Source of the DNA: a virus
Lineage: Duplodnaviria; Caudoviricetes
Reading direction: 5' to 3' (one strand)
Virus record (IMG/VR): IMGVR_UViG_3300044266_000273
Coordinates: 1 to 64,000 of that record
Length of the DNA stretch: 64,000 nt
Position numbers and translations under genes: made by a program. Of the stretch, positions 1 to 64,000 are shown piece by piece. The notes beneath the pieces are model-generated. The model was given only the letters and a program-made list of their open reading frames with translations, did not search any database and was not told the DNA's origin. How positions within the stretch are numbered: the first letter of the stretch is position 1; each line of letters opens with the position of its first letter.

Positions 1-2
1 AT

Positions 3-116
3 TCAATTTCGACTGGTTGTATACAAGGTTACCTATCTGATTTCAGAATCACCAAAGGATACGCAAGATACACAGGTAATTTTACACCTTCAACCACACC
101 ATTTATAGCCAAATAA
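3..116 (+). CDS. 3' end of a LamG/concanavalin-like virion protein (partial)
   Basis: Manual translation ...GYLSDFRITKGYARYTGNFTPSTTPFIAK*, a typical LamG-like C-terminus of phage fibre proteins. Confidence 0.6.
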   Translation, partial: SISTGCIQGYLSDFRITKGYARYTGNFTPSTTPFIAK

Positions 117-142
117 ATAATGGATTCATCTAAAGAGTCACT

Positions 143-2002
<1,860 letters not shown>

Positions 2003-2028
2003 AATAAATACCGATAAAAGGCAGTCAA

Positions 2029-2358
2029 ATGGCAACAGTTTATAAAGTTTTAGGTCAATCTTATCCTTCAGCACAAACAGCAACAACACTGTATACTGTT
2101 CCTGCTGCAAATAGCACTGTTGTTTCAACAATTAATATATGTAATTTAAGTCAATCAAATGGAACGTTTCGTATTGCTGTACGACCAGGTGGTGCAGCAT
2201 TAGCTAATGCTCAATATTTGGCTTATGATACACCAATACCAGCAAGCGATTCTATTGCAATGACGATGGGTGTCACTTTAGGAAATACAGATGTTGTAAC
2301 TGTCTACACTGTTTCTGGAAATATATCATTTAGTTTGTTTGGTTCGGAGATTTATTAA
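2029..2358 (+). CDS. Small beta-rich virion structural protein
   Basis: ORF within fibre cluster, S/T/N/V-rich; late-promoter-like AATAAATA upstream. Confidence 0.55.
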   Translation: MATVYKVLGQSYPSAQTATTLYTVPAANSTVVSTINICNLSQSNGTFRIAVRPGGAALANAQYLAYDTPIPASDSIAMTMGVTLGNTDVVTVYTVSGNISFSLFGSEIY

Positions 2359-3281
2359 TGTCTGTTAGAACAGCATCTCTATCAAAACTATCATCAAAAA
2401 ATACTAATATTCGAAATGTCCCAGGTTTATGGGCGGATTTTAGCATATCACCAGCAGTCAATGGAAAAACCACATGGGTTTTTGCACAAGATGGAAATTT
2501 ATCTTTAACAATTCCGGGTGAATATACAGTAATAGTTAATAATACAGTTTCAAAAACAACCAAAATGTGGGGCAGCGGCGGCGCACCGAATACAGGAGGA
2601 AACTCGGCTTGGGGTCAAGGTGGAGCCGGCGGAGCAGCTAACGGTACAGTAACATTTGTTTCCGGACAAACCTACAAAATAAGAGTTCCACAATATGGTG
2701 TAACTGGCACTGCTGCAGCAACAACATATGGTGCAGGAAATGGCGGCGGAATATTTTCTGTTGGTTCAGCTGGTTCTGGTGGAGGTTATGCCGGTATATT
2801 TTTATCCAGTGTTTCACAAGGAAATGCAGTATTGATGGCCGGCGGCGGTGGCGGTGGCGCAAGTGATAGAAGTGACGGATTAGGCGGAAGACCTGGTGCT
2901 GGCGGTGGAGGCACAACAGGTGAAGTGCCGGGAGGTCTTATTTCTGGATCAGGATCTCAATCTTCGGGAGGTTCTTCAGGTGGAGGAGGAAGCCCAACCA
3001 GTGGATCTGCACTACAAGGAGGTAACGGATCGGGTGGTGGCGCTGGTGGTGGCGGAGGTTATTATGGTGGCGGCGGTGGCGGCACACAAACTGATGGCGG
3101 TTACGGTGGTGGTGGAGGATCAGGATATTATAATCCTACTTATGTCGCAGGCGCGACCTTATATACTGCGACAGCTACCACACCAGGAAATAGCGCTGAT
3201 GCAAGTAGGCCATCTGGTGCCGGCGCAGGAGCTACTGCCGGTGGAACATCCGGCAACGGCGCCATTATAATTATAGCATAA
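2358..3281 (+). CDS. Glycine-rich tail-fibre/adhesin-like protein
   Basis: GGGGG/AGGGG blocks (polyglycine-II type), WGSGG and GGGGSGY motifs. Confidence 0.65.
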   Translation: MSVRTASLSKLSSKNTNIRNVPGLWADFSISPAVNGKTTWVFAQDGNLSLTIPGEYTVIVNNTVSKTTKMWGSGGAPNTGGNSAWGQGGAGGAANGTVTFVSGQTYKIRVPQYGVTGTAAATTYGAGNGGGIFSVGSAGSGGGYAGIFLSSVSQGNAVLMAGGGGGGASDRSDGLGGRPGAGGGGTTGEVPGGLISGSGSQSSGGSSGGGGSPTSGSALQGGNGSGGGAGGGGGYYGGGGGGTQTDGGYGGGGGSGYYNPTYVAGATLYTATATTPGNSADASRPSGAGAGATAGGTSGNGAIIIIA

Positions 3282-3319
3282 TAAATAAATCGCATTCATC
3301 ATAATTAATTAATTTAAAT

Positions 3320-4063
3320 ATGTCATTTCCAACTAGCCCGTCAAATGGTCAAATAACGATTGTTAATAACAATCAATACCAATATTTAACTAGCAAAAAT
3401 GCTTGGGTTAGAATAAGAACTTTTGGTTTGCCTGGCCAATTTTTAGGAAGAGAATATACAGCCGACGGTTCTTCAAACACTTTTACAATTACTGCGGGTT
3501 ACACAGCCAACTCATTAATCGTAATGGAGAACGGCGTAGTGCAATCTCCAATTACAGATTATACTGTTTCAAATACAGTATTGACACTGACAACAACACC
3601 AGCAGTAAACACAGTAATTCATATACGTGAATTGCAAATAACGGGACAAACAGGGCCAACTGGACCAACAGGGCCAACTGGTGCAACAGGACTTACAGGT
3701 GCCGCAGGTATTGGTGCAACAGGTGCAACAGGACCAAATATTTTAGTGGTAACAGCCACATTTTCCGGCACATTATCGGTGTTTAATGGAACGAATCGTT
3801 ATTATGTGCCAAGAAATGCAAACGTAACAGATATACTTATGAATTTTAATGGTGTTCCTACTGGTGCAAATGTTATCGTGAGAATAAATAGGAATGGTGT
3901 TGCTAATGCTAACGTACCTGCACTAGCAAATACAATATACACTAGAAATACAACATCTTCTTTTACGGTTGCATCTAATGATTATTTAACAATGGATATC
4001 GTACAAATTGGCAATACATATCCAGGTAGTGACATGACAGTACAATTAGTAGGTACAAATTAA
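3320..4063 (+). CDS. Virion fibre protein with short collagen segment
   Basis: N-terminal FPTSPSNGQ motif, ENGVVQ..DYTVS domain, GPTGPTGAT repeats. Confidence 0.65.
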   Translation: MSFPTSPSNGQITIVNNNQYQYLTSKNAWVRIRTFGLPGQFLGREYTADGSSNTFTITAGYTANSLIVMENGVVQSPITDYTVSNTVLTLTTTPAVNTVIHIRELQITGQTGPTGPTGPTGATGLTGAAGIGATGATGPNILVVTATFSGTLSVFNGTNRYYVPRNANVTDILMNFNGVPTGANVIVRINRNGVANANVPALANTIYTRNTTSSFTVASNDYLTMDIVQIGNTYPGSDMTVQLVGTN

Positions 4064-4073
4064 GGTAAAAAAA

Positions 4074-4268
4074 ATGGATTTTTCTTTTTTCGATGACTCT
4101 TATTATATCTATCGAGCTAATAATGGGTCACTTTCAGATTTAGAATTATTGAATTTTGTAACCACATCTGTCATCACATTTCGTGTTGGAGATACACTAT
4201 ATTTTGGTGCACCACAATTTATGGAAAGCAACGAATTCATTTTAATACGACAACCATTGGTGGTATAA
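4074..4268 (+). CDS. Small hypothetical protein
   Basis: Tightly packed ORF with AAGG RBS. Confidence 0.5.
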   Translation: MDFSFFDDSYYIYRANNGSLSDLELLNFVTTSVITFRVGDTLYFGAPQFMESNEFILIRQPLVV

Positions 4269-4271
4269 ATT

Positions 4272-5375
4272 ATGGCATACGCACAACTAGTATTTCCCTC
4301 AACTCCACAAGCCGGCCAGGTATTAAAAGGCATCATTAAAGTATTGACCGGCGAAAAAAATTTAGCAAATATCGAAGGCGTTACAACATCATCTACCTTT
4401 GATACAGTTGCAAGTTATCAAAGTGTCATTTTAAATGCAAATAATGAGACATGGACACTAGCTTATCCTGCTTCTGGTTTACCAGCAGCAGGCAGCAACG
4501 TTGTGCCTACCGCAACAGTATCTTCACCTTGTATAAACACAGCTCGACCATGGAAATATGTAAGATTTATTATTTCAGGATCAGGAGGTTTATATGCCGA
4601 ACCAATTAATACCGGAAATACTTATTATGCCAACACAACTAATTACGGCATACAAGTACAAGGCCTAAGTGCAGTTGATGGAGCTGCGGGCACAGCAACG
4701 AATCCAACATATAGAAATAACTCTGGTGCATTTGCAACAATCAAAAAAGCAACAAGTACCACAGAAGTTTATGCGGTAAATTTAAGTTGGAGTGCTAGAC
4801 ATTTATTTGTTTCTAGCACTATTGGTGGAAGAACTTGTTTTCATTTTACAACCGAATTTGATGAAACGGGACCGACAGCATATGCGAACGTAGCGCCATG
4901 CTTACATATAACCGGAGGCGGATCAACAACACAATTAACAAGTTCAACTGTAGCAGCTTCAACTTCCTTAAATGTAATCAGTGTTCTTGGTGCATATGAT
5001 GCTGGAGCAGCAGTACCAGCAAATACAGGTATTCGTTGTTTAACTTCTGCCGCTTCAGGTTCAGCCAATTCTGCAAATTTTAATTCAGTGATAGCCGAAG
5101 GATTAACTTCAGGTACAGATGCGTCCAATACATTTTTGAGAAGAATCATTACAACCGGAAAAAATTCTTGGTTGCCAGCACCAATCGTAATTGATGATAC
5201 TGCGAATGGAAATGGAATAATAGATTGTTCAAAATATTCCAATACATATCTTTTTATTGATGGAAGTTTTACCGAAGGATATTGGATTGATACCAATAAT
5301 GTTAACTATAAAGGATTAAACATATACAATTCAGCTTTAACTGATTATTCTACAATATTAGTTAAATATGGTTAA
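4272..5375 (+). CDS. Paralogue 1 of MAYAxL family (putative structural/receptor-binding)
   Basis: Starts MAYAQL, has SSPCIN..KYVR motif shared with downstream ORFs. Confidence 0.55.
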   Translation: MAYAQLVFPSTPQAGQVLKGIIKVLTGEKNLANIEGVTTSSTFDTVASYQSVILNANNETWTLAYPASGLPAAGSNVVPTATVSSPCINTARPWKYVRFIISGSGGLYAEPINTGNTYYANTTNYGIQVQGLSAVDGAAGTATNPTYRNNSGAFATIKKATSTTEVYAVNLSWSARHLFVSSTIGGRTCFHFTTEFDETGPTAYANVAPCLHITGGGSTTQLTSSTVAASTSLNVISVLGAYDAGAAVPANTGIRCLTSAASGSANSANFNSVIAEGLTSGTDASNTFLRRIITTGKNSWLPAPIVIDDTANGNGIIDCSKYSNTYLFIDGSFTEGYWIDTNNVNYKGLNIYNSALTDYSTILVKYG

Positions 5376-5378
5376 ATC

Positions 5379-5774
5379 ATGGCAAATTTAGGAAATGGTG
5401 TTATCTACCCACTTTATGCAAATTCTTATGTAACACAACCAAACACAATATCAACAGTAAATGGTGTTATCTACCCACTTTATGCAAATTCTTATGTAAC
5501 ACAACCAAACACAATATCAACAGGTATAATTTCTGATATTGTACCCCTCTATAATTTAACAGCATCCAATTCACAAATATTTTTATCATATCCAACAACA
5601 TTATATGGAAACACATACATAAATTCAACAAATAACGGAACAATAAATTTATCCTATCCAACAACATTATATGGAAACACATACATAAATTCAACAAATA
5701 ATTATACAAATATGATAACACAAGAAGTTAATAATACTTTTGGTAGTCCAAATTTTATTTTTAGAAAGTTGTAA
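5379..5774 (+). CDS. Small N/T/Y-rich protein with two internal 22-aa duplications
   Basis: NGVIYPLYANSYVTQPNTIST x2 and LSYPTTLYGNTYINSTNN x2. Confidence 0.55.
   Translation: MANLGNGVIYPLYANSYVTQPNTISTVNGVIYPLYANSYVTQPNTISTGIISDIVPLYNLTASNSQIFLSYPTTLYGNTYINSTNNGTINLSYPTTLYGNTYINSTNNYTNMITQEVNNTFGSPNFIFRKL
5393..5523 (+). repeat. Tandem duplication, 66-nt period
   Basis: 5393-5457 is repeated exactly at 5459-5523; a second 66-nt-period pair follows at ~5581-5701. Confidence 0.85.
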
Positions 5775-5775
5775 A

Positions 5776-6861
5776 ATGGCTTATGCAAGATTGATATTTT
5801 CTACGAGTGCTACGGTACAACAAAAATTAAAAGAAATAACTAACATTTGTGTGGGTGGAATCACTTCAAACACACAATTAGAATTTGCCAACACACAACA
5901 AAGTATTGTAATAACAACAGAGCCGGCTGGGTGGACCATAGCTGATGCCAACAGTGCAATAGAATCAGCAGGTGTAGCTACTAAAGTACAGTATAGATTA
6001 AGTTCTCCGTGTGTTAATCCTAGTAAAACCAAGTATTGTGAATTGGGTGCGGTTACAGATAGTCTTTTAGGCCCAAACCAAGGAACTCGAACTAATACAC
6101 GACCCGCAGCCGATGCGACAGCCGGACACCTTTGGATTCCTATAGGAACAGGAGTTAGTGCGAACACATTAACAAATGCAATTTGGTATTATAACGCTTG
6201 GGTAAATACGGCCGCCGGCGTAAACTATCAAGGAGTTATTTACGATGTATTTTTATCTTCATCATTCACGGAATATTTTGTTAGTGTGACAAATAGAAAA
6301 TTAATAGTTATTTCTAACGGCGTTTCATATGCATCAACAACGAATGGTCCTGCTGTTATAATGAATTTAGAATTTCCAGAAACAACACACACGACAATGT
6401 GGTCAAATTTGCCATTCATTAACATTTTTATGAATGATAGCACAAGAACTCTTGGCGGCGATACAGCCAGCACCAATATAATTACTGGTTCAACAAATAC
6501 ATCAGTTTTTAGATCGGCATGGCTTACTAACTGGTATGATATGACGACAGGCACAAGAGCTGCCACAAAAGCCGACCAAATATTAGCTCAATATTATATG
6601 CCAAATATTCCAAGCAGGTCAATTACTAGTTCAGGAACAACTGTTTTACCATTGTGTGAATTTATTGATATTAGATCATCAAAAGGAGAAGGCGTACACA
6701 ATTATAGTACATTAACAAACACATATTATACATATAAAACACCAAATTATGTTGCTTGTGGAGATGAGGCGGTGATAGGAAGTGATACTTATGTTCTTAT
6801 AACCATAGGTGGAAATACTTCAACATCATATTTGAGAACAATTGCAATTAAGAAAGCTTAA
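5776..6861 (+). CDS. Paralogue 2 of MAYAxL family
   Basis: ATG at 5776 (MAYARLIFS); near-identical N-terminus to 6864 ORF. Confidence 0.6.
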   Translation: MAYARLIFSTSATVQQKLKEITNICVGGITSNTQLEFANTQQSIVITTEPAGWTIADANSAIESAGVATKVQYRLSSPCVNPSKTKYCELGAVTDSLLGPNQGTRTNTRPAADATAGHLWIPIGTGVSANTLTNAIWYYNAWVNTAAGVNYQGVIYDVFLSSSFTEYFVSVTNRKLIVISNGVSYASTTNGPAVIMNLEFPETTHTTMWSNLPFINIFMNDSTRTLGGDTASTNIITGSTNTSVFRSAWLTNWYDMTTGTRAATKADQILAQYYMPNIPSRSITSSGTTVLPLCEFIDIRSSKGEGVHNYSTLTNTYYTYKTPNYVACGDEAVIGSDTYVLITIGGNTSTSYLRTIAIKKA

Positions 6862-6863
6862 TT

Positions 6864-7919
6864 ATGGCCTATGCAAGATTAATATTTTCTGGTACAGTCA
6901 CAGTACAACAAAAATTAAAAGAAATAGCTAACGTTTGTACTGGTGGAATCACTTCAAACACACAATTAGAATTTGCTAATACATCGCAAAGCATTGTGAT
7001 ATCAACGGAACCGGCCGGATGGACAATAGCTGATGCCAACAGTTCTATAGAATCCACAGGAACAGCAACCAAAGTACAATATAGGTTGAGTTCTCCATGC
7101 GTTAATACCAGTAAAACCAAGTATTGTGAATTAAGTGCGCTCGCATCACAAACATTATCAACATCGGGCACAGTTTTTAATACTAGGCCTGCGGCGGCCG
7201 CCACAACTGGTTATTTGTGGGTACCTATAGGTTCAGCAGTTAGCGCTAACACATTAACAAATGCAGTTTGGTATTTTAACAGTTATGGTCCAACTGGTGG
7301 CTCAGCATCAACAACAGTTTATAATCCCAGTTTATCTTCTACAGTTACTGAATATTTTATCAGTGTCACAAACAGAAAACTAATAGTTTTTGCATCTTCC
7401 GGTGGAAACGGCCCAGCAATTATAATGAATTTAGAATTTCCGGAAACAACTTACACAACAACATGGGGAAATTTACCACTCATTAATATTTTTATGAACG
7501 ATAGTTCCCGTCCTGCGCCTGTTGCTGAGCCGCAAGGAACAAACTATATTCTTAGTAATGGTCAAAGCGTTTATAGAACATCTTGGTTAACAAATTGGTA
7601 TGATTTAAGTCTTAGTGCTAGAGCCCAAACTCGTGCAGATATTGCTTCGTCACAATATTACATAGTGAATCCACCTTCATTGACCGTCAATTCCGCAGGA
7701 ACATCAGTGTATCCTTTATATCCTTTTATTGATACCCGCACATCTAAAGGAGAAGGTATACACAATTACACTACATTAACAAATACATATTATACTTACC
7801 GAAGTGCAGCTTACACAGCTGTAGGAGATGAAATTACAGTTGGTTCGGATACGTATGTGGTTTTAACGATTGGATCAGCTACTACATACAATAGATGTAT
7901 TTGTATTAAGAAAGCTTAA
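6864..7919 (+). CDS. Paralogue 3 of MAYAxL family
   Basis: Colinear with paralogue 2 along full length, ends IKKA. Confidence 0.6.
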   Translation: MAYARLIFSGTVTVQQKLKEIANVCTGGITSNTQLEFANTSQSIVISTEPAGWTIADANSSIESTGTATKVQYRLSSPCVNTSKTKYCELSALASQTLSTSGTVFNTRPAAAATTGYLWVPIGSAVSANTLTNAVWYFNSYGPTGGSASTTVYNPSLSSTVTEYFISVTNRKLIVFASSGGNGPAIIMNLEFPETTYTTTWGNLPLINIFMNDSSRPAPVAEPQGTNYILSNGQSVYRTSWLTNWYDLSLSARAQTRADIASSQYYIVNPPSLTVNSAGTSVYPLYPFIDTRTSKGEGIHNYTTLTNTYYTYRSAAYTAVGDEITVGSDTYVVLTIGSATTYNRCICIKKA

Positions 7920-7920
7920 A

Positions 7921-8952
7921 ATGTACGCAAAATTGGTTGTCAGAACAGGTACCGCAAACACTATTGCTGAAATGATGCAAGAAATGGCCAACGTTATCAC
8001 CGGATCAGTGACAACCAATAGTCAACTATCTGTTTTTGACAGTGTTAATAGTACAATCACAACGACCACACCAACAAATTGGTCTTTAATATATCCTTCG
8101 GTTGTTACATCAAACAGTAATGTATATATTTTTAGATCACAATGTGTAAACACAAGTAAATACAAATATGCAAGATTGATATGTAAAGGTACTGCAACGA
8201 ATGAACCTTGGGTGGAACCAACAGGTGGCACAGCAAACCCAAATCAGCAAAGAACTTATGCAGCGAGATATGTTGAAATGGATTCATGTACTTCAGCAAA
8301 CACAACAACCGCTGTGGTAACAAACTCAACATACAAACATCAAAGTAACGAAGGGTATATACCTTTTTCACAAACACTATACATAAGTGCAAGCGCAAGA
8401 CATTTGGCTATGTATTCTCAATACAATTCTTCCACAAATATTATTTGCGCGTTTGGTATTTTTGAGCATCCAGAAACTAATATAACAACAGGTAAAAATT
8501 TAATTCCTGTTGTAACGTACAGAGGTCGTGGTGCCGCATTAACTGTTACAACCACTTCATTAGAAACTGCGGCCGCACCAGGAAATTCTGTGATGCAGGT
8601 TCCAGATGGATATACGTCATCAACAAACACAAAATCATTATTAGGTATTGACGCTCTAACAAGCCCACACAGTTTTGATTTTGGACAAACATTTATCGCC
8701 AGTGCATCTGATCCCGGAACACGAATTTTATCTCAAGCTAACACCTATTTAAGGCAATTTCCAGGAAAAGATTTATTTTTTTATGATATAAACAGAAGTC
8801 AAAATTTTATTAATGCTAGTTCACTATCAAATGTTTATTATATTCCGAACGGAGCATCAACATCATCTATAGGAAGTTTATATACATATGGAAGTAACAC
8901 ATACATATCTTTACCATTAACATCTTCAACAATTTTATTTCCTAATTCATAA
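7921..8952 (+). CDS. Paralogue 4 of MAYAxL family
   Basis: ATG at 7921 (MYAKL), SQCVNTSKYKYAR, SARHL and EHPET motifs. Confidence 0.55.
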   Translation: MYAKLVVRTGTANTIAEMMQEMANVITGSVTTNSQLSVFDSVNSTITTTTPTNWSLIYPSVVTSNSNVYIFRSQCVNTSKYKYARLICKGTATNEPWVEPTGGTANPNQQRTYAARYVEMDSCTSANTTTAVVTNSTYKHQSNEGYIPFSQTLYISASARHLAMYSQYNSSTNIICAFGIFEHPETNITTGKNLIPVVTYRGRGAALTVTTTSLETAAAPGNSVMQVPDGYTSSTNTKSLLGIDALTSPHSFDFGQTFIASASDPGTRILSQANTYLRQFPGKDLFFYDINRSQNFINASSLSNVYYIPNGASTSSIGSLYTYGSNTYISLPLTSSTILFPNS

Positions 8953-9155
8953 TGGCCGCATTTGCAAACAACGGTGTGTTAACAGTATATTCCGCCTCAA
9001 ATACTTTTTTATTGACCGCCAATTCTTTTGGTAATATTGTTTCAACGATAGGTTTGAATTTGTCGAATAATATAATTTTAACAGTTACTTCAATAAATAG
9101 TGCAATTTACGATGCTACTTTAAGCAACGAATCATCTAGAATGTCATGGGGTTAA
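8952..9155 (+). CDS. Small hypothetical protein
   Basis: TAATG coupling to upstream gene; N-terminus MAAFANNGVL resembles MANLGNGVI of 5379 ORF. Confidence 0.5.
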   Translation: MAAFANNGVLTVYSASNTFLLTANSFGNIVSTIGLNLSNNIILTVTSINSAIYDATLSNESSRMSWG

Positions 9156-9156
9156 A

Positions 9157-10299
9157 ATGTACGCAAGATTAAGACAAAAAATATCTATTACTAGTAGCAC
9201 ACAAACAGCGAATAGCCCAAGTTCAAATAGTTTGGGAAATATCGCCATGAGTTTAATGATGAAAGATATTGGTCGAGTAATTACAGGATATGTTACAACT
9301 ACGAGCGATTTAAATCCCGATCTATGGGATATTCCAAATTCCGAAATTGTCAGAACGGTTGCTCCTGGATGGAATGAATATCAAAGTAATTATGTTAATA
9401 CATCCACAAATATACCAACAGACCTTACAGGCAACACAAATATAATTTATTTTAGAACATCGGCCGCTGCAAATACAGCTAATGGTGCACCAATTTATAA
9501 ATATTTTGGAATAGGCTACGTAAATAATAACGGTTTAGTAACATCAAATTATAAATTTAACACATATAATCCTTGGTTCACATCAGATTATGTTGGAAAT
9601 CCTACACTAACATTTAGAAGTAATGAGTCTTTCGCATCACCCAATGCATTGGGAAGAGAACCAATAGATGCATCCAGATTAAATGAATTTATAATTTATG
9701 CAAGTCCAAGAGCGATTGTTCTAAGCTCACAAGTTATTGGATATGTTACATCATCAAAAGTATCAACATTTTTAGAATATACATCAACACCACAAACGCA
9801 AATATATAATTTACCAAATCAAGTTTTTTATGAGGTGAGTTCGGAATCACCAGCCAATACAGCAGCGACAACATTTAGTACAACCGCATATAATATAGTT
9901 GGTGGTTATAATCCGGCCGTTGGTAAAGATATTCTTACAACACCGGCAAATAATTCTAATTTTGGAATAGTATACACATATACTCCAACTTTAGGTACAA
10001 CAGGATTCCAGTCGCTTTGGAGTACCGCAACAGCTACAAATGATTTAGCAACGATGAAACCCGGAACATACAACAATATGGCCAACACCACAGATTCAGC
10101 TGGCAATCTAGTAACTGTTCCTGTGATGCCGTTAATTCATTATCCTGCTTGGGACACCGTGTATGATTTAAGTTCTTTAACTGGAATATATGGTACCAGA
10201 TCAGGTTTAGGAGCTTCTGGTGACACATTAACGATTAATGGTCAAAATTATGCATATGTAAACGTGACTAACATGTCCTATTTGGTGCCAAGGCAATAA
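9157..10299 (+). CDS. Paralogue 5 (divergent) of MAYAxL family
   Basis: MYARL start, RVITGYVTT, YKYF, ASPRAI and C-terminal GDTLTINGQNY match family pattern. Confidence 0.5.
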   Translation: MYARLRQKISITSSTQTANSPSSNSLGNIAMSLMMKDIGRVITGYVTTTSDLNPDLWDIPNSEIVRTVAPGWNEYQSNYVNTSTNIPTDLTGNTNIIYFRTSAAANTANGAPIYKYFGIGYVNNNGLVTSNYKFNTYNPWFTSDYVGNPTLTFRSNESFASPNALGREPIDASRLNEFIIYASPRAIVLSSQVIGYVTSSKVSTFLEYTSTPQTQIYNLPNQVFYEVSSESPANTAATTFSTTAYNIVGGYNPAVGKDILTTPANNSNFGIVYTYTPTLGTTGFQSLWSTATATNDLATMKPGTYNNMANTTDSAGNLVTVPVMPLIHYPAWDTVYDLSSLTGIYGTRSGLGASGDTLTINGQNYAYVNVTNMSYLVPRQ

Positions 10300-10325
10300 A
10301 TATTTAGGAATAAGGACCAATAACA

Positions 10326-11261
10326 ATGGCACTAACGCTTGACGGAACAAACGGAATAATATTGCCAACTTGGACCACTGCTGGTCGCCCAAGTAGCCCT
10401 AGTAATGGCCAAATGGGATTTAATAGTTCGTTAGGTTACTTAGAATATTATAATAGTTCACAGGCTAGTTGGTATGGAACATTCGTTGCACCGACATACT
10501 CAGTTGATTATCTGGTTGTTGCTGGTGGTGGCGGAGGTACTGGTGGCGCTAATGGTGGTTCAGGCGGCGGCGCTGGTGGTTATCTCTCAGGCTCAGTTTC
10601 AATTACTGCTGCAGCATCTTACACTGTAACAGTTGGTGGCGGTGGTACCGGCACGACAGCAACAAATGCTTCACAAGGTTCGGCTTCTATATTTTCTTCT
10701 TATACTACCGTTGGTGGTGGCGCCGGAACTATTGCTGGAACAGGTGGTTCCGGTGGTTCTGGTGCAGGCGCGCCGGCATCAAGTAGTTCTTATTCGGGCG
10801 GTTCAGGCACAGTTGGCCAAGGTAATAACGGCGGTAACAATAGTACAGGTTCACCATATCCAGGTGGCGGTGGTGGTGGCGCTGGTGCTGTTGGTGGTAC
10901 TGGATCCGGAAGTCAATCTGGTGCTGGTGGTGTTGGATTGAATTGGCAGTCATTGGGAACATTCTATGCTGGCGGCGGTGGTGGTGGCGGTACTGCTCAA
11001 GGTGCCGCAGCTGGTGCAGGCGGTAATGGTGGTGGCGGTAATGGTGGTGGTGGAAATGCCAACGGTACAGCTGGTACAACTAACACAGGCGGTGGCGGTG
11101 GTGGTGCAGGCAACAGTGGCGGTAACACAGGTGGGACCGGTGGTTCAGGTGTAGTTGTCATTCGTTACTCGGGTAGTCAGCGCGGCACCGGTGGAACAGT
11201 AACTAGTTCCGGTGGATACACATATCACACATTCACTTCATCAGGAACATATACAGCATAA
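10326..11261 (+). CDS. Glycine-rich tail-fibre/adhesin-like protein
   Basis: WTTAGRPSSP..GQMGFN N-terminal motif, YLVVAGGGGG, GGSGVVVIRY, YTYHTFTSSG. Confidence 0.7.
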   Translation: MALTLDGTNGIILPTWTTAGRPSSPSNGQMGFNSSLGYLEYYNSSQASWYGTFVAPTYSVDYLVVAGGGGGTGGANGGSGGGAGGYLSGSVSITAAASYTVTVGGGGTGTTATNASQGSASIFSSYTTVGGGAGTIAGTGGSGGSGAGAPASSSSYSGGSGTVGQGNNGGNNSTGSPYPGGGGGGAGAVGGTGSGSQSGAGGVGLNWQSLGTFYAGGGGGGGTAQGAAAGAGGNGGGGNGGGGNANGTAGTTNTGGGGGGAGNSGGNTGGTGGSGVVVIRYSGSQRGTGGTVTSSGGYTYHTFTSSGTYTA

Positions 11262-11281
11262 CTCGTGACTTTTCAGTGAGT

Positions 11282-11289
11282 TATAAATA
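11282..11289 (+). promoter_or_regulatory. T4-type late promoter TATAAATA
   Basis: Exact consensus upstream of gp13. Confidence 0.75.
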
Positions 11290-11319
11290 CTATGGTACAT
11301 AACACCATGGATGCATCAA

Positions 11320-12093
11320 ATGGCAACAATTACAGACAGAAACAGTTTCAAAGACTACTGCCTGAGAAGACTTGGATTTCCTGTTATTGATATTAACGTA
11401 GATGATGACCAAGTAGAAGATAGAATAGACGATGCTTTGCAATATTGGCAAGACTATCATTTTGACGGTATGCAAAAAGTCTATTACATCAAGGCAGTTC
11501 GTCAACAAGAAATTGACCAAAAATACTTAGACCTCAGTGACGCCACTGATGCCGATGATAATCCTATGGAAATTATTGGTGTTACACGTATATTTCCACT
11601 GAGAGATTCACAGGCAACCATCAATATGTTTGACCTGAGATACCAACTCCGTCTGAATGAGTTGTACGATTTTACCTCGGCATCCTACATCAACTATACA
11701 TTAACACAACAACATCTTCGTTCTTTAGAATTGATGTTCACAGGTGAAGTTCCAATTCGTTTCCAGAGACATATGCAGAGACTCTACATTGATTGGGCTT
11801 GGGGCCAAGCAGAGGCACCAGTCGGCACAGTTATTGTGGCAGAATCATATGCAAATATTAATCCTGATGTATACAATAAAGTTTGGAATGACCGCTGGTT
11901 AAAAGAATATGCCACTGCACTTATCAAAAGAAATTGGGGAGCCAATCTCAAGAAGTTTGCCGGCATTCAACTGCCAGGTGGTGTCACATTAAATGGAGAC
12001 AAAATATTCCAAGAAGCATCAGATGAAATTGATGCACTGCAAAAACAAATGCAGACGGATTATGGTGCACCATTAGAATTTATGATGAATTAA
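11320..12093 (+). CDS. gp13: Neck protein gp13
   Basis: LRRLGFPVIDINVDDDQVEDRIDDALQY; GIQLPGGVTLNG; synteny. Confidence 0.9.
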   Translation: MATITDRNSFKDYCLRRLGFPVIDINVDDDQVEDRIDDALQYWQDYHFDGMQKVYYIKAVRQQEIDQKYLDLSDATDADDNPMEIIGVTRIFPLRDSQATINMFDLRYQLRLNELYDFTSASYINYTLTQQHLRSLELMFTGEVPIRFQRHMQRLYIDWAWGQAEAPVGTVIVAESYANINPDVYNKVWNDRWLKEYATALIKRNWGANLKKFAGIQLPGGVTLNGDKIFQEASDEIDALQKQMQTDYGAPLEFMMN

Positions 12094-12094
12094 T

Positions 12095-12978
12095 ATGCCA
12101 ATTTCACCTTACTTTAATAATTACGGTTCATTTGCCGAGCAACGGGTTGTAGAAGACCTGATTGTTGAGTCTATCAAAATCATGGGTTTTGATGCGTACT
12201 ATTTGCCCATTGAAAATGAAGAAGACCGTGATATATTGTTTGGTGAAGATCCAGTGAAGAAATTTAATTCGGCCTTCCCAGTGGAATTCTATTTGTCTAG
12301 TGCATTAGAATACATGGGTGAGAAAGAATTCTTCTCCAAGTTTGGATTGGAAATTAAAAATAATGTTACCGTTATTATTTCTAAACGTTCTTTTGCACAA
12401 CGAGTACCACGTAACACATTCACCAGACCACGAGAAGGCGATTTGATTTATGTTCCTTTCTTAAATGGTACAGGTGAAATTTACGAAATTAAATTCACCA
12501 ACCACACAAAAGATTTCTTTACTTTAGGTCGCAAGATACCTTATTTCTATGAATTAGAACTAGAGAAATTCAAATACTCCAATGAAAAAATTGAAACTGG
12601 TATTGATGTTATAGATGATGTTGTTACGCAGTCCAGTTATACGATAGAGTTGAATTTGCATAATGGAAATTCAAGAGACTACACACAAAAAGAAATCGTA
12701 TATCAATCACCAGATTCCACAGAAGCCAACGCTACTGCATTAGCAATCGTACAATCTTGGGATGCACCATCAAATACATTAAGTATTACAAATATTTCTG
12801 GAGAATTCACTGATAATATTGTTATCATTGGTGAAACAAGCAATGCCAGATATGAGTTGGTCGATTATGATCCATTAAAAGACAGCACCAGAAATGAGGC
12901 CTACGATAATCACTATATTGATAATGCAGCCAACAATATTATTGTTACCACAGAAATCAACGCATTCGGAAAACTGTA

Positions 12979-12979
<1 letters not shown>
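12095..12979 (+). CDS. gp14: Neck protein gp14
   Basis: ESIKIMGFDAYYLP, FFSKFGLEI, RPREGDLIY; synteny. Confidence 0.9.
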
Positions 12980-15667
<2,688 letters not shown>

Positions 15668-15668
<1 letters not shown>

Positions 15669-16420
15669 TGAGTGGTGTAATGCAGGCCACATTTTGGTGG
15701 CAGTACGCCTCACCTAGCACACTACCTGCTTTGCAAGTTTGGTATGATGCCAGTGATGGTAAAAGTTTTAATAAATCGTCTTCGGCACAAGCAAACAATA
15801 CAGCGGTAACCTCATGGCAAAATGCTGGTGGGTTAACATCGCATGACCTTAACTCTACAGGTGGGCATAGGCCCACATTTATTACTCCAGGAAAAAATAA
15901 TTTAGGTGTCGTAAGATTTTCACCAGCTGCCACATCAGAATTGACAATTAATCCAATTTCTTACATGCAAGGTTTAAGTGCCGTAACAATGGCAATCGTT
16001 TTTAAATCGTCTAACACCGCATCAGGAACAAGAGTTGTAACCTCAACCAATTCAAACGGATTTAGATGGGGTCAAAACGGAACACAATGGATTGGTGGTT
16101 TTGCCGGTGCAACATTCACAGTTGATACTGTGACAGCAGATACAAATTGGCACCACATCATTTTAAAATTTGATGGATCAAAATCCAACAATTCAACAAA
16201 ATTGAATGCGAGATTGGATTCATCCGATTTAACACTAACGTACACAGGAACAGTTGCAAATTTTACATCAAACACTGCTTCAACATTTTATGCTGGGTTT
16301 GATGCAAACAATAATTATTTTCATGGTGATATCGGTGAAATATTATTTTGGACAAGTGCATTAAATCCAGGACAAATTGCTGCGGTTGAAAACTATATAA
16401 CTACTAAATGGAACATATGA
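15668..16420 (+). CDS. LamG/concanavalin-like domain virion protein
   Basis: LQVWYDASD, WHHIILKFDG, FHGDIGEILFWTSAL..ENYITTKW. Confidence 0.7.
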
Positions 16421-16830
16421 ACACGTTTGATAAAAATATGGAAAAAATATTTGATGTAACTCCAGTGGAAACTACACCAAACCCTTTGGTGCCCGTTGAA
16501 GAAAAGATTGTCAATGCGGACCTTAAGCAAGACCTTGAGGACGCATATCAACAAACCAAAGACAACCTGCAAGACCTGATTGACCAGGGCAAGGATGCCA
16601 TGGAAGAAATACTTCAGATTGCAAAAGCTGGCCAACATCCTAGAGCCTTCGAAGTGTACGGTACACTACTTAAAAATGTGGTGGATGCCAACAAAGAACT
16701 TCTGGCTGTACAAAAACAAATGCGTGATATGAACAAATCGTCCAAAAAAGATGGTGAAACTAAAATTGACAAAGCTATTTTTGTCGGTTCTACCGCAGAA
16801 TTAAGTAAACTCATCAAAGGTAAAGAATGA
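16417..16830 (+). CDS. gp16: Terminase small subunit gp16
   Basis: QHPRAFEV and FVGSTAEL motifs; precedes gp17. Confidence 0.88.
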   Translation: MNTFDKNMEKIFDVTPVETTPNPLVPVEEKIVNADLKQDLEDAYQQTKDNLQDLIDQGKDAMEEILQIAKAGQHPRAFEVYGTLLKNVVDANKELLAVQKQMRDMNKSSKKDGETKIDKAIFVGSTAELSKLIKGKE

Positions 16831-18530
16831 GTGTAGATATTGATGACTATGATTTAAATGCGAAAGACACGTACCGTGACAATCCTCTTCTTAAAAAAGC
16901 AGGCGTCAAGGTAGAGTATACGCAGGAACAAGTTGATGAGTACATTAAATGCGCCAAAGATCCTGTTTACTTTGCAGAAAATTACGTGACGATTGTTAAC
17001 GTTGACGTAGGTTTGATGAAGTTCAAGATGTGGGACTTCCAAAAGAAGATGATTCAGACCTATCACGAAAATCGTTTTTCAATCACCAAATGCCCACGAC
17101 AGGTCGGTAAAACAACAACTTCAGTTGCATATCTTCTTTGGTTGACATTGTTCACTGACACACAAAACGTTGCCGTTCTGGCTAACAAAGGTTCTCTGGC
17201 CAGAGATATTTTAGGGAAATACCAGTTAGCTTATGAAAATTTACCTATGTGGTTGCAACAAGGTGTTGTAGTATGGAACAAAGGTAACGTAGAACTGGAA
17301 AATGGATCAAAGATTATTGCAGCGTCCACATCAAGTTCTGCAATTCGTGGTGGTGCGTTCAACCTAGTATTCTTGGACGAATTCGCATTCGTTCCAAATA
17401 ATATTGCTGAAGAGTTCTTCAACTCAGTATACCCTGTAATTTCATCAGGTAAAACGACAAAAATCATTATTGTTTCCACTCCGAACGGTATGAATCTGTT
17501 CTATAAGTTATGGATGGATGCAATCAATAAGAAAAACAACTATAAAACTTTTGAGATTCATTGGTCTATGGTGCCGGGGCGTGATGAGGCCTGGAAAGAA
17601 GAGACGATTCGCAATACATCTGAACGTCAGTTCCGCCAGGAGTTTGAAACCGAATTCTTAGGATCGTCGAATACATTGATTTCAGGTTACAAATTGCAAC
17701 AACTTGTGTACTCGGATCCAATTGTCACTCACGACATGATGAAAATTTATGAACATCCTGTCAAAGAAACTGAAGGGCATCCAAAAGACCATCTGTATTG
17801 TATCACAGTTGATGTGTCTGAAGGTAAAAATATGGACTGTTCTGCGTTCTCGATAGTTGATATATCACAAACTCCATATAAACAGGTAGCAACATATCAA
17901 AGTTCTACAATATCACCCATTCTTTTTCCTACGGTCATCTACAATGCTGCCAGAATGTACAACGATGCATATGTATTGATTGAAATCAATAACAATCCAC
18001 AGGTAGCAGACTCATTACATTCTGATTTTGAATATGAAAATCTGTGGAAAATATATACTGGTAACAAACAACCACAACAATTATCAGCTGGTTTTGCGCG
18101 TGGTATACAAATGGGACTGAAAATGTCACCACAAGTCAAGGCTATTGGCTGTTCCAACCTTAAAACTTTGATTGAAGGTGACAAGTTAATAGTACAAGAC
18201 TTTGAAACCTATTCTGAATTAACCACTTTTGAACAACAAAAGAATTCTTTCAAGGCAGCCGAAGGCGCCAATGACGATTTGGTAATGACACTTGTGATAT
18301 TTTCATGGGTTTCAACACAAAAATATTTTAGGGAAATTGTAAATCACGACATTCGCAAACAAATTCAATTGGAAAAAATGAACCAAGTGGATGAAGAAGT
18401 CTTGCCAGCACCAATTATTGAAGACGGTATGCAACATGACTTTGAAATTATGGGTGGAGATGTTTGGGAAGTTGCAAATGGCGGTGAAACTTATGCCAGT
18501 TTTGTGAGAAACATGGTTGATAGGTTGTAA
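16827..18530 (+). CDS. gp17: Terminase large subunit gp17
   Basis: PRQVGKTT Walker A, LDEFAF Walker B, STPNG, DVSEG, DDLVM. Confidence 0.97.
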   Translation: MSVDIDDYDLNAKDTYRDNPLLKKAGVKVEYTQEQVDEYIKCAKDPVYFAENYVTIVNVDVGLMKFKMWDFQKKMIQTYHENRFSITKCPRQVGKTTTSVAYLLWLTLFTDTQNVAVLANKGSLARDILGKYQLAYENLPMWLQQGVVVWNKGNVELENGSKIIAASTSSSAIRGGAFNLVFLDEFAFVPNNIAEEFFNSVYPVISSGKTTKIIIVSTPNGMNLFYKLWMDAINKKNNYKTFEIHWSMVPGRDEAWKEETIRNTSERQFRQEFETEFLGSSNTLISGYKLQQLVYSDPIVTHDMMKIYEHPVKETEGHPKDHLYCITVDVSEGKNMDCSAFSIVDISQTPYKQVATYQSSTISPILFPTVIYNAARMYNDAYVLIEINNNPQVADSLHSDFEYENLWKIYTGNKQPQQLSAGFARGIQMGLKMSPQVKAIGCSNLKTLIEGDKLIVQDFETYSELTTFEQQKNSFKAAEGANDDLVMTLVIFSWVSTQKYFREIVNHDIRKQIQLEKMNQVDEEVLPAPIIEDGMQHDFEIMGGDVWEVANGGETYASFVRNMVDRL

Positions 18531-18604
18531 ATACAGCGATTCATAAATAGATAATATGGTATTCTAACTGCCAGTAGAACACATAATATTCAAGGAGAAA
18601 AAAA

Positions 18605-20314
18605 ATGGCATTTCAAATCTCTCCAGGCGTAAACGTATCTGAAGTTGACCTGACAACTGTTGTACCTTCAGTTCTAACAACCGCCGGTGCATTTGCTGGA
18701 ACATTCCAATGGGGTCCAGCCAATAAAATTAAACTGATTGACAGCGAAATAACTCTTGTTAAGACTTTTTCGAAACCAACGACAGATTCAGCAGTATCAT
18801 TTTTTACTGCTGCTAACTTCTTGGCTTATGGTAACAATTTAAGTGTCGTTCGTGCTGTTGGTGCAACATCCAAAAATGCGGATGCTAATAATACCACAAC
18901 AAACGTTCAAGTTGCAAATGAAGATTCATTTGAAGCCGGATATTTAATGAACAACAACAGTAATAATTATGGTCCTTTCATGGCCAAATATCCCGGAGCG
19001 TTAGGAAACTCCTTGAAGGTAGAAATTTTCGATAGTTCCAATACAACATTATTCAATGCTTGGACAGATTATAAGAAATATTTCACATCAACTCCAGGAA
19101 CATCAAGCTTTGCAAGTTCTGTTGGTGGTTCAAATGATGAGTTTCACATTGTTGTTGTTGATGAAGACGGTTTATTTACCGGTGTGAGTGGCCAAGTTCT
19201 AGAAACTTTCCCATTCGTATCTAAAGCTTCCGATGCTTCAATAAATGGTGCTTCGAATTATTACAAACAAGTTTTGTTTAATAATTCCAAATACATTTAT
19301 GCGGCCGATCCAGCAGATTATGCAAATACCTCAGCCACATGGGGTTCTACCGCAGCTGGAACATCTTTTGCAAGAATCGTTTCCGCAACAGGTAAACTAT
19401 CAGTTTCACTTTCTGGTGGTACAGATGTTGTTCCTACCGATGGAAACTTGCAATCAGCTTACGATTTGTTTGCAAACAAAGAAACAGTAGACATTTCATT
19501 GGTGTTAACTGGAGACGCCAGCACAACAGTTCAACAATATGTTATCACAAACGTTGTTGAAAGCCGTGCAGACTGCGTAGGTTTCGTTTCGCCAGCTAAA
19601 TCTGATGTGGTTAATACCGCAGGAAACGAATTAACGAATATTCAAACATGGGCCGGAACTTTAAATCCATCTTCTTATGTTGTTGCCGATTCCGGATGGA
19701 AATATCAACTAGACAAATATAATAATGTCTATCGTTGGATTCCATTGAACGGTGATATTGCTGGTCTTTGTGTATACACAGATTCTGTAACCGATGCATG
19801 GTATTCTCCTGCTGGTTTCAATCGTGGCCAAATTAAAAACTGCATCAAGTTAGCATGGAATCCAAGCAGTACATATCGTGACAGCATGTATTCCATAGGT
19901 GTTAATTCTGTTGTTAGTTTCCCAGGTCGTGGTACAGTATTGTTTGGTGATAAAACATTACAGAAAAAACCATCTGCTTTTGATAGAATTAACGTTCGTA
20001 GATTATTCATCGTTCTGGAAAAAGCCATTTCTAGAGCAGCACAATATTCATTGTTTGAAATGAATGATGAATTTACGCGAGCACAGTTTGTATCGTTGAT
20101 AACACCATTCTTGCGTGACATTAAAGGTCGTCGTGGCATTACCGATTTTAAGGTAGTATGCGATACAACCAATAACACATCACAAGTTATTGATAGCAAC
20201 CAATTTGTTGGTGATATCTATATTAAACCTGCTCGTTCTATTAATTACATTCAACTGAACTTCGTTGCTGTTGGAACAGGTGTTGACTTCACCACAGTTG
20301 TTGGTGCGGCCTAA
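18605..20314 (+). CDS. gp18: Tail sheath protein gp18
   Basis: SPGVNVSEVDLT, FQWGP, WYSPAGFNRG, FDRINVRRLF. Confidence 0.97.
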   Translation: MAFQISPGVNVSEVDLTTVVPSVLTTAGAFAGTFQWGPANKIKLIDSEITLVKTFSKPTTDSAVSFFTAANFLAYGNNLSVVRAVGATSKNADANNTTTNVQVANEDSFEAGYLMNNNSNNYGPFMAKYPGALGNSLKVEIFDSSNTTLFNAWTDYKKYFTSTPGTSSFASSVGGSNDEFHIVVVDEDGLFTGVSGQVLETFPFVSKASDASINGASNYYKQVLFNNSKYIYAADPADYANTSATWGSTAAGTSFARIVSATGKLSVSLSGGTDVVPTDGNLQSAYDLFANKETVDISLVLTGDASTTVQQYVITNVVESRADCVGFVSPAKSDVVNTAGNELTNIQTWAGTLNPSSYVVADSGWKYQLDKYNNVYRWIPLNGDIAGLCVYTDSVTDAWYSPAGFNRGQIKNCIKLAWNPSSTYRDSMYSIGVNSVVSFPGRGTVLFGDKTLQKKPSAFDRINVRRLFIVLEKAISRAAQYSLFEMNDEFTRAQFVSLITPFLRDIKGRRGITDFKVVCDTTNNTSQVIDSNQFVGDIYIKPARSINYIQLNFVAVGTGVDFTTVVGAA

Positions 20315-20342
20315 TAAATAAAACGAATAATAGGAGAAAATA

Positions 20343-20885
20343 ATGGCATTCAACGTAGCAGAATTTAGAGCAAATATGGTTGGTGACGGAGCCCGTGCCA
20401 ATCTATTTGAAATCACGATGGCTTTTCCAAACTTTGCAGGTGATAGCACACAAGCTTCCCGTCAAATTCGTTTTATGGCCAAAGCTGCACAACTACCAGG
20501 TTCAACAATTGGAACTGCGCCTTTATATTATTTCGGCCGTGAATTAAAATTTGCAGGCAATAGAACTTTCCCTGATTGGACAATTACAGTCATCAATGAC
20601 GAAGATTTCCTAATCAGAAATTCTTTTGAATCTTGGTTAAATAACATCAACAGCCATGCAGGAAACAAAAGAAACGGGGCAGCTGAAAACAGTTCTGTAT
20701 ATTCAGCCGATGCTTCTGTTGTGCAATACACCAAAGTTGGTGAAATTACAAAACGTTACAGATTTGTTGGTATGTTTCCAGTAGATGTTGCTCCAATTGA
20801 TTTGGATTGGGGCACAAATGATTCTATTGAAGAATTTGCTGTGACCTTTGCCTATCAATGGTGGGAATCAGATACAACTTCTTGA
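20343..20885 (+). CDS. gp19: Tail tube protein gp19
   Basis: GARANLF, AAQLPGS, AGNRTFPDWTITVINDEDF, IEEFAVTF. Confidence 0.95.
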   Translation: MAFNVAEFRANMVGDGARANLFEITMAFPNFAGDSTQASRQIRFMAKAAQLPGSTIGTAPLYYFGRELKFAGNRTFPDWTITVINDEDFLIRNSFESWLNNINSHAGNKRNGAAENSSVYSADASVVQYTKVGEITKRYRFVGMFPVDVAPIDLDWGTNDSIEEFAVTFAYQWWESDTTS

Positions 20886-20895
20886 TTTTAGATAC

Positions 20896-20925
20896 GGAGG
20901 GCTTCGGCCCTCCTATGTTTTTTTT
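20896..20925 (+). terminator. Rho-independent terminator
   Basis: GGAGGGC-TTCG-GCCCTCC then T-run. Confidence 0.85.
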
Positions 20926-20951
20926 GATTTTATTATAACTTACTAAGAAAT

Positions 20952-22592
20952 ATGGCAGCACTCAATAAATTTTCTCTTTTCGGTTTCACGATTTCTCGTG
21001 ATAAAAACGAGGAGGAGCAGGCTGGTCAACAGTCATTCACACCGCCTTCAAATGAAGATGGTGCGTTAACTATTACCTCGGCGGCCTACTATGGTACATA
21101 TGTTGACCTAGATGGCACAGCCAAAAATGAAGTAGAACTTATTTCCCGTTATCGTGAAATGGCTATGCAGCCAGAAATTGAATCCGCGATTGATGATATT
21201 GTCAACGAAGCAATTTGCCAAGACGATGATGGCCAAATTATCAACGTTGTTTTGGATAAACTAAAACAACCAGAAAAAATTAAAAATGCCATTAAGACAG
21301 AGTTTCAAACCATTTTGCGTTTGATGAACTACAATAATATGGCACAAGATATCTTCCGTAGGTTCTATGTGGATGGTAGAATCTATTATCATGCGATTAT
21401 TGATAGAGAAAACCCCACAGAAGGTATCAAAGAATTACGTTACATAGATCCACGTAAACTGCGTAAGGTGCGTGAGGTCAAAAAACAAAAAGATGAAAGA
21501 ACCGGCGCAGATGTGGCCAATGTTATAAATGAATACTACATCTATAACGATAAGGTTGTCACCGGTTCATCTTCCAATTATGGTCCAGTTGGAGTTAGAA
21601 TCACCACAGATTCTATTGTCTCCATCGTTTCTGGCCTGATGGATTCACGTAGAGCAGTCGTTCTGAGTTATTTGCACAAAGCTATTAAACCACTCAATCA
21701 ATTACGTATGATTGAAGATGCAACGGTCATTTACCGTATTTCACGTGCACCGGAACGCCGTATCTTTTATATTGACGTAGGCAATCTACCTAAATTAAAG
21801 GCAGAACAATACCTACGTGACATTATGGTGAAATACAAGAACAAACTGGTGTACGATGCAAACACTGGTGAAGTACGTGATGACCGTAAGTTCCTATCTA
21901 TGATGGAAGACTTTTGGTTGCCACGTAGAGAAGGCGGCAAGGGCACAGAAATTACTACACTGCCCGGTGGACAAAACCTTGGTGAATTAGAAGACGTTAA
22001 ATATTTCGAAAAGAAACTTTATAAATCCTTAAATGTACCAATCTCAAGACTAGAACCGAACCAAGGGTTCTCCATCGGGCGTGTTGCTGAAGTCACACGT
22101 GACGAATTAAAATTTACAAAATTCGTAGAAAGACTTCGCAACAAATTTGCAGAATTGTTTGACCAAGCTCTTCGTGTACAATGTGTACTGAAAGGTATCT
22201 GTACAGACGAAGAGTGGAAACAATTTAAAGAATTCATTTACTATGATTTTATCAAAGACAACAACTTCTCCGAACTCAAAGATGCCGAGTTGATGAAGGA
22301 ACGTTTGACTTTGTTGGGTGCGGTCGATCCATACACAGGCAGATACTTCTCTCAGGCCTGGATTCAAAGAAACGTTCTTCGTTTGACTGATGATGAAATC
22401 AAAGAAATGCAATCAGAAATGGACGAAGAAAAAGAAATGGGTCTTGGATTACCAGTTGGTGTAACGAACGATGTTGCACAAGCCCAAATGATGGCTTCAG
22501 TACCACAACAACCACAGAATCCAATGGACCAAGAATCTGACCAAAAAAATGAAGAAGATAATACGTTTGCACGTTTGAAGCGTATACTATAA
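20952..22592 (+). CDS. gp20: Portal protein gp20
   Basis: YRISRAPERRIFYIDVGNLPK, EDFWLPRREGGKGTEITTLPGG. Confidence 0.97.
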   Translation: MAALNKFSLFGFTISRDKNEEEQAGQQSFTPPSNEDGALTITSAAYYGTYVDLDGTAKNEVELISRYREMAMQPEIESAIDDIVNEAICQDDDGQIINVVLDKLKQPEKIKNAIKTEFQTILRLMNYNNMAQDIFRRFYVDGRIYYHAIIDRENPTEGIKELRYIDPRKLRKVREVKKQKDERTGADVANVINEYYIYNDKVVTGSSSNYGPVGVRITTDSIVSIVSGLMDSRRAVVLSYLHKAIKPLNQLRMIEDATVIYRISRAPERRIFYIDVGNLPKLKAEQYLRDIMVKYKNKLVYDANTGEVRDDRKFLSMMEDFWLPRREGGKGTEITTLPGGQNLGELEDVKYFEKKLYKSLNVPISRLEPNQGFSIGRVAEVTRDELKFTKFVERLRNKFAELFDQALRVQCVLKGICTDEEWKQFKEFIYYDFIKDNNFSELKDAELMKERLTLLGAVDPYTGRYFSQAWIQRNVLRLTDDEIKEMQSEMDEEKEMGLGLPVGVTNDVAQAQMMASVPQQPQNPMDQESDQKNEEDNTFARLKRIL

Positions 22593-22595
22593 ATA
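22588..22595 (+). promoter_or_regulatory. T4-type late promoter TATAAATA
   Basis: Exact consensus overlapping gp20 stop. Confidence 0.7.
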
Positions 22596-22602
22596 ATTTT
22601 AT

Positions 22603-22803
22603 ATGGAGAAAATGATGACAGATAAAACAAGAGCAATCGTAGATTATGCGTATGAAGATAATGGTAAAGAGATGCGTGATGCTCTTTATTCGGCCATTCA
22701 TGATAAAGTGATGGCGCATATTGAAACACACAAACAACAAATCGCACAGAATTTAATTGTTCCACAAACTCAAGATGCTGGAGTAGAGGTTGAAAACTCT
22801 TAA
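22603..22803 (+). CDS. Prohead core protein (gp67-like by position)
   Basis: Small helical ORF directly after portal. Confidence 0.5.
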   Translation: MEKMMTDKTRAIVDYAYEDNGKEMRDALYSAIHDKVMAHIETHKQQIAQNLIVPQTQDAGVEVENS

Positions 22804-23329
22804 AGAATTCGTTCAATCACAGAAGGTAGAAGAACCTCTACAGGAAGAAAAGTCTGTAGAGATAGAGTATTTGGAAGCACAAGAAGGTACAAATCTACTT
22901 GAATTGACAGCGATGAGTTCTGATGTTTCCAAAAAAGATCCGCCAGCTGTATTGGTAATGAAACGTAAAGCAATACGTATGTTTCCAAATGGTGAAAGAA
23001 TTGCTTTATATTATATTGATAAACTCAATAAATATGTTACGGTACCATATAGTGTTACCGATGACGATAGAGGTTTCAAAGAAGAATATATTGAAGAAAG
23101 TATTATTCATCATTTAAATGATATAGTGACAAATCATACTGCTAAGCCAATTAAATTTAAAGACGGAAAAACCATGAAGGTTGATGTACAAACGGCTAAT
23201 GTGGTATTGAATGTACATAAAGCTTTGAATGATGAGAACAAGAAAAAAGTTGCAGATATGGCTCACAAAAGCAAAGAACATTTCTCCAGAGTTGTTGACT
23301 TTGCGTGGAAACATTCAAAGTTTAAATAA
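22790..23329 (+). CDS. Hypothetical head-module protein
   Basis: Between gp20 and gp21; Glu-rich N-terminus. Confidence 0.5.
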   Translation: MKTLKEFVQSQKVEEPLQEEKSVEIEYLEAQEGTNLLELTAMSSDVSKKDPPAVLVMKRKAIRMFPNGERIALYYIDKLNKYVTVPYSVTDDDRGFKEEYIEESIIHHLNDIVTNHTAKPIKFKDGKTMKVDVQTANVVLNVHKALNDENKKKVADMAHKSKEHFSRVVDFAWKHSKFK

Positions 23330-23344
23330 AAATAGGAAACAAAA

Positions 23345-23866
23345 ATGTCAAACGTTTTCACATACCAAACAATTAAAGATACCACAGAACATGTTGTTAT
23401 TAAATTAACAGCATCTTTTGATGGTTCAGGACAAGAATCTAATGCCGTAAGAATTGCAGCCAACACACTATATGGTGCGTTAGATTCCTCTAAGGCCAAC
23501 TTGTTATCATCAACTGCCAATACTGGGCCATTGTCATATTACGGACTTTCGCTACATCGTCTATGGTATGATTGTGCAGCTGGTGGTGATGTCCAATTAT
23601 ATTGGAACGCCGCATCACCAAAACCACTGATAATCATGAATGGAAATGGAGAGTATGACGGTGCTGGAAACTGGACAACCATTCCAAATAACACACAAGG
23701 AGCATCTGGTAGCGTAGGTGATATTGGTATTGTTACAAGAGGTATGGCTGCAAATGACAGTTACACAATCGTTTTAGAGTTGCGTAAAGACAATGCACAC
23801 TATCAACGTGGTCAGTTTAATGATCCTGCTGCATTCAACTACACACCTTACGGGCTGACACCATAA
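23345..23866 (+). CDS. Hypothetical virion structural protein
   Basis: ORF with AGGA RBS between gp20 and gp21. Confidence 0.55.
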   Translation: MSNVFTYQTIKDTTEHVVIKLTASFDGSGQESNAVRIAANTLYGALDSSKANLLSSTANTGPLSYYGLSLHRLWYDCAAGGDVQLYWNAASPKPLIIMNGNGEYDGAGNWTTIPNNTQGASGSVGDIGIVTRGMAANDSYTIVLELRKDNAHYQRGQFNDPAAFNYTPYGLTP

Positions 23867-23881
23867 TCAGAAAGGCAACCG

Positions 23882-24526
23882 ATGAAACTCATTAAAGAAA
23901 TAACAGAGTCGGTCACCTATTTGACCGAAGAAAAAGACGGAAAGAAATTTCTTTATATTGAAGGACCTTTCCTGGTATCAGAAAAAGTTAATCGTAACGG
24001 CCGCATGTACAAAGAAGAAATCATGCACAAAGAAGTTGGTCGTTATACTGAAGAATATATTTCCAAAAATCGTGCCTTTGGTGAGCTGGGTCATCCAGAC
24101 ACTCCATCTATTAATCTTGACCGTGTATCACATTTAATTGTTGGTCTACGTAAAGAAGGTAGTACATGGGTAGGCAAAGCAAAAATTCTTGAAACGCCTA
24201 TGGGCAATATTGCAAAGAATCTTATTGAAGGTGGCGCACAATTAGGTGTGTCTTCTAGAGGTATGGGTTCTCTGAAAACAATTAACGGCGTCAATATAGT
24301 TCAAGATGATTTCCATCTGGCCACAGCGGCAGATATCGTAGCAGACCCTTCAGCACCTGGCGCTTTCGTACAGGGCATTATGGAAGGTAAAGAATGGATG
24401 ATGGTTGATGGTGTTTGGACTGAAGTTCAATACGAGCAAGCAAAGCAACAAATTCGCCAAGCTTCACGTAAAGAAATTGAACAAGTAAGTTTACGCATCT
24501 TCGAAAACTTCATCAAAAAACTTTAA
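23882..24526 (+). CDS. gp21: Prohead protease gp21
   Basis: GELGHP, GVSSRGMGS, DIVADPSAP. Confidence 0.96.
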   Translation: MKLIKEITESVTYLTEEKDGKKFLYIEGPFLVSEKVNRNGRMYKEEIMHKEVGRYTEEYISKNRAFGELGHPDTPSINLDRVSHLIVGLRKEGSTWVGKAKILETPMGNIAKNLIEGGAQLGVSSRGMGSLKTINGVNIVQDDFHLATAADIVADPSAPGAFVQGIMEGKEWMMVDGVWTEVQYEQAKQQIRQASRKEIEQVSLRIFENFIKKL

Positions 24527-24527
24527 T

Positions 24528-24535
24528 TATAAATA
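24528..24535 (+). promoter_or_regulatory. T4-type late promoter TATAAATA
   Basis: Exact consensus upstream of gp22. Confidence 0.75.
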
Positions 24536-24564
24536 TCCAATATAAAATCAAGGAGATTTTCAAA

Positions 24565-25818
24565 ATGGGAAAATTCAATCTGAGCGAAGCCGCTAAAGAG
24601 ATTCTTTCAGGGAATGTTGCTGCAAAGCACGGCGGCCAAGACAAACCAGCAAAACTACCTGGCGCTGTTGCTTATGGCACTAAAGAAGCCGGTACTGTTG
24701 CTGACCAAGTAGACAAAGAAGATGACGGTAAGCCAGATTACACTAAAGGTACTCCTACCGCTACACCTCCTGGTGCTACACCACCTGTTGGTTCTGAGCC
24801 AGCTAAGCATTTAGATGCTGACAAAGACCAGCAATCTAAAGGTCGCAGTGATTTAGCAAAGACAATGCAAGCTGATGCAAATCAGTACGATGCCATTCGT
24901 GACCGTGTTAAGTCTAAATTGGCTGCTCAAATGTTCCATGCCAATCCAGGCGCTGTTGTTCCTCATGTACCAGAAGAAACAGAAGCTCAAGGCGATCTAG
25001 TCGTTGAAGCTGAAAAGGAAGAAAAAGAAGGTCATGAAGATGCAGCTGCTGATAAGGCAATGATCAAGAAGATGATGAAGAAAGAAAAAATGAAGGAAGA
25101 CATGGACGCTCTTCTTTCTGGTGAAGAACTTTCTGAAGAATTTGTTGCCAAGGCAACCACAATTTTTGAAGCCGCAGTTTCTGCACGTGCTGAAGAAATC
25201 GTAGAAGAAATCGAAGACGAATTGATTCAACAATTCCAAGAGACAGTTGAGTCAATCAAAGAAGACCTTGCTGCTAAGGTTGATGACTACCTGAACTATA
25301 TGGTTCAAGAGTGGGTTAACGAAAATCAATTGGCAATCGAGAAGGGCCTACGTGCTGAGATCGTTGAAGATTTCATCGGTGGTCTGAAGAATCTGTTTGC
25401 CGAACACTACATTGATATTCCCGAAGACAAGGTTGATGTTGTTGAAGAGTTGACAACTAAAGTTGAAGAACTGGAAGCTTCTCTGAATGAGCAAATCCAA
25501 TCAGCTGTAGAGTTGTCAAAACAACTAAACGAACAAAAAAAGAAAGAGGCTATTTACACAGCTTGTGAAGGCCTAACGCAGACTCAAGTAGAAAAAATGA
25601 AATCACTCGCAGAGGGTATGGAATATTCTACTGAAGAAGAATTTGCAGGTAAACTGGAAACAATCAAAGAATCTTATTTCAAGACTCCAGTTAAGACTGC
25701 CGATAGTTCTGCTCTGAACGAGGGAGTTCAAATTGAAGAAGAGCCTAAGAAATCAGTTTCTTCGGATCCTCTGATTGAACAATATGCGAAAACCATTTCT
25801 AAAAGCTTGGTAAAATAA
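24565..25818 (+). CDS. gp22: Prohead scaffold gp22
   Basis: LSEEF..KATTIFEAAV, KVDDYLNY, acidic coiled coil; synteny. Confidence 0.92.
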   Translation: MGKFNLSEAAKEILSGNVAAKHGGQDKPAKLPGAVAYGTKEAGTVADQVDKEDDGKPDYTKGTPTATPPGATPPVGSEPAKHLDADKDQQSKGRSDLAKTMQADANQYDAIRDRVKSKLAAQMFHANPGAVVPHVPEETEAQGDLVVEAEKEEKEGHEDAAADKAMIKKMMKKEKMKEDMDALLSGEELSEEFVAKATTIFEAAVSARAEEIVEEIEDELIQQFQETVESIKEDLAAKVDDYLNYMVQEWVNENQLAIEKGLRAEIVEDFIGGLKNLFAEHYIDIPEDKVDVVEELTTKVEELEASLNEQIQSAVELSKQLNEQKKKEAIYTACEGLTQTQVEKMKSLAEGMEYSTEEEFAGKLETIKESYFKTPVKTADSSALNEGVQIEEEPKKSVSSDPLIEQYAKTISKSLVK

Positions 25819-25852
25819 TTACCAAATAGATACTGATCAAGGAGAAATATAA

Positions 25853-27199
25853 ATGTATCTAACAGAAGAACTACAACAGAAATGGCAACCTGTTCTGGAG
25901 CACCCAGAGCTGGAAGCCATTAAAGATCCATACAAGAAGGCTGTTACTGCCCTTGTTCTGGAAAACCAACAACAAGCTATGCGTCAAGATGCACAGCAAC
26001 TGAACGAAACAACCTACTCTGCAACACCAACAAACGTTGCTGGTGGCGTTCAGAACTACGACCCAATCTTAATCAGCTTGGTTCGTCGTGCTCTTCCTAA
26101 CCTAATTGCTTATGACGTTGCAGGCGTTCAGCCAATGACAGGTCCTACAGGCCTGATCTTCGCTATGCGTGCTCGTTACAATGCACAATCTGGTGCTCCT
26201 TCAAATACCAACGAAGCATTCTACAACGAAGCCAATACCATCTTCTCTGGTGCTGGTTCTTCTGGTAACCTGTATGGCTTCCGTGGTAATAACGCTACTG
26301 ACGTTGTAACAAACACAGGTGCTGATCTAGTTGCCAACAGTTTCACAACTGGTATCGGCATGCAGACAAGCGTTGCTGAAGGTTTGGGTGCAGACACTTC
26401 GAGTGGATTGTTCAACCAAATGGCATTCAGCATTGAGAAAGTTACTGTAACTGCTCAATCACGTGCTCTGAAGGCTGAATACTCTCTAGAACTTGCTCAA
26501 GACTTGAAGGCAATCCATGGTTTGGATGCTGAAACAGAACTGAGCAACATTCTGTCAACAGAAATTCTGGCTGAAATCAACCGTGAAGTTATCCGTACAA
26601 TCTACGCTTGCGCTGTTGCAGGTGCTCAGTATGGTACTACAACTGCTGGTGCTTTCGACCTTGACACCGACTCTAACGGTCGTTGGTCTGTTGAGCGTTT
26701 CAAAGGTCTGATTTTCCAGATCGAGCGTGACGCTAACGTTATTGCTAAGCAAACCCGTCGTGGTAAAGGTAACGTTCTGATCGTTTCTTCAGACGTTGCT
26801 TCTGCTATGGCTATGGCTGGTGTTCTGCAATATACACCTGCTCTGCAAGCTGACCTGCAAGTTGATGATACTGGCAATACATTTGCTGGTATGTTGCACG
26901 GTCGTATCAAGGTTTACATCGACCCATACTTCGGTGGTTACACAAGCAATCAAGAATTGGTAACAGTTGGTTATAAGGGTTCTTCTCCTTATGACGCTGG
27001 CCTGTTCTATTGCCCATACGTACCTCTGCAAATGGTTCGTGCAGTTGACCAGTACACCTTCCAACCTAAGATTGGTTTCAAGACTCGTTACGGAATGGTT
27101 GCAAACCCATTCGCTACCGGTCTGGCTTCCAGCAACGGTGCACTGAATGCTCGTAGCAACGTCTACTATCGCATTTTCCAAGTCAAGAACCTGATGTAA
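25853..27199 (+). CDS. gp23: Major capsid protein gp23
   Basis: GVQPMTGPTGLIFAMR, SRALKAEYSLELAQDLKAIHGLDAE, FQPKIGFKTRYG. Confidence 0.98.
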   Translation: MYLTEELQQKWQPVLEHPELEAIKDPYKKAVTALVLENQQQAMRQDAQQLNETTYSATPTNVAGGVQNYDPILISLVRRALPNLIAYDVAGVQPMTGPTGLIFAMRARYNAQSGAPSNTNEAFYNEANTIFSGAGSSGNLYGFRGNNATDVVTNTGADLVANSFTTGIGMQTSVAEGLGADTSSGLFNQMAFSIEKVTVTAQSRALKAEYSLELAQDLKAIHGLDAETELSNILSTEILAEINREVIRTIYACAVAGAQYGTTTAGAFDLDTDSNGRWSVERFKGLIFQIERDANVIAKQTRRGKGNVLIVSSDVASAMAMAGVLQYTPALQADLQVDDTGNTFAGMLHGRIKVYIDPYFGGYTSNQELVTVGYKGSSPYDAGLFYCPYVPLQMVRAVDQYTFQPKIGFKTRYGMVANPFATGLASSNGALNARSNVYYRIFQVKNLM

Positions 27200-27229
27200 T
27201 CAGTAAGTCACCGTAGAGTGACATTTAAG

Positions 27230-27257
27230 AGAGGACACTTCGGTGTCCTCTTTTTTT
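27230..27257 (+). terminator. Rho-independent terminator
   Basis: AGAGGACAC-TTCG-GTGTCCTCT plus T-run. Confidence 0.9.
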
Positions 27258-27289
27258 GTCTCCTAAATACCAAGATAAAGGAGATATGA

Positions 27290-27802
27290 ATGACCGTACT
27301 TAATAGAAATCCAGTAAACACTGGTCCATTACAACCAACAAAGTTTTTATTAAACTTTAGTCGTATCAGTGCTGTTCAATATTTCTGCCAAACAGTAAAT
27401 CTTCCTGGTGTAACTCTAGGTGAAGTTGTACGTGTAACTCCTTTTCTAGACATGTATTCGCCTGGTACTAAATTGGCATATAATAATTTAGATGTGACAT
27501 TTATAGTTGATTCGGAATTATCTGGTTGGAAAAATCTATATAATTGGTTTGTTTCTATTGCTTCACCGGATGGTTTTGAGGGCCGTGATGGTAGCATCGA
27601 ATTGCAACGACAAAAACATTTTTCAGATGCAACTCTTACCATTTTGAGTTCGTTGAATAATCCAATCATGCGAGTGAATTTCACAAACTTATTTCCAGTA
27701 TCAATGAGTGACATTCGTTTTGATACCACACTTTCTTCGGATACCATCATTACTGTTGATGCCACATTTAGGTACCAATCATACGTATACTTGACAGCAT
27801 AA
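27290..27802 (+). CDS. gp3: Tail tube terminator/completion protein gp3
   Basis: YFCQTVNLPG, SDATLTIL, FTNLFPVS; position after gp23. Confidence 0.8.
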   Translation: MTVLNRNPVNTGPLQPTKFLLNFSRISAVQYFCQTVNLPGVTLGEVVRVTPFLDMYSPGTKLAYNNLDVTFIVDSELSGWKNLYNWFVSIASPDGFEGRDGSIELQRQKHFSDATLTILSSLNNPIMRVNFTNLFPVSMSDIRFDTTLSSDTIITVDATFRYQSYVYLTA

Positions 27803-27819
27803 AATAATTATGTTATAAT
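27791..27819 (+). promoter_or_regulatory. Sigma70-type promoter
   Basis: TTGACA-17-TATAAT with extended -10 TG, upstream of uvsY. Confidence 0.85.
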
Positions 27820-27842
27820 ACAGTTTTGTATTGGATTATATT

Positions 27843-28274
27843 ATGGAACTTGAAAAAATTCTTGAAGAATGGGAAAAAGATGCCGTCATAGACCAGACGG
27901 AACCCAGCAAAGAACTTATAAAAATTCCTGTACTGCATAGTAAGTATATAAACATACTCACGAAACATAAGTTGGCATCCAAAAAAGCCAACTTTGGATA
28001 TTTGCGTATGCGTAAAATCAAATCGGAGTATTATTCCGGCAAGCTCTCACAAGAAGAGCTGAATGAATACGGATGGGAACCATTTCCCTTTACACTGAAA
28101 TCTGAGATGAATACATACTTAGAGAGTGATGATGACCTGATTAAACTGTTGGAAAAAAAGGTCTATCACGATGAATCCATTTCTGTTGTTGAAGCCATAT
28201 TAAATGAATTGAAACAACGAACATGGCAATTGAGAGACTTTATAAGTTGGGAAAAATTTGTGAATGGCCAGTGA
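27843..28274 (+). CDS. uvsY: Recombination mediator UvsY
   Basis: WEKDAVID, IPVLHSKY, YYSGK; precedes uvsW. Confidence 0.88.
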   Translation: MELEKILEEWEKDAVIDQTEPSKELIKIPVLHSKYINILTKHKLASKKANFGYLRMRKIKSEYYSGKLSQEELNEYGWEPFPFTLKSEMNTYLESDDDLIKLLEKKVYHDESISVVEAILNELKQRTWQLRDFISWEKFVNGQ

Positions 28275-29760
28275 TAATATAATAGTAACAAAAAAAGATG
28301 AAGTATATGCCAAAGTGCAATGTGAACGCCACGTTGCGATGGAATTATCTGAATACTTCACCTTCTTTGTACCTGGTTATAAATTCGTTCCAGCCTACAG
28401 GAATCGCATTTGGGACGGTAAAATAAGACTATTCAATCTACAGACACACCAAATATATCTTGGTCTTATTCCTTATCTTAAAGAATTCTGTGATGAACGC
28501 CAGTACACATTAGAATATGAAAATGTGGAAGATGAGTTCAGCGTCTATCATTTCCAAAAATTTGCAGAGTCTTTAAATCTACAATCAAAAAATAATCCTA
28601 TTGAAGTACGTGACCACCAGAAGAATGCGTTCATACATTCAATGCAAACACGGAGAGCACTGTTACTTTCTCCAACAGCATCAGGCAAATCACTCATCAT
28701 ATACCTATTGTTTAGACAACTTTTAGATTATCAAAATCTAAAGGGTCTTGTTATTGTACCCACCACATCACTCGTTGAACAATTATATTCCGATTTTGTG
28801 GACTATTCTGGTGGAAATGGTTTCGATGTAGAACACAATGTACACAGAATATACCAGGGCAAAGATAAGAACACAAATAAAAAATTAACAATTTCTACGT
28901 GGCAGTCTTTGTATCAGCTGCCCAAAGAATACTTTGAACAATTTGATTACGTGATAGGTGATGAAGCTCACCTATTCAAAGCACAGTCACTCACAAAAAT
29001 CATGACTGCGGCCACCAACACAAAGTACCGAATAGGATTGACTGGTACTTTAGATGGAACCAAAACACACAAACTTGTTTTGGAAGGTCTTTTTGGTCCA
29101 GTAGAAAAAGTTACCACGACAAAAGAGTTGATTGACAAAAATCAGCTTGCATCTTTTCAAATTAAATGTTTGGTTCTTAAACATCCAGACGACATATGTG
29201 AAGCGATGAAAGACTGTACTTACCAAGAAGAAATAGAATACCTCATATCTTCAACACAACGAAATAAATTTATTAAAAATCTTGCAGTTAGTTTAGGTAC
29301 AAATACCTTGGTTCTGTATCAAATGGTTGAAAAACATGGCCAAATACTATATGATATGATACGTAATACGGAACGAATTGGCAATAGAAAAATATTTTTT
29401 GTGCATGGTGGTGTTGATACCGAAGACAGAGAACAAATTAGACATATTGTGGAGAATGAGAATGACGCAATTATCGTGGCTTCTTTTGGTACTTTTAGCA
29501 CTGGAATCAATATTCGCAATCTGCACAATATTATTTTTGCTAGCCCAAGTAAGAGCCGTGTTAGGAATTTACAAAGTATTGGACGGGGTTTGCGGCAATC
29601 TAGCGGAAAGGAACAAGCAACTCTCTATGATGTTGCAGACGACCTCAGATACAAAAAACACATGAACTTCACACTTCGGCATTTCGTAGAACGGGTAAAG
29701 ATATATACTGAAGAGAAGTTCCCTTTTAAAATTTATAACATAGGGATTAAAAATGGATAA
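28264..29760 (+). CDS. uvsW: SF2 helicase UvsW
   Basis: WDGKIRLF, SPTASGKS, DEAH, LTGT, QSIGRGLR. Confidence 0.95.
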   Translation: MASDNIIVTKKDEVYAKVQCERHVAMELSEYFTFFVPGYKFVPAYRNRIWDGKIRLFNLQTHQIYLGLIPYLKEFCDERQYTLEYENVEDEFSVYHFQKFAESLNLQSKNNPIEVRDHQKNAFIHSMQTRRALLLSPTASGKSLIIYLLFRQLLDYQNLKGLVIVPTTSLVEQLYSDFVDYSGGNGFDVEHNVHRIYQGKDKNTNKKLTISTWQSLYQLPKEYFEQFDYVIGDEAHLFKAQSLTKIMTAATNTKYRIGLTGTLDGTKTHKLVLEGLFGPVEKVTTTKELIDKNQLASFQIKCLVLKHPDDICEAMKDCTYQEEIEYLISSTQRNKFIKNLAVSLGTNTLVLYQMVEKHGQILYDMIRNTERIGNRKIFFVHGGVDTEDREQIRHIVENENDAIIVASFGTFSTGINIRNLHNIIFASPSKSRVRNLQSIGRGLRQSSGKEQATLYDVADDLRYKKHMNFTLRHFVERVKIYTEEKFPFKIYNIGIKNG

Positions 29761-30118
29761 CATCCGTATTTTAAGATTAAAGGATGGCCAAGATATCATC
29801 TGTAATGTACTTACAGAAAGTACACAAACGATTGATATTTTAGATCCAATGGTATTTGCAGTACGAAATGCCAATCTGATGATTCAACAATGGCTGCCTC
29901 TTGCAGTGATTAAAGATACACAAGTCAATCTCAAACAAGACGATATTCTATGTTCACTTCAGCCAAACGAAAGCTTTCGTGAATACTATCAAGGGTTGGT
30001 ATCTAAGATAAACGATGTGGTGGAAAATAATGATCTCTCTAAGGCAAGTGTTGACAAGATCAAAGAGTTGATAGAAGCACTAGAGAACTCCCCATCAGAC
30101 GATACTCCATTACACTAA
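29753..30118 (+). CDS. Conserved hypothetical (Sm-like) protein between uvsW and gp55
   Basis: ILRLKDGQDIIC N-terminus; synteny. Confidence 0.55.
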   Translation: MDNIRILRLKDGQDIICNVLTESTQTIDILDPMVFAVRNANLMIQQWLPLAVIKDTQVNLKQDDILCSLQPNESFREYYQGLVSKINDVVENNDLSKASVDKIKELIEALENSPSDDTPLH

Positions 30119-30196
30119 TATTAATATTCTCGGGGCTACATACTCACTGTACAGATTGTCAAGCCCTTTGTCAACAACATTTTATGGTATACTTGA

Positions 30197-30736
30197 ATGA
30201 ACAAACCTAAACATTACATCAACAATGAAGATTTCCTACGTGCTCTGGTCTCGTACAAAGAGTCGTGTGTTCTGGCCAAAGAACAAGGATTATCTAAACC
30301 AAAAATACCAAATTACATTGGTGAATGCTTCATGAAAATTGCTGAAGGGCTATCACACAAACCAAACTTCATCAATTATCCACACCGAGAAGACATGATT
30401 GGAGACGGTATTGAAAATTGTTTGATGTACTTTGAGAACTTTGATCCAGCCAAATCTAAAAATCCATTTGCATACTTCACTCAAGTTATCTACTTTGCAT
30501 TTCTCCGCAGGATACAAAAAGAGAAAAAACAATTGTATGTCAAGTACAAGTCTACCGAAACAGCTGGTGTACTGGATGAATATGATATGTTAGACTTTGA
30601 AGACGGCACCACCAAACAATTTCAGTTATATGATAATATTGCCGAGTTCATAGAGAACTATGAAGAGAGTCGAAAAAACAAAAAAGTAGCAAAGACAGCA
30701 CCAAAAAAAGGTGTTGAAAAATTTATGGAAGATTGA
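30197..30736 (+). CDS. gp55: Late sigma factor gp55
   Basis: HYINN, YIGECFMKIAEGLS.KPNF, NPFAYFTQ..YFAFLRRI. Confidence 0.95.
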   Translation: MNKPKHYINNEDFLRALVSYKESCVLAKEQGLSKPKIPNYIGECFMKIAEGLSHKPNFINYPHREDMIGDGIENCLMYFENFDPAKSKNPFAYFTQVIYFAFLRRIQKEKKQLYVKYKSTETAGVLDEYDMLDFEDGTTKQFQLYDNIAEFIENYEESRKNKKVAKTAPKKGVEKFMED

Positions 30737-30738
30737 TA

Positions 30739-31809
30739 ATGAAAGTTGCTGTGATAACCGACCAACACTTCGGTGCGAGAAATGATTCATCTCATTTCCT
30801 GGATTTTTATGAAAAGTTTTATCGTGATACATTCTTTCCAAAAGTCAAAGAAGAAGGCATACAAGCCGTATTGATGCTTGGTGATACGTTTGACCGTCGG
30901 AAGTATATGAACTACTATACACTCAAACGGGCCAAAGAAATGTTCTTTGAACCACTTGCACAACTTGGTATTCAAGTTTATATTCTTGCAGGCAACCACG
31001 ACACATATTTTAAAAATACAAATGATGTAAATTCAGTCAACCTGTTATTAGGTGAATATGGTGCATCGTTTCATATCATAGATTCACCAGAAGAAGTCTA
31101 TGTTGGGCCACACAAACTATGTATGATGCCATGGATTTGTCCAGAAAACTATGATGAATCTATGGGAATGTTGGACAAAACTGATGCCAAATATTGTTTT
31201 GGGCATTTTGAAATTGCAGGCTTTGCCATGTATCGTGGCATGCCATCTGAAGAAGGGCTAGATCGTGGAATTTTTAGGAAGTTTAGTCGTACTTTTAGTG
31301 GTCATTACCATCACAAATCTAATGCTGATGGCATATATTATCTTGGGAATCCATATGAGCTTACGTGGCAGGATTATAATGATCCTAGGGGTTTTCACAT
31401 TTTTGATTTGGACAACGATGAACTTACTTTCGTTAGAAATCCAAACTCCATGTTTTACCGAATCATGTATGATGATAGAGAGGAATCCATCACCGACATT
31501 ACGAATAAAGACTTGAGTGGTTATACCAATACCTATGTTAAAGTGGTTGTAATCAATAAAACAAACCCATATTTGTTTGACAGATTCATGAACAACCTGT
31601 ATAATGTCAATCCAGTTGATATTACCATCGCAGAAGATTTTTCTGAAATGACAGAAGGTGTTGATGACGATATGGTAGACCAAGCAGAAGACACACTTAC
31701 GATATTGAATAAGTACATAGATAATGTTACAGAAGACAATATCAATAAAGATAGATTGAAAACATTGATGAAAGAGCTTTACATAGAAGCGTTGAATACC
31801 GAAACATGA
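30739..31809 (+). CDS. gp47: Recombination nuclease gp47 (Mre11/SbcD-like)
   Basis: TDQHFG, GDTFD, GNHD, SGHYH. Confidence 0.95.
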   Translation: MKVAVITDQHFGARNDSSHFLDFYEKFYRDTFFPKVKEEGIQAVLMLGDTFDRRKYMNYYTLKRAKEMFFEPLAQLGIQVYILAGNHDTYFKNTNDVNSVNLLLGEYGASFHIIDSPEEVYVGPHKLCMMPWICPENYDESMGMLDKTDAKYCFGHFEIAGFAMYRGMPSEEGLDRGIFRKFSRTFSGHYHHKSNADGIYYLGNPYELTWQDYNDPRGFHIFDLDNDELTFVRNPNSMFYRIMYDDREESITDITNKDLSGYTNTYVKVVVINKTNPYLFDRFMNNLYNVNPVDITIAEDFSEMTEGVDDDMVDQAEDTLTILNKYIDNVTEDNINKDRLKTLMKELYIEALNTET

Positions 31810-33521
31810 TTCTATTTCAAAGAGTTAGATGGAAAAATTTTCTGAGTACAGGTGCTCACTTTACTGAGATCAAATTTACCAAATCACCAAACACACTTAT
31901 CATTGGCCAAAACGGCGCAGGTAAATCCACTATTCTGGATGCTTTGTGCTTTGGTTTGTTTGGAAAACCTTTTCGTAAAATAAATAAGCCACAACTTGTA
32001 AATTCCATCAATCAAAAAGATGCACTCGTCGAGGTGGAGTTTACGATTGGAAAGAAAGATTATAGAATTGTTCGTGGTATTAAACCAAATGTGTTTGAAA
32101 TTTATTGCAATAGTGTCCTGCTGAACCAAGATGCAGCTGCAAAAGACTATCAAGACATACTAGAGAGTCAGATTCTCAAATTAAATTTTAAGTCCTTTAC
32201 GCAGGTTGTCATTCTTGGTTCAGCATCTTTTACACCTTTCATGCAGCTCTCGGCTGCCGATAGACGCACACTCATAGAAGACCTTTTGGATATTAAAATA
32301 TTCTCTTCTATGAACACTCTTCTCAAAGAGAAATCGTCACAACTAAAAGACCAAACTTCAACAAACAACTACAGTATCTCTTTGACTGAAGAAAAAATTG
32401 AACTACAAAAACAGAATATTGAAGAGAATAAAAAACACAACGAAGAAGAAATACAAAAGAAACAAATTGAAATTGAACAATCAGTAGAACAGATTGCTAC
32501 ATTAGAAAAGGAAATTGGATTGATTCAAAAACACGTAACAGTGTTGATGAAAAAAGTATCTGATGAATCTTTGGTGAGTTCAAAACTTAAAAAGCTTTTT
32601 CAACTTGAAGCCAAGATTGAAAACAATATTAAAAAGAATGAAAAGGACATACAATTCTATGAGCAAAACGACAATTGTCCAACCTGCAAACAACAAATTG
32701 AACAACACCACCGAGAACAACAAGTCGAAGAACGTAAAAACAAAGTCACTCATCAACAAACGGGCCTTAAAGAAATTGAGGCGGAAGTTACTAAACTCAC
32801 CGGAAGAGTGACAGAGATAGAAACGGTAAACAAACATATTAATGCACATAACAATGAAGTTGTGAAACATAACTCCACAATTAGTGCGTTGAATAATTAT
32901 ATTACCAAAGTAAACAAAGAAATCAAAGAACTTTCTGCCAAGAAAAATAATTTGGAAGAAGTCAACGAAAAATTAAATGCACTTAAACTTGAACTCGAAG
33001 AACTATTAAAAACCAAAGAACAGTTGGTCATTGAAAAACATTATTATGAATATGCGGCAACGTTACTTAAAGACAATGGCATTAAAACCAAAATTATTAA
33101 GCAGTATTTGCCTATAATGAACAAGCTGATTAATAAGTATTTGACAGCAATGGATTTCTTTGTCAACTTCAACATCAATGAAAATTTTGAAGAGACGATC
33201 AAGAGCAGGCACCGTGATGAATTCTCGTATGCAAACTTTTCTGAAGGTGAAAAGATGCGTATCGACCTGGCACTGTTGTTCACTTGGCGCCAAGTGGCCA
33301 AACTAAAGAATTCTACAAACACCAATCTATTAATATTAGACGAAGTGTTTGACAGCAGTCTTGACACAGGTGGCACAGAAGAGTTTTTGAAACTTATACA
33401 TGAAATGGGGCAAGATACAAATATATTTGTTATCTCACATAAAGGTGACCAGTTGTTTGATAAGTTCAGAAGCGTAATTAAATTTGAGAAAAAAGGTAAC
33501 TTTTCAAGGATTGCAAAATGA
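31806..33521 (+). CDS. gp46: Recombination ATPase gp46 (Rad50/SbcC-like)
   Basis: GQNGAGKS, CPTC hook, FSEGE, LDEVFD. Confidence 0.96.
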   Translation: MILFQRVRWKNFLSTGAHFTEIKFTKSPNTLIIGQNGAGKSTILDALCFGLFGKPFRKINKPQLVNSINQKDALVEVEFTIGKKDYRIVRGIKPNVFEIYCNSVLLNQDAAAKDYQDILESQILKLNFKSFTQVVILGSASFTPFMQLSAADRRTLIEDLLDIKIFSSMNTLLKEKSSQLKDQTSTNNYSISLTEEKIELQKQNIEENKKHNEEEIQKKQIEIEQSVEQIATLEKEIGLIQKHVTVLMKKVSDESLVSSKLKKLFQLEAKIENNIKKNEKDIQFYEQNDNCPTCKQQIEQHHREQQVEERKNKVTHQQTGLKEIEAEVTKLTGRVTEIETVNKHINAHNNEVVKHNSTISALNNYITKVNKEIKELSAKKNNLEEVNEKLNALKLELEELLKTKEQLVIEKHYYEYAATLLKDNGIKTKIIKQYLPIMNKLINKYLTAMDFFVNFNINENFEETIKSRHRDEFSYANFSEGEKMRIDLALLFTWRQVAKLKNSTNTNLLILDEVFDSSLDTGGTEEFLKLIHEMGQDTNIFVISHKGDQLFDKFRSVIKFEKKGNFSRIAK

Positions 33522-34117
33522 GTGATGATGTAATTGTATTTGATACTGGTGCTTCACTAGATATACCTCCACCAAAAAAACAAAAATTATTTTTGGTGCA
33601 TGAAGATTCTTCAATCTTAAAAGAAGTGATGCCAGAATTTGATTTTAAAAATCCACCTTTTGATCATATCGCACTTGTAAATGAAATGATTGAATTGTGT
33701 CAGAAAAATAATGGTTATGGACTTTCGGCAAATCAATGTGGCGTTAGAGCACGTGTCTTTGTCGTGGGTGCGAATGATGAATATGTGGCATTTTTTAATC
33801 CTAAATTGATTGGTTATTCAGGTGAAACTCATATGTCTGAAGGTTGCCTTTCTTTTCCTTTGTTGGCACTCAGTATTACTAGGCCAACAAACATTGAAGT
33901 GGAATACCAAGACTATGATGGTAATACCAAATACATGAAATTAGGTGGCATAAGTGCAAGATGTTTTCTCCATGAGCTTGACCACATGAACGGTATACTG
34001 TATACTGAAAGAGCCAAACCAATGGCTTTGCAATCTGGCAAGAAAAAACGTGAGAAAATTTTAAAGAATGTAATGAAGCATGGCAACAAATTCAAAGAAG
34101 CTTATACTTACCGTTGA
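33518..34117 (+). CDS. def: Peptide deformylase
   Basis: GYGLSANQ, EGCLS, HELDH motifs. Confidence 0.9.
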   Translation: MSDDVIVFDTGASLDIPPPKKQKLFLVHEDSSILKEVMPEFDFKNPPFDHIALVNEMIELCQKNNGYGLSANQCGVRARVFVVGANDEYVAFFNPKLIGYSGETHMSEGCLSFPLLALSITRPTNIEVEYQDYDGNTKYMKLGGISARCFLHELDHMNGILYTERAKPMALQSGKKKREKILKNVMKHGNKFKEAYTYR

Positions 34118-35360
34118 TGAACAGTGGGATCAGTGGCAAAAACTAAATGATCCTGCTCGGTTTGAAAATATTAGAACCGACGAACTCAAAGAAATTCTCA
34201 TCAAGGACCTATCTTACGCATCACAAATGGATGTGCGTGAGTATACTTTGTATCAGAAATGGTGCGAAGTAAAAGAAAAATATCCAACTAAAGAATGTTC
34301 AACTCTATTTGAACCTGAGACGGTACAACTAATTGATGACCATCAAATGGATATTATCAATCAAGTTAAAAAGAACTTTTGGATGCCCAAGACACCAGAA
34401 GATTATGAGAATCTCAGACCTAGATTGATTCTTTCCAACGAAAAACAAACCGATATCTGGAATGCAATACGTACATTTTCTTCCACGATGAAGAACAATT
34501 CAAACATTGGGCGCAATTTATATTACACGATTGTTGATGATGTAACAGGCAATTATCTTGGTGTAATTTGTATCTCATCCGATTTCTTGGACTTGACACC
34601 AAGAGATTCTGCAATTGGTTGGGAAAGAACCTTGAAGACACAAGGGCGAATGATTAATCATACGGCCATCGGTTCTACGATTGTGCCTTTGCAACCTCTC
34701 GGATTTAATTACATGGGTGGCAAGCTATTGGCTCTATTGTGTCTTGCTGATACAGTTCAACGTGACTGGAAAAACAAATATGGTGATGTCTTAGTTGGTG
34801 TCACAACCACTTCTTTGTACGGCAACACCAAGTCCAATGGGCTCTCACAGTATGATGGGCTAGAACATTGGAACAAAATGGGTTTCTCTTCTGGTTCTGT
34901 GGCATTTGAACCAACCAGAAAAACTATGAATATGGTATTTGATTGGATCAAACAACACCACACATACAAATACTTTGAGTGGTGGGAAGCCAAAAATCCA
35001 CAAGGGCTTCCTTTGAAACGAGATCACAAAAATCGTTCGTTGAACTTTGCATATTCAAAGTTAGGCATTCCAAAAAATCTAATACGAACCGAACATCAGA
35101 GAGGCATCTATTTTTCACCTCTCTATGACAACACCAATGAATTCTTGAGAAAAGAAATTGGTGAAGACCAACTGGTAAAATCTTTCGATACCAGTGAAGA
35201 CACTTTGGCAAATATCTGGAAAACCAAATATGCCAAAGGTAGAATATCAATGTTGAAAAAGAAGAACAATGTTTCATATGAAACACTGTTCTATGATGAC
35301 TTGATATTCCTTTCTTGGGAAGAAACCAAGAACAAATATCTGCCGCAAGTTGGCAGATAA
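34080..35360 (+). CDS. DUF4338/DruA-like protein, copy 1
   Basis: P.GFNYMGGKLLALLC, TTTSLYG, SQYDG; paralogue at 59072. Confidence 0.6.
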   Translation: MATNSKKLILTVDEQWDQWQKLNDPARFENIRTDELKEILIKDLSYASQMDVREYTLYQKWCEVKEKYPTKECSTLFEPETVQLIDDHQMDIINQVKKNFWMPKTPEDYENLRPRLILSNEKQTDIWNAIRTFSSTMKNNSNIGRNLYYTIVDDVTGNYLGVICISSDFLDLTPRDSAIGWERTLKTQGRMINHTAIGSTIVPLQPLGFNYMGGKLLALLCLADTVQRDWKNKYGDVLVGVTTTSLYGNTKSNGLSQYDGLEHWNKMGFSSGSVAFEPTRKTMNMVFDWIKQHHTYKYFEWWEAKNPQGLPLKRDHKNRSLNFAYSKLGIPKNLIRTEHQRGIYFSPLYDNTNEFLRKEIGEDQLVKSFDTSEDTLANIWKTKYAKGRISMLKKKNNVSYETLFYDDLIFLSWEETKNKYLPQVGR

Positions 35361-35382
35361 TATAAGTGTACCACAAAAACTG

Positions 35383-35411
35383 TTGACAAGTTCACTACAT
35401 AATAGTATGAT
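35383..35411 (+). promoter_or_regulatory. Sigma70-type promoter
   Basis: TTGACA-17-TATGAT. Confidence 0.75.
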
Positions 35412-35465
35412 GTGAGTATCTTGTGACAACAAGATTTTTGTTTTATAATTTAGGAGTTGATAATT

Positions 35466-35735
35466 ATGAAGACTGTTTCCGCTAAGCAAAAGATCCTCAA
35501 CTATCTGAGCAAGTCTGAGGGATATAACACACTGAGCGTTGCTCAGGCTCGTGCTCGTTTTGGCATCCAAAACGTTTCTGCTCGTATCGAAGAACTTCGT
35601 CAAGAAGGTCATTGCATCTACACCAACACCAAGCGCCGTGCTAACGGTAGCAAGGTTTCCGTTTATCGTCTAGGCGCACCAACCAAAGCTATGGTTCGTG
35701 CTGCTCTGCGTGGTGGATATAGCTTTACGGCTTAA
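35466..35735 (+). CDS. Small basic winged-helix DNA-binding protein
   Basis: KILNYL...ARARFGIQNVSARIEELRQEGHCI..YRLG wHTH pattern. Confidence 0.7.
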   Translation: MKTVSAKQKILNYLSKSEGYNTLSVAQARARFGIQNVSARIEELRQEGHCIYTNTKRRANGSKVSVYRLGAPTKAMVRAALRGGYSFTA

Positions 35736-35750
35736 TCGGTGTGAACTAAG

Positions 35751-35776
35751 AGGAAGGTTTAACGGCCTTCCTTTTT
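35751..35776 (+). terminator. Rho-independent terminator
   Basis: AGGAAGGT/GCCTTCCT stem plus TTTT. Confidence 0.7.
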
Positions 35777-35791
35777 ATCTTTGGAGTACAA

Positions 35792-36589
35792 ATGGAAATT
35801 TCTGTTAAAAAAGAAGACCTACAAAAGAAAAGTATTTTTGTGGCTACACCAATGTATGGTGGAATGAATCATGGTTTGTACGCCAAGGCTTGCCTTGATT
35901 TACAATCAGTTTGTATTCAATACGGCGTCAATGTTAAATTTTCTTTTCTATTTAATGAATCATTAATTACACGCGCAAGAAATTATCTTGTAGACGAATT
36001 CCTACATCGTTCGGACTGTACTCATCTGTTGTTTATTGACTCAGATATTCATTTTGATCCGAGGGATGTTATTGCTATGTTAGCACTTGATAAAGATGTT
36101 ATTGGTGCTCCATACCCTAAGAAAGCCATCAAGTGGCGATCAGTTAAAAAAGCTATTGAAAAGAATCCAGATATTGAAGCACAACTATTGGAACGTGTGA
36201 CTGGAGATTACGTATTTAATCCTGTTAAAGGTACTGCACAATTTTCTGTGACCGAACCACTTGAAGTTCTAGAAATTGGAACTGGATTCATGATGGTGAA
36301 ACGTGAAGTGTTTCCTAAATTTGAAGAAGCATATCCAAATTTGAAATATCGGCCAGACCATGTGGGACAAGCTAACTTTGATGGCACACGATACATTCAT
36401 GCATACTTTGATACTGTGATTGATAAAGATTCAGAACGTTATTTGTCTGAAGATTATATGTTCTGTCAGTGGTGGAGAAACATCGGTGGAACAATTTATC
36501 TTTGCCCATGGATGCGTACTGACCATATCGGCACCTATCACTTCAAGGGAGACATGCCAGCAGTGGCCAATTTCGTTGGAGAAATGTAA
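35792..36589 (+). CDS. GT-A fold glycosyltransferase-like protein
   Basis: VATPMYGG, ESLITRARN, FIDSD (DxD), GTGFMM, YLSEDY.FC. Confidence 0.75.
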   Translation: MEISVKKEDLQKKSIFVATPMYGGMNHGLYAKACLDLQSVCIQYGVNVKFSFLFNESLITRARNYLVDEFLHRSDCTHLLFIDSDIHFDPRDVIAMLALDKDVIGAPYPKKAIKWRSVKKAIEKNPDIEAQLLERVTGDYVFNPVKGTAQFSVTEPLEVLEIGTGFMMVKREVFPKFEEAYPNLKYRPDHVGQANFDGTRYIHAYFDTVIDKDSERYLSEDYMFCQWWRNIGGTIYLCPWMRTDHIGTYHFKGDMPAVANFVGEM

Positions 36590-37266
36590 TGATTGTCGGC
36601 GTTCTCGGATTCATTGGTTCGGGTAAAGGTACTGTTGGAGATATTCTGAAAGACACATTAGGCTTCCGCAAGGCCAGTTTTGCTGGACATTTAAAAGATG
36701 TGGCAGCTTTAATGTTTGGATGGCCAAGAAACTTATTAGAAGGTGATACAAAAGAATCACGTGAATTCCGAGAACTAACCGACAAATATTGGTCACAAAA
36801 AATGGGCAGAGATTTCTCACCGAGAATTGCCATGCAACTATTGGGTACAGAAATTGGCCGTAATTTTTTTAGTGAAAATTTTTGGATTGATTGCCTTGAA
36901 AAACAAATCAAAAAAGATAAAGGCAACTATGTTATCACAGACGTAAGATTCAAAAATGAAATTGAATGGGTCACCAAACAAGGTGGGATTTTAATTGAGG
37001 TGCGGAGAAATACTACGCCTCACTGGTATGATATTGCATCAAAAGCCAATAGAGGTTCCGAAGCAGCCGAAAGATATATGTTGGATTCTGGTGTACACCA
37101 ATCTGAATGGAGATGGATCGGCAGAGATGTTGATTTTACCATAGACAACGAAGGAACTCTGGAAGACTTGCGTGAAAAAGTATTAACATGCTTGAAAACA
37201 TGTTACGGTATCAGTATAATTGAAGATATGTTACAACAACAAGGAGTATATAATGAAACTGTCTAA
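36589..37266 (+). CDS. gp1: Deoxynucleoside monophosphate kinase (gp1-like)
   Basis: GFIGSGKGT, FAGHLK, PR.AMQLLGTE, ITDVRF.NE, HQSE. Confidence 0.88.
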   Translation: MIVGVLGFIGSGKGTVGDILKDTLGFRKASFAGHLKDVAALMFGWPRNLLEGDTKESREFRELTDKYWSQKMGRDFSPRIAMQLLGTEIGRNFFSENFWIDCLEKQIKKDKGNYVITDVRFKNEIEWVTKQGGILIEVRRNTTPHWYDIASKANRGSEAAERYMLDSGVHQSEWRWIGRDVDFTIDNEGTLEDLREKVLTCLKTCYGISIIEDMLQQQGVYNETV

Positions 37267-37924
37267 CGACACTTTGACAATCCTGAAAAACTTTGCAAAC
37301 ATCAATGCAGGTTTGGAATTTCGGAAAGGTAACAAACTAGCTACCATTTCTCCATCTAAGACTGTGTTGGCCAAGACCACACTTGCAGACCAATTTCCAG
37401 AAGACTTTTGTGTGCATGATTTGAACGAGTTTCTATCTGTGCATTCTCTATACAAAGATCCTGTTTTGGACTTTGATGATGTGAATGTTGTGTTTAGGAG
37501 TGGGCGAAACAAAACCAACTATCGTAAAACTTCTAAGACTGCAATCGTAACTGTTCCAGAAAAAGAACTTTCACTTCCTACAGTTGAAGTTTCTTTTACT
37601 TTGAAAGAAGAAGACTTCCAGTTTGCAATGAAGACATCAAGTGTATTGAAGTCTCCTAATATTGCTATTGAATCTGATGGTAAAAAAGTTTATCTGTCTT
37701 GTTTCAATGCCGTAGATAATGGTGCTCATACCAATTCTACTGAAATTGCTGACGGTAACGGCAATGAATTCAAGGCTGTATTCAGCACAGAAAATTGGAA
37801 GATGATTCCTGGAACTTACAATGTAGAAATTTCTTCTAAAGGTTTGGCGTTGTTCAAGAGTGCCAATATGGATCTTCAGTATTGGATTGCCGTCGAAGCT
37901 AAGTATTCTAAATTCGGAGGTTAA
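37253..37924 (+). CDS. gp45: Sliding clamp gp45
   Basis: MKLSNDTLTILKNFANIN, YWIAVE. Confidence 0.93.
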   Translation: MKLSNDTLTILKNFANINAGLEFRKGNKLATISPSKTVLAKTTLADQFPEDFCVHDLNEFLSVHSLYKDPVLDFDDVNVVFRSGRNKTNYRKTSKTAIVTVPEKELSLPTVEVSFTLKEEDFQFAMKTSSVLKSPNIAIESDGKKVYLSCFNAVDNGAHTNSTEIADGNGNEFKAVFSTENWKMIPGTYNVEISSKGLALFKSANMDLQYWIAVEAKYSKFGG

Positions 37925-37926
37925 GA

Positions 37927-38199
37927 ATGAAAGTTAATACCATTTTTGGTTCTTTTGATGAGGAACAATTGTCTAAACTTAAAGATTACATCAACGAAAC
38001 TGTTCGTGTGTTGCAGAGTATGGACACCAAGAAAGTTGAATTGCGGGATGTAATCAATGCTGCACACGAAGACATGAAGATTCCTAAGAAAATTATTCGC
38101 CGTATGGCCAAAGTTCAAATGAATCAGTCCTTCCAGGAAGAAGTTGCTGAATATAAAGAGTTTGAAGCTTTGTTTGAAGGAATGAATGAGGCAAAATAA
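37927..38199 (+). CDS. dsDNA-binding protein, T4 DsbA-like
   Basis: 90-aa helical protein with IPKKIIRRMAK..F.EE..E...FEALF pattern. Confidence 0.6.
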   Translation: MKVNTIFGSFDEEQLSKLKDYINETVRVLQSMDTKKVELRDVINAAHEDMKIPKKIIRRMAKVQMNQSFQEEVAEYKEFEALFEGMNEAK

Positions 38200-38561
38200 T
38201 GAATGAACGCAGAAAATTTCTTCGTGGTGTAGGACTTTTCGGTGCTCTTGCAGCCGGTGCAACAGCTGCTAAAGCAAATGTTGCACCTGTAGTCATCAAT
38301 AATAATTATACTACAGTGACTGGTGATGAATTTCCTACTGAAGAGTTGGAAAAACAAATTGAAAACAAACCAGTTTTGATGTTACAAGCAACATATGGTA
38401 CACCAAAAACACCAAGTAGTGACCCATATAATCCTTATATGATTGCTGGATTTGGTGAAAATTATGTTGAGGGTACAAAAAAACAAGTTCAAGTGCAAAT
38501 TGTACCAGGTCCTGATGGAAAACTTTACGTCAAAGAGAATGACACCTGGCGTAAGTTGTGA
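38199..38561 (+). CDS. Hypothetical protein with twin-arginine (Tat) signal peptide
   Basis: MNERRKFL + hydrophobic stretch + AKA cleavage motif. Confidence 0.65.
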   Translation: MNERRKFLRGVGLFGALAAGATAAKANVAPVVINNNYTTVTGDEFPTEELEKQIENKPVLMLQATYGTPKTPSSDPYNPYMIAGFGENYVEGTKKQVQVQIVPGPDGKLYVKENDTWRKL

Positions 38562-38593
38562 TATGATTATGTTTTATATTATGGAGATTGTGA

Positions 38594-39529
38594 ATGAACG
38601 ACGAACACATTTTGTGGGTGGAAAAGTATCGCCCTAAGACCGTTGAAGAATGTATTCTTCCTGATAACATTAAAGAGACGTTTCAGGAATATGTAAATCG
38701 TAAAGAGATTCCCAATCTCTTGTTGGCTGGCACCGCAGGTGTTGGTAAAACTACAATCGCTAAGGCCCTTTGCAATGAAGTTGGCTGTGACTACATGGTC
38801 ATCAACGGTTCTGATGAGAACGGTGTAGAAACTGTACGAGTCAAAATTAAAAACTATGCATCCACAGTTTCATTGGCTGGTGGTCGCAAAGTTATTATTC
38901 TTGACGAAGCTGATTATCTATCACCTAATGCACAAGCAATTCTACGTGCAGGCATTGAAGAGTTTGCTGGTAATTGTTCCTTTATTTTCACGTGTAATTA
39001 TAAGAATCGTATTATTGATCCGATTCATTCACGTTGTACGGTTGTTGATTTTAAAATCAATGGCAACAAAGCCAAACTCGCATCACAATTTTTCAAACGT
39101 GTTGAATGGATTCTTGGTGAAGAAAATATCTCATGGGAAAAAGAAGCTGTTGCAGCGGTCATCACCAAATATTTTCCAGACAATCGCCGAGTTCTAAATG
39201 AATTGCAACGTTATTCGGTTTCCGGTGTCATTGACAAGGGCATTTTGGCCGTAGTTAGTGATGTTCAGATTGTTGAACTCATCAAGTCATTAAAAGACAA
39301 AGATTTCAGTTCGTGCCGCAAATGGGTCACAAATAATCTAGATAATGATCCATCTAGAATCTTTCGCAAACTTTATGATTCGTTGTATGAACAACTAAAA
39401 TCAAACTCTGTACCGCAACTGGTACTCATTCTTGCCAAATATCAATATCAGGCAGCTTTTGTTGCAGACCATGAAATCAACCTAATGGCCTGTCTGACTG
39501 AGGTGATGGTGGAGTGTGACTTCAAATGA
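38594..39529 (+). CDS. gp44: Clamp loader large subunit gp44
   Basis: WVEKYRP, GTAGVGKTT, LDEAD, SRC. Confidence 0.95.
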   Translation: MNDEHILWVEKYRPKTVEECILPDNIKETFQEYVNRKEIPNLLLAGTAGVGKTTIAKALCNEVGCDYMVINGSDENGVETVRVKIKNYASTVSLAGGRKVIILDEADYLSPNAQAILRAGIEEFAGNCSFIFTCNYKNRIIDPIHSRCTVVDFKINGNKAKLASQFFKRVEWILGEENISWEKEAVAAVITKYFPDNRRVLNELQRYSVSGVIDKGILAVVSDVQIVELIKSLKDKDFSSCRKWVTNNLDNDPSRIFRKLYDSLYEQLKSNSVPQLVLILAKYQYQAAFVADHEINLMACLTEVMVECDFK

Positions 39530-39900
39530 GCCCGTTTGATTATGTGAATCTAATTCTCCATAATAAAAAACAAGATGGCGAATTAGATTTTGTGGACTAT
39601 GCTCCATATATTGTCAATCGGTCACTATCTTTTCATTTAGATTGTGTGCCTTACGTTCAAGAAATGAATATCTATTCTAGTCTTGATAAAGATATGCAAT
39701 ACCAGTATCTTCTAAATAGTATCAGGCCTATGAAACGGAAGTTTGTTCCGTGGCAGAAAGCTAATGTAGACAAGGATATTGAATGTATTAAGTTATATTT
39801 TGGTTATTCAAATCAAAAAGCCAGAGAAGCACTCCTTATCCTTACAGATGAACAAATCGCTGAAATAAAAAAAAGAACAGATAAAGGCGGAGTGAAATGA
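39526..39900 (+). CDS. gp62: Clamp loader small subunit gp62
   Basis: Y.PYIVNRSLS, YFGYSNQKA; synteny. Confidence 0.9.
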   Translation: MSPFDYVNLILHNKKQDGELDFVDYAPYIVNRSLSFHLDCVPYVQEMNIYSSLDKDMQYQYLLNSIRPMKRKFVPWQKANVDKDIECIKLYFGYSNQKAREALLILTDEQIAEIKKRTDKGGVK

Positions 39901-40304
39901 TTGACATAAAGGATTTAGTTGAAGTTACACTGAACGAAAAGGATGATTTCTTAAAAGTTCGTGAGACACTTACCCGTATCGGTGTTGCTTCCAAAAAAGA
40001 TAAAATATTATACCAATCTTGCCACATCCTCCACAAGCGTGGGCAATACTATGTGGTACATTTCAAAGAACTGTTTGCACTAGACGGAAAACCTACGGAT
40101 ATTACCGAGAGTGATCTGTCACGTAGAAATGCTATTGTAAATCTATTGGAAGACTGGGGATTAGTGTCCATTGTCAAAAAGGAACAGACAGAAACCCCAC
40201 CACCAATTTTTCTTTCACAGATTAAGATTATCTCGCACAAAGAAAAGAAAGATTGGCAACTGGTACCTAAGTACAGTATTGGTAAAAAACCACAAAAAGA
40301 TTGA
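39897..40304 (+). CDS. regA: Translational repressor RegA
   Basis: DDFLKVRETLTRIG, LYQSCHILHKRG.YY.VHFKELF. Confidence 0.95.
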   Translation: MIDIKDLVEVTLNEKDDFLKVRETLTRIGVASKKDKILYQSCHILHKRGQYYVVHFKELFALDGKPTDITESDLSRRNAIVNLLEDWGLVSIVKKEQTETPPPIFLSQIKIISHKEKKDWQLVPKYSIGKKPQKD

Positions 40305-40330
40305 CAAACTAGTATAAATACTAATATAAT
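40301..40330 (+). promoter_or_regulatory. Nested sigma70 and late promoters for hsp20
   Basis: TTGACA-18-TATAAT with TATAAATA (40313-40320) inside the spacer. Confidence 0.7.
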
Positions 40331-40335
40331 CATGG

Positions 40336-40389
40336 TGCCGTGCCATATTGGGCGGCAGTTTCAAACTCGCTTAACTAAAGGAGCAAAAA
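40336..40389 (+). promoter_or_regulatory. ROSE-like RNA thermometer in hsp20 5'UTR
   Basis: CTCGCTT (40366-72) pairs with AAGGAG (40378-83) with bulged G; upstream TGCCG/CGGCA hairpin. Confidence 0.55.
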
Positions 40390-40821
40390 ATGACTTTTTT
40401 ACCTAACCTCGACCTGGCTCGTCTTGATCCATTCACCATTGGATTTGACAAAATGTTCACGGAACTGCAACAAGCAACTAAGAACGTTACCAACTATCCC
40501 CCATATAATATCAAACAAGTTAAAGAAAACAAGTACGTCATTGAAATGGCTGTTGCTGGTTTTGCTAAGTCTGATATTGAAATCACGATTGATGGTAATA
40601 CTCTTATTATCAAGGGTGCAACCGAAGATGACAAAGCAGCCGATGAAGAATCCTTCATTTGGAAAGGAATTGCCAACCGCAATTTCAACCGTACATTCAA
40701 GTTGGCAGACAAGATTGAAATCAAAGATGCCGAACTTGTAAATGGTATGCTTCGAATCTGGTTGGAAAACATGGTCAAAGCCCAAGACGCTATTAAGAAA
40801 ATTTCCATCAAGGAAAAATAA
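40390..40821 (+). CDS. hsp20: Small heat-shock protein (Hsp20/IbpA family)
   Basis: IGFD, NYPPYNI, IEMAVAGF, KGIANRNF.R.F.L, NGML. Confidence 0.93.
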   Translation: MTFLPNLDLARLDPFTIGFDKMFTELQQATKNVTNYPPYNIKQVKENKYVIEMAVAGFAKSDIEITIDGNTLIIKGATEDDKAADEESFIWKGIANRNFNRTFKLADKIEIKDAELVNGMLRIWLENMVKAQDAIKKISIKEK

Positions 40822-40831
40822 TGAAATGAAG

Positions 40832-40865
40832 GGGGCTTGACAAGAGCCCCTTTTTATTATACAAT
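40832..40865 (+). terminator. Terminator overlapping a sigma70 promoter
   Basis: GGGGCT/AGCCCC + T5; TTGACA(40837)-17-TACAAT. Confidence 0.7.
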
Positions 40866-40874
40866 TGATGTATT

Positions 40875-41069
40875 ATGAAAAAATACAATCAAAAGCCATC
40901 AATACGCAAGGTTCGTTCTAAGGCGAATCAGGACGTTTATTACACTTCACCTCAATGGGAAACCAAAGAGATTGAAGGCGTAGTATTCATGCCTGTCGTA
41001 AAAATGCCCACAATGGAAAAACAAAATATCCATTGGATGCGTAAAGATAGCATGGAATATATCAAGTAG
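40875..41069 (+). CDS. Small hypothetical protein
   Basis: ORF just downstream of promoter; stop overlaps tRNA start. Confidence 0.55.
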   Translation: MKKYNQKPSIRKVRSKANQDVYYTSPQWETKEIEGVVFMPVVKMPTMEKQNIHWMRKDSMEYIK

Positions 41070-41144
41070 CGCTTGTAGCTCAGTGGTTAGAGCAGAGGAC
41101 TCATAATCCTTTGGTCGTGGGTTCGAATCCCCCCGAGCGCACCA
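41069..41144 (+). tRNA. tRNA-CAT, Ile2 (lysidine)-like
   Basis: Cloverleaf with CCA; GACTCATAATC arm and C4-G69 resemble tRNA-Ile2. Confidence 0.8.
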
Positions 41145-41162
41145 TATAATTAAAGGAGTATC

Positions 41163-41612
41163 ATGTCTGTTACACTAAAGAATCTGGAGTCTGCATTGGC
41201 AGGTGAGTCTATGGCTCACATCAAGTACCGTTATTTTGCCAAGCTTGCTCGAGCTGAAGGTTACGAAGAAGTGGCCAAACACTTTGAACACACCGCAGAT
41301 CAAGAATTACATCATGCGTGGAGTCATCTTGAGTTGTTGATTGGTACGCCTTCAACCAAAGAATGCTTGGAAAAAGCTATTGCAGGTGAAACATACGAAT
41401 ACACTGAAATGTATCCTCAGTTCCTTGCAATTGCCGAGACAGAATGCAATCATCATGCAGCACGAATTGCAAAAGAGCAAATTATGGAAAGTGAAGAACA
41501 TGCTTTGCAGTTTATGGAAGTATTGAAGAAGGCCGAAAAACGTTTTGCTGCACTTGAGAAAGTTGAGAAGCGTCATGCGGAAGCCTATCAAAAAGTATTG
41601 GAGGGTCTATAA
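41163..41612 (+). CDS. Rubrerythrin (ferritin-like di-iron)
   Basis: NLESALAGES, YRYFA, EL.HA, GETYEYTEMYP, E.EHA. Confidence 0.88.
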   Translation: MSVTLKNLESALAGESMAHIKYRYFAKLARAEGYEEVAKHFEHTADQELHHAWSHLELLIGTPSTKECLEKAIAGETYEYTEMYPQFLAIAETECNHHAARIAKEQIMESEEHALQFMEVLKKAEKRFAALEKVEKRHAEAYQKVLEGL

Positions 41613-41767
41613 TGTCTGAACAAAAAGTTATACATGTTTGCCCTGTATGTGAATATGTGCATGAAGATAATTCCGTTGTAACTTGGGAAAATTTACCTGA
41701 TGACCATCCTTGTCCAGCTTGCAGTGTTGAAAAAATGTTCTTTGAAGAAAGAGTTGTGACTGTATAA
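41612..41767 (+). CDS. Rubredoxin (not in ORF track)
   Basis: Manual translation MSEQKVIHVCPVCEYVHE...WENLPDDHPCPACSVEKMFF; two CxxC motifs; TAATG coupling. Confidence 0.85.
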   Translation: MSEQKVIHVCPVCEYVHEDNSVVTWENLPDDHPCPACSVEKMFFEERVVTV

Positions 41768-41776
41768 TTTCACATT

Positions 41777-42205
41777 ATGAAACAGAAATTTCGTGATGTT
41801 TATATGAAAACGGCCGAGGTGTTCGCTGAACTATCCTCGGCTCGCAGACTTCATGTTGGTGCGATTGTTGTAAAAGATGACCGCATCATTTCTATTGGTT
41901 ACAATGGCATGCCATCTGGTTGGGACAATAACTGTGAGATTGAATTGAAACAACCAGTTAATCGTGTGAATTTGGTTACAAAACCAGAGGTGCTTCATGC
42001 TGAAACAAATGCAATCGCTAAGTTGGCAAAATCTACTGAATCTGGCAGCGGTGCTACTCTTTTTGTCACTCATGCTCCTTGTCTGGAATGCGCCAAGTTG
42101 GTTTATCAGTCTGGTATTAATTCTGTGTACTATAGGAATAGTTACCGTGATACGAATGGCCTGGATTTCCTACAAAAATGCAATGTTACAGTGGAAAAAA
42201 TTTGA
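41777..42205 (+). CDS. cd: dCMP deaminase
   Basis: VGAIVV, GYNG, HAETNAI, PCLEC. Confidence 0.92.
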   Translation: MKQKFRDVYMKTAEVFAELSSARRLHVGAIVVKDDRIISIGYNGMPSGWDNNCEIELKQPVNRVNLVTKPEVLHAETNAIAKLAKSTESGSGATLFVTHAPCLECAKLVYQSGINSVYYRNSYRDTNGLDFLQKCNVTVEKI

Positions 42206-42275
42206 AGAAGACATGTGGAGGATGTTGTAGACCTAAATACTGGCATTGAGTTTGCGAAAACTTACTGGAGAACCC

Positions 42276-42782
42276 ATGAAAGTTAAGGTAACTAATTGTC
42301 CAGATAAAGATTTTAAACCTTATGTGGAAAAGGCAGTTACATTTTTCGCCGAACAGTTGATAACAAATACCAGAATACGCAATAATTGCCACACTACAGT
42401 CCGATTTAATTCTGCACTGAAAGATTTTGGATCCGCAGTAGTCGCAGGAACAAACAGTAGAAAACAACCAAGAACTTTTATCATAGAAGTTCATCCTGGT
42501 ATACAAGTAAGAAATATATTGTCCACACTTGCACACGAAATGGTGCATATCAAACAATTTATATACGGTGAAACGAATGACCAACTTTCAGTATGGAAAG
42601 GTAAGAGAGTCAATTCGGAACAAATGGATTATTGGATACACCCTTGGGAAATAGATGCACATGGACGAGAAGTTGGATTGTCAACTAAGTTTGCAGTGGC
42701 CGAAAAATTATGGGATGTGTTTGATGGGTTCAAAAATCCAGATTTACCTATCGTATCTGTTCCTATAAAATGGAAAAAATAA
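42276..42782 (+). CDS. Zn metallopeptidase-like protein (HExxH)
   Basis: TLAHEMVHIKQ, Y..HPWEIDA. Confidence 0.7.
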   Translation: MKVKVTNCPDKDFKPYVEKAVTFFAEQLITNTRIRNNCHTTVRFNSALKDFGSAVVAGTNSRKQPRTFIIEVHPGIQVRNILSTLAHEMVHIKQFIYGETNDQLSVWKGKRVNSEQMDYWIHPWEIDAHGREVGLSTKFAVAEKLWDVFDGFKNPDLPIVSVPIKWKK

Positions 42783-43286
42783 ATGAGCCACGTGAATTGG
42801 GGACACAAAACATATGGCGCTGAGAAGATAGAGGTTTTTCAGTGGGGTGAAGGTGCAAAATGTCACATAGGAAAATATTGTTCTGTTGCTGATAAGGTTA
42901 AAATATTTTTAGGTGGTGACCACAAAGTAAATTGGGTCAGTACATTTCCACACAAACAACAAACAGGAACAAAAGGTGATATAATTATTGGCAACGATGT
43001 TTGGTTGAGTCATGGTGTGACGATTATGTCTGGTGTAACCATAGGTGATGGCGCAATCGTAGCAGCCAACTCACATGTAGTGAAAAACATAGAGCCATAT
43101 ACAATTTGTGGTGGCAATCCTGCAAAGTATATAAGACACAGATTTAGTGGTGATGTTATAGATTTGTTATTAAGATTAAAGTGGTGGGATCTGCATGACA
43201 ACCAGGTAAGTGAAATACATGATGTATTATGTGCCGAACCAAATTTAGAAGAATTGAAAAAAATAGTTGAGAAATACCAACGGTAA
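42783..43286 (+). CDS. Hexapeptide-repeat O-acetyltransferase (CatB/Vat-like)
   Basis: IGKYCS, IIIGNDVWL, GVTIGDGAIVAA, GGNPA, LKWWD. Confidence 0.88.
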   Translation: MSHVNWGHKTYGAEKIEVFQWGEGAKCHIGKYCSVADKVKIFLGGDHKVNWVSTFPHKQQTGTKGDIIIGNDVWLSHGVTIMSGVTIGDGAIVAANSHVVKNIEPYTICGGNPAKYIRHRFSGDVIDLLLRLKWWDLHDNQVSEIHDVLCAEPNLEELKKIVEKYQR

Positions 43287-43333
43287 TTAAAAAAGTTTAC
43301 TATATACCTTTATAACTTTTGATGGAGTTTTAA

Positions 43334-43438
43334 TTGTTACACATATCCAAACCCGTTACAACCTGTGAGTATCGCACACCATTTATTGGTAGCGATAATC
43401 AGTCATGGCTACACGGCAAAGGGGTATGTGAAACCTAG
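43334..43438 (+). CDS. Putative attenuator leader peptide (34 aa, 19 different amino acids)
   Basis: GGAG-6nt-TTG; MLHISKPVTTCEYRTPFIGSDNQSWLHGKGVCET*; not in ORF track. Confidence 0.7.
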   Translation: MLHISKPVTTCEYRTPFIGSDNQSWLHGKGVCET

Positions 43439-43496
43439 TAAAACCTAAAAAGTAAAAAAATTTCACAAGCCCCACCCTAAAAAAGTGGGGTTTTTT
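43421..43496 (+). terminator. Antiterminator/terminator switch upstream of tRNA array
   Basis: Terminator GCCCCAC/GTGGGGT + T-run; alternative pairing 43421-43433 with 43461-43473. Confidence 0.75.
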
Positions 43497-43582
43497 GTTG
43501 CTTTTTTGCAACACACGTATTGACAAAGTTCTAGAACTGTGTATAATTCGTGATTCGTTCTTAAAAAATTTAAAGTAGTTTG
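43496..43582 (+). promoter_or_regulatory. tRNA-array promoter module 1 (palindrome, sigma70 promoter, boxA-like leader)
   Basis: TGTTGC-N6-GCAACA; TTGACA-16-TATAAT; 29-nt leader identical to 44251-44279. Confidence 0.75.
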
Positions 43583-43583
43583 T

Positions 43584-43660
43584 AGCCGCTTCGCCAAGTC
43601 CGGTAAGGCACTTGATTTTGATTCAAGCATTCGGTGGTTCGAATCCATCAGCGGCTGCCA
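43584..43660 (+). tRNA. tRNA-Gln(TTG)
   Basis: Cloverleaf, CTTGA-TTTTGAT-TCAAG, CCA. Confidence 0.9.
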
Positions 43661-43754
43661 TATTGAAGCACATTATAGTGACGCATGAGCAGGTCATTAA
43701 CTTCCGCTGGTTACGCCAATCGTAAGTGAGTGAAGATAGTGTGTTTCAATATGG
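43658..43754 (+). ncRNA. Conserved-stem cassette 1
   Basis: CCATATTGAAGCACATT...AGTGTGTTTCAATATGG enclosing 63 nt. Confidence 0.6.
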
Positions 43755-43760
43755 TTTATT

Positions 43761-43851
43761 GGAAACGTGGCAGAGTCCGGTTTATTGCAACAGTCTTGAA
43801 AACTGTCGAGCGCATCATGCTCCGTGAGTTCGAATCTCACCGTTTCCGCCA
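43761..43851 (+). tRNA. tRNA-Ser(TGA)
   Basis: Class II cloverleaf, G73, CCA. Confidence 0.9.
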
Positions 43852-43857
43852 ATTTTC

Positions 43858-43947
43858 CGAGAACGGGCAGGACGGTAATGCAGCGGATTGCTAATCCGTA
43901 GATTCATGAAAATGGATCACAGGGTTCGACTCCCTGGTTCTCGGCCA
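43858..43947 (+). tRNA. tRNA-Ser(GCT)
   Basis: Class II cloverleaf, G73, CCA; lacks U8. Confidence 0.82.
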
Positions 43948-44015
43948 AGTTGTGTTGCAACTGATTTGAGGAACTCCCGTACACCTCAAAAAGAATGACA
44001 AAAAAACGGGGCCAT

Positions 44016-44107
44016 GCCAGCGAGACTTGGTAGTCAGAGAGGTCTTATAAGCCTTTTAGCGCCAGATTAGCGTTCTTGAGAGTGTTCGATTCACTCCGCT
44101 GGTACCA
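44016..44107 (+). tRNA. Non-canonical tRNA, anticodon TAT, long variable arm
   Basis: GCCAGCG/CGCTGGT acceptor, CTTATAA loop, GAGTG-TTCGATT-CACTC, ACCA. Confidence 0.7.
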
Positions 44108-44112
44108 ATTAT

Positions 44113-44188
44113 GTGCGTGTGATCCGAATGGTTAGGAAGCGGATTGCAAATCCGTATTATGCAGGTTCGACTCCTGTCACGCACTCCA
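44113..44188 (+). tRNA. tRNA-Cys(GCA)
   Basis: Cloverleaf, U73, CCA. Confidence 0.9.
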
Positions 44189-44193
44189 ATAAA

Positions 44194-44279
44194 TGTTGTA
44201 TTTGTACAACAGCTGGTTGACAAACCTTCCAGTTCATGTACAATACATCTTTCGTTCTTAAAAAATTTAAAGTAGTTTG
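44194..44279 (+). promoter_or_regulatory. tRNA-array promoter module 2
   Basis: TGTTGT-N6-ACAACA; TTGACA-16-TACAAT; same 29-nt leader as module 1. Confidence 0.75.
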
Positions 44280-44354
44280 CTCGGTTCGTCTATCGGTTTA
44301 GGACGCTAGCCTTTCACGCTGGAAAGACGGGTTCGACTCCCGTACCGAGTACCA
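44279..44354 (+). tRNA. tRNA-Glu(TTC)
   Basis: Cloverleaf, CTTTCAC loop, CCA. Confidence 0.9.
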
Positions 44355-44475
44355 TTTGTTTTGCTGATTGTAAGCCATGGGCTTGATCATGCCTGAGTAA
44401 CTATGTATATAATTGCGGTAATTCTAGACAATCCCGCATGAGCATAGCAAATAGTGCAGTCAGCAAAACAAATGG
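44352..44475 (+). ncRNA. Structured RNA closed by a long terminal stem
   Basis: CCATTTGTTTTGCTGATTG pairs with CAGTCAGCAAAACAAATGG; internal stems. Confidence 0.6.
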
Positions 44476-44481
44476 TAATAG

Positions 44482-44557
44482 GCGGGTATAACTCAGTTGG
44501 TAGAGTAACTGGCTTTTAACCAGTAAGTCCTCGGTTCGAGCCCGAGTGCCCGTACCA
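44482..44557 (+). tRNA. tRNA-Lys(TTT)
   Basis: Cloverleaf, CCA. Confidence 0.92.
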
Positions 44558-44564
44558 AGTTTTT

Positions 44565-44657
44565 GGGTGTCTTGATGCTAAGGCGTGTGCATCACCAGAC
44601 TGTAAATCTGGTCCCTCGTGGTAAACATTCGCGGTTCGACTCCGTGGACACCCACCA
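44565..44657 (+). tRNA. tRNA-Tyr(GTA)
   Basis: CCAGA-CTGTAAA-TCTGG, long variable region, extended D-stem. Confidence 0.82.
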
Positions 44658-44666
44658 AATTATAAT

Positions 44667-44743
44667 GCCCTGGTGACGGAATTGGTATACGTGTTGGTCT
44701 TAGAAGCCAAATTTTGAGAGTTCGAGTCTCTCCTAGGGCACCA
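44667..44743 (+). tRNA. tRNA-Leu(TAG), short variable arm
   Basis: 77 nt, Leu-type D-arm, CTTAGAA loop. Confidence 0.85.
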
Positions 44744-44819
44744 TATTGAAGCACATTCTTTGAGGTCTTGGTCGTTACCGGCGTATGCAAAAACGGCGAC
44801 AGAGTGTGTTTCAATATGG
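44741..44819 (+). ncRNA. Conserved-stem cassette 2
   Basis: Same 17-nt arms enclosing 45 nt. Confidence 0.6.
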
Positions 44820-44891
44820 TGAGAGTAAGGGTGGTATGTAGGTGTTCTCTCAACACTGAGGACTGGGATTCCCTGGCCAGCAACACTGGCG

Positions 44892-44971
44892 CCATATTGA
44901 AGCACATTATCAATGTAGGTTCGATTCCTCGCCATTGATCCGGTTGCTGGTGTTAGTGTGTTTCAATATGG
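44892..44971 (+). ncRNA. Conserved-stem cassette 3
   Basis: Same 17-nt arms enclosing 46 nt with a T-loop-like AGGTTCGATTCCT. Confidence 0.6.
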
Positions 44972-45044
44972 TCTCAAAGTGTTCATGGACGCACGTATGC
45001 CTGTCACGCATAAAGAAGGGGATCGTTACCCCTTGGGACCGCCA
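44970..45044 (+). tRNA. tRNA-Asp(GTC)
   Basis: TATGC-CTGTCAC-GCATA, G73; T-loop ATCGTTA. Confidence 0.85.
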
Positions 45045-45060
45045 TAAATATTTTTTCTAT

Positions 45061-45135
45061 TCCCCAATAGCTCAGTGGTAGAGCAAAGCACTGTTAATGC
45101 TTGGGTCCGAGGTTCGAAACCTTGTTGGGGAGCCA
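45061..45135 (+). tRNA. tRNA-Asn(GTT)
   Basis: Cloverleaf, CCA. Confidence 0.92.
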
Positions 45136-45141
45136 AATAAA

Positions 45142-45218
45142 CGGAGTGTAGCACAGCCTGGTAGTGCGCTTGCTTTGGGAGCAAGAGGTCCAAGGTTCGA
45201 ATCCTTGTACTCCGACCA
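45142..45218 (+). tRNA. tRNA-Pro(TGG)
   Basis: Cloverleaf, C1-G72, CCA. Confidence 0.93.
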
Positions 45219-45267
45219 ATCTCGCCTTGACTGACGGCGTACAGAAGGATAAATTGTCAGTTTATAT

Positions 45268-45342
45268 GGGCTGCTAGTGATAATGGGAGCACGCCGGCTT
45301 TGCACGTCGGAGGTTGGAGTTCGATCCTCCAGCGGTCCACCA
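45268..45342 (+). tRNA. tRNA-Ala(TGC)
   Basis: G3-U70, TTTGCAC loop. Confidence 0.9.
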
Positions 45343-45346
45343 TTAC

Positions 45347-45421
45347 GGTTCAATGACGTAGACGGATGCGTACCGGTTTCATAAGCCGAGGAGATTGGAT
45401 CGTTACCAATTTGAACCACCA
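45347..45421 (+). tRNA. tRNA-Met(CAT), elongator-like
   Basis: TTCATAA loop; T-loop ATCGTTA; CCA. Confidence 0.78.
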
Positions 45422-45426
45422 AATTT

Positions 45427-45501
45427 CGGTCTTTGGTGAAACGAATATCACGTAGGGCTACGGACCCTAAGTTAGGGGTTTGATTCCTCTAGGACCGGCC
45501 A
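45427..45501 (+). tRNA. tRNA-Arg(ACG)
   Basis: TAGGG-CTACGGA-CCCTA, CCA. Confidence 0.85.
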
Positions 45502-45503
45502 AA

Positions 45504-45577
45504 ACCCGCGTAGCTCAATGGTAGAGCAAAGTGCTGATAACGCTGAGACACAAGTTCGATTCTTGTCGTGGGTACCA
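45504..45577 (+). tRNA. tRNA-Ile(GAT)
   Basis: CTGATAA loop, CCA. Confidence 0.88.
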
Positions 45578-45582
45578 GTAAT

Positions 45583-45656
45583 TCCGGGGTAGTATAATGG
45601 CAGTGCGGCGGTCTCCAAAACCGTTAGTGGGGGTTCGATTCCCTCTCCCGGAGCCA
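45583..45656 (+). tRNA. tRNA-Trp(CCA)
   Basis: GCGGT-CTCCAAA-ACCGT, G73. Confidence 0.9.
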
Positions 45657-45679
45657 ATATATAATAACAAGAGGTTAAT

Positions 45680-46162
45680 ATGAAAAAATTAGATATTGCT
45701 GAAGTTAAAAAATTCATTCAGGCACAAAGCCCTGATACTAAGATTTATCTTGGTGCTGATTCCGAACGTTTTAGAATGGACGGAAAATGGTATGCAGACT
45801 ACACTTTGGCAGTTGTTGTTCATATTAACGGCCGCCACGGGTGTAAGATTTTTGGTGAAGTTCAACGTGAGTTGGATTATGACCAAAAGAAAAGTAAGCC
45901 TGCATTACGTTTGATGAATGAAGTATATAAAGTTGCTGACTTGTTCAATCAACTTATTGATGTAATTGAAGATAGACACGTAGAAGTTCATTTAGATATT
46001 AATCCTGATGAACACTTCGGTTCTTCATGCGTTATTCAACAAGCGATTGGTTATATTCGTGGCACATGTAACGTGGTGCCAATGGTTAAACCAAAAGCGT
46101 TTGCTGCGTCATATGCTGCTGACAGATTAAAACATGTCATGGCTATGTCTAAAGCTGCTTAA
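45680..46162 (+). CDS. RNase H-like protein, YkuK/DUF458 family
   Basis: KIYLGADS, AVVVH..G..G, RLMNEV, VEVHLDIN, AASYAAD. Confidence 0.78.
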   Translation: MKKLDIAEVKKFIQAQSPDTKIYLGADSERFRMDGKWYADYTLAVVVHINGRHGCKIFGEVQRELDYDQKKSKPALRLMNEVYKVADLFNQLIDVIEDRHVEVHLDINPDEHFGSSCVIQQAIGYIRGTCNVVPMVKPKAFAASYAADRLKHVMAMSKAA

Positions 46163-46165
46163 TAT

Positions 46166-46240
46166 GGTGTCTATGGTGTAGTGGAAGCATTACTCTCTGT
46201 GAAAGAGTAGGTACGAGGTCGGTACTCGTTAGACACCCCA
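46166..46240 (+). tRNA. tRNA-His(GTG)
   Basis: G-1:C73, CTGTGAA loop; atypical T-loop GTCGGTA. Confidence 0.85.
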
Positions 46241-46256
46241 ACAAAAGGAATAGATT

Positions 46257-46496
46257 ATGATCCCACTTAATAATAATGTAATTGTTAAACGTTCAGAAAA
46301 AAAGTTAACAACTGAATCTGGAATTATATTGCAACGAAATGATGATGCAGATTTTGCGGATGTTATTTCTGTTGGGCCAGATGTCGTTGATGTGACTGTC
46401 GGTGAAAAAGTGTTGTTGGATTGGAACAAAGCAATAAAAATTGACAAAGAAAATTTTAAAATTTCTGTTGACAACATTATTGCAGTTGCAGTATAA
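46257..46496 (+). CDS. groES: GroES/Cpn10-like co-chaperonin
   Basis: PLNNNVIVKR..TTESGIIL..VISVGP..V.VGEKVL. Confidence 0.85.
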   Translation: MIPLNNNVIVKRSEKKLTTESGIILQRNDDADFADVISVGPDVVDVTVGEKVLLDWNKAIKIDKENFKISVDNIIAVAV

Positions 46497-46506
46497 TTAA
46501 CTCATC

Positions 46507-46580
46507 GCCTCCTTAGTTTAATGGTAGAACTCCGTCTTTACACGGCGGTTACGGCAGTTCGATTCTGTCAGGAGGCACCA
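46507..46580 (+). tRNA. tRNA-Val(TAC)
   Basis: Cloverleaf, CCA; TTGACA-18-TATAAT at 46468-46497 upstream. Confidence 0.9.
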
Positions 46581-46583
46581 ACG

Positions 46584-46657
46584 GCTCTCATAGTATAAAG
46601 GTATTACACATCCTTGGTAAGGCTGAGACACAGGATCGTTACCTGTTGAGAGCACCA
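46584..46657 (+). tRNA. tRNA-Thr(GGT)
   Basis: TTGGTAA loop; T-loop ATCGTTA. Confidence 0.82.
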
Positions 46658-46661
46658 ATAT

Positions 46662-46737
46662 GCCGCTATGGTGAAGGTGGTCCTCACGCTGGTCTGAAGT
46701 ACCAGAGAACTCTGATCGTAACAGAGTGGCGGCACCA
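46662..46737 (+). tRNA. tRNA-Phe(GAA)
   Basis: CTGGT-CTGAAGT-ACCAG; T-loop ATCGTAA. Confidence 0.82.
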
Positions 46738-46739
46738 TA

Positions 46740-46814
46740 CTGGCGTTAGTTCAATGGACAGAACAGTAGCCTTCTAAGCTATTAATAGAGGTTCGATTCC
46801 TCTACGCCGGACCA
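46740..46814 (+). tRNA. tRNA-Arg(TCT)
   Basis: CTTCTAA loop, CCA. Confidence 0.9.
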
Positions 46815-46818
46815 ATTA

Positions 46819-46908
46819 GCCCGAATGGTGAAATAGGTAGACACAAGAGACTTAAAATCTCTCGCTTCCGAAAGGGGCGTGCCGGTTCGATTCCGGCTTC
46901 GGGCACCA
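46819..46908 (+). tRNA. tRNA-Leu(TAA)
   Basis: Class II cloverleaf, CCA. Confidence 0.92.
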
Positions 46909-46926
46909 AGTTTACCAAAATTGTAC

Positions 46927-46955
46927 TTGACTTATTAAAAAATACACTATATAAT
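46927..46955 (+). promoter_or_regulatory. Sigma70-type promoter inside tRNA array
   Basis: TTGACT-17-TATAAT just upstream of tRNA-Gly. Confidence 0.7.
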
Positions 46956-46964
46956 AATGACATT

Positions 46965-47037
46965 GCGGGTGTTCTCCTGGGAGAGGACTTAGCCTTCCAA
47001 GCTAAAGAAGCCGGTTCGAATCCGACCACCCGCTCCA
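46965..47037 (+). tRNA. tRNA-Gly(TCC)
   Basis: CTTCCAA loop, U73. Confidence 0.87.
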
Positions 47038-47045
47038 AAATTTAA

Positions 47046-47119
47046 GCCCTTTTAGTATAATGGCATTACGTCGGTTTTGTAATCCGAATACGGGAGTTCG
47101 ATTCTCTCAAGGGGCACCA
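47046..47119 (+). tRNA. tRNA-Thr(TGT)
   Basis: TTTGTAA loop, CCA. Confidence 0.88.
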
Positions 47120-47124
47120 AGATT

Positions 47125-47198
47125 GCGGGATTAGTTTATTGGTAAAACGAAACCTTGCCAAGGTTTAGTGATCAGTTCGATTCTGATATCCCGCTCCA
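47125..47198 (+). tRNA. tRNA-Gly(GCC)
   Basis: TTGCCAA loop, U73. Confidence 0.9.
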
Positions 47199-47199
47199 G

Positions 47200-47395
47200 A
47201 ACGTGCCGTCTAATCAACGGCTAGTGTGACCCACATGACAGGAAGTGGCGTGATAACCACGGGTGGTAGTCTTTAAACCGAAAGGCCGCTGGCAATGCGT
47301 AAACGGCCCTTGTCGAGGAGCGGGTGGAAGGTATAGTGAGGGGCTAAAAGCCTGATGCATATACTACAATTACCGCCGAGGGGCGTCAGAGCATT
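47200..47395 (+). ncRNA. ~195-nt structured RNA, manA-motif-like
   Basis: GC-rich, multi-hairpin, bounded by tRNAs; size and context match the manA motif as recalled, not searched. Confidence 0.5.
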
Positions 47396-47401
47396 TTATT
47401 T

Positions 47402-47476
47402 CGCGGGATGGGAAAGTAGAAATCCGCTTGGCTCATAACCAAGAGATCGGTGGTGCGAATCCACCTCCCGCAACCA
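47402..47476 (+). tRNA. tRNA-fMet(CAT), initiator-like
   Basis: CGCGGG start, C1:A72 mismatch, CTCATAA loop. Confidence 0.85.
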
Positions 47477-47478
47477 AA

Positions 47479-47754
47479 CTACTTTAAATTTTCTTCTCTA
47501 CAGGACCTCTCACGGTATACTTTACCTTCGGGCGTCTGTATTTCTTTCCACTCGGTGCACACAATTTGTTTTTCCACCACGATTGGTTGTTGCGATTTGA
47601 CTATTTCATAGACAACTACACCACTAACGATTGATGGAATAACCCAACCCATACCTGGTTTCCAAACCCAATGTGGATGTGGTTGTTGATGTCTATATTG
47701 TGCCGATGCACTCAGTGAAACAACTGCAAGTAAAAGAACTACGAACTTTTTCAT
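47479..47754 (-). CDS. Small secreted protein
   Basis: Sec signal MKKFVVLLLAVVSLSASA; second hydrophobic segment; Cys pair. Confidence 0.6.
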   Translation of the reverse strand: MKKFVVLLLAVVSLSASAQYRHQQPHPHWVWKPGMGWVIPSIVSGVVVYEIVKSQQPIVVEKQIVCTEWKEIQTPEGKVYRERSCREENLK

Positions 47755-47763
47755 GTTATCTCC

Positions 47764-49767
47764 TTATTTGCTTGTTGCTCTGTACACACCATCCCATGTA
47801 GATGGTTTACCTTCTCTCAGGCGTTCAAGCATAGCTTCATAATATTTGTGCAATTCTGACCCGTCTTGTATTGCTTTTTCGGCAATTTCTATTGCCTTGT
47901 CCCAATCGCCGTTGTAATATGCATCTAAGAATTGTTCTTGTGTGATGGCTTGGCCTAATGTATAAATCTTCACGCCTTCCTTCTTTCCTTTAACTGCAAT
48001 ACAATCCAATTCAACAACAGGATATTCATCTTTAACCTGTTCTGCGGTGAGTGTTCCTAAAACAATTTTGACACCGTATGGTTTACTTTGGCCTTCTAGG
48101 CGTGATGCGAGGTTAACATGATCGCCAAGACATGTATAATCAAAACGCTGAGAAGAACCCATATTGCCAACAACGACAACACCTGTATTAATACCAAGTC
48201 CCATTCCGAAAGCTGGAACTCCTTCTGCAGCAATTTCTTTATTGAACGCATCTAAACTATCCATCATTTGTATTGCTGTTTTTACGGCCATCTTTGCATG
48301 GTTGGGTTCATCTAACGGTGCGTTCCAGAATGCCATCTGAGCATCGCCAATATATTTATCTAAAGTTCCGTTATTTTCAATAATTTTTGCGGTCATTGCT
48401 GTCATGTAACGATTCATAATTTTGGTGAGCCCCTGAACATCCTTACCATAGTGTTCGGAGATTGTTGTGAAACCACGAACATCGGTAAACATAATCGACA
48501 ATTCACGTGATTCGCCACCAAGAACCAACAGTTCCGGATTCTTCTGTAATTTTTCTACCAGTGCTGGGCTTAGATATGTTCCAAATTGTTTTTTGATTTG
48601 GAGCTTTTGGCGCAACTCGACAAGGAACTTGACAACATATCCATGGACGCTAACCAACCCAATGGCGAGTATCGGAAATACAGCATCAAGTAGATAACCT
48701 GATCGTAAAAATAATTCAATCCCTGCATAGTAGGTAGCGACTGCCAAGGAGATTGTGAAGATGTAGCCATGTGTGAACCTTGTAATAAAGAACAGAGATA
48801 ATACAGATATAAGAGCAATGAATAAAAGTTCACTTACAGTTGCCCAATCCGGTCTACTGATATTTGTACCTGATGTAACTGTATCTAACACACTGGCTTG
48901 CAGATGGTGTGGAAACACTTCTCCTTTGGCAGTTGCAACTGGATTGTTAAGACCCTTGCCTGTGATGCCAACGATTACGATCTTGCCACCAAAATCAGCA
49001 GGTAATTCGGACAGAGAATATTCTTTTGCTTTTGATGACCAATCAATCCAAATTCTACCAACATTGTCTGTTGTTATCTTACCAAATTTAGGTATACGTA
49101 ACGCTTCAATTGACCCGTCGTTTACCTTGACCTGAAAACTTGGATCGCCTGCAGCAACACGAAGTGTTTCCATTGACATACTTGGATATAACAAGTCATT
49201 TGTACGAACGACCATCGGTATACGGCGAGTAACACCATCAATCTCCGGCAATACGTTGACTACACCAATACCAGCAGCAGAGTCATTTAGAACTTTGATG
49301 TTTGGTTGTATTGTACCGTAGTTGATACCAACATCACCTTCACCAATGATGGAAACACCTGGCCTAAATGGTTCGTAATTTCTTGTTGATTTATCAGATG
49401 TAGCTACGTGAGGTAGAACAACTGGATATTTTTTTATTGCAGCAGATAACGCAGCATCGCCACCAAACCTATCAGGCTCAGGCATATAGACGTTAAACAC
49501 AACCAACCCAGCACCACGAGCGTAGATATCAGCAATAATGGCGGCATATTCCCGACGGGGGAATGGGAACTGTCCTTTTTGTCGAATAGTTTCGTCATCT
49601 ATGTTTACCACGGCGACTTGTTGGGACTCCGTGCTCTCTTTTGAAGTGATGAGTTGGTCAAAATATCTAAGCCTGACCGACTCAACGAAAGACGGATCTT
49701 GCACTCTAATAAACAAGACAAGTAGTAGAGTAAGCAAGGCCATCCAAGGAGATAATAATTTTTTCAT
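47764..49767 (-). CDS. CHASE2-domain class III adenylate cyclase
   Basis: N-terminal TM, CHASE2 (VNIDD..GQFPFPR, DGVTRR), 3 TMs, FTDVRGFT, DKYIGDA, YTCLGDHVNLASRLEG. Confidence 0.92.
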   Translation of the reverse strand: MKKLLSPWMALLTLLLVLFIRVQDPSFVESVRLRYFDQLITSKESTESQQVAVVNIDDETIRQKGQFPFPRREYAAIIADIYARGAGLVVFNVYMPEPDRFGGDAALSAAIKKYPVVLPHVATSDKSTRNYEPFRPGVSIIGEGDVGINYGTIQPNIKVLNDSAAGIGVVNVLPEIDGVTRRIPMVVRTNDLLYPSMSMETLRVAAGDPSFQVKVNDGSIEALRIPKFGKITTDNVGRIWIDWSSKAKEYSLSELPADFGGKIVIVGITGKGLNNPVATAKGEVFPHHLQASVLDTVTSGTNISRPDWATVSELLFIALISVLSLFFITRFTHGYIFTISLAVATYYAGIELFLRSGYLLDAVFPILAIGLVSVHGYVVKFLVELRQKLQIKKQFGTYLSPALVEKLQKNPELLVLGGESRELSIMFTDVRGFTTISEHYGKDVQGLTKIMNRYMTAMTAKIIENNGTLDKYIGDAQMAFWNAPLDEPNHAKMAVKTAIQMMDSLDAFNKEIAAEGVPAFGMGLGINTGVVVVGNMGSSQRFDYTCLGDHVNLASRLEGQSKPYGVKIVLGTLTAEQVKDEYPVVELDCIAVKGKKEGVKIYTLGQAITQEQFLDAYYNGDWDKAIEIAEKAIQDGSELHKYYEAMLERLREGKPSTWDGVYRATSK

Positions 49768-50795
49768 CGTGATATTTGTTTTATAATAATTTTGTTAGTT
49801 GTAGAATCTTGATTCTTAATGTACAATGTGGTACTATCCTGAATCAACGTAATATCATATCCTCTATCTTTATTTATGAGTATGGTCGCTAAGTCTTTGA
49901 CGCGGCGTTCTATGTACCAATAGGTATTACGGTCAAGTATGTAGAGTTGTGTAGTTGGATTGTAACCTACAGGAAACGAACTGATATCAAATATGTTTTC
50001 CAATGCGTTTGTCAAATTATTCGTATCAAGGTCGTTGATATTCAATTCATTGAACTTGAGTTCATCTTTGAATACTTGTTCGTTTAGTGGATTATAATCT
50101 AATGCGTTAAAAGAAAGTGGATTATTATCTCTTGTGTTTTCTTCTTGCAGTGCCTTGACAATTTCTTTTGGTGGTTTGACTATCAACATATTGTCAATCA
50201 TAGACTCCGTTAGATTCAAAATTGCAGGCGCAAGAGGCTTTGCTTCAGCTAGGCCAGCATATGTGGCTTGAAATGCTTTGTTTAAAGTCACAGACCCCAT
50301 TGCCGTGCGGACTTCAATCTCCCCGACGGTGCCATCTTGATTTGGAAGAAGAATAATTGTCGATGCACCTACTTCATCCACTGTCATAGAGAAAGCAGTA
50401 CCTCGCACCGCAACTGTTGCTGTCGGCGTCTTCACATCAACATTCTTGTTATTCTCTTTGGCTATATTACCTGAAGCATATCGTACTGTGCCGAGTGCAA
50501 CTTTCATTGCAAGTTTGCCAGTACCTTTTGATTTAGGATCATATACGAAATCATCAATCACCAATTTTGAATGTTGTGTGACACGTACTTTTGTGTCGTC
50601 CTCAAACGTAATTCCAACTATACCGTTGGCCGTTTGAACGCTATCCATAGACTCGACGCCAGCATTCATCTTGGCGTCGAGTTTCAACTTATTACGAACT
50701 ATCTCACTACTTCCCTTTTCTTCAGTTACTTTACCAATAGATGCAAAACAATTAATGCTGAGTGATAGTAGTAGTAGTGCTATTACCCGTAACAT
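49764..50795 (-). CDS. Periplasmic FecR-domain protein
   Basis: Signal peptide; ITFEDDT.V...S.L.ID; VKTPTATVAVRGTAF. Confidence 0.85.
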   Translation of the reverse strand: MLRVIALLLLSLSINCFASIGKVTEEKGSSEIVRNKLKLDAKMNAGVESMDSVQTANGIVGITFEDDTKVRVTQHSKLVIDDFVYDPKSKGTGKLAMKVALGTVRYASGNIAKENNKNVDVKTPTATVAVRGTAFSMTVDEVGASTIILLPNQDGTVGEIEVRTAMGSVTLNKAFQATYAGLAEAKPLAPAILNLTESMIDNMLIVKPPKEIVKALQEENTRDNNPLSFNALDYNPLNEQVFKDELKFNELNINDLDTNNLTNALENIFDISSFPVGYNPTTQLYILDRNTYWYIERRVKDLATILINKDRGYDITLIQDSTTLYIKNQDSTTNKIIIKQISR

Positions 50796-51465
50796 TCAGA
50801 TTGATGATGTTAGGAGTTGTAGTTCCGTTTTGTGTAATTGAAACGGTGTTATTATTACCAATGATTGTGCTTGTAATTTTGTGTCCAGGTGTATTTGCTG
50901 TACCATCAGCACCATTCTGAACAGTGGTGTAACTATTATAGTTGCCTGTCAATGTAATATTGTTCACAATGTACTTGCTGTTCATTGTGCTGGTCACTGT
51001 ATTGTGATTGCCACCAATAGTCAGATTGTAGAGGTAGTTTGATGTATCAGCAGTCGATGCCATCGTAAACGACACGGTGTTGTTGTCACCAGTCTTGGTC
51101 ACAGTCATACTTCCAGCGTTGGTGCCAAAGTTACCTTGTGTCAAACTAAATGAGTTCGTTGAACCAGTTTGCGTGATGCTCGCCGTTGAATCACCACCAA
51201 TAAAATTACCAACAATAGAGTTGTTCATACCGTCTTGGACGATAGTCAACGCCATGTTGTTGCCGTCAATCAAGAATGCTGGTTGTAGAATAGCACTTCG
51301 ATCACCGACAGCATTACCTGATCCGGTCTGTGTAATTGTTACAGTTGAATTATCAGCATTAGTTTGATCAATATACACAGAGTTGTTACCAGAGTTTGTT
51401 GCTAAAACACTTGTAACAAATAACAAAGACATAATAAACGCAAAAATGCGATTTGTCTTTTTCAT
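50752..51465 (-). CDS. Curlin-repeat (CsgA/CsgB-like) secreted protein
   Basis: Signal peptide; repeated ITQTGS.N / IVQDG.NN / G..N.V.I.Q units, N/T/G-rich. Confidence 0.7.
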   Translation of the reverse strand: MKKTNRIFAFIMSLLFVTSVLATNSGNNSVYIDQTNADNSTVTITQTGSGNAVGDRSAILQPAFLIDGNNMALTIVQDGMNNSIVGNFIGGDSTASITQTGSTNSFSLTQGNFGTNAGSMTVTKTGDNNTVSFTMASTADTSNYLYNLTIGGNHNTVTSTMNSKYIVNNITLTGNYNSYTTVQNGADGTANTPGHKITSTIIGNNNTVSITQNGTTTPNIINLNVTGNSTTTTITQH

Positions 51466-51474
51466 AGTCCTTCC

Positions 51475-52263
51475 TTATTCAGGTCTTTTAAAAGGTTGTT
51501 TAAATTTCCAGAGGCCTTTTTCCTCACCTTGATATACCATTTCTTCGACAGCTAAATCAACAGCTGCCTTTACAGCATATATAGTCGGTTCGGTACTTGT
51601 ACTTCCTATTTCATTTTCAAATGAACGTGTTCCTTGATTGAAAAATTTAAATGTGGCCACAGAAGTTGCAACACTCAATAACGTTTTTTGTGTATTCACA
51701 GTTAAAATAACTTCTCCTGTTTGCACATTCACCGCTCTCAAGGATACAGTCACTATATCTTCTTGGTATTGTGTCATTGGCCCAATACCCAAATAACGCC
51801 ATCCAAAACCACCAGTTCTTTTATTCGTATCGTAAGATACAATAGAACCTTCAATAATCATTCCTGCATATAAAATAGGTCTTAATATATTTACATCTTT
51901 TGCCTCTTCACGTGCGGACCTAATTAATTGTCTTTCTTTGAGCAAGTTATCTAAACCAACTCGCTCAACAATACGAAACCATTTACCATCTCCAACATCT
52001 GCTAACGCCTTGAGTAATAATGATTCTGCACCTTGTGTGACTGCGGATGATAATTTGGCAACGCCACCACCATCTTTTCTTTGACCAGTCTTGTCGGTGA
52101 AGTTATAAACCGCAACTACAATAGGCTGTGATGTTTCGGGCTCAGGAAAGGGGCGCTTGAATTTTGTCGGCTCAACTTTCTCTGCATCCTGAGTGTCCCA
52201 TACCATAGGCAACTCAGCACATCCAGCAAATAATACCAACAATAAAAGTATAATTTTTTTCAT
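51475..52263 (-). CDS. csgG: Curli secretion pore CsgG-like lipoprotein
   Basis: Lipobox LFAGC; VAVYNFTDKTGQ, SSAVTQGA, VERVGLDNLLKERQLIR, EGSIVSYDTN. Confidence 0.92.
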   Translation of the reverse strand: MKKIILLLLVLFAGCAELPMVWDTQDAEKVEPTKFKRPFPEPETSQPIVVAVYNFTDKTGQRKDGGGVAKLSSAVTQGAESLLLKALADVGDGKWFRIVERVGLDNLLKERQLIRSAREEAKDVNILRPILYAGMIIEGSIVSYDTNKRTGGFGWRYLGIGPMTQYQEDIVTVSLRAVNVQTGEVILTVNTQKTLLSVATSVATFKFFNQGTRSFENEIGSTSTEPTIYAVKAAVDLAVEEMVYQGEEKGLWKFKQPFKRPE

Positions 52264-52709
52264 CAGAACTTAAATTGAGCTATAGGAATAGTAATTTGTG
52301 TAACACTACCATCCGCACCAACGACAGTGAGACTAATTTCATCACCATTTTTTGAGTATGTGATTGTGTTGCCAGATATGACAACTGATCCAGAATTTTT
52401 TGGATTTTCTCCGAATAAATTATTTACCAATTGAGAAGAAAGCTGTGCATACACACGTGATTCAAAGTTATTTAGAAACTTGGCCAAATTGGTATTGCCA
52501 GCTGCGGCCGCAGCATCTTTTGCTGCCTGAAGTTTTGCATTTTCAATCGCATCTTTACGAGTCTTTTCACTGTTCTCAATCGTTTGTACGTGGGCTGAAT
52601 AACTGATACCGTTGAAAGCCGGAGATTTAAACGTCTGTACTAATTCTGCATATACTGAACTACTTAGGATCAGTAGTGGTATCAATAGATAGTTCTTTAT
52701 TCTTTTCAT
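52263..52709 (-). CDS. csgF: Curli assembly factor CsgF-like
   Basis: Signal peptide then ELVQTFKSPAFNG; F..N.ESRVYAQLS; GSVTQITIP. Confidence 0.82.
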   Translation of the reverse strand: MKRIKNYLLIPLLILSSSVYAELVQTFKSPAFNGISYSAHVQTIENSEKTRKDAIENAKLQAAKDAAAAAGNTNLAKFLNNFESRVYAQLSSQLVNNLFGENPKNSGSVVISGNTITYSKNGDEISLTVVGADGSVTQITIPIAQFKF

Positions 52710-52944
52710 CTTTTAACTCCCTCAACATCAATACGATGTTTACCTTTTGGTTTAAACGTATTAAATCGTTATCTAACATACGTATGCGGTCAATCAATGC
52801 TATGAGTGTGCTGTTGGCTTCACCCAAAACAGGCTTGATTTCTTTTGTTACCCAAGTCCATACGTAGTATATGAAATATCCCATGCCAGCAGCACTGACG
52901 ATTGGGAATCCATACTTATTAATCAGTTCCGCTAGATCGCCCAT
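52660..52944 (-). CDS. Small membrane protein (GFPI motif, TM + coiled coil; holin/YvrJ-like)
   Basis: INKYGFPIVSAAGMGYFIYYVW; paralogue of 53098-53376. Confidence 0.55.
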   Translation of the reverse strand: MGDLAELINKYGFPIVSAAGMGYFIYYVWTWVTKEIKPVLGEANSTLIALIDRIRMLDNDLIRLNQKVNIVLMLRELKDEKNKELSIDTTTDPK

Positions 52945-53098
52945 CTTGCACTTTCTTAAACATAATACGGCCATCTCTTGTCACATGTGCAACAAACTTA
53001 TCTCCGTTTTTTACTTTTATACTTTCGGGACTTAACTCTTCATCCATAAGAATCGTTCCATCATCAAGCAATTCAAACAAATAATCAGCAAATAACAT
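52919..53098 (-). CDS. Small AbrB/SpoVT-like protein (not in ORF track)
   Basis: Manual translation MLFADYLFELLDDGTILMDEELSPESIKVKNGDKFVAHVTRDGRIMFKKV...; TGATG coupling. Confidence 0.5.
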   Translation of the reverse strand: MLFADYLFELLDDGTILMDEELSPESIKVKNGDKFVAHVTRDGRIMFKKVQDGRSSGTD

Positions 53099-53376
53099 CA
53101 GTCTCTCCTTGCATCATTTTTGCCATCAGCACGAGCAATTCTATCCACATCGGGCTTTACACCGAGTGCATTCGAAACGAGAGTGTCAATTCGGATTACA
53201 TCATGATTCATCGTTTTAACACGATTGTCTAAGGCCATAATTATGCCTTTGATGCCATTGACAGATCCTGTAACACCTTGTAAAATAAACTTCAGTGTCA
53301 GGAAAACAAAATAACCTGCTGCAAGAGCAGCTGCAATAGGAAAACCTACTTCCGCAACTAATTTGAAAAAATCCAC
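53098..53376 (-). CDS. Small membrane protein (GFPI motif, TM + coiled coil)
   Basis: GTG start after AAGGTGA; VAEVGFPIAAALAAGYFVF. Confidence 0.6.
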   Translation of the reverse strand: MDFFKLVAEVGFPIAAALAAGYFVFLTLKFILQGVTGSVNGIKGIIMALDNRVKTMNHDVIRIDTLVSNALGVKPDVDRIARADGKNDARRD

Positions 53377-53467
53377 AACGTCACCTTTTCTTATTATTTT
53401 TGGTGGCAATGTTGTTGCCTGACACTTGTATGTTCTGTTCAAGCCATATATAATATAGTACAACATC

Positions 53468-53475
53468 TATTTATG
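53468..53475 (-). promoter_or_regulatory. Late-promoter-like CATAAATA for the minus-strand operon
   Basis: TATTTATG on + strand; same variant precedes gp18 (18542). Confidence 0.5.
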
Positions 53476-53514
53476 CGAAGCCTCCTTTTCGCACAACCTT
53501 TAGGATTTCACATT

Positions 53515-53820
53515 ATGAAAATACTTGCACTAAAATTGATCACCCATGAAGAAGTGTTGGGTGAAATAGAATCGGAATCTGAAACTGAATTTGTACTGGT
53601 AAATCCAGTTGGAATTGCAGTGGTTCGCGGTAAAGACGGTATGCCTAACGTTGGATTTTCACCTTTTCCATTACATGCCGAACAAAAAACGGGTACAACT
53701 ATTGTATTGGCCAAGAAACATGTAGTATACTCCTACACTCCAGCTGAAGATTTTGTAAATAATTATAATCAAATTTTTGGTTCTGGAATTGTTCTACCTT
53801 CCAAACAACTTATCATCTGA
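53515..53820 (+). CDS. Conserved hypothetical (Sm-like) protein upstream of gp43
   Basis: LKLITHEEVLG, YNQIFGSGIVLP. Confidence 0.6.
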   Translation: MKILALKLITHEEVLGEIESESETEFVLVNPVGIAVVRGKDGMPNVGFSPFPLHAEQKTGTTIVLAKKHVVYSYTPAEDFVNNYNQIFGSGIVLPSKQLII

Positions 53821-56381
53821 TGGCTCATTTCTATACCAGCGTACAATGTATCGGTAATTACATTCTGTACCGTGGCGTAAAAGACGGTAAAAGAATCAAA
53901 CAGAGAATTGACTATTCTCCTTCATTGTATCTGCCTGCACGTAAACGTACACAAGCAACACACAAAACCCTTGATGGATTAGACCTGGATCGCAAGGAAT
54001 TCGAAGACATTCGTTCCGCCAGAGACTTTATTAAACAGTTCGATGGTATTCCTGGTGCACCAAAAATCTATGGTAATACTCGATATGAGTATGCATATAT
54101 TGCCGACCAACACGAAGATATGGTGGATTGGGACCAAGAACATATATTGATTGGTATTGTCGATATTGAGGTCGGTTCGGAAAATGGATTCCCTGATCCA
54201 TATGAGGCGAATGAACCAATAACGGCTATTACCATTTCTTATTTGAATGGTCATACTTATGTCTATGGTTGTGGTGATTATCAAAACAATGATCCAGAAA
54301 ACATCAGTTATCACAAATGTAAAGATGAATGGTCACTTTGCAAAAGTTTCCTTCTAGCGTGGATGAACAAAACACCAGATGTCATTACTGGTTGGAATAC
54401 GAAGTTCTTTGATATTCCATACATCATCAACCGTTTTCGTAAAATCTTAGGTGAAGATGAAACCAAGAAGTTATCGCCTTGGAATTATATCTCCGAAAGA
54501 AATACAGTAATCAATGGTCGACCACTAAAGGCGTATGAAATGTCTGGTATCGCATCACTTGATTATATTGAACTCTACAAATGGTATGCGCCAGGTGGAA
54601 AATCACAAGAATCATATAGGCTCGACAATATTGCCAACGTAGAACTGGGTGAAGGTAAAATCTCTTTTGATGAATATGATAATCTGCACCAACTTTACAG
54701 ATTAAATTATCAGAAGTTCATTGAATATAATATCAAAGACGTACATCTGATTATCAAACTTGAAGATAAGTTGAGGCTGTTGGAATTGGCTTTGACTCTT
54801 GCATATGACACCAAATCAAATTATGAGGATGTATTTGCACAAACAAGAATGTGGGATTCTCTGACATATTCATATCTGTTGAAACAGAATATTGTGGTTC
54901 CACCAAAAGAAGTTAAAGAGAAAGATGCCGCATTTGAAGGTGCTTATGTTAAAGATCCACAAGTTGGTATACATGAATGGGTTGCTTCTTTTGACTTGAA
55001 TAGTCTGTATCCACATCTGATGATGCAATATAACATTTCACCAGAAACATTGGTTCAGCCAGAAAATTATACGGAAGAAATGCGTAATGTTATTTCTCAA
55101 GGCGTAAACGTTCATAAATTACTGCTTAAGTCGGTTAATCTGTCAAATTTGACTGATGTGACGATTACCCCAAATGGTCAATTCTTCCGCACTGATATTC
55201 AAGGGTTCTTGCCAAAGATGTTAGAAGAAATGTATGAAGATCGCAAGAAATTCAAAAAAATGATGATTCAGGCAAAGAAAGACTATGAGGTTGAAACTGA
55301 TGATTCTAAAAAATATGAACTAGAGAAAAAGATTGCACGATTAAATAATCTTCAGTTGGCCAAAAAAGTATCATTGAACTCAGCTTATGGTGCGCTTGGT
55401 TCACAATACTTTAGATTCTATGATTTGAGAATGGCACTTGGTGTTACCACTGCTGGTCAGTTGTCTATTCGGTGGATTGAGGCTAAAATCAACGACTACA
55501 TGAATAAGATTCTAAAAACGGAAGATGTTGATTATGTCATTGCTTCTGACACAGATTCAATTTATTTGCGATTGGGTGATTTGGTTCATAAGGTTTATGG
55601 TGCAGATAAAGCTGCATCCTCACCTAAATTGAAGACTATTGAATTTATGGATAAGGTCTGTGAAGAACGATTGCAGCCATATATTGACAAATCTTATAAA
55701 GAATTGGCAGAATATGTACATGCGTATGCACAGAAAATGCAGATGAAACGTGAGGGTCTTTCTGATAAAGGTGTCTGGACGGCCAAGAAGAGATATATCT
55801 TAAACGTATATAATAATGAGGGTGTTCAATATAAAGAACCGCACATGAAGATTATGGGTTTGGAAATGATTAAGTCTTCCACACCTTCCGCCATCCGTGA
55901 AAAGATGACAGAAACAATTAAGATCATGATGACTGGTACCGAATCTGATGTGCAAAATTTCATACAAGAGTTTAAAGATAGGTTTAAAAAGTTGCCACCA
56001 GAAGAGATATCCTTTCCTCGTGGTTTGAATGGGCTCAAAACATATTCGGATCCGGCATCTTTGTATACGAAAGGTACACCAATTCACGTAAAAGGTGCCA
56101 TTCTATATAATCATTACCTCAAACAGTATGGTCTGACTAAACGGTATCCATTAATTCAAGAAGGTGAGAAGATTAAGTTTACCTATCTCAAGACACCAAA
56201 TCACTTCAAAGATACCGTAATTTCATATCCCGGTAGGTTACCAAAAGAGTTTGAGCTTGACAAATACATTGATTATGATTTACAATTCGAAAAAGCATTT
56301 CTGGAACCCATCAGAGTTATCTTGGACTGTGTGAAATGGAAAGTTGAGAAGACCAGTTCATTGGAAGATTTTTTCAGTTAA
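53820..56381 (+). CDS. gp43: Family B DNA polymerase gp43
   Basis: DIEV exo, FDLNSLYP, KVSLNSAYG, DTDS, SLEDFF clamp-binding tail. Confidence 0.98.
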   Translation: MAHFYTSVQCIGNYILYRGVKDGKRIKQRIDYSPSLYLPARKRTQATHKTLDGLDLDRKEFEDIRSARDFIKQFDGIPGAPKIYGNTRYEYAYIADQHEDMVDWDQEHILIGIVDIEVGSENGFPDPYEANEPITAITISYLNGHTYVYGCGDYQNNDPENISYHKCKDEWSLCKSFLLAWMNKTPDVITGWNTKFFDIPYIINRFRKILGEDETKKLSPWNYISERNTVINGRPLKAYEMSGIASLDYIELYKWYAPGGKSQESYRLDNIANVELGEGKISFDEYDNLHQLYRLNYQKFIEYNIKDVHLIIKLEDKLRLLELALTLAYDTKSNYEDVFAQTRMWDSLTYSYLLKQNIVVPPKEVKEKDAAFEGAYVKDPQVGIHEWVASFDLNSLYPHLMMQYNISPETLVQPENYTEEMRNVISQGVNVHKLLLKSVNLSNLTDVTITPNGQFFRTDIQGFLPKMLEEMYEDRKKFKKMMIQAKKDYEVETDDSKKYELEKKIARLNNLQLAKKVSLNSAYGALGSQYFRFYDLRMALGVTTAGQLSIRWIEAKINDYMNKILKTEDVDYVIASDTDSIYLRLGDLVHKVYGADKAASSPKLKTIEFMDKVCEERLQPYIDKSYKELAEYVHAYAQKMQMKREGLSDKGVWTAKKRYILNVYNNEGVQYKEPHMKIMGLEMIKSSTPSAIREKMTETIKIMMTGTESDVQNFIQEFKDRFKKLPPEEISFPRGLNGLKTYSDPASLYTKGTPIHVKGAILYNHYLKQYGLTKRYPLIQEGEKIKFTYLKTPNHFKDTVISYPGRLPKEFELDKYIDYDLQFEKAFLEPIRVILDCVKWKVEKTSSLEDFFS

Positions 56382-56390
56382 GGAAATAAC

Positions 56391-57431
56391 ATGAGTATAC
56401 TTGACAAAATTAAAAAGAACACATCAATCAAAGATTCAGCCATTCTGGCTAAATCGAAGTTTTTTACAAACAAGGATATGATTCCCACTCCTATTCCTGT
56501 TGTTAACGTTGCACTATCTGGCAAACTAGATGGTGGGTTAACGCCAGGTCTAACAATGTGGGCAGGTCCATCCAAACACTTCAAGACAGCATTTTCATTG
56601 TTGATGGCCAAGTCATATATGGACAAGTATGAAGATTCTGCTTTGTTGTTTTATGATTCTGAATTTGGCACACCGCAATCCTACTTTGATTCATTTGAGA
56701 TTGACAAAGAAAGAGTTTTGCATACACCTATTACCGACATTGAACAATTGAAGTTTGATATCATGGGACAACTTTCAAACATTGAACGTGGCGAACGTTT
56801 GATTATTGTGATTGATTCAATTGGTAATCTGGCATCCAAGAAAGAAGTTGAAGATGCACTAGAAGGAAAATCTGTTGCAGATATGTCCCGTGCCAAACAA
56901 ATTAAATCATTGTTTCGTATGGTGACCCCGCACTTAACACTCAAAGATATTCCCATGATTGTTGTCAATCATACTTACAAAGAAATTGGAATGTTCCCCA
57001 AAGACATTGTTGGTGGCGGCACAGGCAGTTATTATTCTGCTGATAACATCTTTATCATTGGTCGTCAACAAGAAAAAGATGGGCAAGAAATCACTGGTTA
57101 TAATTTTATCATTAACGTAGAGAAGTCTAGATATGTCAAAGAAAAATCTAAAATACCTGTTACTGTATCTTTCAACGGTGGTATCAGCAGGTGGTCTGGC
57201 CTACTTGACTTGGCTCTTGAGTCCAAACATGTGGTTAAACCATCCAATGGGTGGTATTCTAAGGTAAACGTCAAGACTGGTGAAGTTGAAGATAAAAAAT
57301 ACCGAGAAAAGGATACTGATACCAAAGAGTTCTGGTTCGACATTCTTGCCGATCCATCTTTTGCTGAATTTATTGAAAGCAAATACCGCGTGGCATCTTC
57401 CGAAATCATAAATTATGAGGATGAAGAATGA
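56391..57431 (+). CDS. uvsX: RecA-like recombinase UvsX
   Basis: AGPSKHFKT, YDSEFG, IDSIGNLASKKE. Confidence 0.96.
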   Translation: MSILDKIKKNTSIKDSAILAKSKFFTNKDMIPTPIPVVNVALSGKLDGGLTPGLTMWAGPSKHFKTAFSLLMAKSYMDKYEDSALLFYDSEFGTPQSYFDSFEIDKERVLHTPITDIEQLKFDIMGQLSNIERGERLIIVIDSIGNLASKKEVEDALEGKSVADMSRAKQIKSLFRMVTPHLTLKDIPMIVVNHTYKEIGMFPKDIVGGGTGSYYSADNIFIIGRQQEKDGQEITGYNFIINVEKSRYVKEKSKIPVTVSFNGGISRWSGLLDLALESKHVVKPSNGWYSKVNVKTGEVEDKKYREKDTDTKEFWFDILADPSFAEFIESKYRVASSEIINYEDEE

Positions 57432-57751
57432 TTGAAGGTATTGATTATTGTTTTGTCTATCCTAAAAATGACGGCACTTCGGTACATGTTCGTTTATTGA
57501 CCGGACCATATAAAGATACCTTGTTCAAATATGGCAAGGTAAAGTTTGACGAAAAAGACGGTGATATGTATTTACTTTTTCGTTATGATGTGTTAGAATC
57601 TACAGTGATGAAACCATCAAAGATGGAAAAGGACGCAAACGTCAAACAATACCTCGGTGACTTATTGGTTGAAATCATGTCATCTAACATTGAACAGGAT
57701 ATTATTGATGAGACTGGAACAGACGATACTGAAAAATCTAATCTTCAATGA
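57428..57751 (+). CDS. Hypothetical protein at gp40 position
   Basis: Between uvsX and gp41. Confidence 0.5.
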   Translation: MIEGIDYCFVYPKNDGTSVHVRLLTGPYKDTLFKYGKVKFDEKDGDMYLLFRYDVLESTVMKPSKMEKDANVKQYLGDLLVEIMSSNIEQDIIDETGTDDTEKSNLQ

Positions 57752-59075
57752 AGATTACCTTAGAAAAGTTTTACCGTTTTTAAAAGACGAGTATTTTACC
57801 GATAGAACCGAAAAGACACTCTTTCATGAAATTACATCGTTCACGGAAAGTTACAATACTACAACGAACATTGAAGCGCTTCTATTGGCCGTCAAAGAAA
57901 GGCGTTCTCTCACAGATGACGAGGTGGAGAAGTGCAAAACTTATCTACAGGAAATTGAGAAGACTAAAAACGAAGAATCCAAGGTTCAATGGCTTGTTGA
58001 CAAAACGGAAAAATTTTGCCAAGAAAAGGCGATATACAATGCTGTACTCGGGTCTATTTCTATACTGGACGGAAAAGACAAAACGCACGACAAAGGTCAG
58101 ATTCCCAAGATATTATCGGACGCCTTGGCGGTAAGTTTTGATAATTCGGTTGGCCATGATTACTTGGAGAACTCAGATGCACGATATGAATTCTATCATC
58201 GACATGAAAGTAGAATACCTTTCGATTTAGATTATTTCAACAAGATCACAAAAGGTGGGCTTCCAAATAAAACACTGAACATCGCCTTGGCTGGTACAGG
58301 TGTCGGTAAATCTCTTTTCATGTGTCACGTGGCTGCTGGTGCCATGGTGCAAGGCAAAAATGTATTGTATATCACGTTAGAAATGGCCGAAGAAAAGATT
58401 GCAGAACGTATTGATGCAAATCTTTTGAATGTAACTGTAGATGAACTTTCAGAACTGCCAAAAGAATTATATGATAAGAAAATCAAAAAGGTCCGTGATA
58501 AGACTGTTGGTAAACTTATCATCAAAGAATATCCGACTGCATCAGCTTCAACGACACACTTTAGAACATTATTGAATGAACTGAATCTCAAAAAGTCTTT
58601 TGTACCAGATATTATTTTCATAGACTATTTGAACATCTGTTGTTCTTCACGCATCAAAGCTGGTGCCAACGTTAATTCATATACATACGTTAAAGCGATT
58701 GCAGAAGAGTTACGTGGTATGGCTGTCGAATTCGATGTTCCAATTGTTTCTGCCACACAGACTACAAGAAGTGGTTTTACAAGTAGTGATCCTGGCCTAG
58801 AAGATACGTCTGAATCTTTTGGTTTGCCAGCAACTGCTGACTTGATGTTTGCTCTCATCTCGTCTGAAGATTTGGAAGAGCTTGGTCAAATCATGGTCAA
58901 ACAATTGAAAAATCGTTATTCTGATCCAACACAGTATAAAAGATTTGCTGTGGGTATTGACCGTGCAAAGATGAGACTGTATGATGTTGAACAATCTGCA
59001 CAAAATGATATCATAGATTCTGGACCAACACAACAGAAGCCACAGAAAAAATCATTTGATGGTTTTAAAGTATGA
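57708..59075 (+). CDS. gp41: Replicative helicase gp41
   Basis: AGTGVGKS, LEMAEE, IDYLNIC, SESFGLP, KQLKNRY. Confidence 0.96.
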   Translation: MRLEQTILKNLIFNEDYLRKVLPFLKDEYFTDRTEKTLFHEITSFTESYNTTTNIEALLLAVKERRSLTDDEVEKCKTYLQEIEKTKNEESKVQWLVDKTEKFCQEKAIYNAVLGSISILDGKDKTHDKGQIPKILSDALAVSFDNSVGHDYLENSDARYEFYHRHESRIPFDLDYFNKITKGGLPNKTLNIALAGTGVGKSLFMCHVAAGAMVQGKNVLYITLEMAEEKIAERIDANLLNVTVDELSELPKELYDKKIKKVRDKTVGKLIIKEYPTASASTTHFRTLLNELNLKKSFVPDIIFIDYLNICCSSRIKAGANVNSYTYVKAIAEELRGMAVEFDVPIVSATQTTRSGFTSSDPGLEDTSESFGLPATADLMFALISSEDLEELGQIMVKQLKNRYSDPTQYKRFAVGIDRAKMRLYDVEQSAQNDIIDSGPTQQKPQKKSFDGFKV

Positions 59076-60178
59076 ATCTAAACAAAGAGGAGGCTTTGCA
59101 TTGTGCAAAGGTATTTCATGACTACTTTTCCAACTTTCACCGAGTGGATGATTATATGCGGGATCAGAAATTGGCATCTCTGCGTGATCTTCCTTCAAAT
59201 CCTCTTTTTCCTCTAGAAGACGATTTATTCTCCGATTTCTCCATGCATCCACAAGACATGGACTTTGAAGTATGTGAAATACAACAAGAAACATGGGAAA
59301 CACTACTCAATATTACCTCTTCACATATCAATATTTCACCAGTTGGCCGTCAAATTAGGCTGGCGGTATTGGAAAAAAATACAAACAAATATGTTGGATT
59401 TCTAAGATTAGGTTCACCAGTTATAAACTGTAAACCACGAAATGAATTTTTAGGTCAAGTGTTCACACAGAAACCGGAATGGGCCACCAGATTCAACAAT
59501 TCATCAATGATGGGATTCGTCATTGTGCCATCACAGCCATTTGGATACAATTATTTGGGCGGTAAACTTTTGGCTGCCATTTGTTGTTCACATGAAGTGA
59601 GAGAAATGGTCAACAAAAAATATGGTATGAACTTGTGTTTGTTCGAAACCACAAGCCTCTATGGCAGTTCAAAACAAGTTTCACAGTATGATGGTATGAA
59701 ACCTTACATACGATATAAAGGACTTACAGACAGTGATTTTGTTCCGTTGATGCACGGCAAAACGTATGAAGACCTGAGAAACTTTGTGGAAAATAAGATT
59801 GGTGAAATAGTTGATCCGGATTCTTCAAGTAAAAAACTTAAAACTACCATGAGAATCGTGGCCTTGGTAAAATCAGCACTTAAAGGATCACCTGAGGCAG
59901 CAGCATTCTTGGAAACGATTGAGAACGCCAAAAGGTTGACAGAAAAGAAAAGATATTATACTTCAGATTATGGTTTCAAGAACAGTGTGGAATATGTTAA
60001 CTGTTTGTCCGATAAGTTAATTCCCGGAGAAAACTACGAAAAACATCATTTGGTAAACTTGGTTTCTTGGTGGAAAAACAAGGCTTCAAACAGATATGAA
60101 ACTTTGAAGAATGAAGGAAGAATGAAGACTGAATTGGAAGTGTGGACGTCCGGGAAAGACATACAGATAATCAGATAA
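59072..60178 (+). CDS. DUF4338/DruA-like protein, copy 2
   Basis: VPSQPFGYNYLGGKLLAAIC, ETTSLYG, SQYDG. Confidence 0.6.
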   Translation: MNLNKEEALHCAKVFHDYFSNFHRVDDYMRDQKLASLRDLPSNPLFPLEDDLFSDFSMHPQDMDFEVCEIQQETWETLLNITSSHINISPVGRQIRLAVLEKNTNKYVGFLRLGSPVINCKPRNEFLGQVFTQKPEWATRFNNSSMMGFVIVPSQPFGYNYLGGKLLAAICCSHEVREMVNKKYGMNLCLFETTSLYGSSKQVSQYDGMKPYIRYKGLTDSDFVPLMHGKTYEDLRNFVENKIGEIVDPDSSSKKLKTTMRIVALVKSALKGSPEAAAFLETIENAKRLTEKKRYYTSDYGFKNSVEYVNCLSDKLIPGENYEKHHLVNLVSWWKNKASNRYETLKNEGRMKTELEVWTSGKDIQIIR

Positions 60179-60201
60179 ATACTTTTATTTGAGGTTTTCA
60201 C

Positions 60202-61152
60202 ATGGCTTCTAATTTAGCTCCTTCGGAATTATATAAAAAAGGTAGAGAAGAAAGAATAGTTATCTTTATACAGAAATATGAACGCGGAGATGAATTCGAA
60301 CTTGTCACATCAATTAATGGAAAAAAGAAAGTTAAACTCATCTTTGATTTGAGTATTCATAAAAGATTAAAAAATAAAATTAATCCAGGCACAATAGTGT
60401 TTCAAACAAATTTAGGTAAAGAAATAAAATTATCCAATTTAGCTAAAACATCAGAATTTGGTGGAATGGCCGATAAAAAAATAAGCACGACTCATATTGA
60501 AGAAAAAGAAATTATTTCAATTCGTGAACAGTTGATAGATATAAAGAAAAAATTAGCAACAACAACTGTTCCAATTAAAATAAAAAATACTATTTATGAG
60601 GTTTATGATATACAAAAAACTCCAGGAACACCAAAATCCGATTTTCATTTCTTAGATATAAATGGAAAAGAAATTGTTTGGATGTCACATAAAGATGGTC
60701 GAACCGCAAAGGACTTTCAACAATGGGGGGGAATTTCTAAAAATGTTCCAAACACACACAATCATAAAGAAACAAAAGAATTTTTAAAATCATTAAAGGA
60801 AAATTTCGATGATGGGTTACCAAGAGGTGCGAATGTTGTTAAAGAAATTAAAGATAATAATTTAAAAAATAAATCTGTATATGGTGATGACTTCAAACAA
60901 GGAAGTAGACAATATGGAAGAGATAATGTGCAACTTGTTTTGCAGGGTCCAGTCAAGCTTGTTAAAAAGAATTCTTATTATGAAATTGATGCCAATCACA
61001 CCAGTGAAAATGGAAAAATTATGAAAGGCGATTACGAGCCGACCTTTACAGCCCAATATCGAAGTGACAGAAATGATCCTGTTCCACATTCAAGATCATC
61101 AATTTGGCCGAAATATGTGGAAAAAAGAAAAAATACCATAAAAATAAAATAA
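60202..61152 (+). CDS. Basic protein with PD-(D/E)xK-like nuclease motif
   Basis: TPKSDF...WMSHKDG..FQQWGG; very AT-rich; GATAAATA at 60174. Confidence 0.5.
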   Translation: MASNLAPSELYKKGREERIVIFIQKYERGDEFELVTSINGKKKVKLIFDLSIHKRLKNKINPGTIVFQTNLGKEIKLSNLAKTSEFGGMADKKISTTHIEEKEIISIREQLIDIKKKLATTTVPIKIKNTIYEVYDIQKTPGTPKSDFHFLDINGKEIVWMSHKDGRTAKDFQQWGGISKNVPNTHNHKETKEFLKSLKENFDDGLPRGANVVKEIKDNNLKNKSVYGDDFKQGSRQYGRDNVQLVLQGPVKLVKKNSYYEIDANHTSENGKIMKGDYEPTFTAQYRSDRNDPVPHSRSSIWPKYVEKRKNTIKIK

Positions 61153-61168
61153 CCATGATTGAAATATT

Positions 61169-61882
61169 ATGACAGCAACAGTGATTATACCAACAACTGG
61201 TTCACCAGATTTGAAAACCTCTTTAGAGAGTGTACTAAATCAAACATACCCAACAAAATGTTATGTGGTGATTGATGGTGATAATTTTTCACCGAAAGCA
61301 AAAACAATCATCAGCAACTATCTTGGTAATAAAAACCTATACGTATGCCAACTTCCAATCAACGTTGGTGCCAATGGTTTCTATGGGCATAGAGTATATG
61401 CTGCATTCACGCATTTGATAGACACCGATTATGTACTATATCTGGACCAAGACAATTGGTTTGACAAGAATCATGTGCAGTCTTGTGTTGAAATGATTGA
61501 GTCAAAAGATTACGACTGGTGTTTTTCACTCAGAAAAATATGCGACAAAGATGGACAATATGTTTGTGATGATAACTGTGAATCGCTTGGTCGTTGGCCA
61601 ACGTATCATGGATTAAATCATATAGACACCAATTCATACTGCATCAAAACAAAAGTTGCACAATCTCTGGCGCAAGTCTGGCATGGTGGCTGGGGTCAAG
61701 ACCGAGTGTTCTATAGTGTGTTGGATAAACACTATAATAACTATACATGTACTGGTCAGTATACTGTAAATTATCGTGTTGACGGTAATCCAGGATCCGT
61801 CACATCAAGCTTTTTTATTAATGGTAACAAAATAATGAATGAAAAATATAATGGGGAATTTCCATGGATAAGAAAAATCTAA
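61169..61882 (+). CDS. Family 2-like glycosyltransferase
   Basis: TVIIPT, SVLNQTY, VVIDG, YLDQD. Confidence 0.85.
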   Translation: MTATVIIPTTGSPDLKTSLESVLNQTYPTKCYVVIDGDNFSPKAKTIISNYLGNKNLYVCQLPINVGANGFYGHRVYAAFTHLIDTDYVLYLDQDNWFDKNHVQSCVEMIESKDYDWCFSLRKICDKDGQYVCDDNCESLGRWPTYHGLNHIDTNSYCIKTKVAQSLAQVWHGGWGQDRVFYSVLDKHYNNYTCTGQYTVNYRVDGNPGSVTSSFFINGNKIMNEKYNGEFPWIRKI

Positions 61883-62730
61883 TTATTGGTGGCATACAAA
61901 ACTATAACATCAATCAAATAAAGCCTTGGGTGCTTTCAATCAATGAAGTTTGTGATAAAAATGTTGACAAGGTAGTTTGCATCAGCAATCTATCACAAGA
62001 AACAAAAACTTGGTTACAATCACAGGGATTTATTCTGGTTGAAATGGCCCAAGATTCCAGAATACCGATACACGTTTTGCGATTTCTTTATATTTACGAA
62101 TATCTCAAAGAAAAACATACCGAATATCAATACGTCATCACCACAGACGTAAAAGATGTGTATTTTCAAAAAGATCCATTTGAACACATGCATAAAATGT
62201 TGGCGAGTACCAACAAAAAACTAATTGCTGGTTCGGAAGGTATGTTGTACAAGGACGAACCTTGGGGTAACGAAAATTTACTTCAAGCTTATGGTCCATA
62301 TGTGCATGAAATTTTTAAAGATAATGAAATCTATAATGTTGGAACATTAGCTGGCCATGCAGATTACATTAAGGATTTAGTATTCAACATCTTCACCAAT
62401 GGCATCAACAGACCAATTCCTATTGTTGACCAGGCCGTCTACAACGTTCTTATAAACACACAACCATATAAAGACGTTACACTATTCTTAAAACAAAAAT
62501 CTGGATGGGCCATGCAAGCTGGAACAACAGTGGATCCATCTAAGATAGATATGTTTAGACCGTTTCTAACAGAACCTGAACCTATTTTTGAAAATGGTCG
62601 TGTGAAAACTAGAGACAAAGTAGAATTCACGATTGTACATCAGTATGACCGTGTTCCCGAATGGAAAAAACATGTGATGCAATCATATGGCCAACAAGAT
62701 GAATCTGATTATTTTATTTACAAGGTGTAA
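61864..62730 (+). CDS. GT-A-like nucleotide-sugar transferase
   Basis: RF..IYEYL, TTDVKDVYFQ.DPF, DQAVYN, HQYDR. Confidence 0.6.
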   Translation: MDKKNLIIGGIQNYNINQIKPWVLSINEVCDKNVDKVVCISNLSQETKTWLQSQGFILVEMAQDSRIPIHVLRFLYIYEYLKEKHTEYQYVITTDVKDVYFQKDPFEHMHKMLASTNKKLIAGSEGMLYKDEPWGNENLLQAYGPYVHEIFKDNEIYNVGTLAGHADYIKDLVFNIFTNGINRPIPIVDQAVYNVLINTQPYKDVTLFLKQKSGWAMQAGTTVDPSKIDMFRPFLTEPEPIFENGRVKTRDKVEFTIVHQYDRVPEWKKHVMQSYGQQDESDYFIYKV

Positions 62731-62733
62731 AAA

Positions 62734-63306
62734 ATGAGTGAAACTATTACGTTCAATACTATCGAACAAGCATTTGGTACCAAAAAAATAACAACATTTA
62801 AGTGTTCTGGTTTTGGGTTGGGTGAATTGATCAAAGACCTAAAAGACCCTGTTGGATTAGAAATTGGTTGTGATATTGGAGACACTTCACAATTTTTAGT
62901 TGAATCTAATCCTAGATTATATTTGTATTCTATTGATCCATATGAAAATTATGTGGACTGGAATGGCAGGCCATTAAATGAACGTGAAGAAGTGTTTCAA
63001 ACAATGATGAAGCGAATGGAACCACACACATTGAGATTTGAATTGGTCAGAAAAACTTCAGACGATGCTGTTGAACTATTCGAAGAAAATATGTTTGATT
63101 TCATCTTTATTGATGGTCTACACACTTATGAACAACTCACAAAGGACTGTAACAATTATTATAAGTTCTTAAAACCTGGTGGTATCTTTTCTGGCCACGA
63201 TTTCACAGCAATCGAAGGTGTAAACCGTGCCGCAAAAGAATTCGCTGAGAGTGTCAATAAAGAAATTCTCACAACAGAATGTGATGTTTGGTACTGGTAC
63301 AAATGA
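62734..63306 (+). CDS. Class I SAM methyltransferase (Methyltransf_24-like)
   Basis: LEIGC, IDPY, FDFIFIDGLHTYE, LKPGG..SGHD. Confidence 0.85.
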   Translation: MSETITFNTIEQAFGTKKITTFKCSGFGLGELIKDLKDPVGLEIGCDIGDTSQFLVESNPRLYLYSIDPYENYVDWNGRPLNEREEVFQTMMKRMEPHTLRFELVRKTSDDAVELFEENMFDFIFIDGLHTYEQLTKDCNNYYKFLKPGGIFSGHDFTAIEGVNRAAKEFAESVNKEILTTECDVWYWYK

Positions 63307-63995
63307 AAAATAAAAATTGTATTGTTTTGTCTGGTCAATATAGAACTTTCGACCAGACAAAAGAAAACATCCGTAAATTTATTGAGATTAATAATATGGA
63401 TGTATATTGTCATCTTTGGTCTATGGATACCGAAGAGATCGACAATATCAAACACACACTACAACCAAAAGCTATTTTATGCGAAGACTGGAAAAATTAC
63501 AAAGAAGAATTTGACGACATAGAAAAAAGAGTGCGGTCTTCGAATCCCAAAAATGCACCAAACGATAAAATTGCCGGAAATGCTTCTATGAATTTTAGCC
63601 GAAAAAGAGCATTTGAATTGGTTGACAAAGAGTATGAATCTCTAGTATATTGTCGTTACGATATTACATTTAAATATCCATTTGGTTTCGAATTTGCGGA
63701 TAGAGTGTATACGCCTATTGAAGAATCTTATAATTTAATTTCTGATATCTTTGCAATCATGCCATTTCAAATGGCCAAAAATTATTTCATATATGATAAT
63801 TATGAGAAGTTGCACTCAACACAATTTGAACCTGTCTTTGAAGACTACTTGAGATTCAAGAAGAATTATGGTGAAGAAAATATCCGTATACATAAGTACG
63901 AAAGGTATTGCCCACACATGATGTTACTTCGTAACCTTGTAATGACAAATACACCATTTAGCGTTGTTGATTTACCTGTGAGTTTACAAAGATGA
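63303..63995 (+). CDS. Hypothetical protein of glycan-modification cluster
   Basis: IVLSGQYRTF, DVYCHLW, YCRYD, SDIFA pattern. Confidence 0.55.
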   Translation: MKNKNCIVLSGQYRTFDQTKENIRKFIEINNMDVYCHLWSMDTEEIDNIKHTLQPKAILCEDWKNYKEEFDDIEKRVRSSNPKNAPNDKIAGNASMNFSRKRAFELVDKEYESLVYCRYDITFKYPFGFEFADRVYTPIEESYNLISDIFAIMPFQMAKNYFIYDNYEKLHSTQFEPVFEDYLRFKKNYGEENIRIHKYERYCPHMMLLRNLVMTNTPFSVVDLPVSLQR

Positions 63996-64000
63996 AAATT

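Follow-up and report, generated by a model that had tools for sequence, protein, structure and literature searches.

A putative ribosome-coupled attenuator with an all-amino-acid leader peptide ahead of the tRNA array of a T4-like freshwater phage

Discussion of phage tRNA arrays usually turns on codon usage, on the shut-off of the host and on ways to evade tRNA-cleaving defences. Attenuation by a leader peptide is textbook knowledge and, to our knowledge, all leader-peptide attenuators known so far read one or a few amino acids and control enzymes. The locus described here, a short ORF followed by a terminator and a large tRNA array in the window (the whole stretch of 64,000 nucleotides that was analysed), raises the question of whether a phage could use such a device to control its tRNA genes. 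We put at about 70% the probability that this region is a ribosome-coupled (leader-peptide) transcription attenuator located before the tRNA array of a T4-like freshwater phage, with a peptide selected to contain every amino acid. Judging from the sequence, the leader would most likely let the phage make more of its own tRNAs when translation slows. The features of the locus are the following:

43303..43308, + strand: degenerate remnant of promoter P1, a -10-like TATACC that aligns with the TATACT -10 box of relatives (for instance L177)
43324..43327, + strand: Shine-Dalgarno sequence GGAG, 6 nt 5' of the TTG start; purine-rich boxes occupy the equivalent position in relatives that have a 5' leader
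43334..43438, + strand: leader ORF, TTG start, 34 codons, stop codon TAG at 43436-43438; 19 amino-acid types, no Ala
43340..43348, + strand: segment 1, putative anti-antiterminator (codons 3-5), paired with segment 2 in the minimum-free-energy (MFE) fold
43370..43397, + strand: central hairpin within the ORF, outer stem 43370-75/43392-97, inner stem 43378-81/43387-90; encodes Y-R-T ... S-D-N
43421..43433, + strand: segment 2, putative antiterminator 5' arm, made of the last codons of the ORF and ending 2 nt 5' of the stop codon
43461..43473, + strand: segment 3, putative antiterminator 3' arm, the last 5 nt of which are the base of the terminator 5' arm
43469..43496, + strand: intrinsic terminator (segments 3:4), 7-bp G+C-rich stem (arms 43469-43475 and 43485-43491), 9-nt loop and T6 run up to 43496
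43520..43547, + strand: promoter P2 (TTGACA, 16 nt, TATAAT), sigma70-like, 12/12, which would drive the array independently of the attenuator
43584..47476, + strand: array of 26 tRNA genes for all 20 amino acids, the presumed regulated target

Most of what the original prediction described can be read directly in the sequence. The GGAG box is followed by a TTG that opens a 34-codon ORF, the first 25 codons of which encode 19 amino-acid types, Ala being the missing one. Segments 2 and 3 pair at 12 of 13 positions, with one G.U pair and one A.A mismatch, and both the terminator and the sigma70-like promoter P2 lie where they had been placed. The tRNA array announced 3' of the leader is also present, but it comprises 26 genes instead of 27, since the 27th (tRNA-Met, 41069) is located upstream. 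Three further promoters lie inside the array (44217, 46468 and 46927). The leader of the window follows an acetyltransferase gene, and the best promoter score 5' of it is only 8/12 versus at least 10/12 for the near-consensus P1 that 62 of 74 relatives possess. P1 has no -35 box in the window because the stop codon of the upstream gene occupies that place. Having lost its own promoter, the leader of the window can act only on transcripts that come from upstream, as had been guessed.

Taken alone, the ORF of the window is only mildly unusual. Six of its 287 small ORFs (30-45 aa, six frames) contain at least 19 amino-acid types, five of them with 19 and one with 20; the latter, located at 11292, is an out-of-frame chance ORF within a 260-aa gene. 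Among the phage's own proteins, 0.4% of the 34-aa windows reach 19 types and none of the 15,499 31-aa windows has 20. The significance of the composition comes from the family, not from the single copy of the window. It might be argued that the ORF is a chance product of the upstream gene's 3' untranslated region and ends at the ordinary terminator of that gene, considering that its diversity lies within the top 2% of random small ORFs and that P1 is missing in the window. The probability of this explanation is negligible: more than 119 contigs conserve the ORF, which refutes it, and all the comparative evidence is against it.

These relatives, found on more than 119 IMG/VR contigs, were collected with a DNA motif derived from the central hairpin. 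The ORF is kept in every one of them and indels occur only in multiples of three. Start codons differ according to the architecture of the locus (n=74). All 25 leaderless copies, in which 6 nt lie between the -10 box and the start codon, start with ATG, whereas GTG (26), ATG (15) or TTG (8) opens the ORF in the 49 copies that possess a 5' leader. These comparative data indicate that the leader ORF is translated. No hairpin copy was found in a tRNA context without the ORF. The eight matches to the pattern that lack it (L064, L080, L095, L101, L118, L132, L163 and L169) were discarded, being located within unrelated larger genes or unrelated sequence; none has a tRNA gene 3' on the motif strand, and L095 alone has tRNA genes nearby, all on the opposite strand. 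A looser DNA pattern designed for the divergent Y-H-T variant matched about 115 loci by chance and added nothing to L010-L012. Used as a negative control, these chance loci show neither tRNA genes nor small ORFs with all 20 amino acids.

Could the element instead be a structured non-coding small RNA that ends at the terminator, its open frame being incidental? The fold of the window element is strong (-52 kcal/mol, z = -4.3), the hairpin and the long stem are conserved, and the unit running from promoter to terminator is self-contained. However, a non-coding RNA accounts neither for a frame that stays open in every member despite many indels nor for a start-codon type that follows the leaderless or leadered layout, and a bias in amino-acid composition would be impossible in it. 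Since, in addition, no Rfam family matches at threshold, we consider this possibility very improbable.

The peptide composition is remarkable for its completeness across the family. The leaders of relatives correspond to 58 distinct peptides of 31-44 residues, of which 42 have the complete set of 20 amino acids and 13 lack just one. The probability of a complete set is 2e-4 to 2e-3 under the null model, or 6e-4 to 6e-3 when motif residues are fixed, so that the excess of amino-acid diversity anticipated for related loci 5' of tRNA arrays is indeed seen. Complete members occur in all five peptide clusters. Divergent homologues recovered by an unbiased profile search are complete as well (P0009, P0010, P0013 and P0014, the last one being counted from an internal Met at residue 24 that aligns with the start of the family). 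Furthermore, when an amino acid present in a single copy disappears from its position, the peptide of the relative has it at another place in 93% of cases versus 51% under the null. A near-identical strain carries T10A, which supplies Ala, the only amino acid missing from the leader of the window. The leaders contain no run of any codon and are not enriched for one or a few cognate amino acids; they can be viewed as enriched only in the extended sense that their targets are tRNAs for all amino acids.

Another line of evidence is the RNA structure, compared in 39 representatives. The duplex between segments 2 and 3 is present in all of them (mean dG -20.6 kcal/mol, mean z -4.0) and always overlaps the terminator 5' arm by at least 7 nt, while segment 2 ends between -6 and +11 nt relative to the stop codon. 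The antiterminator helix is thus mutually exclusive with the terminator, and its 5' arm is within reach of a translating ribosome. Since the two subgroups of the family are out of register in a joint alignment, they were folded separately; RNAalifold recovers the 2:3 helix in both, on alignments that had not been fitted to the structure. Whole-element and all-truncated MAFFT alignments submitted to RNAalifold gave the terminator and the hairpin core only, and the covariance-model alignment A6, which mixes antisense matches and misses many members of subgroup I, was kept out of the counts. In the 2:3 helix, pairing holds for 95.5% of cells, positions 4, 5 and 8 show compensatory pairs, and the covariation score reaches 0.277, versus 0.160 for shuffles (0/500 reach the observed value) and at most 0.089 for slid partners. 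The terminator, a G+C-rich stem followed by a T-run, is also found in 39/39 representatives and its pairs covary across the family. Both arms thus behave as the original prediction expected for relatives, and neither of the losses that would have told against it, that of the ORF or that of the alternative pairing, is seen.

Support for the 1:2 helix is modest, weaker than for 2:3. It pairs in the MFE fold of the window leader, and the transcript limited to the ORF folds with it in the majority of the 39 representatives, the window among them; it is absent or weak in a few, for instance L115. Its mean duplex z is -1.1 and it shows little covariation, with a 9-pair consensus in one subgroup. As for the central hairpin, its inner stem differs between subgroups and, in L010 and L297, a G-C pair of its outer stem has become A-T by a double change. 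We regard it as a candidate RNA polymerase pause hairpin.

From these elements, the following mechanism can be proposed. RNA polymerase starting from P1 (in the window, coming from the upstream acetyltransferase gene) would transcribe the ORF of 31-44 codons, the RNA of which would form one long stem pairing segment 1 (codons ~3-9) with segment 2 (the last codons) around the conserved central hairpin. Segment 2 could alternatively pair with segment 3, the 3' end of which is the base of the terminator stem. A fast ribosome would cover segment 2 when it reaches the stop codon, so that the terminator would form and transcription would stop. If no ribosome is present, helices 1:2 and 3:4 would form and transcription would terminate too. 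By contrast, a ribosome held at a hungry codon, with segment 1 masked or kept away from segment 2, would allow the 2:3 helix to form; the terminator would be lost and the tRNA genes would be read.

Equilibrium folding with a masked ribosome footprint agrees with part of this scheme. In this model, the terminator is intact without ribosome in 36/39 representatives and with a footprint on segment 2 or on the stop codon in 39/39, and the antiterminator forms in about two thirds of representatives when segment 1 is masked. The terminator is the MFE structure at every stall position in 8/39 representatives, or 9/39 if L130, whose first three codon positions are intermediate, is counted. It had been claimed that a stall at nearly any codon releases the antiterminator. 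In the window, this holds for A-site codons about 1-11 but no flip occurs beyond them. When the ribosome is stalled beyond about codon 11, segments 1 and 2 pair again behind it at equilibrium, so that read-through at a hungry codon in the middle of the ORF does not follow from this folding.

The link with tRNA genes is constant: a same-strand tRNA array lies 3' of the leader in 70/70 members for which enough downstream DNA is available. Since all members belong to one phage clade with a conserved gene order, this adjacency is partly inherited and has not evolved independently each time. The terminator abuts the first tRNA gene, without any promoter in the interval, in at least 10 loci; in 10 loci, the distance from the stop codon to this gene is only 68-73 nt. 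L296, in which the terminator ends 8 nt before a tRNA-like gene, and L086 also lack an intervening promoter, and in L091 five tRNA genes are located between the terminator and the next promoter. A P2 scoring at least 10/12 is found in 63/74 relatives and is absent in 11. Where it lies between the terminator and the tRNA genes, as in the window and in these 63 relatives, read-through would only add to constitutive transcription.

This arrangement could also suit a free-standing small-protein gene, in which P1, the ORF and the terminator form a unit of their own and the peptide of 31-44 residues acts in trans, for instance on a host target; the helices would then serve only mRNA stability or termination, and the proximity of tRNA genes would reflect inherited gene order. 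The presence of P1 in 62/74 relatives, the dedicated terminator and the second promoter for the tRNA genes in 63/74 fit with such a gene. So do the peptides, in which Y, T and W never vary and E, R and S hardly do, and nearly all of which, among those listed, have at least one Cys (one or two in most). Part of this conservation (Y-R/H-T, S/G-D and W) coincides with the hairpin, but it could reflect a function of the peptide instead. However, a small-protein gene gives no reason for peptides of 31 residues to contain all 20 amino acids across lineages, nor for singletons to relocate. Moreover, the C-terminal residues are free to change between lineages (G-V-C-G-T, G-S-G-T-R, G-F-C-V-K-M-E-N) while their nucleotides stay complementary to segment 3, and several lineages have tRNA genes without a dedicated promoter directly 3' of the terminator. 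The leader peptide has no match in Pfam, and in PHROG it hits only phrog_35049 (unknown function) at E = 0.07-0.13, which does not amount to a family match. We therefore hold a small-protein gene to be unlikely. The attenuation reading, with its trp/his-type geometry, is supported by the fact that relatives keep the ORF, the antiterminator helix and the adjacency to tRNA genes and, for most of them, encode all 20 amino acids.

If the leader is an attenuator, what does it read? On average, leaders use 21.9 of the 25 elongator tRNA species of the phage and that of the window uses 23, compared with 15.1 (sd 2.5, maximum 21) for gene windows of 35 codons (n=2,206). The coverage of 23/25 has p=0.01 versus synonymous resampling. 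Coverage of tRNA species thus exceeds expectation, including both isoacceptors of two-isoacceptor families. The leader of the window contains 28 distinct codons versus 26.1 expected (p=0.21), and codons that are exact Watson-Crick complements of a phage anticodon show no enrichment (window 0.53, family mean 0.37, background 0.48). The proposal that codon choice mirrors the isoacceptors of the array is retained as a weak but consistent trend and not as a strong signal. With an ORF that contains all 20 amino acids and calls on about 22 of the 25 elongator tRNA species, running short of nearly any charged tRNA would increase transcription of the array, which would close a feedback loop on translational capacity.

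An attenuator with the same architecture, and hence backed by the same structural evidence, might respond to the general arrival or speed of ribosomes rather than to how well each charged tRNA is supplied, in which case the presence of all 20 amino acids would serve only to avoid bias. Host shut-off, toxins or antibiotics targeting the ribosome, or a loss of coupling between transcription and translation could be the causes. Both toiL (PMC12121999) and the bmrCD leader (PMC4191407) are known leader ORFs that respond to stress on translation in general, and the lack of enrichment for exact anticodon complements goes in the same direction. However, the avoidance of bias does not need completeness: the active maintenance of every amino acid and the excess coverage of tRNA species point to tRNA supply, and the genes presumed to be regulated are themselves tRNA genes. 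A sensor of general speed is thus improbable in our opinion. A tentative extension of the charged-tRNA reading, to which we give slightly less than even odds, is that the leader acts as a homeostat for the whole phage tRNA set: it would work as a serial test strip calling for nearly all tRNA species that the array encodes, on which any falling tRNA pool boosts the array until translation speed recovers. Such a drop could result from degradation of host tRNAs during shut-off, from amino-acid starvation or from host anticodon-nuclease defences. We infer the direction and size of the response as well as its natural trigger, for which host anticodon nucleases or starvation are candidates.

The closest known systems are the attenuators of amino-acid operons of Enterobacteria (trpL, hisL, leuL, thrL, ilvL and pheL). 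They share with the phage element a short translated leader ORF, the 2:3 and 3:4 helices (the 1:2 helix being putative in the phage), an intrinsic terminator, a stop codon that lets the finishing ribosome cover segment 2, and termination, predicted for the phage, as the default without translation. Whereas classical leaders carry runs of one or a few cognate amino acids and control biosynthetic enzymes, the phage leader has no runs, contains all 20 amino acids and precedes tRNA genes; it also has an additional conserved hairpin in the middle of the ORF and often a second promoter 3' of the terminator. The resemblance does not extend to sequence homology, since the best Rfam match, Trp_leader (RF00513), scores 19.5 bits for a gathering score of 41. 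Other matches at E up to 10 on 43200-43600 are also below threshold (Phe_leader, 14.6 versus 55), and none is a T-box.

In ermCL, the bmrCD leader and toiL of topAI-yjhQ, as proposed here, a ribosome stalled on a short upstream ORF remodels the RNA and turns on downstream genes, and the signal is not one amino acid (PMC4191407, PMC12121999). These systems differ by their need for drug-bound ribosomes and specific arrest contexts and by their targets, which are cellular resistance or toxin genes; neither selection for amino-acid completeness nor control over tRNA genes is reported for any of them. T-box riboswitches follow the same logic, a shortage of charged tRNA leading to antitermination and to expression of genes that restore charged tRNA. 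However, a T-box binds one uncharged tRNA directly and without translation, whereas on the phage leader a ribosome would read about 22 tRNA species serially. In mycobacteria, leaderless polycysteine short ORFs are Cys-responsive attenuators (bioRxiv 10.1101/834739). Their mRNA starts at the start codon of the regulatory ORF, as in the 25 leaderless members of the phage family but, unlike the phage leader, they sense a single amino acid and control cellular operons.

Searches for the element itself among 50,697 cultured phage records (blastn and tblastn) returned tRNA matches and noise only; the nearest cultured phages are T4-like cyanophages, with about 54% identity for the portal. In the tRNA region of cyanophage S-CRM01 (37 Rfam tRNA matches, 36 of them over the cut-off), there is no analogous, non-homologous all-20 ORF, the best candidate having 19 types in a context that does not fit. 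No paper describing the leader family was found in the literature. No RNA dataset containing the locus was found among sequencing runs, and the two runs labelled RNA-Seq look like DNA, with mainly tRNA parts.

If the proposed reading is true, this leader would be the first known case of attenuation acting on tRNA genes, and its peptide the first natural one under selection for amino-acid completeness. Attenuation could then act as a general gauge of translational capacity. Since the element is self-contained in about 170 nt, it can be moved into a reporter, which makes the sensing of tRNA depletion by a phage testable, and it might be used as a compact biosensor of aminoacyl-tRNA supply. Moreover, amino-acid completeness of short ORFs may be a search criterion for other general translation sensors. 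For the phages themselves, the leader would provide the first regulatory logic for their tRNA arrays.

The contig of origin is a 95.9-kb viral record (IMG/VR) of a T4-like myovirus, whose markers are the tail sheath, the portal (phrog_213) and the DNA polymerase (phrog_262). Its closest cultured phages are cyanomyoviruses (about 54% portal identity). The original prediction was that a leader ORF sampling nearly all amino acids forms, with an antiterminator and a terminator, an attenuator gating tRNA genes. The underlying observation was confirmed in the window sequence, with all details correct except the number of tRNA genes located downstream, which is 26 and not 27. The locus is organized as follows:

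42783-43286: hexapeptide acetyltransferase gene, upstream of the leader
43303-43308: TATACC, -10 box of a degenerate P1 (the leader's own promoter), without -35 box
43324-43327: GGAG box preceding the leader ORF
43334-43438: leader ORF, TTG start, 34 codons
Between leader ORF and terminator: A-rich spacer
43469-43496: intrinsic terminator
43520-43547: sigma70-type promoter (P2), score 12/12
43584-47476: 26 tRNA genes

Since P1 is degenerate in the window, the leader element can act there only on transcripts that enter from the acetyltransferase gene; transcription of the array from P2 is independent of it. A lone tRNA-Met (41069-41144) precedes the leader by about 2.3 kb and is followed by genes for rubrerythrin, rubredoxin, dCMP deaminase and the acetyltransferase; in most relatives, too, one or two tRNAs are located at most 3 kb upstream of the leader.

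Taken alone, the window ORF goes only mildly beyond chance. The six frames of the window contain 287 ORFs of 30-45 codons, five of which encode 19 amino-acid types and one 20; this last one was rejected, as it lies out of frame within a real gene. The synonymous codon diversity of the leader (28 versus 26.1 expected, p = 0.21) is not significant.

The relatives carry most of the evidence. Ten close loci retrieved via the acetyltransferase protein all have an ORF of 32-35 codons at the same position, with lengths that differ by whole codons only. A DNA pattern built from the central hairpin of the leader and scanned against IMG/VR gave more than 119 contigs among the matches listed; about nine unique matches among those listed, found inside larger genes or in unrelated sequence, were discarded. 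The other matches listed encode 58 distinct leader peptides of 31-44 residues, in which 20 amino-acid types are present in 42 cases, 19 in 13, 18 in two and 17 in one. Even peptides of 31 residues can contain all 20 (for instance, L177:258-350:- and L069:718-810:-). Independent draws from the protein composition of the phage would give all 20 with a probability of 2e-4 for 31 residues and 2e-3 for 39, or 6e-4 to 6e-3 once M, E, Y, R, T, S and W are kept constant as a correction for the search pattern, and none of 15,499 31-residue windows of the phage's own proteins reaches 20 types. All-20 members are present in each of the five peptide clusters. When 1.84 billion representative proteins were searched with a profile, independently of the DNA pattern, only 14 relatives were retrieved. 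The divergent ones have loci with an architecture identical to that of the family and include four peptides with all 20 amino acids: P0010 (N-Y-R-T variant, 31 aa), P0013 (E-Y-H-T ... P-W, 39 aa), P0009 and P0014, the last counted from an internal Met (residue 24) that corresponds to the start of the family's ORF. Moreover, an amino acid present once and lost at the homologous position was found elsewhere in the partner peptide in 93% of cases versus 51% under a null with differing positions redrawn (non-independent pairs of 35-75% identity). By this comparison, leader completeness is actively maintained.

A near-identical strain (Logan contig, run X3, another freshwater sample) carries 43361 A>G (T10A), which adds Ala, the sole amino acid absent from the window leader. 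This strain differs from the window at 34 positions over 43015-43688; in its leader, L26P and H27L leave all 20 types present and the stop codon TAG is replaced by TAA. In one X3 contig, 43165 is fused directly to 43479 without the leader, but this junction is unreliable because one of its sides has only 21 nt. The leader peptide had no family match among Pfam and PHROG profiles. Residues 4-21 of L174:6954-7055:+ and L177:258-350:- weakly resemble phrog_35049 (E = 0.07-0.13), a family of 56 positions and unknown function that may contain longer, mis-called forms of such leaders. None of the cultured phage records searched carries the leader element, and a search for an analogous ORF in the tRNA region of Synechococcus phage S-CRM01 gave none. 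This cultured freshwater cyanomyovirus (L299, 14046-14661) has an acetyltransferase gene immediately 5' of a Met-His-Thr tRNA cluster, an order that echoes that of the window, with a 150-nt gap devoid of a comparable leader ORF.

Comparative data also support translation of the leader ORF: all indels across relatives are in frame, and the GTG, TTG or ATG starts are preceded by purine-rich boxes. Twenty-five distinct versions have a near-consensus -10 box that stops exactly 6 nt short of the start codon, so that the mRNA would be leaderless. Leaderless initiation is known to require a 5' AUG or GUG (cf. bioRxiv 10.1101/834739); the start is ATG in all 25 of these versions versus 15 of the 49 with a 5' leader.

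The leader region of the window folds at -52 kcal/mol (z = -4.3 versus shuffles). In this fold, segment 2 (43421-43433) is paired upstream with codons 3-5 (segment 1, 43340-43348), this pairing encloses the central hairpin (43370-43397) and the terminator is intact, which gives the full four-segment layout of the classical attenuator geometry that had been proposed. Among 39 representatives (mutual identity <93%), the ORF end always forms a duplex with the sequence directly 5' of the terminator (2:3 duplex, the antiterminator; mean dG -20.6 kcal/mol, mean z -4.0 versus shuffles). This duplex takes at least 7 nt of the terminator 5' arm in every representative and is at least as stable as the terminator (-12 to -18 kcal/mol). 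Its 3' end lies from 11 nt before to 6 nt after the first base of the stop codon and would therefore be covered by a terminating ribosome.

In the gapless 10-nt core of the 2:3 helix, 9.3 of 10 positions are paired: position 4 is G-C in 17 representatives and T-A in 19, position 5 is T-A, T-G, G-C or C-G, and at position 8, G-C is replaced by A-T (L084) or T-A (L176). RNAalifold, run on MAFFT alignments of transcripts ending before the terminator's 3' arm, finds the helix in each of the two subgroups. Pairing occurs in 95.5% of its cells in subgroup I, where the covariation score is 0.277 versus 0.160 +/- 0.024 for shuffles (0/500 reach 0.277) and at most 0.089 with partners slid. Furthermore, 43426 A>T in the X3 strain repairs an A.A mismatch of this helix. 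The 1:2 helix (anti-antiterminator) is predicted in most single-sequence ORF folds, though only weakly or not at all in a few (e.g., L115), and is a 9-pair consensus in subgroup II; since it shows little covariation, we consider its existence only likely. The outer stem of the central hairpin is identical in all pattern-selected members and shows a double change from G-C to A-T in L010 and L297; the inner stem differs between subgroups.

Equilibrium folding of the 39 representatives with the ribosome footprint masked left the terminator intact in 36 without ribosome and in all 39 with a ribosome at segment 2 or the stop codon. Masking of segment 1 (in the window, stalls with A-site codons ~1-11) replaces the terminator by the antiterminator in about two thirds of them. 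For later stalls, segment 1 re-pairs with segment 2 behind the ribosome in this model and termination is restored. Selection for completeness along the full ORF argues that delays at any point 5' of segment 2 count. By analogy with the trp leader, a putative pause at the central hairpin would fit a timing model.

A same-strand tRNA array, usually beginning with tRNA-Gln, is located downstream in all 70 members with sufficient DNA among the matches listed. P1 and P2, the latter placed between terminator and first tRNA, score at least 10/12 in 62 and 63 of the 74 distinct versions, respectively. The stop codon and the first tRNA are only 68-73 nt apart in 10 loci, and the T-run of L296 ends 8 nt from a tRNA-like gene, a layout also found in L086. 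The L296 sequence (3166-3255) is type II and Ser-like, with TGA in the anticodon loop; neither it nor its L086 counterpart after the terminator has an ARAGORN call. L091 has five tRNA genes (Gln, two Ser, Ile, Cys) after the terminator before any further promoter is recognisable; these tRNAs would thus be producible only via read-through of the leader terminator.

The array of the window has other putative RNA elements. An 18-nt box directly 3' of P2 (43565-43582), with a second copy (44262-44279) after an internal promoter (44217), is 100% complementary to 47475-47492, which spans the final two bases of the last tRNA and its 3' flank. The two ends of the array transcript, its 5' leader and its 3' trailer, could pair as a long-range stem, in the manner of the processing stems flanking rRNA operons. 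The tRNA spacers also contain three copies of a hairpin element of 80-97 nt with arms of 16-28 nt (43658-43754, 44739-44821, 44892-44971), and in two copies the 5' arm begins within the CCA end of the tRNA before it; a role as processing signals or as small RNAs is conceivable.

Under strict wobble rules, leaders use on average 21.9 of the window's 25 elongator tRNA species (23 in the window leader, Ala-TGC and Arg-TCT being unused), versus 15.1 +/- 2.5 in 35-codon windows of phage genes, none of which (0/2,206) reaches 22. With the amino-acid sequence fixed, the choice among synonymous codons contributes a mean of 1.8 further species (p = 0.01 for the window) and 2.6 distinct codons, the latter being above expectation in 39/39 representatives. 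Hence, the idea that codon choice mirrors the isoacceptors of the array holds as a weak but consistent trend in these counts, but not for codons exactly complementary to phage anticodons, which are not enriched in leaders. Leader codons are somewhat rarer than gene codons, which the richness of the pairing segments in G and C may explain.

The leader element shares its architecture with trp/his-type attenuators but lacks the codon enrichment that defines them. It is homologous to none of these attenuators, the best Rfam score being 19.5 bits for Trp_leader (threshold 41). A full-text literature search found no leader peptide with all amino acids and none upstream of tRNA genes, those retrieved being devoted to single amino acids or to antibiotic or translation stress. 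The comparative evidence from relatives supports the attenuator interpretation, and we estimate at roughly 0.7 the probability that the element works by leader-peptide attenuation; unlike that of trp/his-type attenuators, the target of this element would be tRNA genes.

What the first reader, a model, noticed from the sequence alone, without database searches (positions are those of the whole stretch)
43658..44971. Three identical 17-bp stem cassettes carrying different small RNA cargoes between tRNAs
Seen: CCATATTGAAGCACATT ... AGTGTGTTTCAATATGG occurs exactly three times (43658-754, 44741-819, 44892-971). The arms form a 17-bp helix with two G-U pairs around unrelated inserts of 63, 45 and 46 nt. 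Each 5' arm begins with the CCA end of the preceding tRNA or tRNA-like element; in cassette 3 the 3' arm overlaps the first GG of tRNA-Asp. The inserts are structured (TTACG/CGTAA hairpin in 1; ATCAATG/CATTGAT helix with an AGG-TTCGATT-CCT T-loop in 3). Inference: a constant processing or protein-binding handle (RNase III-type stem) with variable cargo, such as decoys for tRNA-targeting enzymes, antitoxin-like RNAs or guides. tRNA maturation may be coupled to cassette cleavage.
Basis: partly seen in the sequence, partly recalled or inferred. Interest (0 to 1): 0.8.

Follow-up and report, generated by a model that had tools for sequence, protein, structure and literature searches.

The report
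Stem-clamped small RNAs among phage tRNAs
Three (really four) small structured RNA genes sit between the tRNA genes of an uncultured freshwater T4-like phage, each closed by a roughly two-turn helix anchored on the CCA end of the RNA before it. They belong to a large, uncatalogued phage RNA family whose job is unknown.

Summary
The three cassettes lie inside sigma-70-driven tRNA operons of a T4-like freshwater phage. A fourth cassette (44352-44475) has the same build but different arms.

The stem is an RNA helix on the tRNA strand:
- Its orientation matches the tRNAs 207:0.
- 98.7% of positions are paired.
- There are 332 G-U pairs against 27 A-C.
- 13 of 17 pairs show compensatory changes.

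The same arms enclose about 139 unrelated inserts in 119 viral contigs from at least three phage lineages.

Across phages the inserts are the conserved part (cargo 2 is nearly invariant, and the cargo 1 and cargo 4 families are conserved). The arms drift by compensatory change or are swapped, and stay about 19-22 bp long. So the stem is a structural processing stalk and clamp, not a sequence-specific handle.

Best model: RNase III-type plus tRNA-processing enzymes release stalk-closed small RNAs. I could not test cleavage, and cargo function is unknown.

There is no Rfam match, no cultured-phage match and no paper. The closest known things are the T4 and T5 stable RNAs and RNase III stalks. 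This scan has already met the same family in other genomes.

The parts
43520..43547 (+). Sigma-70-type promoter (12 of 12 consensus positions) of the first tRNA/cassette transcription unit. A terminator-like hairpin lies just upstream at 43474-43491.
43584..43660 (+). tRNA-Gln(UUG). Its CCA (43658-43660) forms the first three bases of the cassette 1 stem.
43658..43754 (+). Cassette 1. 5' arm 43658-43674, cargo 1 43675-43737 (63 nt, three-way junction), 3' arm 43738-43754. tRNA-Ser(UGA) starts 6 nt later.
   Evidence: Cargo orthologs at 95% identity or more, with compensated variant arms, in L249 and L250; a short-stem form in L035.
44217..44244 (+). Second sigma-70-type promoter (11 of 12). 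It is followed by the same ~30-nt leader repeat as the first promoter.
44352..44475 (+). 18-nt arms of a different sequence (44352-44369 and 44458-44475) start on the CCA of tRNA-Glu(UUC). They enclose the 88-nt cargo 4 (44370-44457). tRNA-Lys starts 6 nt later.
   Evidence: The cargo family is found in 94 viral contigs. In a 58-sequence alignment, 20 of 33 pairs have compensatory changes.
44667..44743 (+). tRNA-Leu(UAG). Its CCA starts cassette 2.
44741..44819 (+). Cassette 2. Arms 44741-44757 and 44803-44819; cargo 2 44758-44802 (45 nt).
   Evidence: The cargo is found in 44 viral contigs and is nearly invariant, while the arms vary with compensation.
44820..44894 (+). Conserved ~75-nt RNA element that is not a tRNA and ends in CCA. 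In every ortholog aligned it sits between two cassettes.
   Evidence: Not called by ARAGORN or Rfam. 13 orthologous loci with invariant blocks and covarying stems.
44892..44971 (+). Cassette 3. Arms 44892-44908 and 44955-44971; cargo 3 44909-44954 (46 nt, contains a T-loop-like hairpin). The last GG is the first GG of tRNA-Asp (44970-45044).
   Evidence: No ortholog of this cargo was found. The same slot after the 44820-44894 element holds at least 6 other cargoes in other phages.
45680..46162 (+). 160-aa PF04308 (DUF458, RNase H-like fold) protein inside the tRNA array. It is the commonest protein neighbour of the cassettes and a candidate RNA-processing factor, but it is not specific to them.
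   Evidence: Present in 17 of 50 cassette-bearing records and absent from 3 of 4 complete ones. Also sits in cultured-phage tRNA arrays that lack such stems.

Best explanation
The cassettes are genes for small structured RNAs (the inserts) carried inside phage tRNA operons.

Build. Each insert is looped out by a long, AU-rich, nearly perfect terminal helix of about two turns. The helix begins on the CCA of the upstream tRNA or CCA-ended RNA. It ends at, or a few bases before, position +1 of the next tRNA.

Proposed role of the helix (inferred):
- It acts as a processing stalk and clamp. It makes each insert fold on its own amid many look-alike tRNAs.
- It offers a double-stranded substrate for an RNase III-type cut. 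That cut separates the insert from its neighbours.
- Exonuclease trimming back to CCA finishes the upstream tRNA.
- RNase P finishes the downstream tRNA.
- The part of the helix left on the insert caps the released RNA against exonucleases.

Sequence of the helix. It is free to drift by compensatory change, and it can be swapped between cassettes. The 17-nt arms seen here are the commonest variant, not a specific protein code.

The inserts are the selected, functional part. Their targets are unknown. About one cargo family in nine carries a tRNA T-arm motif, so some may mimic tRNA.

Shown: RNA-level helix, operon context, insert conservation, arm turnover. Inferred: the enzymes, the release of a stable RNA, and any function of the inserts.
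For: Operon context. Four near-consensus + strand promoters are present, and no terminator lies at the cassettes.

RNA helix on the tRNA strand:
- Orientation agrees with neighbouring tRNAs 207:0.
- 3608 of 3655 arm positions are paired.
- G-U 332 against A-C 27.
- Compensatory double changes at 13 of 17 pairs.

Anchoring. 117 of 265 cassettes start exactly on a tRNA CCA. For 39 of 262 the next tRNA starts inside the 3' arm, and for 33 more it starts within 10 nt.

Length. The uninterrupted helix has a median of 19 bp (IQR 18-20), and 22 bp in the cargo-4 family. Arms are 34% GC against 49% in the inserts. The RNase III dimer accommodates about 22 bp of dsRNA (PMC6212723).

Inserts are the selected part:
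- Cargo 2 is nearly invariant in 6 aligned phages (44 of 45 nt), and all 11 covarying pairs lie in the arms.
- Insert-seeded scans give 29 arm pairs in 33 cargo-2 cassettes and 44 arm pairs in 64 cargo-4 cassettes. Pairing is kept in both.
- Cargo 4 has 20 of 33 pairs with compensatory change.
- Cargo 1 is 95% identical or more in two other phages with altered arms.

Swapping:
- Cargo 4 carries the common arms in only 4 of 64 cassettes.
- The slot after the 44820-44894 element holds at least 6 different cargoes.

Precedent. In E. coli, RNase P, and less well RNase E, cut off hairpins 2-7 nt after a tRNA CCA (PMC4176162). T5 RNAIII and RNAIV, which are stable RNAs of its tRNA region, also fold with terminal stems.
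Against: - There are no RNA-end data. The only RNA runs available were assembled contigs, and they covered tRNAs rather than cassettes.
- The host and its RNases are unknown.
- A structural clamp alone does not explain why identical 34 nt of arm recur on about 139 unrelated inserts in three phage lineages. It also does not explain why the U-G wobble next to the insert is kept in 85% of copies.
- The CCA is buried in the helix. An RNase III cut would therefore leave a 3' tail that is partly base-paired and must still be trimmed.
- Cargo 3 has no known ortholog, so its function is not supported by conservation.
- The first survey was seeded on the exact arm, which inflates how constant the arms appear.
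Confidence: 0.55

Rival explanations
1. Sequence-specific handle. The common 17-bp stem is the docking or cutting site of one dedicated protein, from the phage or the host. That protein reads its sequence and so loads or releases all cargoes.
For: - The same arms sit on about 139 unrelated cargo clusters.
- They occur in T4-like phages, in jumbo phages with a distant polymerase, and in a 98-kb phage type.
- Positions 3-5 and 10 are nearly invariant, and the U16-G wobble is kept in 182 of 215 copies.
- The upper stem is the best-kept part in the cargo-2 family.
- A PF04308 nuclease-fold gene sits inside many arrays.
Against: - Orthologous cargoes work with arms that differ at up to 30 of 34 positions.
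- The window's own fourth cassette uses other arms.
- Other CCA-anchored stems with unrelated sequences exist.
- No protein is shared by all carriers. PF04308 is absent from 3 of 4 complete genomes and present in arrays without stems.
- No RNase III, Ro60 or RtcB gene was found in 5 records.
Confidence: 0.2
2. Cis-acting tRNA maturation device. The stem exists only to mask or present the CCA end and the next tRNA's leader, which orders or protects tRNA processing. The inserts are passive loops.
For: - The stem is anchored exactly on CCA, and GG is shared with the next tRNA.
- The base of the stem reads like an RNase E site after CCA and like a good RNase P leader before +1 (sequence inspection, my inference).
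- Cassettes follow some tRNAs preferentially: Glu-UUC 34 of 74, Lys-UUU 21 of 55, Leu-UAG 15 of 55, and none after Met, Asp, Ser, Pro or Ala.
Against: - Inserts are more conserved than the arms and have their own covarying helices.
- More than half of the cassettes do not start on a recognised tRNA.
- The same cargo follows different tRNAs in different phages: cargo 1 follows Gln, Val or none.
Confidence: 0.1
3. DNA-level element. The inverted repeats are ends of a miniature mobile element, or are recombination sites, and the RNA fold is incidental.
For: - Cargoes and arms are exchanged between cassettes and between phage lineages.
- HNH homing endonuclease genes are common in these arrays.
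Against: - The wobble pattern is strand-specific: G-U 332 against A-C 27. Orientation is always that of the tRNAs.
- No insert is repeated within a genome.
- There are no target-site duplications.
- No transposase or reverse transcriptase was found.
- The inserts have covarying RNA structure.
Confidence: 0.07
4. A known RNA class in disguise: a self-cleaving ribozyme placed 3' of a tRNA (HDV-like theta ribozymes), a Y RNA for Ro60, or a retron RNA.
For: - Theta ribozymes also sit directly 3' of phage tRNAs (PMC10879173).
- Y RNAs have a long terminal stem and a tRNA-like module.
- Some cargoes carry T-arm motifs.
Against: - There is no Rfam match even at E up to 10.
- The inserts are unrelated to each other, so no single catalytic core exists.
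- The tRNAs here encode CCA, whereas only 4.5% of theta-linked tRNAs do (PMC10879173).
- No TROVE gene and no reverse transcriptase gene was found.
Confidence: 0.03

Closest known systems
Stable small RNAs of phage tRNA regions: T4 species 1 and 2 (rnaC, rnaD), and T5 RNAIII, RNAIV, RNAI, RNA1, RNA2
   Same: They are encoded on the tRNA strand inside the tRNA cluster, next to tRNAs, and their function is unknown (annotation). T5 RNAIII and RNAIV fold with 12-bp and roughly 9-bp terminal stems, and T4 rnaC carries a T-arm. These match the stalk-closed and partly tRNA-like cargoes here.
   Different: There is no sequence similarity. The stems here are longer (about 19-22 bp) and start on the preceding CCA. 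One stem sequence is shared by many unrelated RNAs and across phage lineages.
RNase III processing stalks: leader-trailer helices around 16S and 23S rRNA, T7 R sites, and 23S rRNA intervening sequences
   Same: A helix of about two turns loops out an RNA inside a polycistronic precursor. The helix evolves by compensatory change while its content is conserved. Intervening sequences are excised by RNase III and are horizontally acquired (PMC4990558). RNase III accommodates about 22 bp (PMC6212723).
   Different: Cleavage is not shown here. The content is small RNAs of 25-130 nt rather than rRNA or mRNA. The stalk abuts tRNA ends. Excised intervening sequences are degraded, whereas the conservation of these inserts implies that they are kept and used.
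tRNA-spacer-derived regulatory RNAs of bacteria (the 3' external transcribed spacer of leuZ; recalled from my own knowledge) and removal of hairpins after CCA by RNase P and RNase E (PMC4176162)
   Same: Functional or removable RNA segments lie between or after tRNAs and are released by the tRNA-processing machinery.
   Different: Those spacers are single cases and have no shared long closing helix. Here there is a modular family with hundreds of cargoes.
Theta (HDV-like) ribozymes next to phage tRNAs (PMC10879173)
   Same: A cis RNA element immediately 3' of phage tRNA genes, proposed to make the tRNA 3' end. It is abundant in uncultured phages.
   Different: Theta ribozymes share one catalytic fold and follow tRNAs that mostly lack CCA, in gut phages. 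The cassettes here have no common core, start on an encoded CCA, and come from freshwater phages.

Membership tests
RNase III-type processing stalk | Near-perfect double-stranded helix of about two turns (about 20-22 bp) | tested here: met
   Window stems are 18-19 bp in the folds. The family median is 19 bp and the cargo-4 family median is 22 bp.
RNase III-type processing stalk | The helix encloses an RNA inside a longer precursor and is maintained by compensatory change | tested here: met
   Promoters lie upstream and no terminator lies at the cassettes. Compensatory changes occur at 13 of 17 arm pairs, and 20 of 33 pairs in the cargo-4 alignment.
RNase III-type processing stalk | Staggered cleavage by RNase III with 2-nt 3' overhangs | not testable with these tools
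   Only assembled RNA contigs were available, and they show no ends.
Phage tRNA-region stable RNAs (T4 rnaC/rnaD, T5 RNAIII/IV) | Encoded in the tRNA cluster on the tRNA strand, with a terminal stem | tested here: met
Phage tRNA-region stable RNAs (T4 rnaC/rnaD, T5 RNAIII/IV) | Sequence homology to the T4 or T5 RNAs | tested here: not met
   No match in 50,697 phage records, even in distant mode at E up to 10.
Phage tRNA-region stable RNAs (T4 rnaC/rnaD, T5 RNAIII/IV) | Accumulates as a discrete stable RNA in infection | not testable with these tools
   The phage is uncultured, and no raw RNA reads were available.
tRNA | Cloverleaf recognised by ARAGORN or Rfam RF00005 | tested here: not met
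   No call for any cassette or for 44820-44894. Only a T-arm motif is present, in cargo 3 and in 16 of 139 cargo clusters.
HDV-like theta ribozyme | Shared nested double-pseudoknot core, with the cleavage site abutting a tRNA that usually lacks CCA | tested here: not met
   No Rfam ribozyme match. The inserts are mutually unrelated. CCA is encoded.
Y RNA / YrlA with Ro60 | Match to the Y RNA models, and a TROVE (Ro60) gene in the genome | tested here: not met
   No Rfam match. No TROVE gene in 5 records, 4 of them complete. A host Ro60 cannot be excluded.
Retron non-coding RNA | Reverse transcriptase gene next to the inverted-repeat-flanked RNA | tested here: not met
   No RVT_1 match above cut-off in 5 records.
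Miniature inverted-repeat mobile element | Same interior repeated in a genome, target-site duplication, no strand preference | tested here: not met
   The interiors all differ. The strand always matches the tRNAs, and there is a G-U against A-C bias.
Intrinsic terminator | GC-rich hairpin followed by a U run | tested here: not met
   No terminator-like site at the cassettes. The 3' arm is followed by U and then an A-rich stretch.

The most novel reading that the evidence does not exclude
Phage tRNA operons act as an exchangeable library of small functional RNAs. A common two-turn stalk anchored on CCA works both as the universal release-and-protection module and as the junction at which cargoes and arms are swapped between cassettes and between unrelated phages. 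This would be an RNA-gene counterpart of a cassette array. The hundreds of cargo families, some of them tRNA-like, would be effectors aimed at host factors such as tRNA-targeting defence enzymes or RNA-processing proteins.
Probability: 0.25. Interest if true: 0.85.

Novelty: new variant of a known kind. Interest (0 to 1): 0.62.

Why it matters
The stable small RNAs in the tRNA regions of T4 and T5 have been unexplained since the 1970s. This family shows that such RNAs are neither rare nor idiosyncratic. In freshwater T4-like, jumbo and other phages they form a modular class with more than a hundred distinct, strongly conserved cargoes. Cargo 2 was found in 44 contigs and cargo 4 in 94.

That gives three things:
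- Well-defined RNAs, with alignments and covariation, in which to look for function.
- A simple and testable processing model.
- A natural example of a scaffold that expresses arbitrary small RNAs from tRNA operons, which could be of use for RNA expression design.

If the cargoes prove to be decoys for host defence or RNA-processing factors, they would be a new layer of phage counter-defence.

Tried and rejected
- RNA evidence. One call laid four metatranscriptome runs on 43500-45100. All were assembled contigs that matched tRNAs of many organisms at 90-99%. One 78-nt low-depth piece ran from tRNA-Glu into cassette 4. No ends, levels or processing can be read from this.
- Rfam at E up to 1 over 41000-48000, and at E up to 10 over 44340-44985, gave only chance microRNA-like hairpin matches.
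- Cultured phages gave no match to the cassettes.
- Bacterial and archaeal genomes. Only 3 short contigs binned into metagenome-assembled genomes held full cassettes. These are probably phage DNA, so they give no host clue.
- Papers. A search for the arm sequence and five keyword searches found no description.
- PF04308 as the dedicated nuclease was rejected as a specific partner.
- Phage-encoded RNase III, Ro60, RtcB and reverse transcriptase are absent from 5 records.
- Antisense targets of the four cargoes in the 95.9-kb record: none of 12 nt or more; the longest was one 11-nt match for cargo 4.
- k-mer search for a motif shared by the cargoes found only the T-loop motif.
- Exact-word scan for cargo 3 orthologs found none.
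- Comparison with the RNase III base-pair preferences of PMC6212723 could not be made, because the preference table is in a figure that is not held.
- Protein structure and complex prediction were not used, because no candidate partner justified them.
Full report
**Observation.** The two 17-nt arms occur exactly three times each, at the stated coordinates. Chance expectation is 0.44 matches, and none of 100 shuffles reached the observed count. Inserts are 63, 45 and 46 nt. Each unit folds into an 18-19 bp closing helix around a branched insert, with z-scores near -6.
- The 5' arms begin on the CCA of tRNA-Gln and tRNA-Leu-UAG, and on the CCA of a 75-nt element at 44820-44894.
- The last GG of cassette 3 is the first GG of tRNA-Asp.
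- A fourth unit with the same build but different 18-nt arms follows tRNA-Glu at 44352-44475.

**Context.** The window is part of a 95.9-kb uncultured virus record estimated to be 57% complete.
- It encodes a T4-type clamp loader, RegA, tail sheath, portal and terminase. Its DNA polymerase is about 50% identical to those of cyanomyoviruses.
- The nearest DNA holders are freshwater metagenomes.
- The cassettes lie in a 27-tRNA array, all on the + strand. The array is driven by four near-consensus sigma-70-type promoters. A terminator lies before the first promoter and none at the cassettes.

- These loci hold 267 cassettes, 215 of them unique, with inserts mostly 25-130 nt.
- The inserts fall into about 139 unrelated clusters. 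The only enriched word is the tRNA T-loop motif, found in 16 clusters against 1.8 expected.
- The common arms occur in a 150-kb T4-like genome, in two 340-400-kb genomes with only 30-35% polymerase identity, and in a complete 98-kb genome with no such polymerase.
- Cultured phages and Rfam have nothing similar.
- Only three short contigs binned into bacterial metagenome-assembled genomes carry cassettes.

**The stem is an RNA helix.**
- Its orientation equals that of neighbouring tRNAs in 207 cases and differs in none.
- Of 3655 arm positions, 3276 are Watson-Crick pairs, 332 are G-U and 47 are mismatched. Only 27 are A-C, which is what G-U would become on the other strand.
- 13 of 17 pairs show double compensatory changes. 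The U-G pair next to the insert is kept in 182 of 215 copies.
- 117 of 265 cassettes start exactly on a tRNA CCA. For 39 of 262 the next tRNA starts within the 3' arm, and for 33 more within 10 nt.
- The uninterrupted helix has a median of 19 bp (IQR 18-20). Arms are 34% GC against 49% in the inserts.

**Sampling by insert reverses the picture.** The first survey was seeded on the arm, so it could not show how much the arms vary. I therefore ran scans seeded on the inserts.
- Cargo 2 was found in 44 contigs, giving 33 unique cassettes with 29 different arm pairs. Only the window's copy has the exact common arms, yet 30 of 33 keep 15-17 of 17 pairs. In a six-phage alignment the 45-nt cargo is invariant at 44 positions, and all 11 covarying pairs lie in the arms.
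- Cargo 4 was found in 94 contigs, giving 64 unique cassettes with 44 arm pairs. The commonest pair is the window's own variant, and the common arms appear in only 4 cassettes. In a 58-sequence alignment, 20 of 33 pairs covary and the closing helix is about 21 bp.
- Cargo 1 is 95% identical or more in two other phages. There its arms are altered but compensated, and it follows tRNA-Gln in one and tRNA-Val in the other. A third phage has a short-stem form.
- Cargo 3 has no ortholog that I could find.
- The slot after the conserved 44820-44894 element holds at least six different cargoes in different phages.

So the inserts are the selected RNAs. The helix is required as a structure. Both arms and cargoes are exchanged between cassettes.

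**What it is not.**
- Not a tRNA.
- Not a known ribozyme or Y RNA.
- Not a retron.
- Not a terminator.
- Not a miniature mobile element, because the interiors are unique and the helix is strand-specific.
- The commonest neighbouring protein is a PF04308 RNase H-fold protein at 45680-46162. It occurs in 17 of 50 cassette-bearing records but is missing from three of four complete genomes. It also sits in the tRNA arrays of cultured phages that have no such stems. It may act on phage tRNA transcripts in general, but it is not the cassette's partner.
- The five records tested encode no RNase III, Ro60 or RtcB.

**Mechanism (inferred).** A two-turn, AU-rich, near-perfect helix that loops out a conserved RNA inside a polycistronic precursor, and that evolves by compensation, is the signature of an RNase III processing stalk. 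Known examples are the stalks around 16S and 23S rRNA, the T7 sites, and the 23S intervening sequences (PMC4990558). RNase III accommodates about 22 bp (PMC6212723).

Proposed sequence of events:
1. The host enzyme cuts the stalk.
2. The upstream tRNA is trimmed back to CCA.
3. RNase P makes the 5' end of the downstream tRNA. In E. coli, RNase P and RNase E already remove hairpins 2-7 nt after a CCA (PMC4176162).
4. The insert is left with a residual stem that shields its ends.

None of these cuts is shown. The RNA runs I could lay were contigs and carried no information on ends. The recurrence of one arm sequence on unrelated cargoes and the conserved U-G wobble are not explained by a purely structural role. 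That keeps a sequence-reading factor alive as a rival, at about 0.2.

**Comparison and novelty.** The nearest known things are the stable RNAs of the T4 and T5 tRNA regions. They have been known for decades and are still without function. T5 RNAIII and RNAIV fold with terminal stems, and T4 rnaC has a T-arm. The cassettes share the kind but not the sequence. They add three features: a long CCA-anchored stalk, one stalk sequence shared by many RNAs, and cargo exchange. I found no paper describing them.

This scan has met the same family in other genomes. Earlier follow-up notes reached similar readings: constant-stem cassettes, an RNase III-like stalk, and swapped cargoes. I read those notes after my own survey. 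I took two leads from them, the T5 RNAs and the intervening sequences, and checked both here.

- The insert-seeded evidence that the handle is the variable part across orthologs.
- The arm-swap evidence.
- The bias in which tRNAs precede a cassette.
- The negative tests for candidate partner proteins.

Noticed in passing
window 44352-44475: The 88-nt cargo 4 RNA is a three-way junction with invariant single-stranded blocks. It occurs in 94 viral contigs with rich covariation and matches no Rfam family. It is the best-supported new RNA family in the window.
   Followed up: yes
window 44820-44894: A conserved ~75-nt RNA that ends in CCA and is not a tRNA. It has invariant blocks, a covarying stem, and a terminal minihelix followed by NCCA. 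In all 13 orthologs it sits between two cassettes.
   Followed up: partly
window 45680-46162: A PF04308 (DUF458, RNase H-like fold) gene embedded in the tRNA array. Homologs sit in or near the tRNA arrays of the two cultured phages examined, Stenotrophomonas phage DLP_6 and Synechococcus phage BUCT-ZZ01. Further homologs occur in Xanthomonas, Vibrio and roseobacter phages, whose arrays were not examined. This suggests a general role in phage tRNA or RNA processing.
   Followed up: partly
window 44016-44107: A 92-nt tRNA with anticodon UAU and a long variable arm, a body type normally seen in Leu, Ser and Tyr tRNAs. Rfam scores it only as a weak tRNA-Sec-like hit. The same odd tRNA is annotated in phage DLP_6 and is present in locus L250.
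   Followed up: no
window 45347-45418: Rfam calls a tRNA here (40.6 bits) that ARAGORN missed.
   Followed up: no
window 47764-52263 (- strand): An unusual phage-borne gene set: a CHASE2-sensor adenylate/guanylate cyclase (667 aa), a FecR-domain protein, a protein with a weak (below-threshold) curlin-repeat match, and a CsgG-like secretion channel.
   Followed up: no
window 43553-43583 and 44250-44278: Both strong promoters are followed by the same ~30-nt AU-rich leader before the first tRNA of the unit. It may be a shared 5' processing or regulatory element.
   Followed up: no
119 viral loci (L001-L119) and the window: Cassettes follow some tRNAs far more often than others: Glu-UUC 34 of 74, Lys-UUU 21 of 55, Leu-UAG 15 of 55, and none after Met (109), Asp (71), Ser, Pro or Ala. 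This could be shared synteny, or a link with the tRNAs that anticodon nucleases attack.
   Followed up: partly
L006, L113, L114 (viral contigs): A short cargo family with conserved GCCGAAC...GAUGAG flanks around a covarying hairpin. It resembles a kink-turn or a hammerhead-core fragment, and it occurs in both a jumbo and T4-like phages.
   Followed up: no

Follow-up and report, generated by a model that had tools for sequence, protein, structure and literature searches.

A contiguous minus-strand gene block in the 64-kb window (the whole stretch of viral DNA analysed, 64,000 nucleotides) almost certainly represents another copy of the 'viral type VIII secretion (curli) region' that pelagiphages and phage Melnitz also carry; the phage that bears it here belongs to a separate lineage of uncultured T4-like phages, and a large one. 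We judge the chances evenly balanced that this copy is, as a whole, best explained as a secretion-coupled envelope sensor producing cAMP. The gene block itself was known before: annotated copies exist in two cultured phages, Pelagibacter phage HTVC008M and Methylophilales phage Melnitz, and the description by Wittmers et al. (2022; PMC9599517) already covers FecR and the cyclase, so that the junction of curli genes with a FecR/cyclase pair, presented as novel in the preliminary description, had already been published. The viral curli region has also been described by Zaragoza-Solas et al. 2020 (PMC7029224) and Buchholz et al. 2022 (PMC9004378). We add counts of gene linkage, the occurrence of a late-promoter motif across loci and the bacterial context of the closest cyclases, together with the findings that the 'histidine kinase' label of the small proteins is unsupported and that the FecR protein is devoid of an anti-sigma part.

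The block (47479-53475) is the sole real minus-strand coding block within the window, and all of the genes previously listed for it were confirmed in place (Table 1). It is located between an array of 27 tRNA genes and the gene for DNA polymerase, which is only about 50% identical to that of any cultured phage; the polymerase, UvsX, a clamp loader and a late sigma factor establish the phage context. The order csgF, csgG, curlin-repeat gene on this phage genome is that of the viral T8SS region, and the small genes before csgF and the FecR and adenylate cyclase genes after the curlin gene likewise match its published layout, in which one or two small genes come first and FecR, usually with a cyclase, comes last.

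Table 1. Features of the curli block, in order of reading, and the late sigma factor encoded elsewhere in the window.
Feature	Coordinates	Strand	Evidence and remarks
CATAAATA, T4-type late-promoter-like motif	53468..53475	-	Read directly; ~92 nt before the probable start codon of the first gene
Single-pass membrane protein, paralog B, 92 aa	53098..53376	-	phrog_18771, E 4e-34
59-aa ORF between the paralogs	52919..53098	-	Homologs in the same position in some of the related loci
Single-pass membrane protein, paralog A, 94 aa from ATG 52944	52660..52944	-	phrog_18771, E 1.9e-32
CsgF-like protein, signal peptide	52263..52709	-	PF10614, E 1.7e-15, profile positions 8-132 of 132; phrog_35372, E 1e-39
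CsgG outer-membrane lipoprotein channel	51475..52263	-	PF03783, E 2e-54
Secreted curlin-type beta-solenoid (putative CsgA/B-like fibre subunit)	50752..51465	-	Pfam Curlin_rpt, E 7e-4
Exported FecR-fold protein, 343 aa	49764..50795	-	PF04773, E 1.2e-8
CHASE2 class III adenylate cyclase	47764..49767	-	PF05226, E 6e-40, residues 13-324; PF00211 (Guanylate_cyc), E 2e-21, residues 421-604
91-aa ORF, N-terminal signal-like segment	47479..47754	-	Open frame; block membership doubtful
gp55-type late sigma factor	30197..30736	+	phrog_234 'late sigma transcription factor', E 1.3e-62; weak Sigma70_r2 match

Linkage among the components was strict, as a survey of gene neighbourhoods around csgG and around the cyclase showed. 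The membrane pair, CsgF, CsgG and FecR accompany the cyclase in all 25 viral loci that were anchored on it and extend 6 kb or more to either side; these loci are not phylogenetically independent. Around CsgG, well-flanked loci contained CsgF, curlin and FecR in 21/21 cases and the cyclase in 18/21. The FecR gene lies between those for curlin and cyclase, with reading frames that often overlap, and in some loci the cyclase is encoded on the other strand or set apart by inserted genes. The three CsgG loci devoid of a cyclase, together with the lower frequency of the cyclase in podoviruses (PMC9599517), indicate that the two arms are separable.

The late-type promoter proposed upstream of the block is indeed present, and the closest relative carries an identical CATAAATA at an equal distance. 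More generally, of 71 distinct related loci, which are not phylogenetically independent, 55 have NATAAATA within the 160 nt preceding the homologous first gene, as compared with 2.4% of random windows drawn from the same loci. The record encodes a gp55-type late sigma factor, which would read the late promoter of the block.

The first and third frames of the block encode the two GFPI membrane proteins expected from the preliminary description; they are paralogs within one PHROG family, and both combine the GFPI motif with a single hydrophobic helix and, behind it, a conserved helix, as judged from hydropathy and alignment. The open frame of paralog B extends to ATG 53466, with the phrog_18771 match at residues 31-122 of this long frame, but its start is most likely GTG 53376 because its relatives are 91-92 aa long. 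Paralog A most likely starts at 52944. Among GenBank phages, only Melnitz and HTVC008M have a paralog A-type protein, in both cases adjoining the curli genes, and the membrane pair remains linked to the block even where it is inverted downstream of the cyclase. No endolysin gene lies next to these small genes. Their published label of 'histidine kinase' finds no support: we found no Pfam match to HisKA/DHp or HATPase_c at E up to 5, and among the best 150 of 1060 relatives, spanning 67-209 aa, the longest are devoid of a kinase domain. The 59-aa ORF has 17 distinct homologous ORFs among the related loci. It matched no Pfam or PHROG family and, in the ESM Atlas, only unnamed viral clusters, and its earlier designation as 'AbrB-like' has no support.

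Both CsgF and the lipoprotein CsgG were recovered by their Pfam profiles. CsgG aligns over its full length with E. coli CsgG (E 1e-46), including the lipobox Cys, although in the alignment the constriction-loop residues Y51/N55/F56 of E. coli are G/K/L in the phage protein, which makes curlin export uncertain. The Curlin_rpt score of the following protein (19.9 bits) is slightly under the 20.7-bit cut-off; this putative curlin-repeat protein has conserved Q-x-G-x-x-N motifs, and the assignment is supported by an AlphaFold model (pLDDT 84, pTM 0.79) of strand-turn-strand repeats, which resembles Pontibacter CsgA 8c50 more closely than any other PDB entry (Z 18.5, 22% identity), although generic beta-helices reach 16.7. 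No Pfam match to CsgE, CsgC or CsgD was detected among the nine proteins of the block.

The periplasmic FecR protein also stood up to modelling: with a Z of 15.4, its model (pLDDT 79) resembles 6ovk, the periplasmic domain of PupR. It consists of a signal peptide, a FecR beta domain (approximately residues 17-210), a disordered linker and a small C-terminal beta domain; it contains neither a cytoplasmic anti-sigma domain nor a membrane anchor, the N-terminal signal peptide being its only hydrophobic segment. The N-terminal half of the FecR fold superposes on the 'cell surface anchoring domain' of 5ix9 (Z 7.2, 73/76 residues), a similarity at the level of fold only. The entry 5ix9 comes from an RTX ice-binding adhesin. 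There was no TonB_dep_Rec match, hence no TonB-dependent receptor, in the record or in four relatives whose genomes are complete or almost so (96-100%); an ECF-type sigma factor was likewise absent from them, the sole Sigma70_r2-like match being the gp55-type late factor.

Hydropathy indicates that the cyclase consists of a first transmembrane helix (hydrophobic residues 4-22), a periplasmic CHASE2 domain, three further transmembrane helices (310-374) and a cytoplasmic catalytic domain. Alignment with Cya2-derived and CyaB structures placed D429, K471, D475, T545, N552 and R556, that is, the metal-binding Asp pair, the substrate Lys/Thr and the transition-state Asn/Arg previously pointed out, all at their expected positions, and the enzyme thus looks catalytically intact. 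Among 10 diverse viral copies these residues are invariant, except for T545 (T/D/S) and N552 (N/S). A branch with 100% support separates the sampled viral cyclases (n=43, including those of the window, HTVC008M and Melnitz) from the sampled bacterial ones (n=24), a grouping examined for the cyclase only among the components of the block. Neither the record, nor the four relatives with complete or almost complete genomes (96-100%), nor Melnitz yielded a cNMP-binding domain, so that cAMP must act via host proteins or through an unrecognised receptor. The small secreted protein earlier assigned to the end of the operon exists as a frame with a signal-like segment, but it has no Pfam or PHROG family match and a homolog only in the closest relative (68% identity), and we regard its membership as doubtful.

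In bacteria, the 80 cyclase loci closest to that of the phage are all without curli genes in their surroundings (0/80). An ORF with a FecR domain lies within 10 kb in 27/80, several of these ORFs being giant cadherin, laminin-G or RTX proteins, and ABC plus HlyD genes lie within 10 kb in 20/80, immediately preceding the cyclase wherever this was inspected; one HlyD among the 80 is fused to a cNMP-binding domain. The presence of the same cyclase family inside bacterial secretion/adhesin loci argues for its coupling to export.

From these observations we put forward, tentatively and at a little under an even chance, a mechanism in which a late-transcribed block would provide two coupled envelope arms in a Gram-negative host. 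The gp55-type promoter would direct late transcription of the block. In the export arm, the lipoprotein CsgG would form an outer-membrane channel capped by CsgF, and the curlin-type subunit, exported by Sec, would pass through CsgG and polymerise into fibres on the cell surface. In the sensor arm, the FecR-fold protein would contact its partners in the periplasm and relay the state of the periplasm, or of the outer-membrane arm, to the periplasmic CHASE2 domain, and this input would alter cytoplasmic cAMP synthesis by the inner-membrane cyclase. The two small paralogous inner-membrane proteins would be parts of the same device. FecR and cyclase may represent a pair acquired from Alphaproteobacteria, in which the cyclase can, in the loci checked, sit directly behind a type I ABC/HlyD pair and FecR-fold proteins, including giant surface proteins, are encoded close by; in the phage, a curli exporter would have replaced the type I system as the partner of this sensor. 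The relay from outer membrane to cytoplasm suggested earlier is thus consistent with the linkage, the intact catalytic residues and the partnership of FecR and CHASE2 in bacteria, but its output side comes without a phage cAMP receptor.

An unlikely alternative is that two independent functions travel together, the curli arm altering the cell surface, for aggregation or 'sibling capture' or as a barrier against other phages, and the FecR/CHASE2 cyclase answering a periplasmic cue and reprogramming host metabolism via cAMP. Aggregation and exclusion have both been proposed in print (PMC7029224, PMC9599517), and the absence of curli genes from all 80 bacterial loci, the 3/21 CsgG loci that do without a cyclase and the occasional displacement of the cyclase to the opposite strand or behind inserted genes would all fit with it. 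Against this separation stand the 25/25 linkage, which survives rearrangements, the position of FecR between curlin genes and cyclase with frequently overlapping frames, and the occurrence of the same bacterial cyclase family within secretion/adhesin loci. Melnitz-infected cells showed no clumping (Buchholz et al., PMC9004378), an observation that counts against the independent aggregation function and also against the curli/sensor mechanism proposed here.

Lysis timing, raised by Buchholz et al. 2022 and in the preliminary description, appears improbable; our results lend support neither to it nor to the sensing of superinfection that was also suggested earlier. In this reading the small proteins would be a holin/antiholin-like pair, CsgG/CsgF would produce an outer-membrane lesion or gated pore and the cyclase would set the time. 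The late promoter at the head of the block agrees with this, as does the architecture of the small proteins (one hydrophobic helix plus a coiled helix), but the hints of a holin amount to an automatic name ('holin family', for one nearest ESM Atlas cluster) and a non-significant PHROG holin score (E 0.0086). Moreover, the membrane pair is restricted in GenBank to phages with the curli block and is not general in T4-like marine phages, which also need to lyse their hosts; a narrow outer-membrane channel could not depolarise the inner membrane; and curlin and FecR would be left without a role. We consider it very improbable that the block serves nutrient or iron import, a possibility raised in PMC9599517 in which an ungated CsgG pore would admit cofactors or siderophores and FecR would be a regulator of the iron-citrate type. 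The block does have no CsgE-type gate, and the FecR family takes its name from iron-citrate signalling. However, the phage FecR protein has a signal peptide but no anti-sigma domain or membrane anchor, the record and its four relatives offer no TonB-dependent receptor and no sigma-like match other than the gp55-type factor, and in bacteria the FecR relatives accompany CHASE2 cyclases and surface adhesins rather than iron uptake genes.

The closest known counterparts of the block are the regions of HTVC008M (KC465899, ~6900-13807) and Melnitz (MZ577097, ~50118-56876), which have the same gene set and order, also on a T4-like genome, and whose cyclases group with that of the window against those of bacteria. 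Divergence is nevertheless considerable, with 37-38% identity for the cyclase and 44-45% for CsgG; unlike the cultured phages, the window has no second curlin gene between FecR and cyclase, and its block lies between the tRNA array and DNA polymerase instead of beside ssb/thyX. With the canonical E. coli curli system (csgBAC/csgDEFG) the phage block shares the CsgG channel, the CsgF cap and a putative curlin-type beta-solenoid, whereas CsgE, CsgC and CsgD have no counterpart among its proteins and the constriction residues of CsgG are replaced; FecR, the cyclase and the membrane pair are phage additions with respect to bacterial curli loci. A periplasmic FecR domain is common to the phage protein and FecR-type anti-sigma regulators (FecIRA), but the anti-sigma domain, the anchor, the ECF sigma factor and the TonB-dependent transducer of the latter are not phage-encoded, and partners encoded by the host are possible.

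Bacterial FecR/CHASE2 pairs, such as the Campylobacterota cluster and, putatively, NsrA-CyaK, likewise place the gene of an exported FecR-fold protein next to that of a CHASE2 class III cyclase. Two published accounts (PMC7529298; PMC9239204) set out a model in which an envelope protein signals to an inner-membrane cyclase, leading to cAMP, and according to the former the outer-membrane protein NsrA of S. meliloti is required for signalling by the CHASE2 cyclase CyaK. In Campylobacterota, CHASE2 cyclases cluster with a FecR-domain outer-membrane protein, a phosphodiesterase and a TPR protein (PMC9239204). These bacterial partners are large outer-membrane or surface proteins, in contrast to the barrel-less phage protein of 343 aa, and the bacteria possess Crp-type receptors (e.g. 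Clr), of which the phage encodes none. Lastly, whereas the phage block uses a curli (type VIII) exporter and not the ABC, HlyD and TolC genes of type I secretion adhesin loci, its FecR fold resembles the 5ix9 retention domain, and the closest bacterial cyclases checked lie directly behind ABC/HlyD genes and near giant RTX, cadherin or Ig proteins, some of which carry an N-terminal FecR domain.

The window is part of a 95.9-kb IMG/VR virus record with an estimated completeness of 57%. The virus is a T4-like phage, with genes for DNA polymerase, UvsX, a helicase, the clamp loader and a gp55-type late sigma factor, and with an array of 27 tRNA genes. All large genes of the window lie on the plus strand except for a single block, transcribed in the order 92-aa membrane protein, 59-aa ORF, 94-aa paralog of the first, CsgF, CsgG, curlin-type protein, FecR-domain protein, CHASE2 class III cyclase and 91-aa ORF. 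Gene calls and domain matches bear out the preliminary description of a minus-strand operon with curli, FecR and cyclase genes. The block is bordered by the tRNA array on one side and by the divergently transcribed DNA polymerase region on the other; the array is convergent with the block, whose last ORF has its stop codon 3 nt from the end of the array.

Positions of the features discussed, in the window and in bacterial loci with related cyclases (L numbers)
Feature	Sequence	Position	Strand	Remark
gp55-type sigma factor gene	window	30197-30736	+	
tRNA array	window	41069-47476	+	27 tRNA genes
Curli/FecR/cyclase block	window	47479-53466	-	
CsgG gene	window	51475-52263	-	
First gene of block, possible starts	window	53466 (ATG); 53376 (GTG)	-	open frame up to ATG; relatives and PHROG match begin at GTG
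Intergenic region	window	53377-53514		~138 nt
CATAAATA	window	53475-53468	-	~92 nt before likely start of first gene
phrog_527 gene	window	53473-53820	+	start most likely ATG 53515
HlyD-type fusion protein gene	L178	8246-9961	+	N-terminal cNMP-binding domain
CHASE2 cyclase gene	L178	9968-12325		
GAF-HD protein gene	L140	8670-9905		directly upstream of cyclase
GAF-HD protein gene	L162	8627-9865		directly upstream of cyclase
Crp-type regulator gene	L156	13015-13737		just downstream of cyclase

It is almost certain that the block is the known viral curli region, and Pelagibacter phage HTVC008M and Methylophilales phage Melnitz are annotated with the same gene order. Curli genes in phages were described by Zaragoza-Solas et al. 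2020 (PMC7029224), according to whom freshwater SAR11 myophages have none, and Buchholz et al. 2022 (PMC9004378) presented models of CsgG/CsgF and suggested that they take part in the timing of lysis. The whole region, with FecR, adenylate cyclase and, upstream, one or two genes labelled 'histidine kinase', was reported from SAR11 myo- and podoviruses by Wittmers et al. 2022 (PMC9599517), together with its global distribution and its transcripts in metatranscriptomes; in that study, phage curli account for ~0.1% of the viral proteins assembled from ocean viromes. The junction of curli, FecR and cyclase genes, initially put forward as new, was thus already published there, and the interpretation attached to it, though reasonable, had for the most part been anticipated in the literature, in which we found no experimental test of the block's function after those papers. 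The present copy extends the range of the block well beyond the cultured phages of SAR11 and OM43, to a T4-like lineage that is large and rich in tRNA genes.

Alignment of E. coli CsgG with phage CsgG was full-length (E 1e-46) and included the lipobox cysteine. The E. coli constriction residues Y51, N55 and F56 correspond to G, K and L in the phage protein, the pore lining of which therefore differs from that of E. coli and is probably more positively charged. CsgF scored above the Pfam cut-off, and a sequence search with it against solved structures returned nothing useful. The score of the curlin-type protein was slightly below the Pfam cut-off, but the assignment is supported by its Q-x-G-x-x-N motifs, kept across 36 viral homologs, and by its confident AlphaFold model (pLDDT 84, pTM 0.79), which consists of strand-turn-strand repeats. 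The top match of this model among 48,161 PDB representatives was the solved CsgA 8c50 (Z 18.5, 22% identity), with generic beta-helices close behind, and Foldseek gave no match below E 0.1.

The FecR-domain protein is predicted to begin with a signal peptide, followed by a FecR beta domain, a disordered linker and, at the C terminus, a small beta domain; the latter (residues 275-340, within the whole-protein model) had no clear structural match. Structurally, its FecR domain resembles the periplasmic domain of PupR, an anti-sigma regulator (Z 15.4), and the first half of the domain superposes on the 'cell surface anchoring domain' of PDB 5ix9 (Z 7.2, 73/76 residues). The protein contains neither an anti-sigma domain nor a membrane anchor, and we rejected the label of FecR-type anti-sigma factor in favour of a free, exported FecR-fold protein. 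The cyclase has one N-terminal helix, the CHASE2 domain, three more helices and the class III catalytic domain, in which alignment confirmed the catalytic set noted at the outset: the two metal-binding aspartates, the Lys/Thr pair of ATP-type enzymes and the Asn/Arg pair.

The two small membrane proteins are paralogous members of phrog_18771; each combines the GFPI motif and a single hydrophobic helix with a conserved helix, and HTVC008M and Melnitz are the only GenBank phages that contain them. Their relatives are at most 209 aa long among the best 150 of 1060. We rejected the published 'histidine kinase' label of these upstream genes, which encode ~92-aa single-pass proteins with no kinase domain. 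The designation of the 59-aa ORF as 'AbrB-like' found no support in Pfam, PHROG or Atlas.

Cyclase relatives are encoded by at least 582 IMG/VR stretches, indicating that the block is widespread, and it supplies infected cells with proteins that known hosts lack. The nine proteins of the block were compared with 131 viral loci, which are not independent samples. Co-occurrence of csgG/F, FecR and the cyclase was a check proposed along with the preliminary description. Both small membrane proteins, CsgF, CsgG and FecR were present in every one of the 25 cyclase-anchored loci that have flanks of at least 6 kb on either side, and BLAST found the fast-evolving curlin in 22 of them. CsgG-anchored loci with enough flank contained CsgF, curlin and FecR in 21/21 cases and the cyclase in 18/21. 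The remaining viral loci (L037, L049 and L051) have ~7-8 kb downstream, with CsgF, curlin and FecR and without the cyclase, which is therefore dispensable in some phages. In several loci (L009-L011, L030, L035, L036, L040, L066, L077, L082, L084-L087, L117, L118 and L130), the small membrane genes lie downstream of the cyclase in inverted orientation, so their linkage to the block survives rearrangement. In a maximum-likelihood tree of the cyclase, the one block protein placed in this way, a 100%-supported branch separated 43 viral sequences, including those of the window, HTVC008M and Melnitz, from 24 bacterial ones, and the window cyclase fell inside a large clade of uncultured contigs. This topology is consistent with one capture and subsequent spread among phages, an origin proposed before (PMC9599517).

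The block is preceded by CATAAATA. In 55 of 71 distinct loci the homologous first gene is preceded, at a distance of up to 160 nt, by NATAAATA, the late-promoter form of marine T4-like phages (TATAAATA in 37 loci), compared with 2.4% of random windows of those loci, and the sequence flanking the motif is otherwise not conserved across loci. Late expression of the block in this phage is thus likely, given the nature of the motif and its recurrence at this position. Exact copies of TATAAATA are not enriched in the whole window (5 observed vs 4.85 expected). The family match of the divergent neighbour, phrog_527, begins at residue 15, which places its start most likely at the internal ATG; the intergenic region must therefore hold both divergent promoters.

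Using HMMs of the viral proteins, we searched the 10-kb flanks of the 80 closest bacterial cyclases, most of which are alphaproteobacterial and which are 30-38% identical; none of these flanks contained CsgG, CsgF or curlin. A FecR-domain ORF was present in 27 of the 80, often directly upstream of the cyclase, and several of these ORFs encode giant proteins with an N-terminal FecR domain followed by cadherin-like, laminin-G or RTX repeats. In 20/80 loci, ABC and HlyD genes are found no more than 10 kb from the cyclase, directly in front of it in those checked with Pfam, and individual loci also hold TolC-type genes, RTX genes, a Crp-type regulator or GAF-HD proteins; the GAF-HD proteins of L140 and L162 are possible cyclic-nucleotide phosphodiesterases. 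In Campylobacterota, CHASE2 cyclases cluster with FecR-domain outer-membrane proteins (PMC9239204), and signalling by the S. meliloti CHASE2 cyclase CyaK needs the outer-membrane protein NsrA (PMC7529298). Since FecR genes recur in the bacterial flanks, curli genes occur in 0/80 of them and the published clusters agree, FecR and the CHASE2 cyclase form a pair that is native to bacteria and associated there with exported surface proteins, whereas the junction of this pair with a curli exporter is virus-specific. In L178, from an uncultured alphaproteobacterium, the cyclase gene begins within 7 nt of the gene for the HlyD-type membrane fusion protein of a type I secretion system, the N-terminal cNMP-binding domain of which was matched at E 2e-18; this arrangement suggests cAMP feedback on secretion. 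This locus also holds a nearby C39-ABC transporter and a FecR-RTX protein.

We tentatively favour, at slightly below an even chance, a late-expressed, envelope-spanning device with an export arm and a sensor arm that makes cAMP. CsgG would provide the channel, CsgF its cap and the curlin-type protein the fibre subunit; the exported FecR-fold protein would signal to CHASE2, and the cytoplasmic domain would make cAMP. The two small inner-membrane proteins would be fixed members of the device. The assignments, the linkage and the gene contexts are observed, whereas all contacts, the signal that is sensed and the output are inferred. The output is the weakest point of the mechanism: no cNMP_binding domain was matched in this record, in four relatives (96-100% complete) or in Melnitz, and the target of cAMP would therefore have to be host proteins or a receptor that has escaped recognition. 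That the arms are instead functionally independent neighbours seems rather unlikely, since all parts are strictly linked and bacteria habitually place this cyclase inside secretion loci, although the three CsgG loci without cyclase and the bacterial FecR/cyclase pairs without curli genes speak for it. Timing of lysis, raised in the preliminary description, would agree with the likely late expression, with an automatic 'holin' cluster name for the small proteins and with a non-significant PHROG holin match, but it leaves curlin and FecR unexplained and we consider it quite improbable. The missing anti-sigma part, and the lack of a TonB-dependent receptor or ECF sigma factor in this record and the four relatives, led us to reject an iron-regulator reading of FecR and make an import or iron model of the block highly improbable.

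The bacterial context, with its type I secretion and adhesin loci and its Crp-type, GAF-HD and cNMP-HlyD neighbours, provides a concrete, testable model of what the pair senses. FecR-fold protein and CHASE2 cyclase may constitute a general 'secretion-coupled envelope sensor', which in bacteria would track the periplasmic end of an adhesin that a type I system exports to the surface, the cNMP-binding HlyD of one locus closing a feedback loop. Rewired by phages to the curli exporter, it would let the state of fibres on the surface of the infected cell, in contact with neighbours or incoming phages, set the level of cAMP in the cytoplasm at a late stage of infection, acting through a receptor that has yet to be recognised and might be the two small membrane proteins. 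Taken as a whole, we regard this reading as unlikely. Bacterial cyclase loci may have a GAF-HD or Crp-type neighbour, whereas the phage block has neither.
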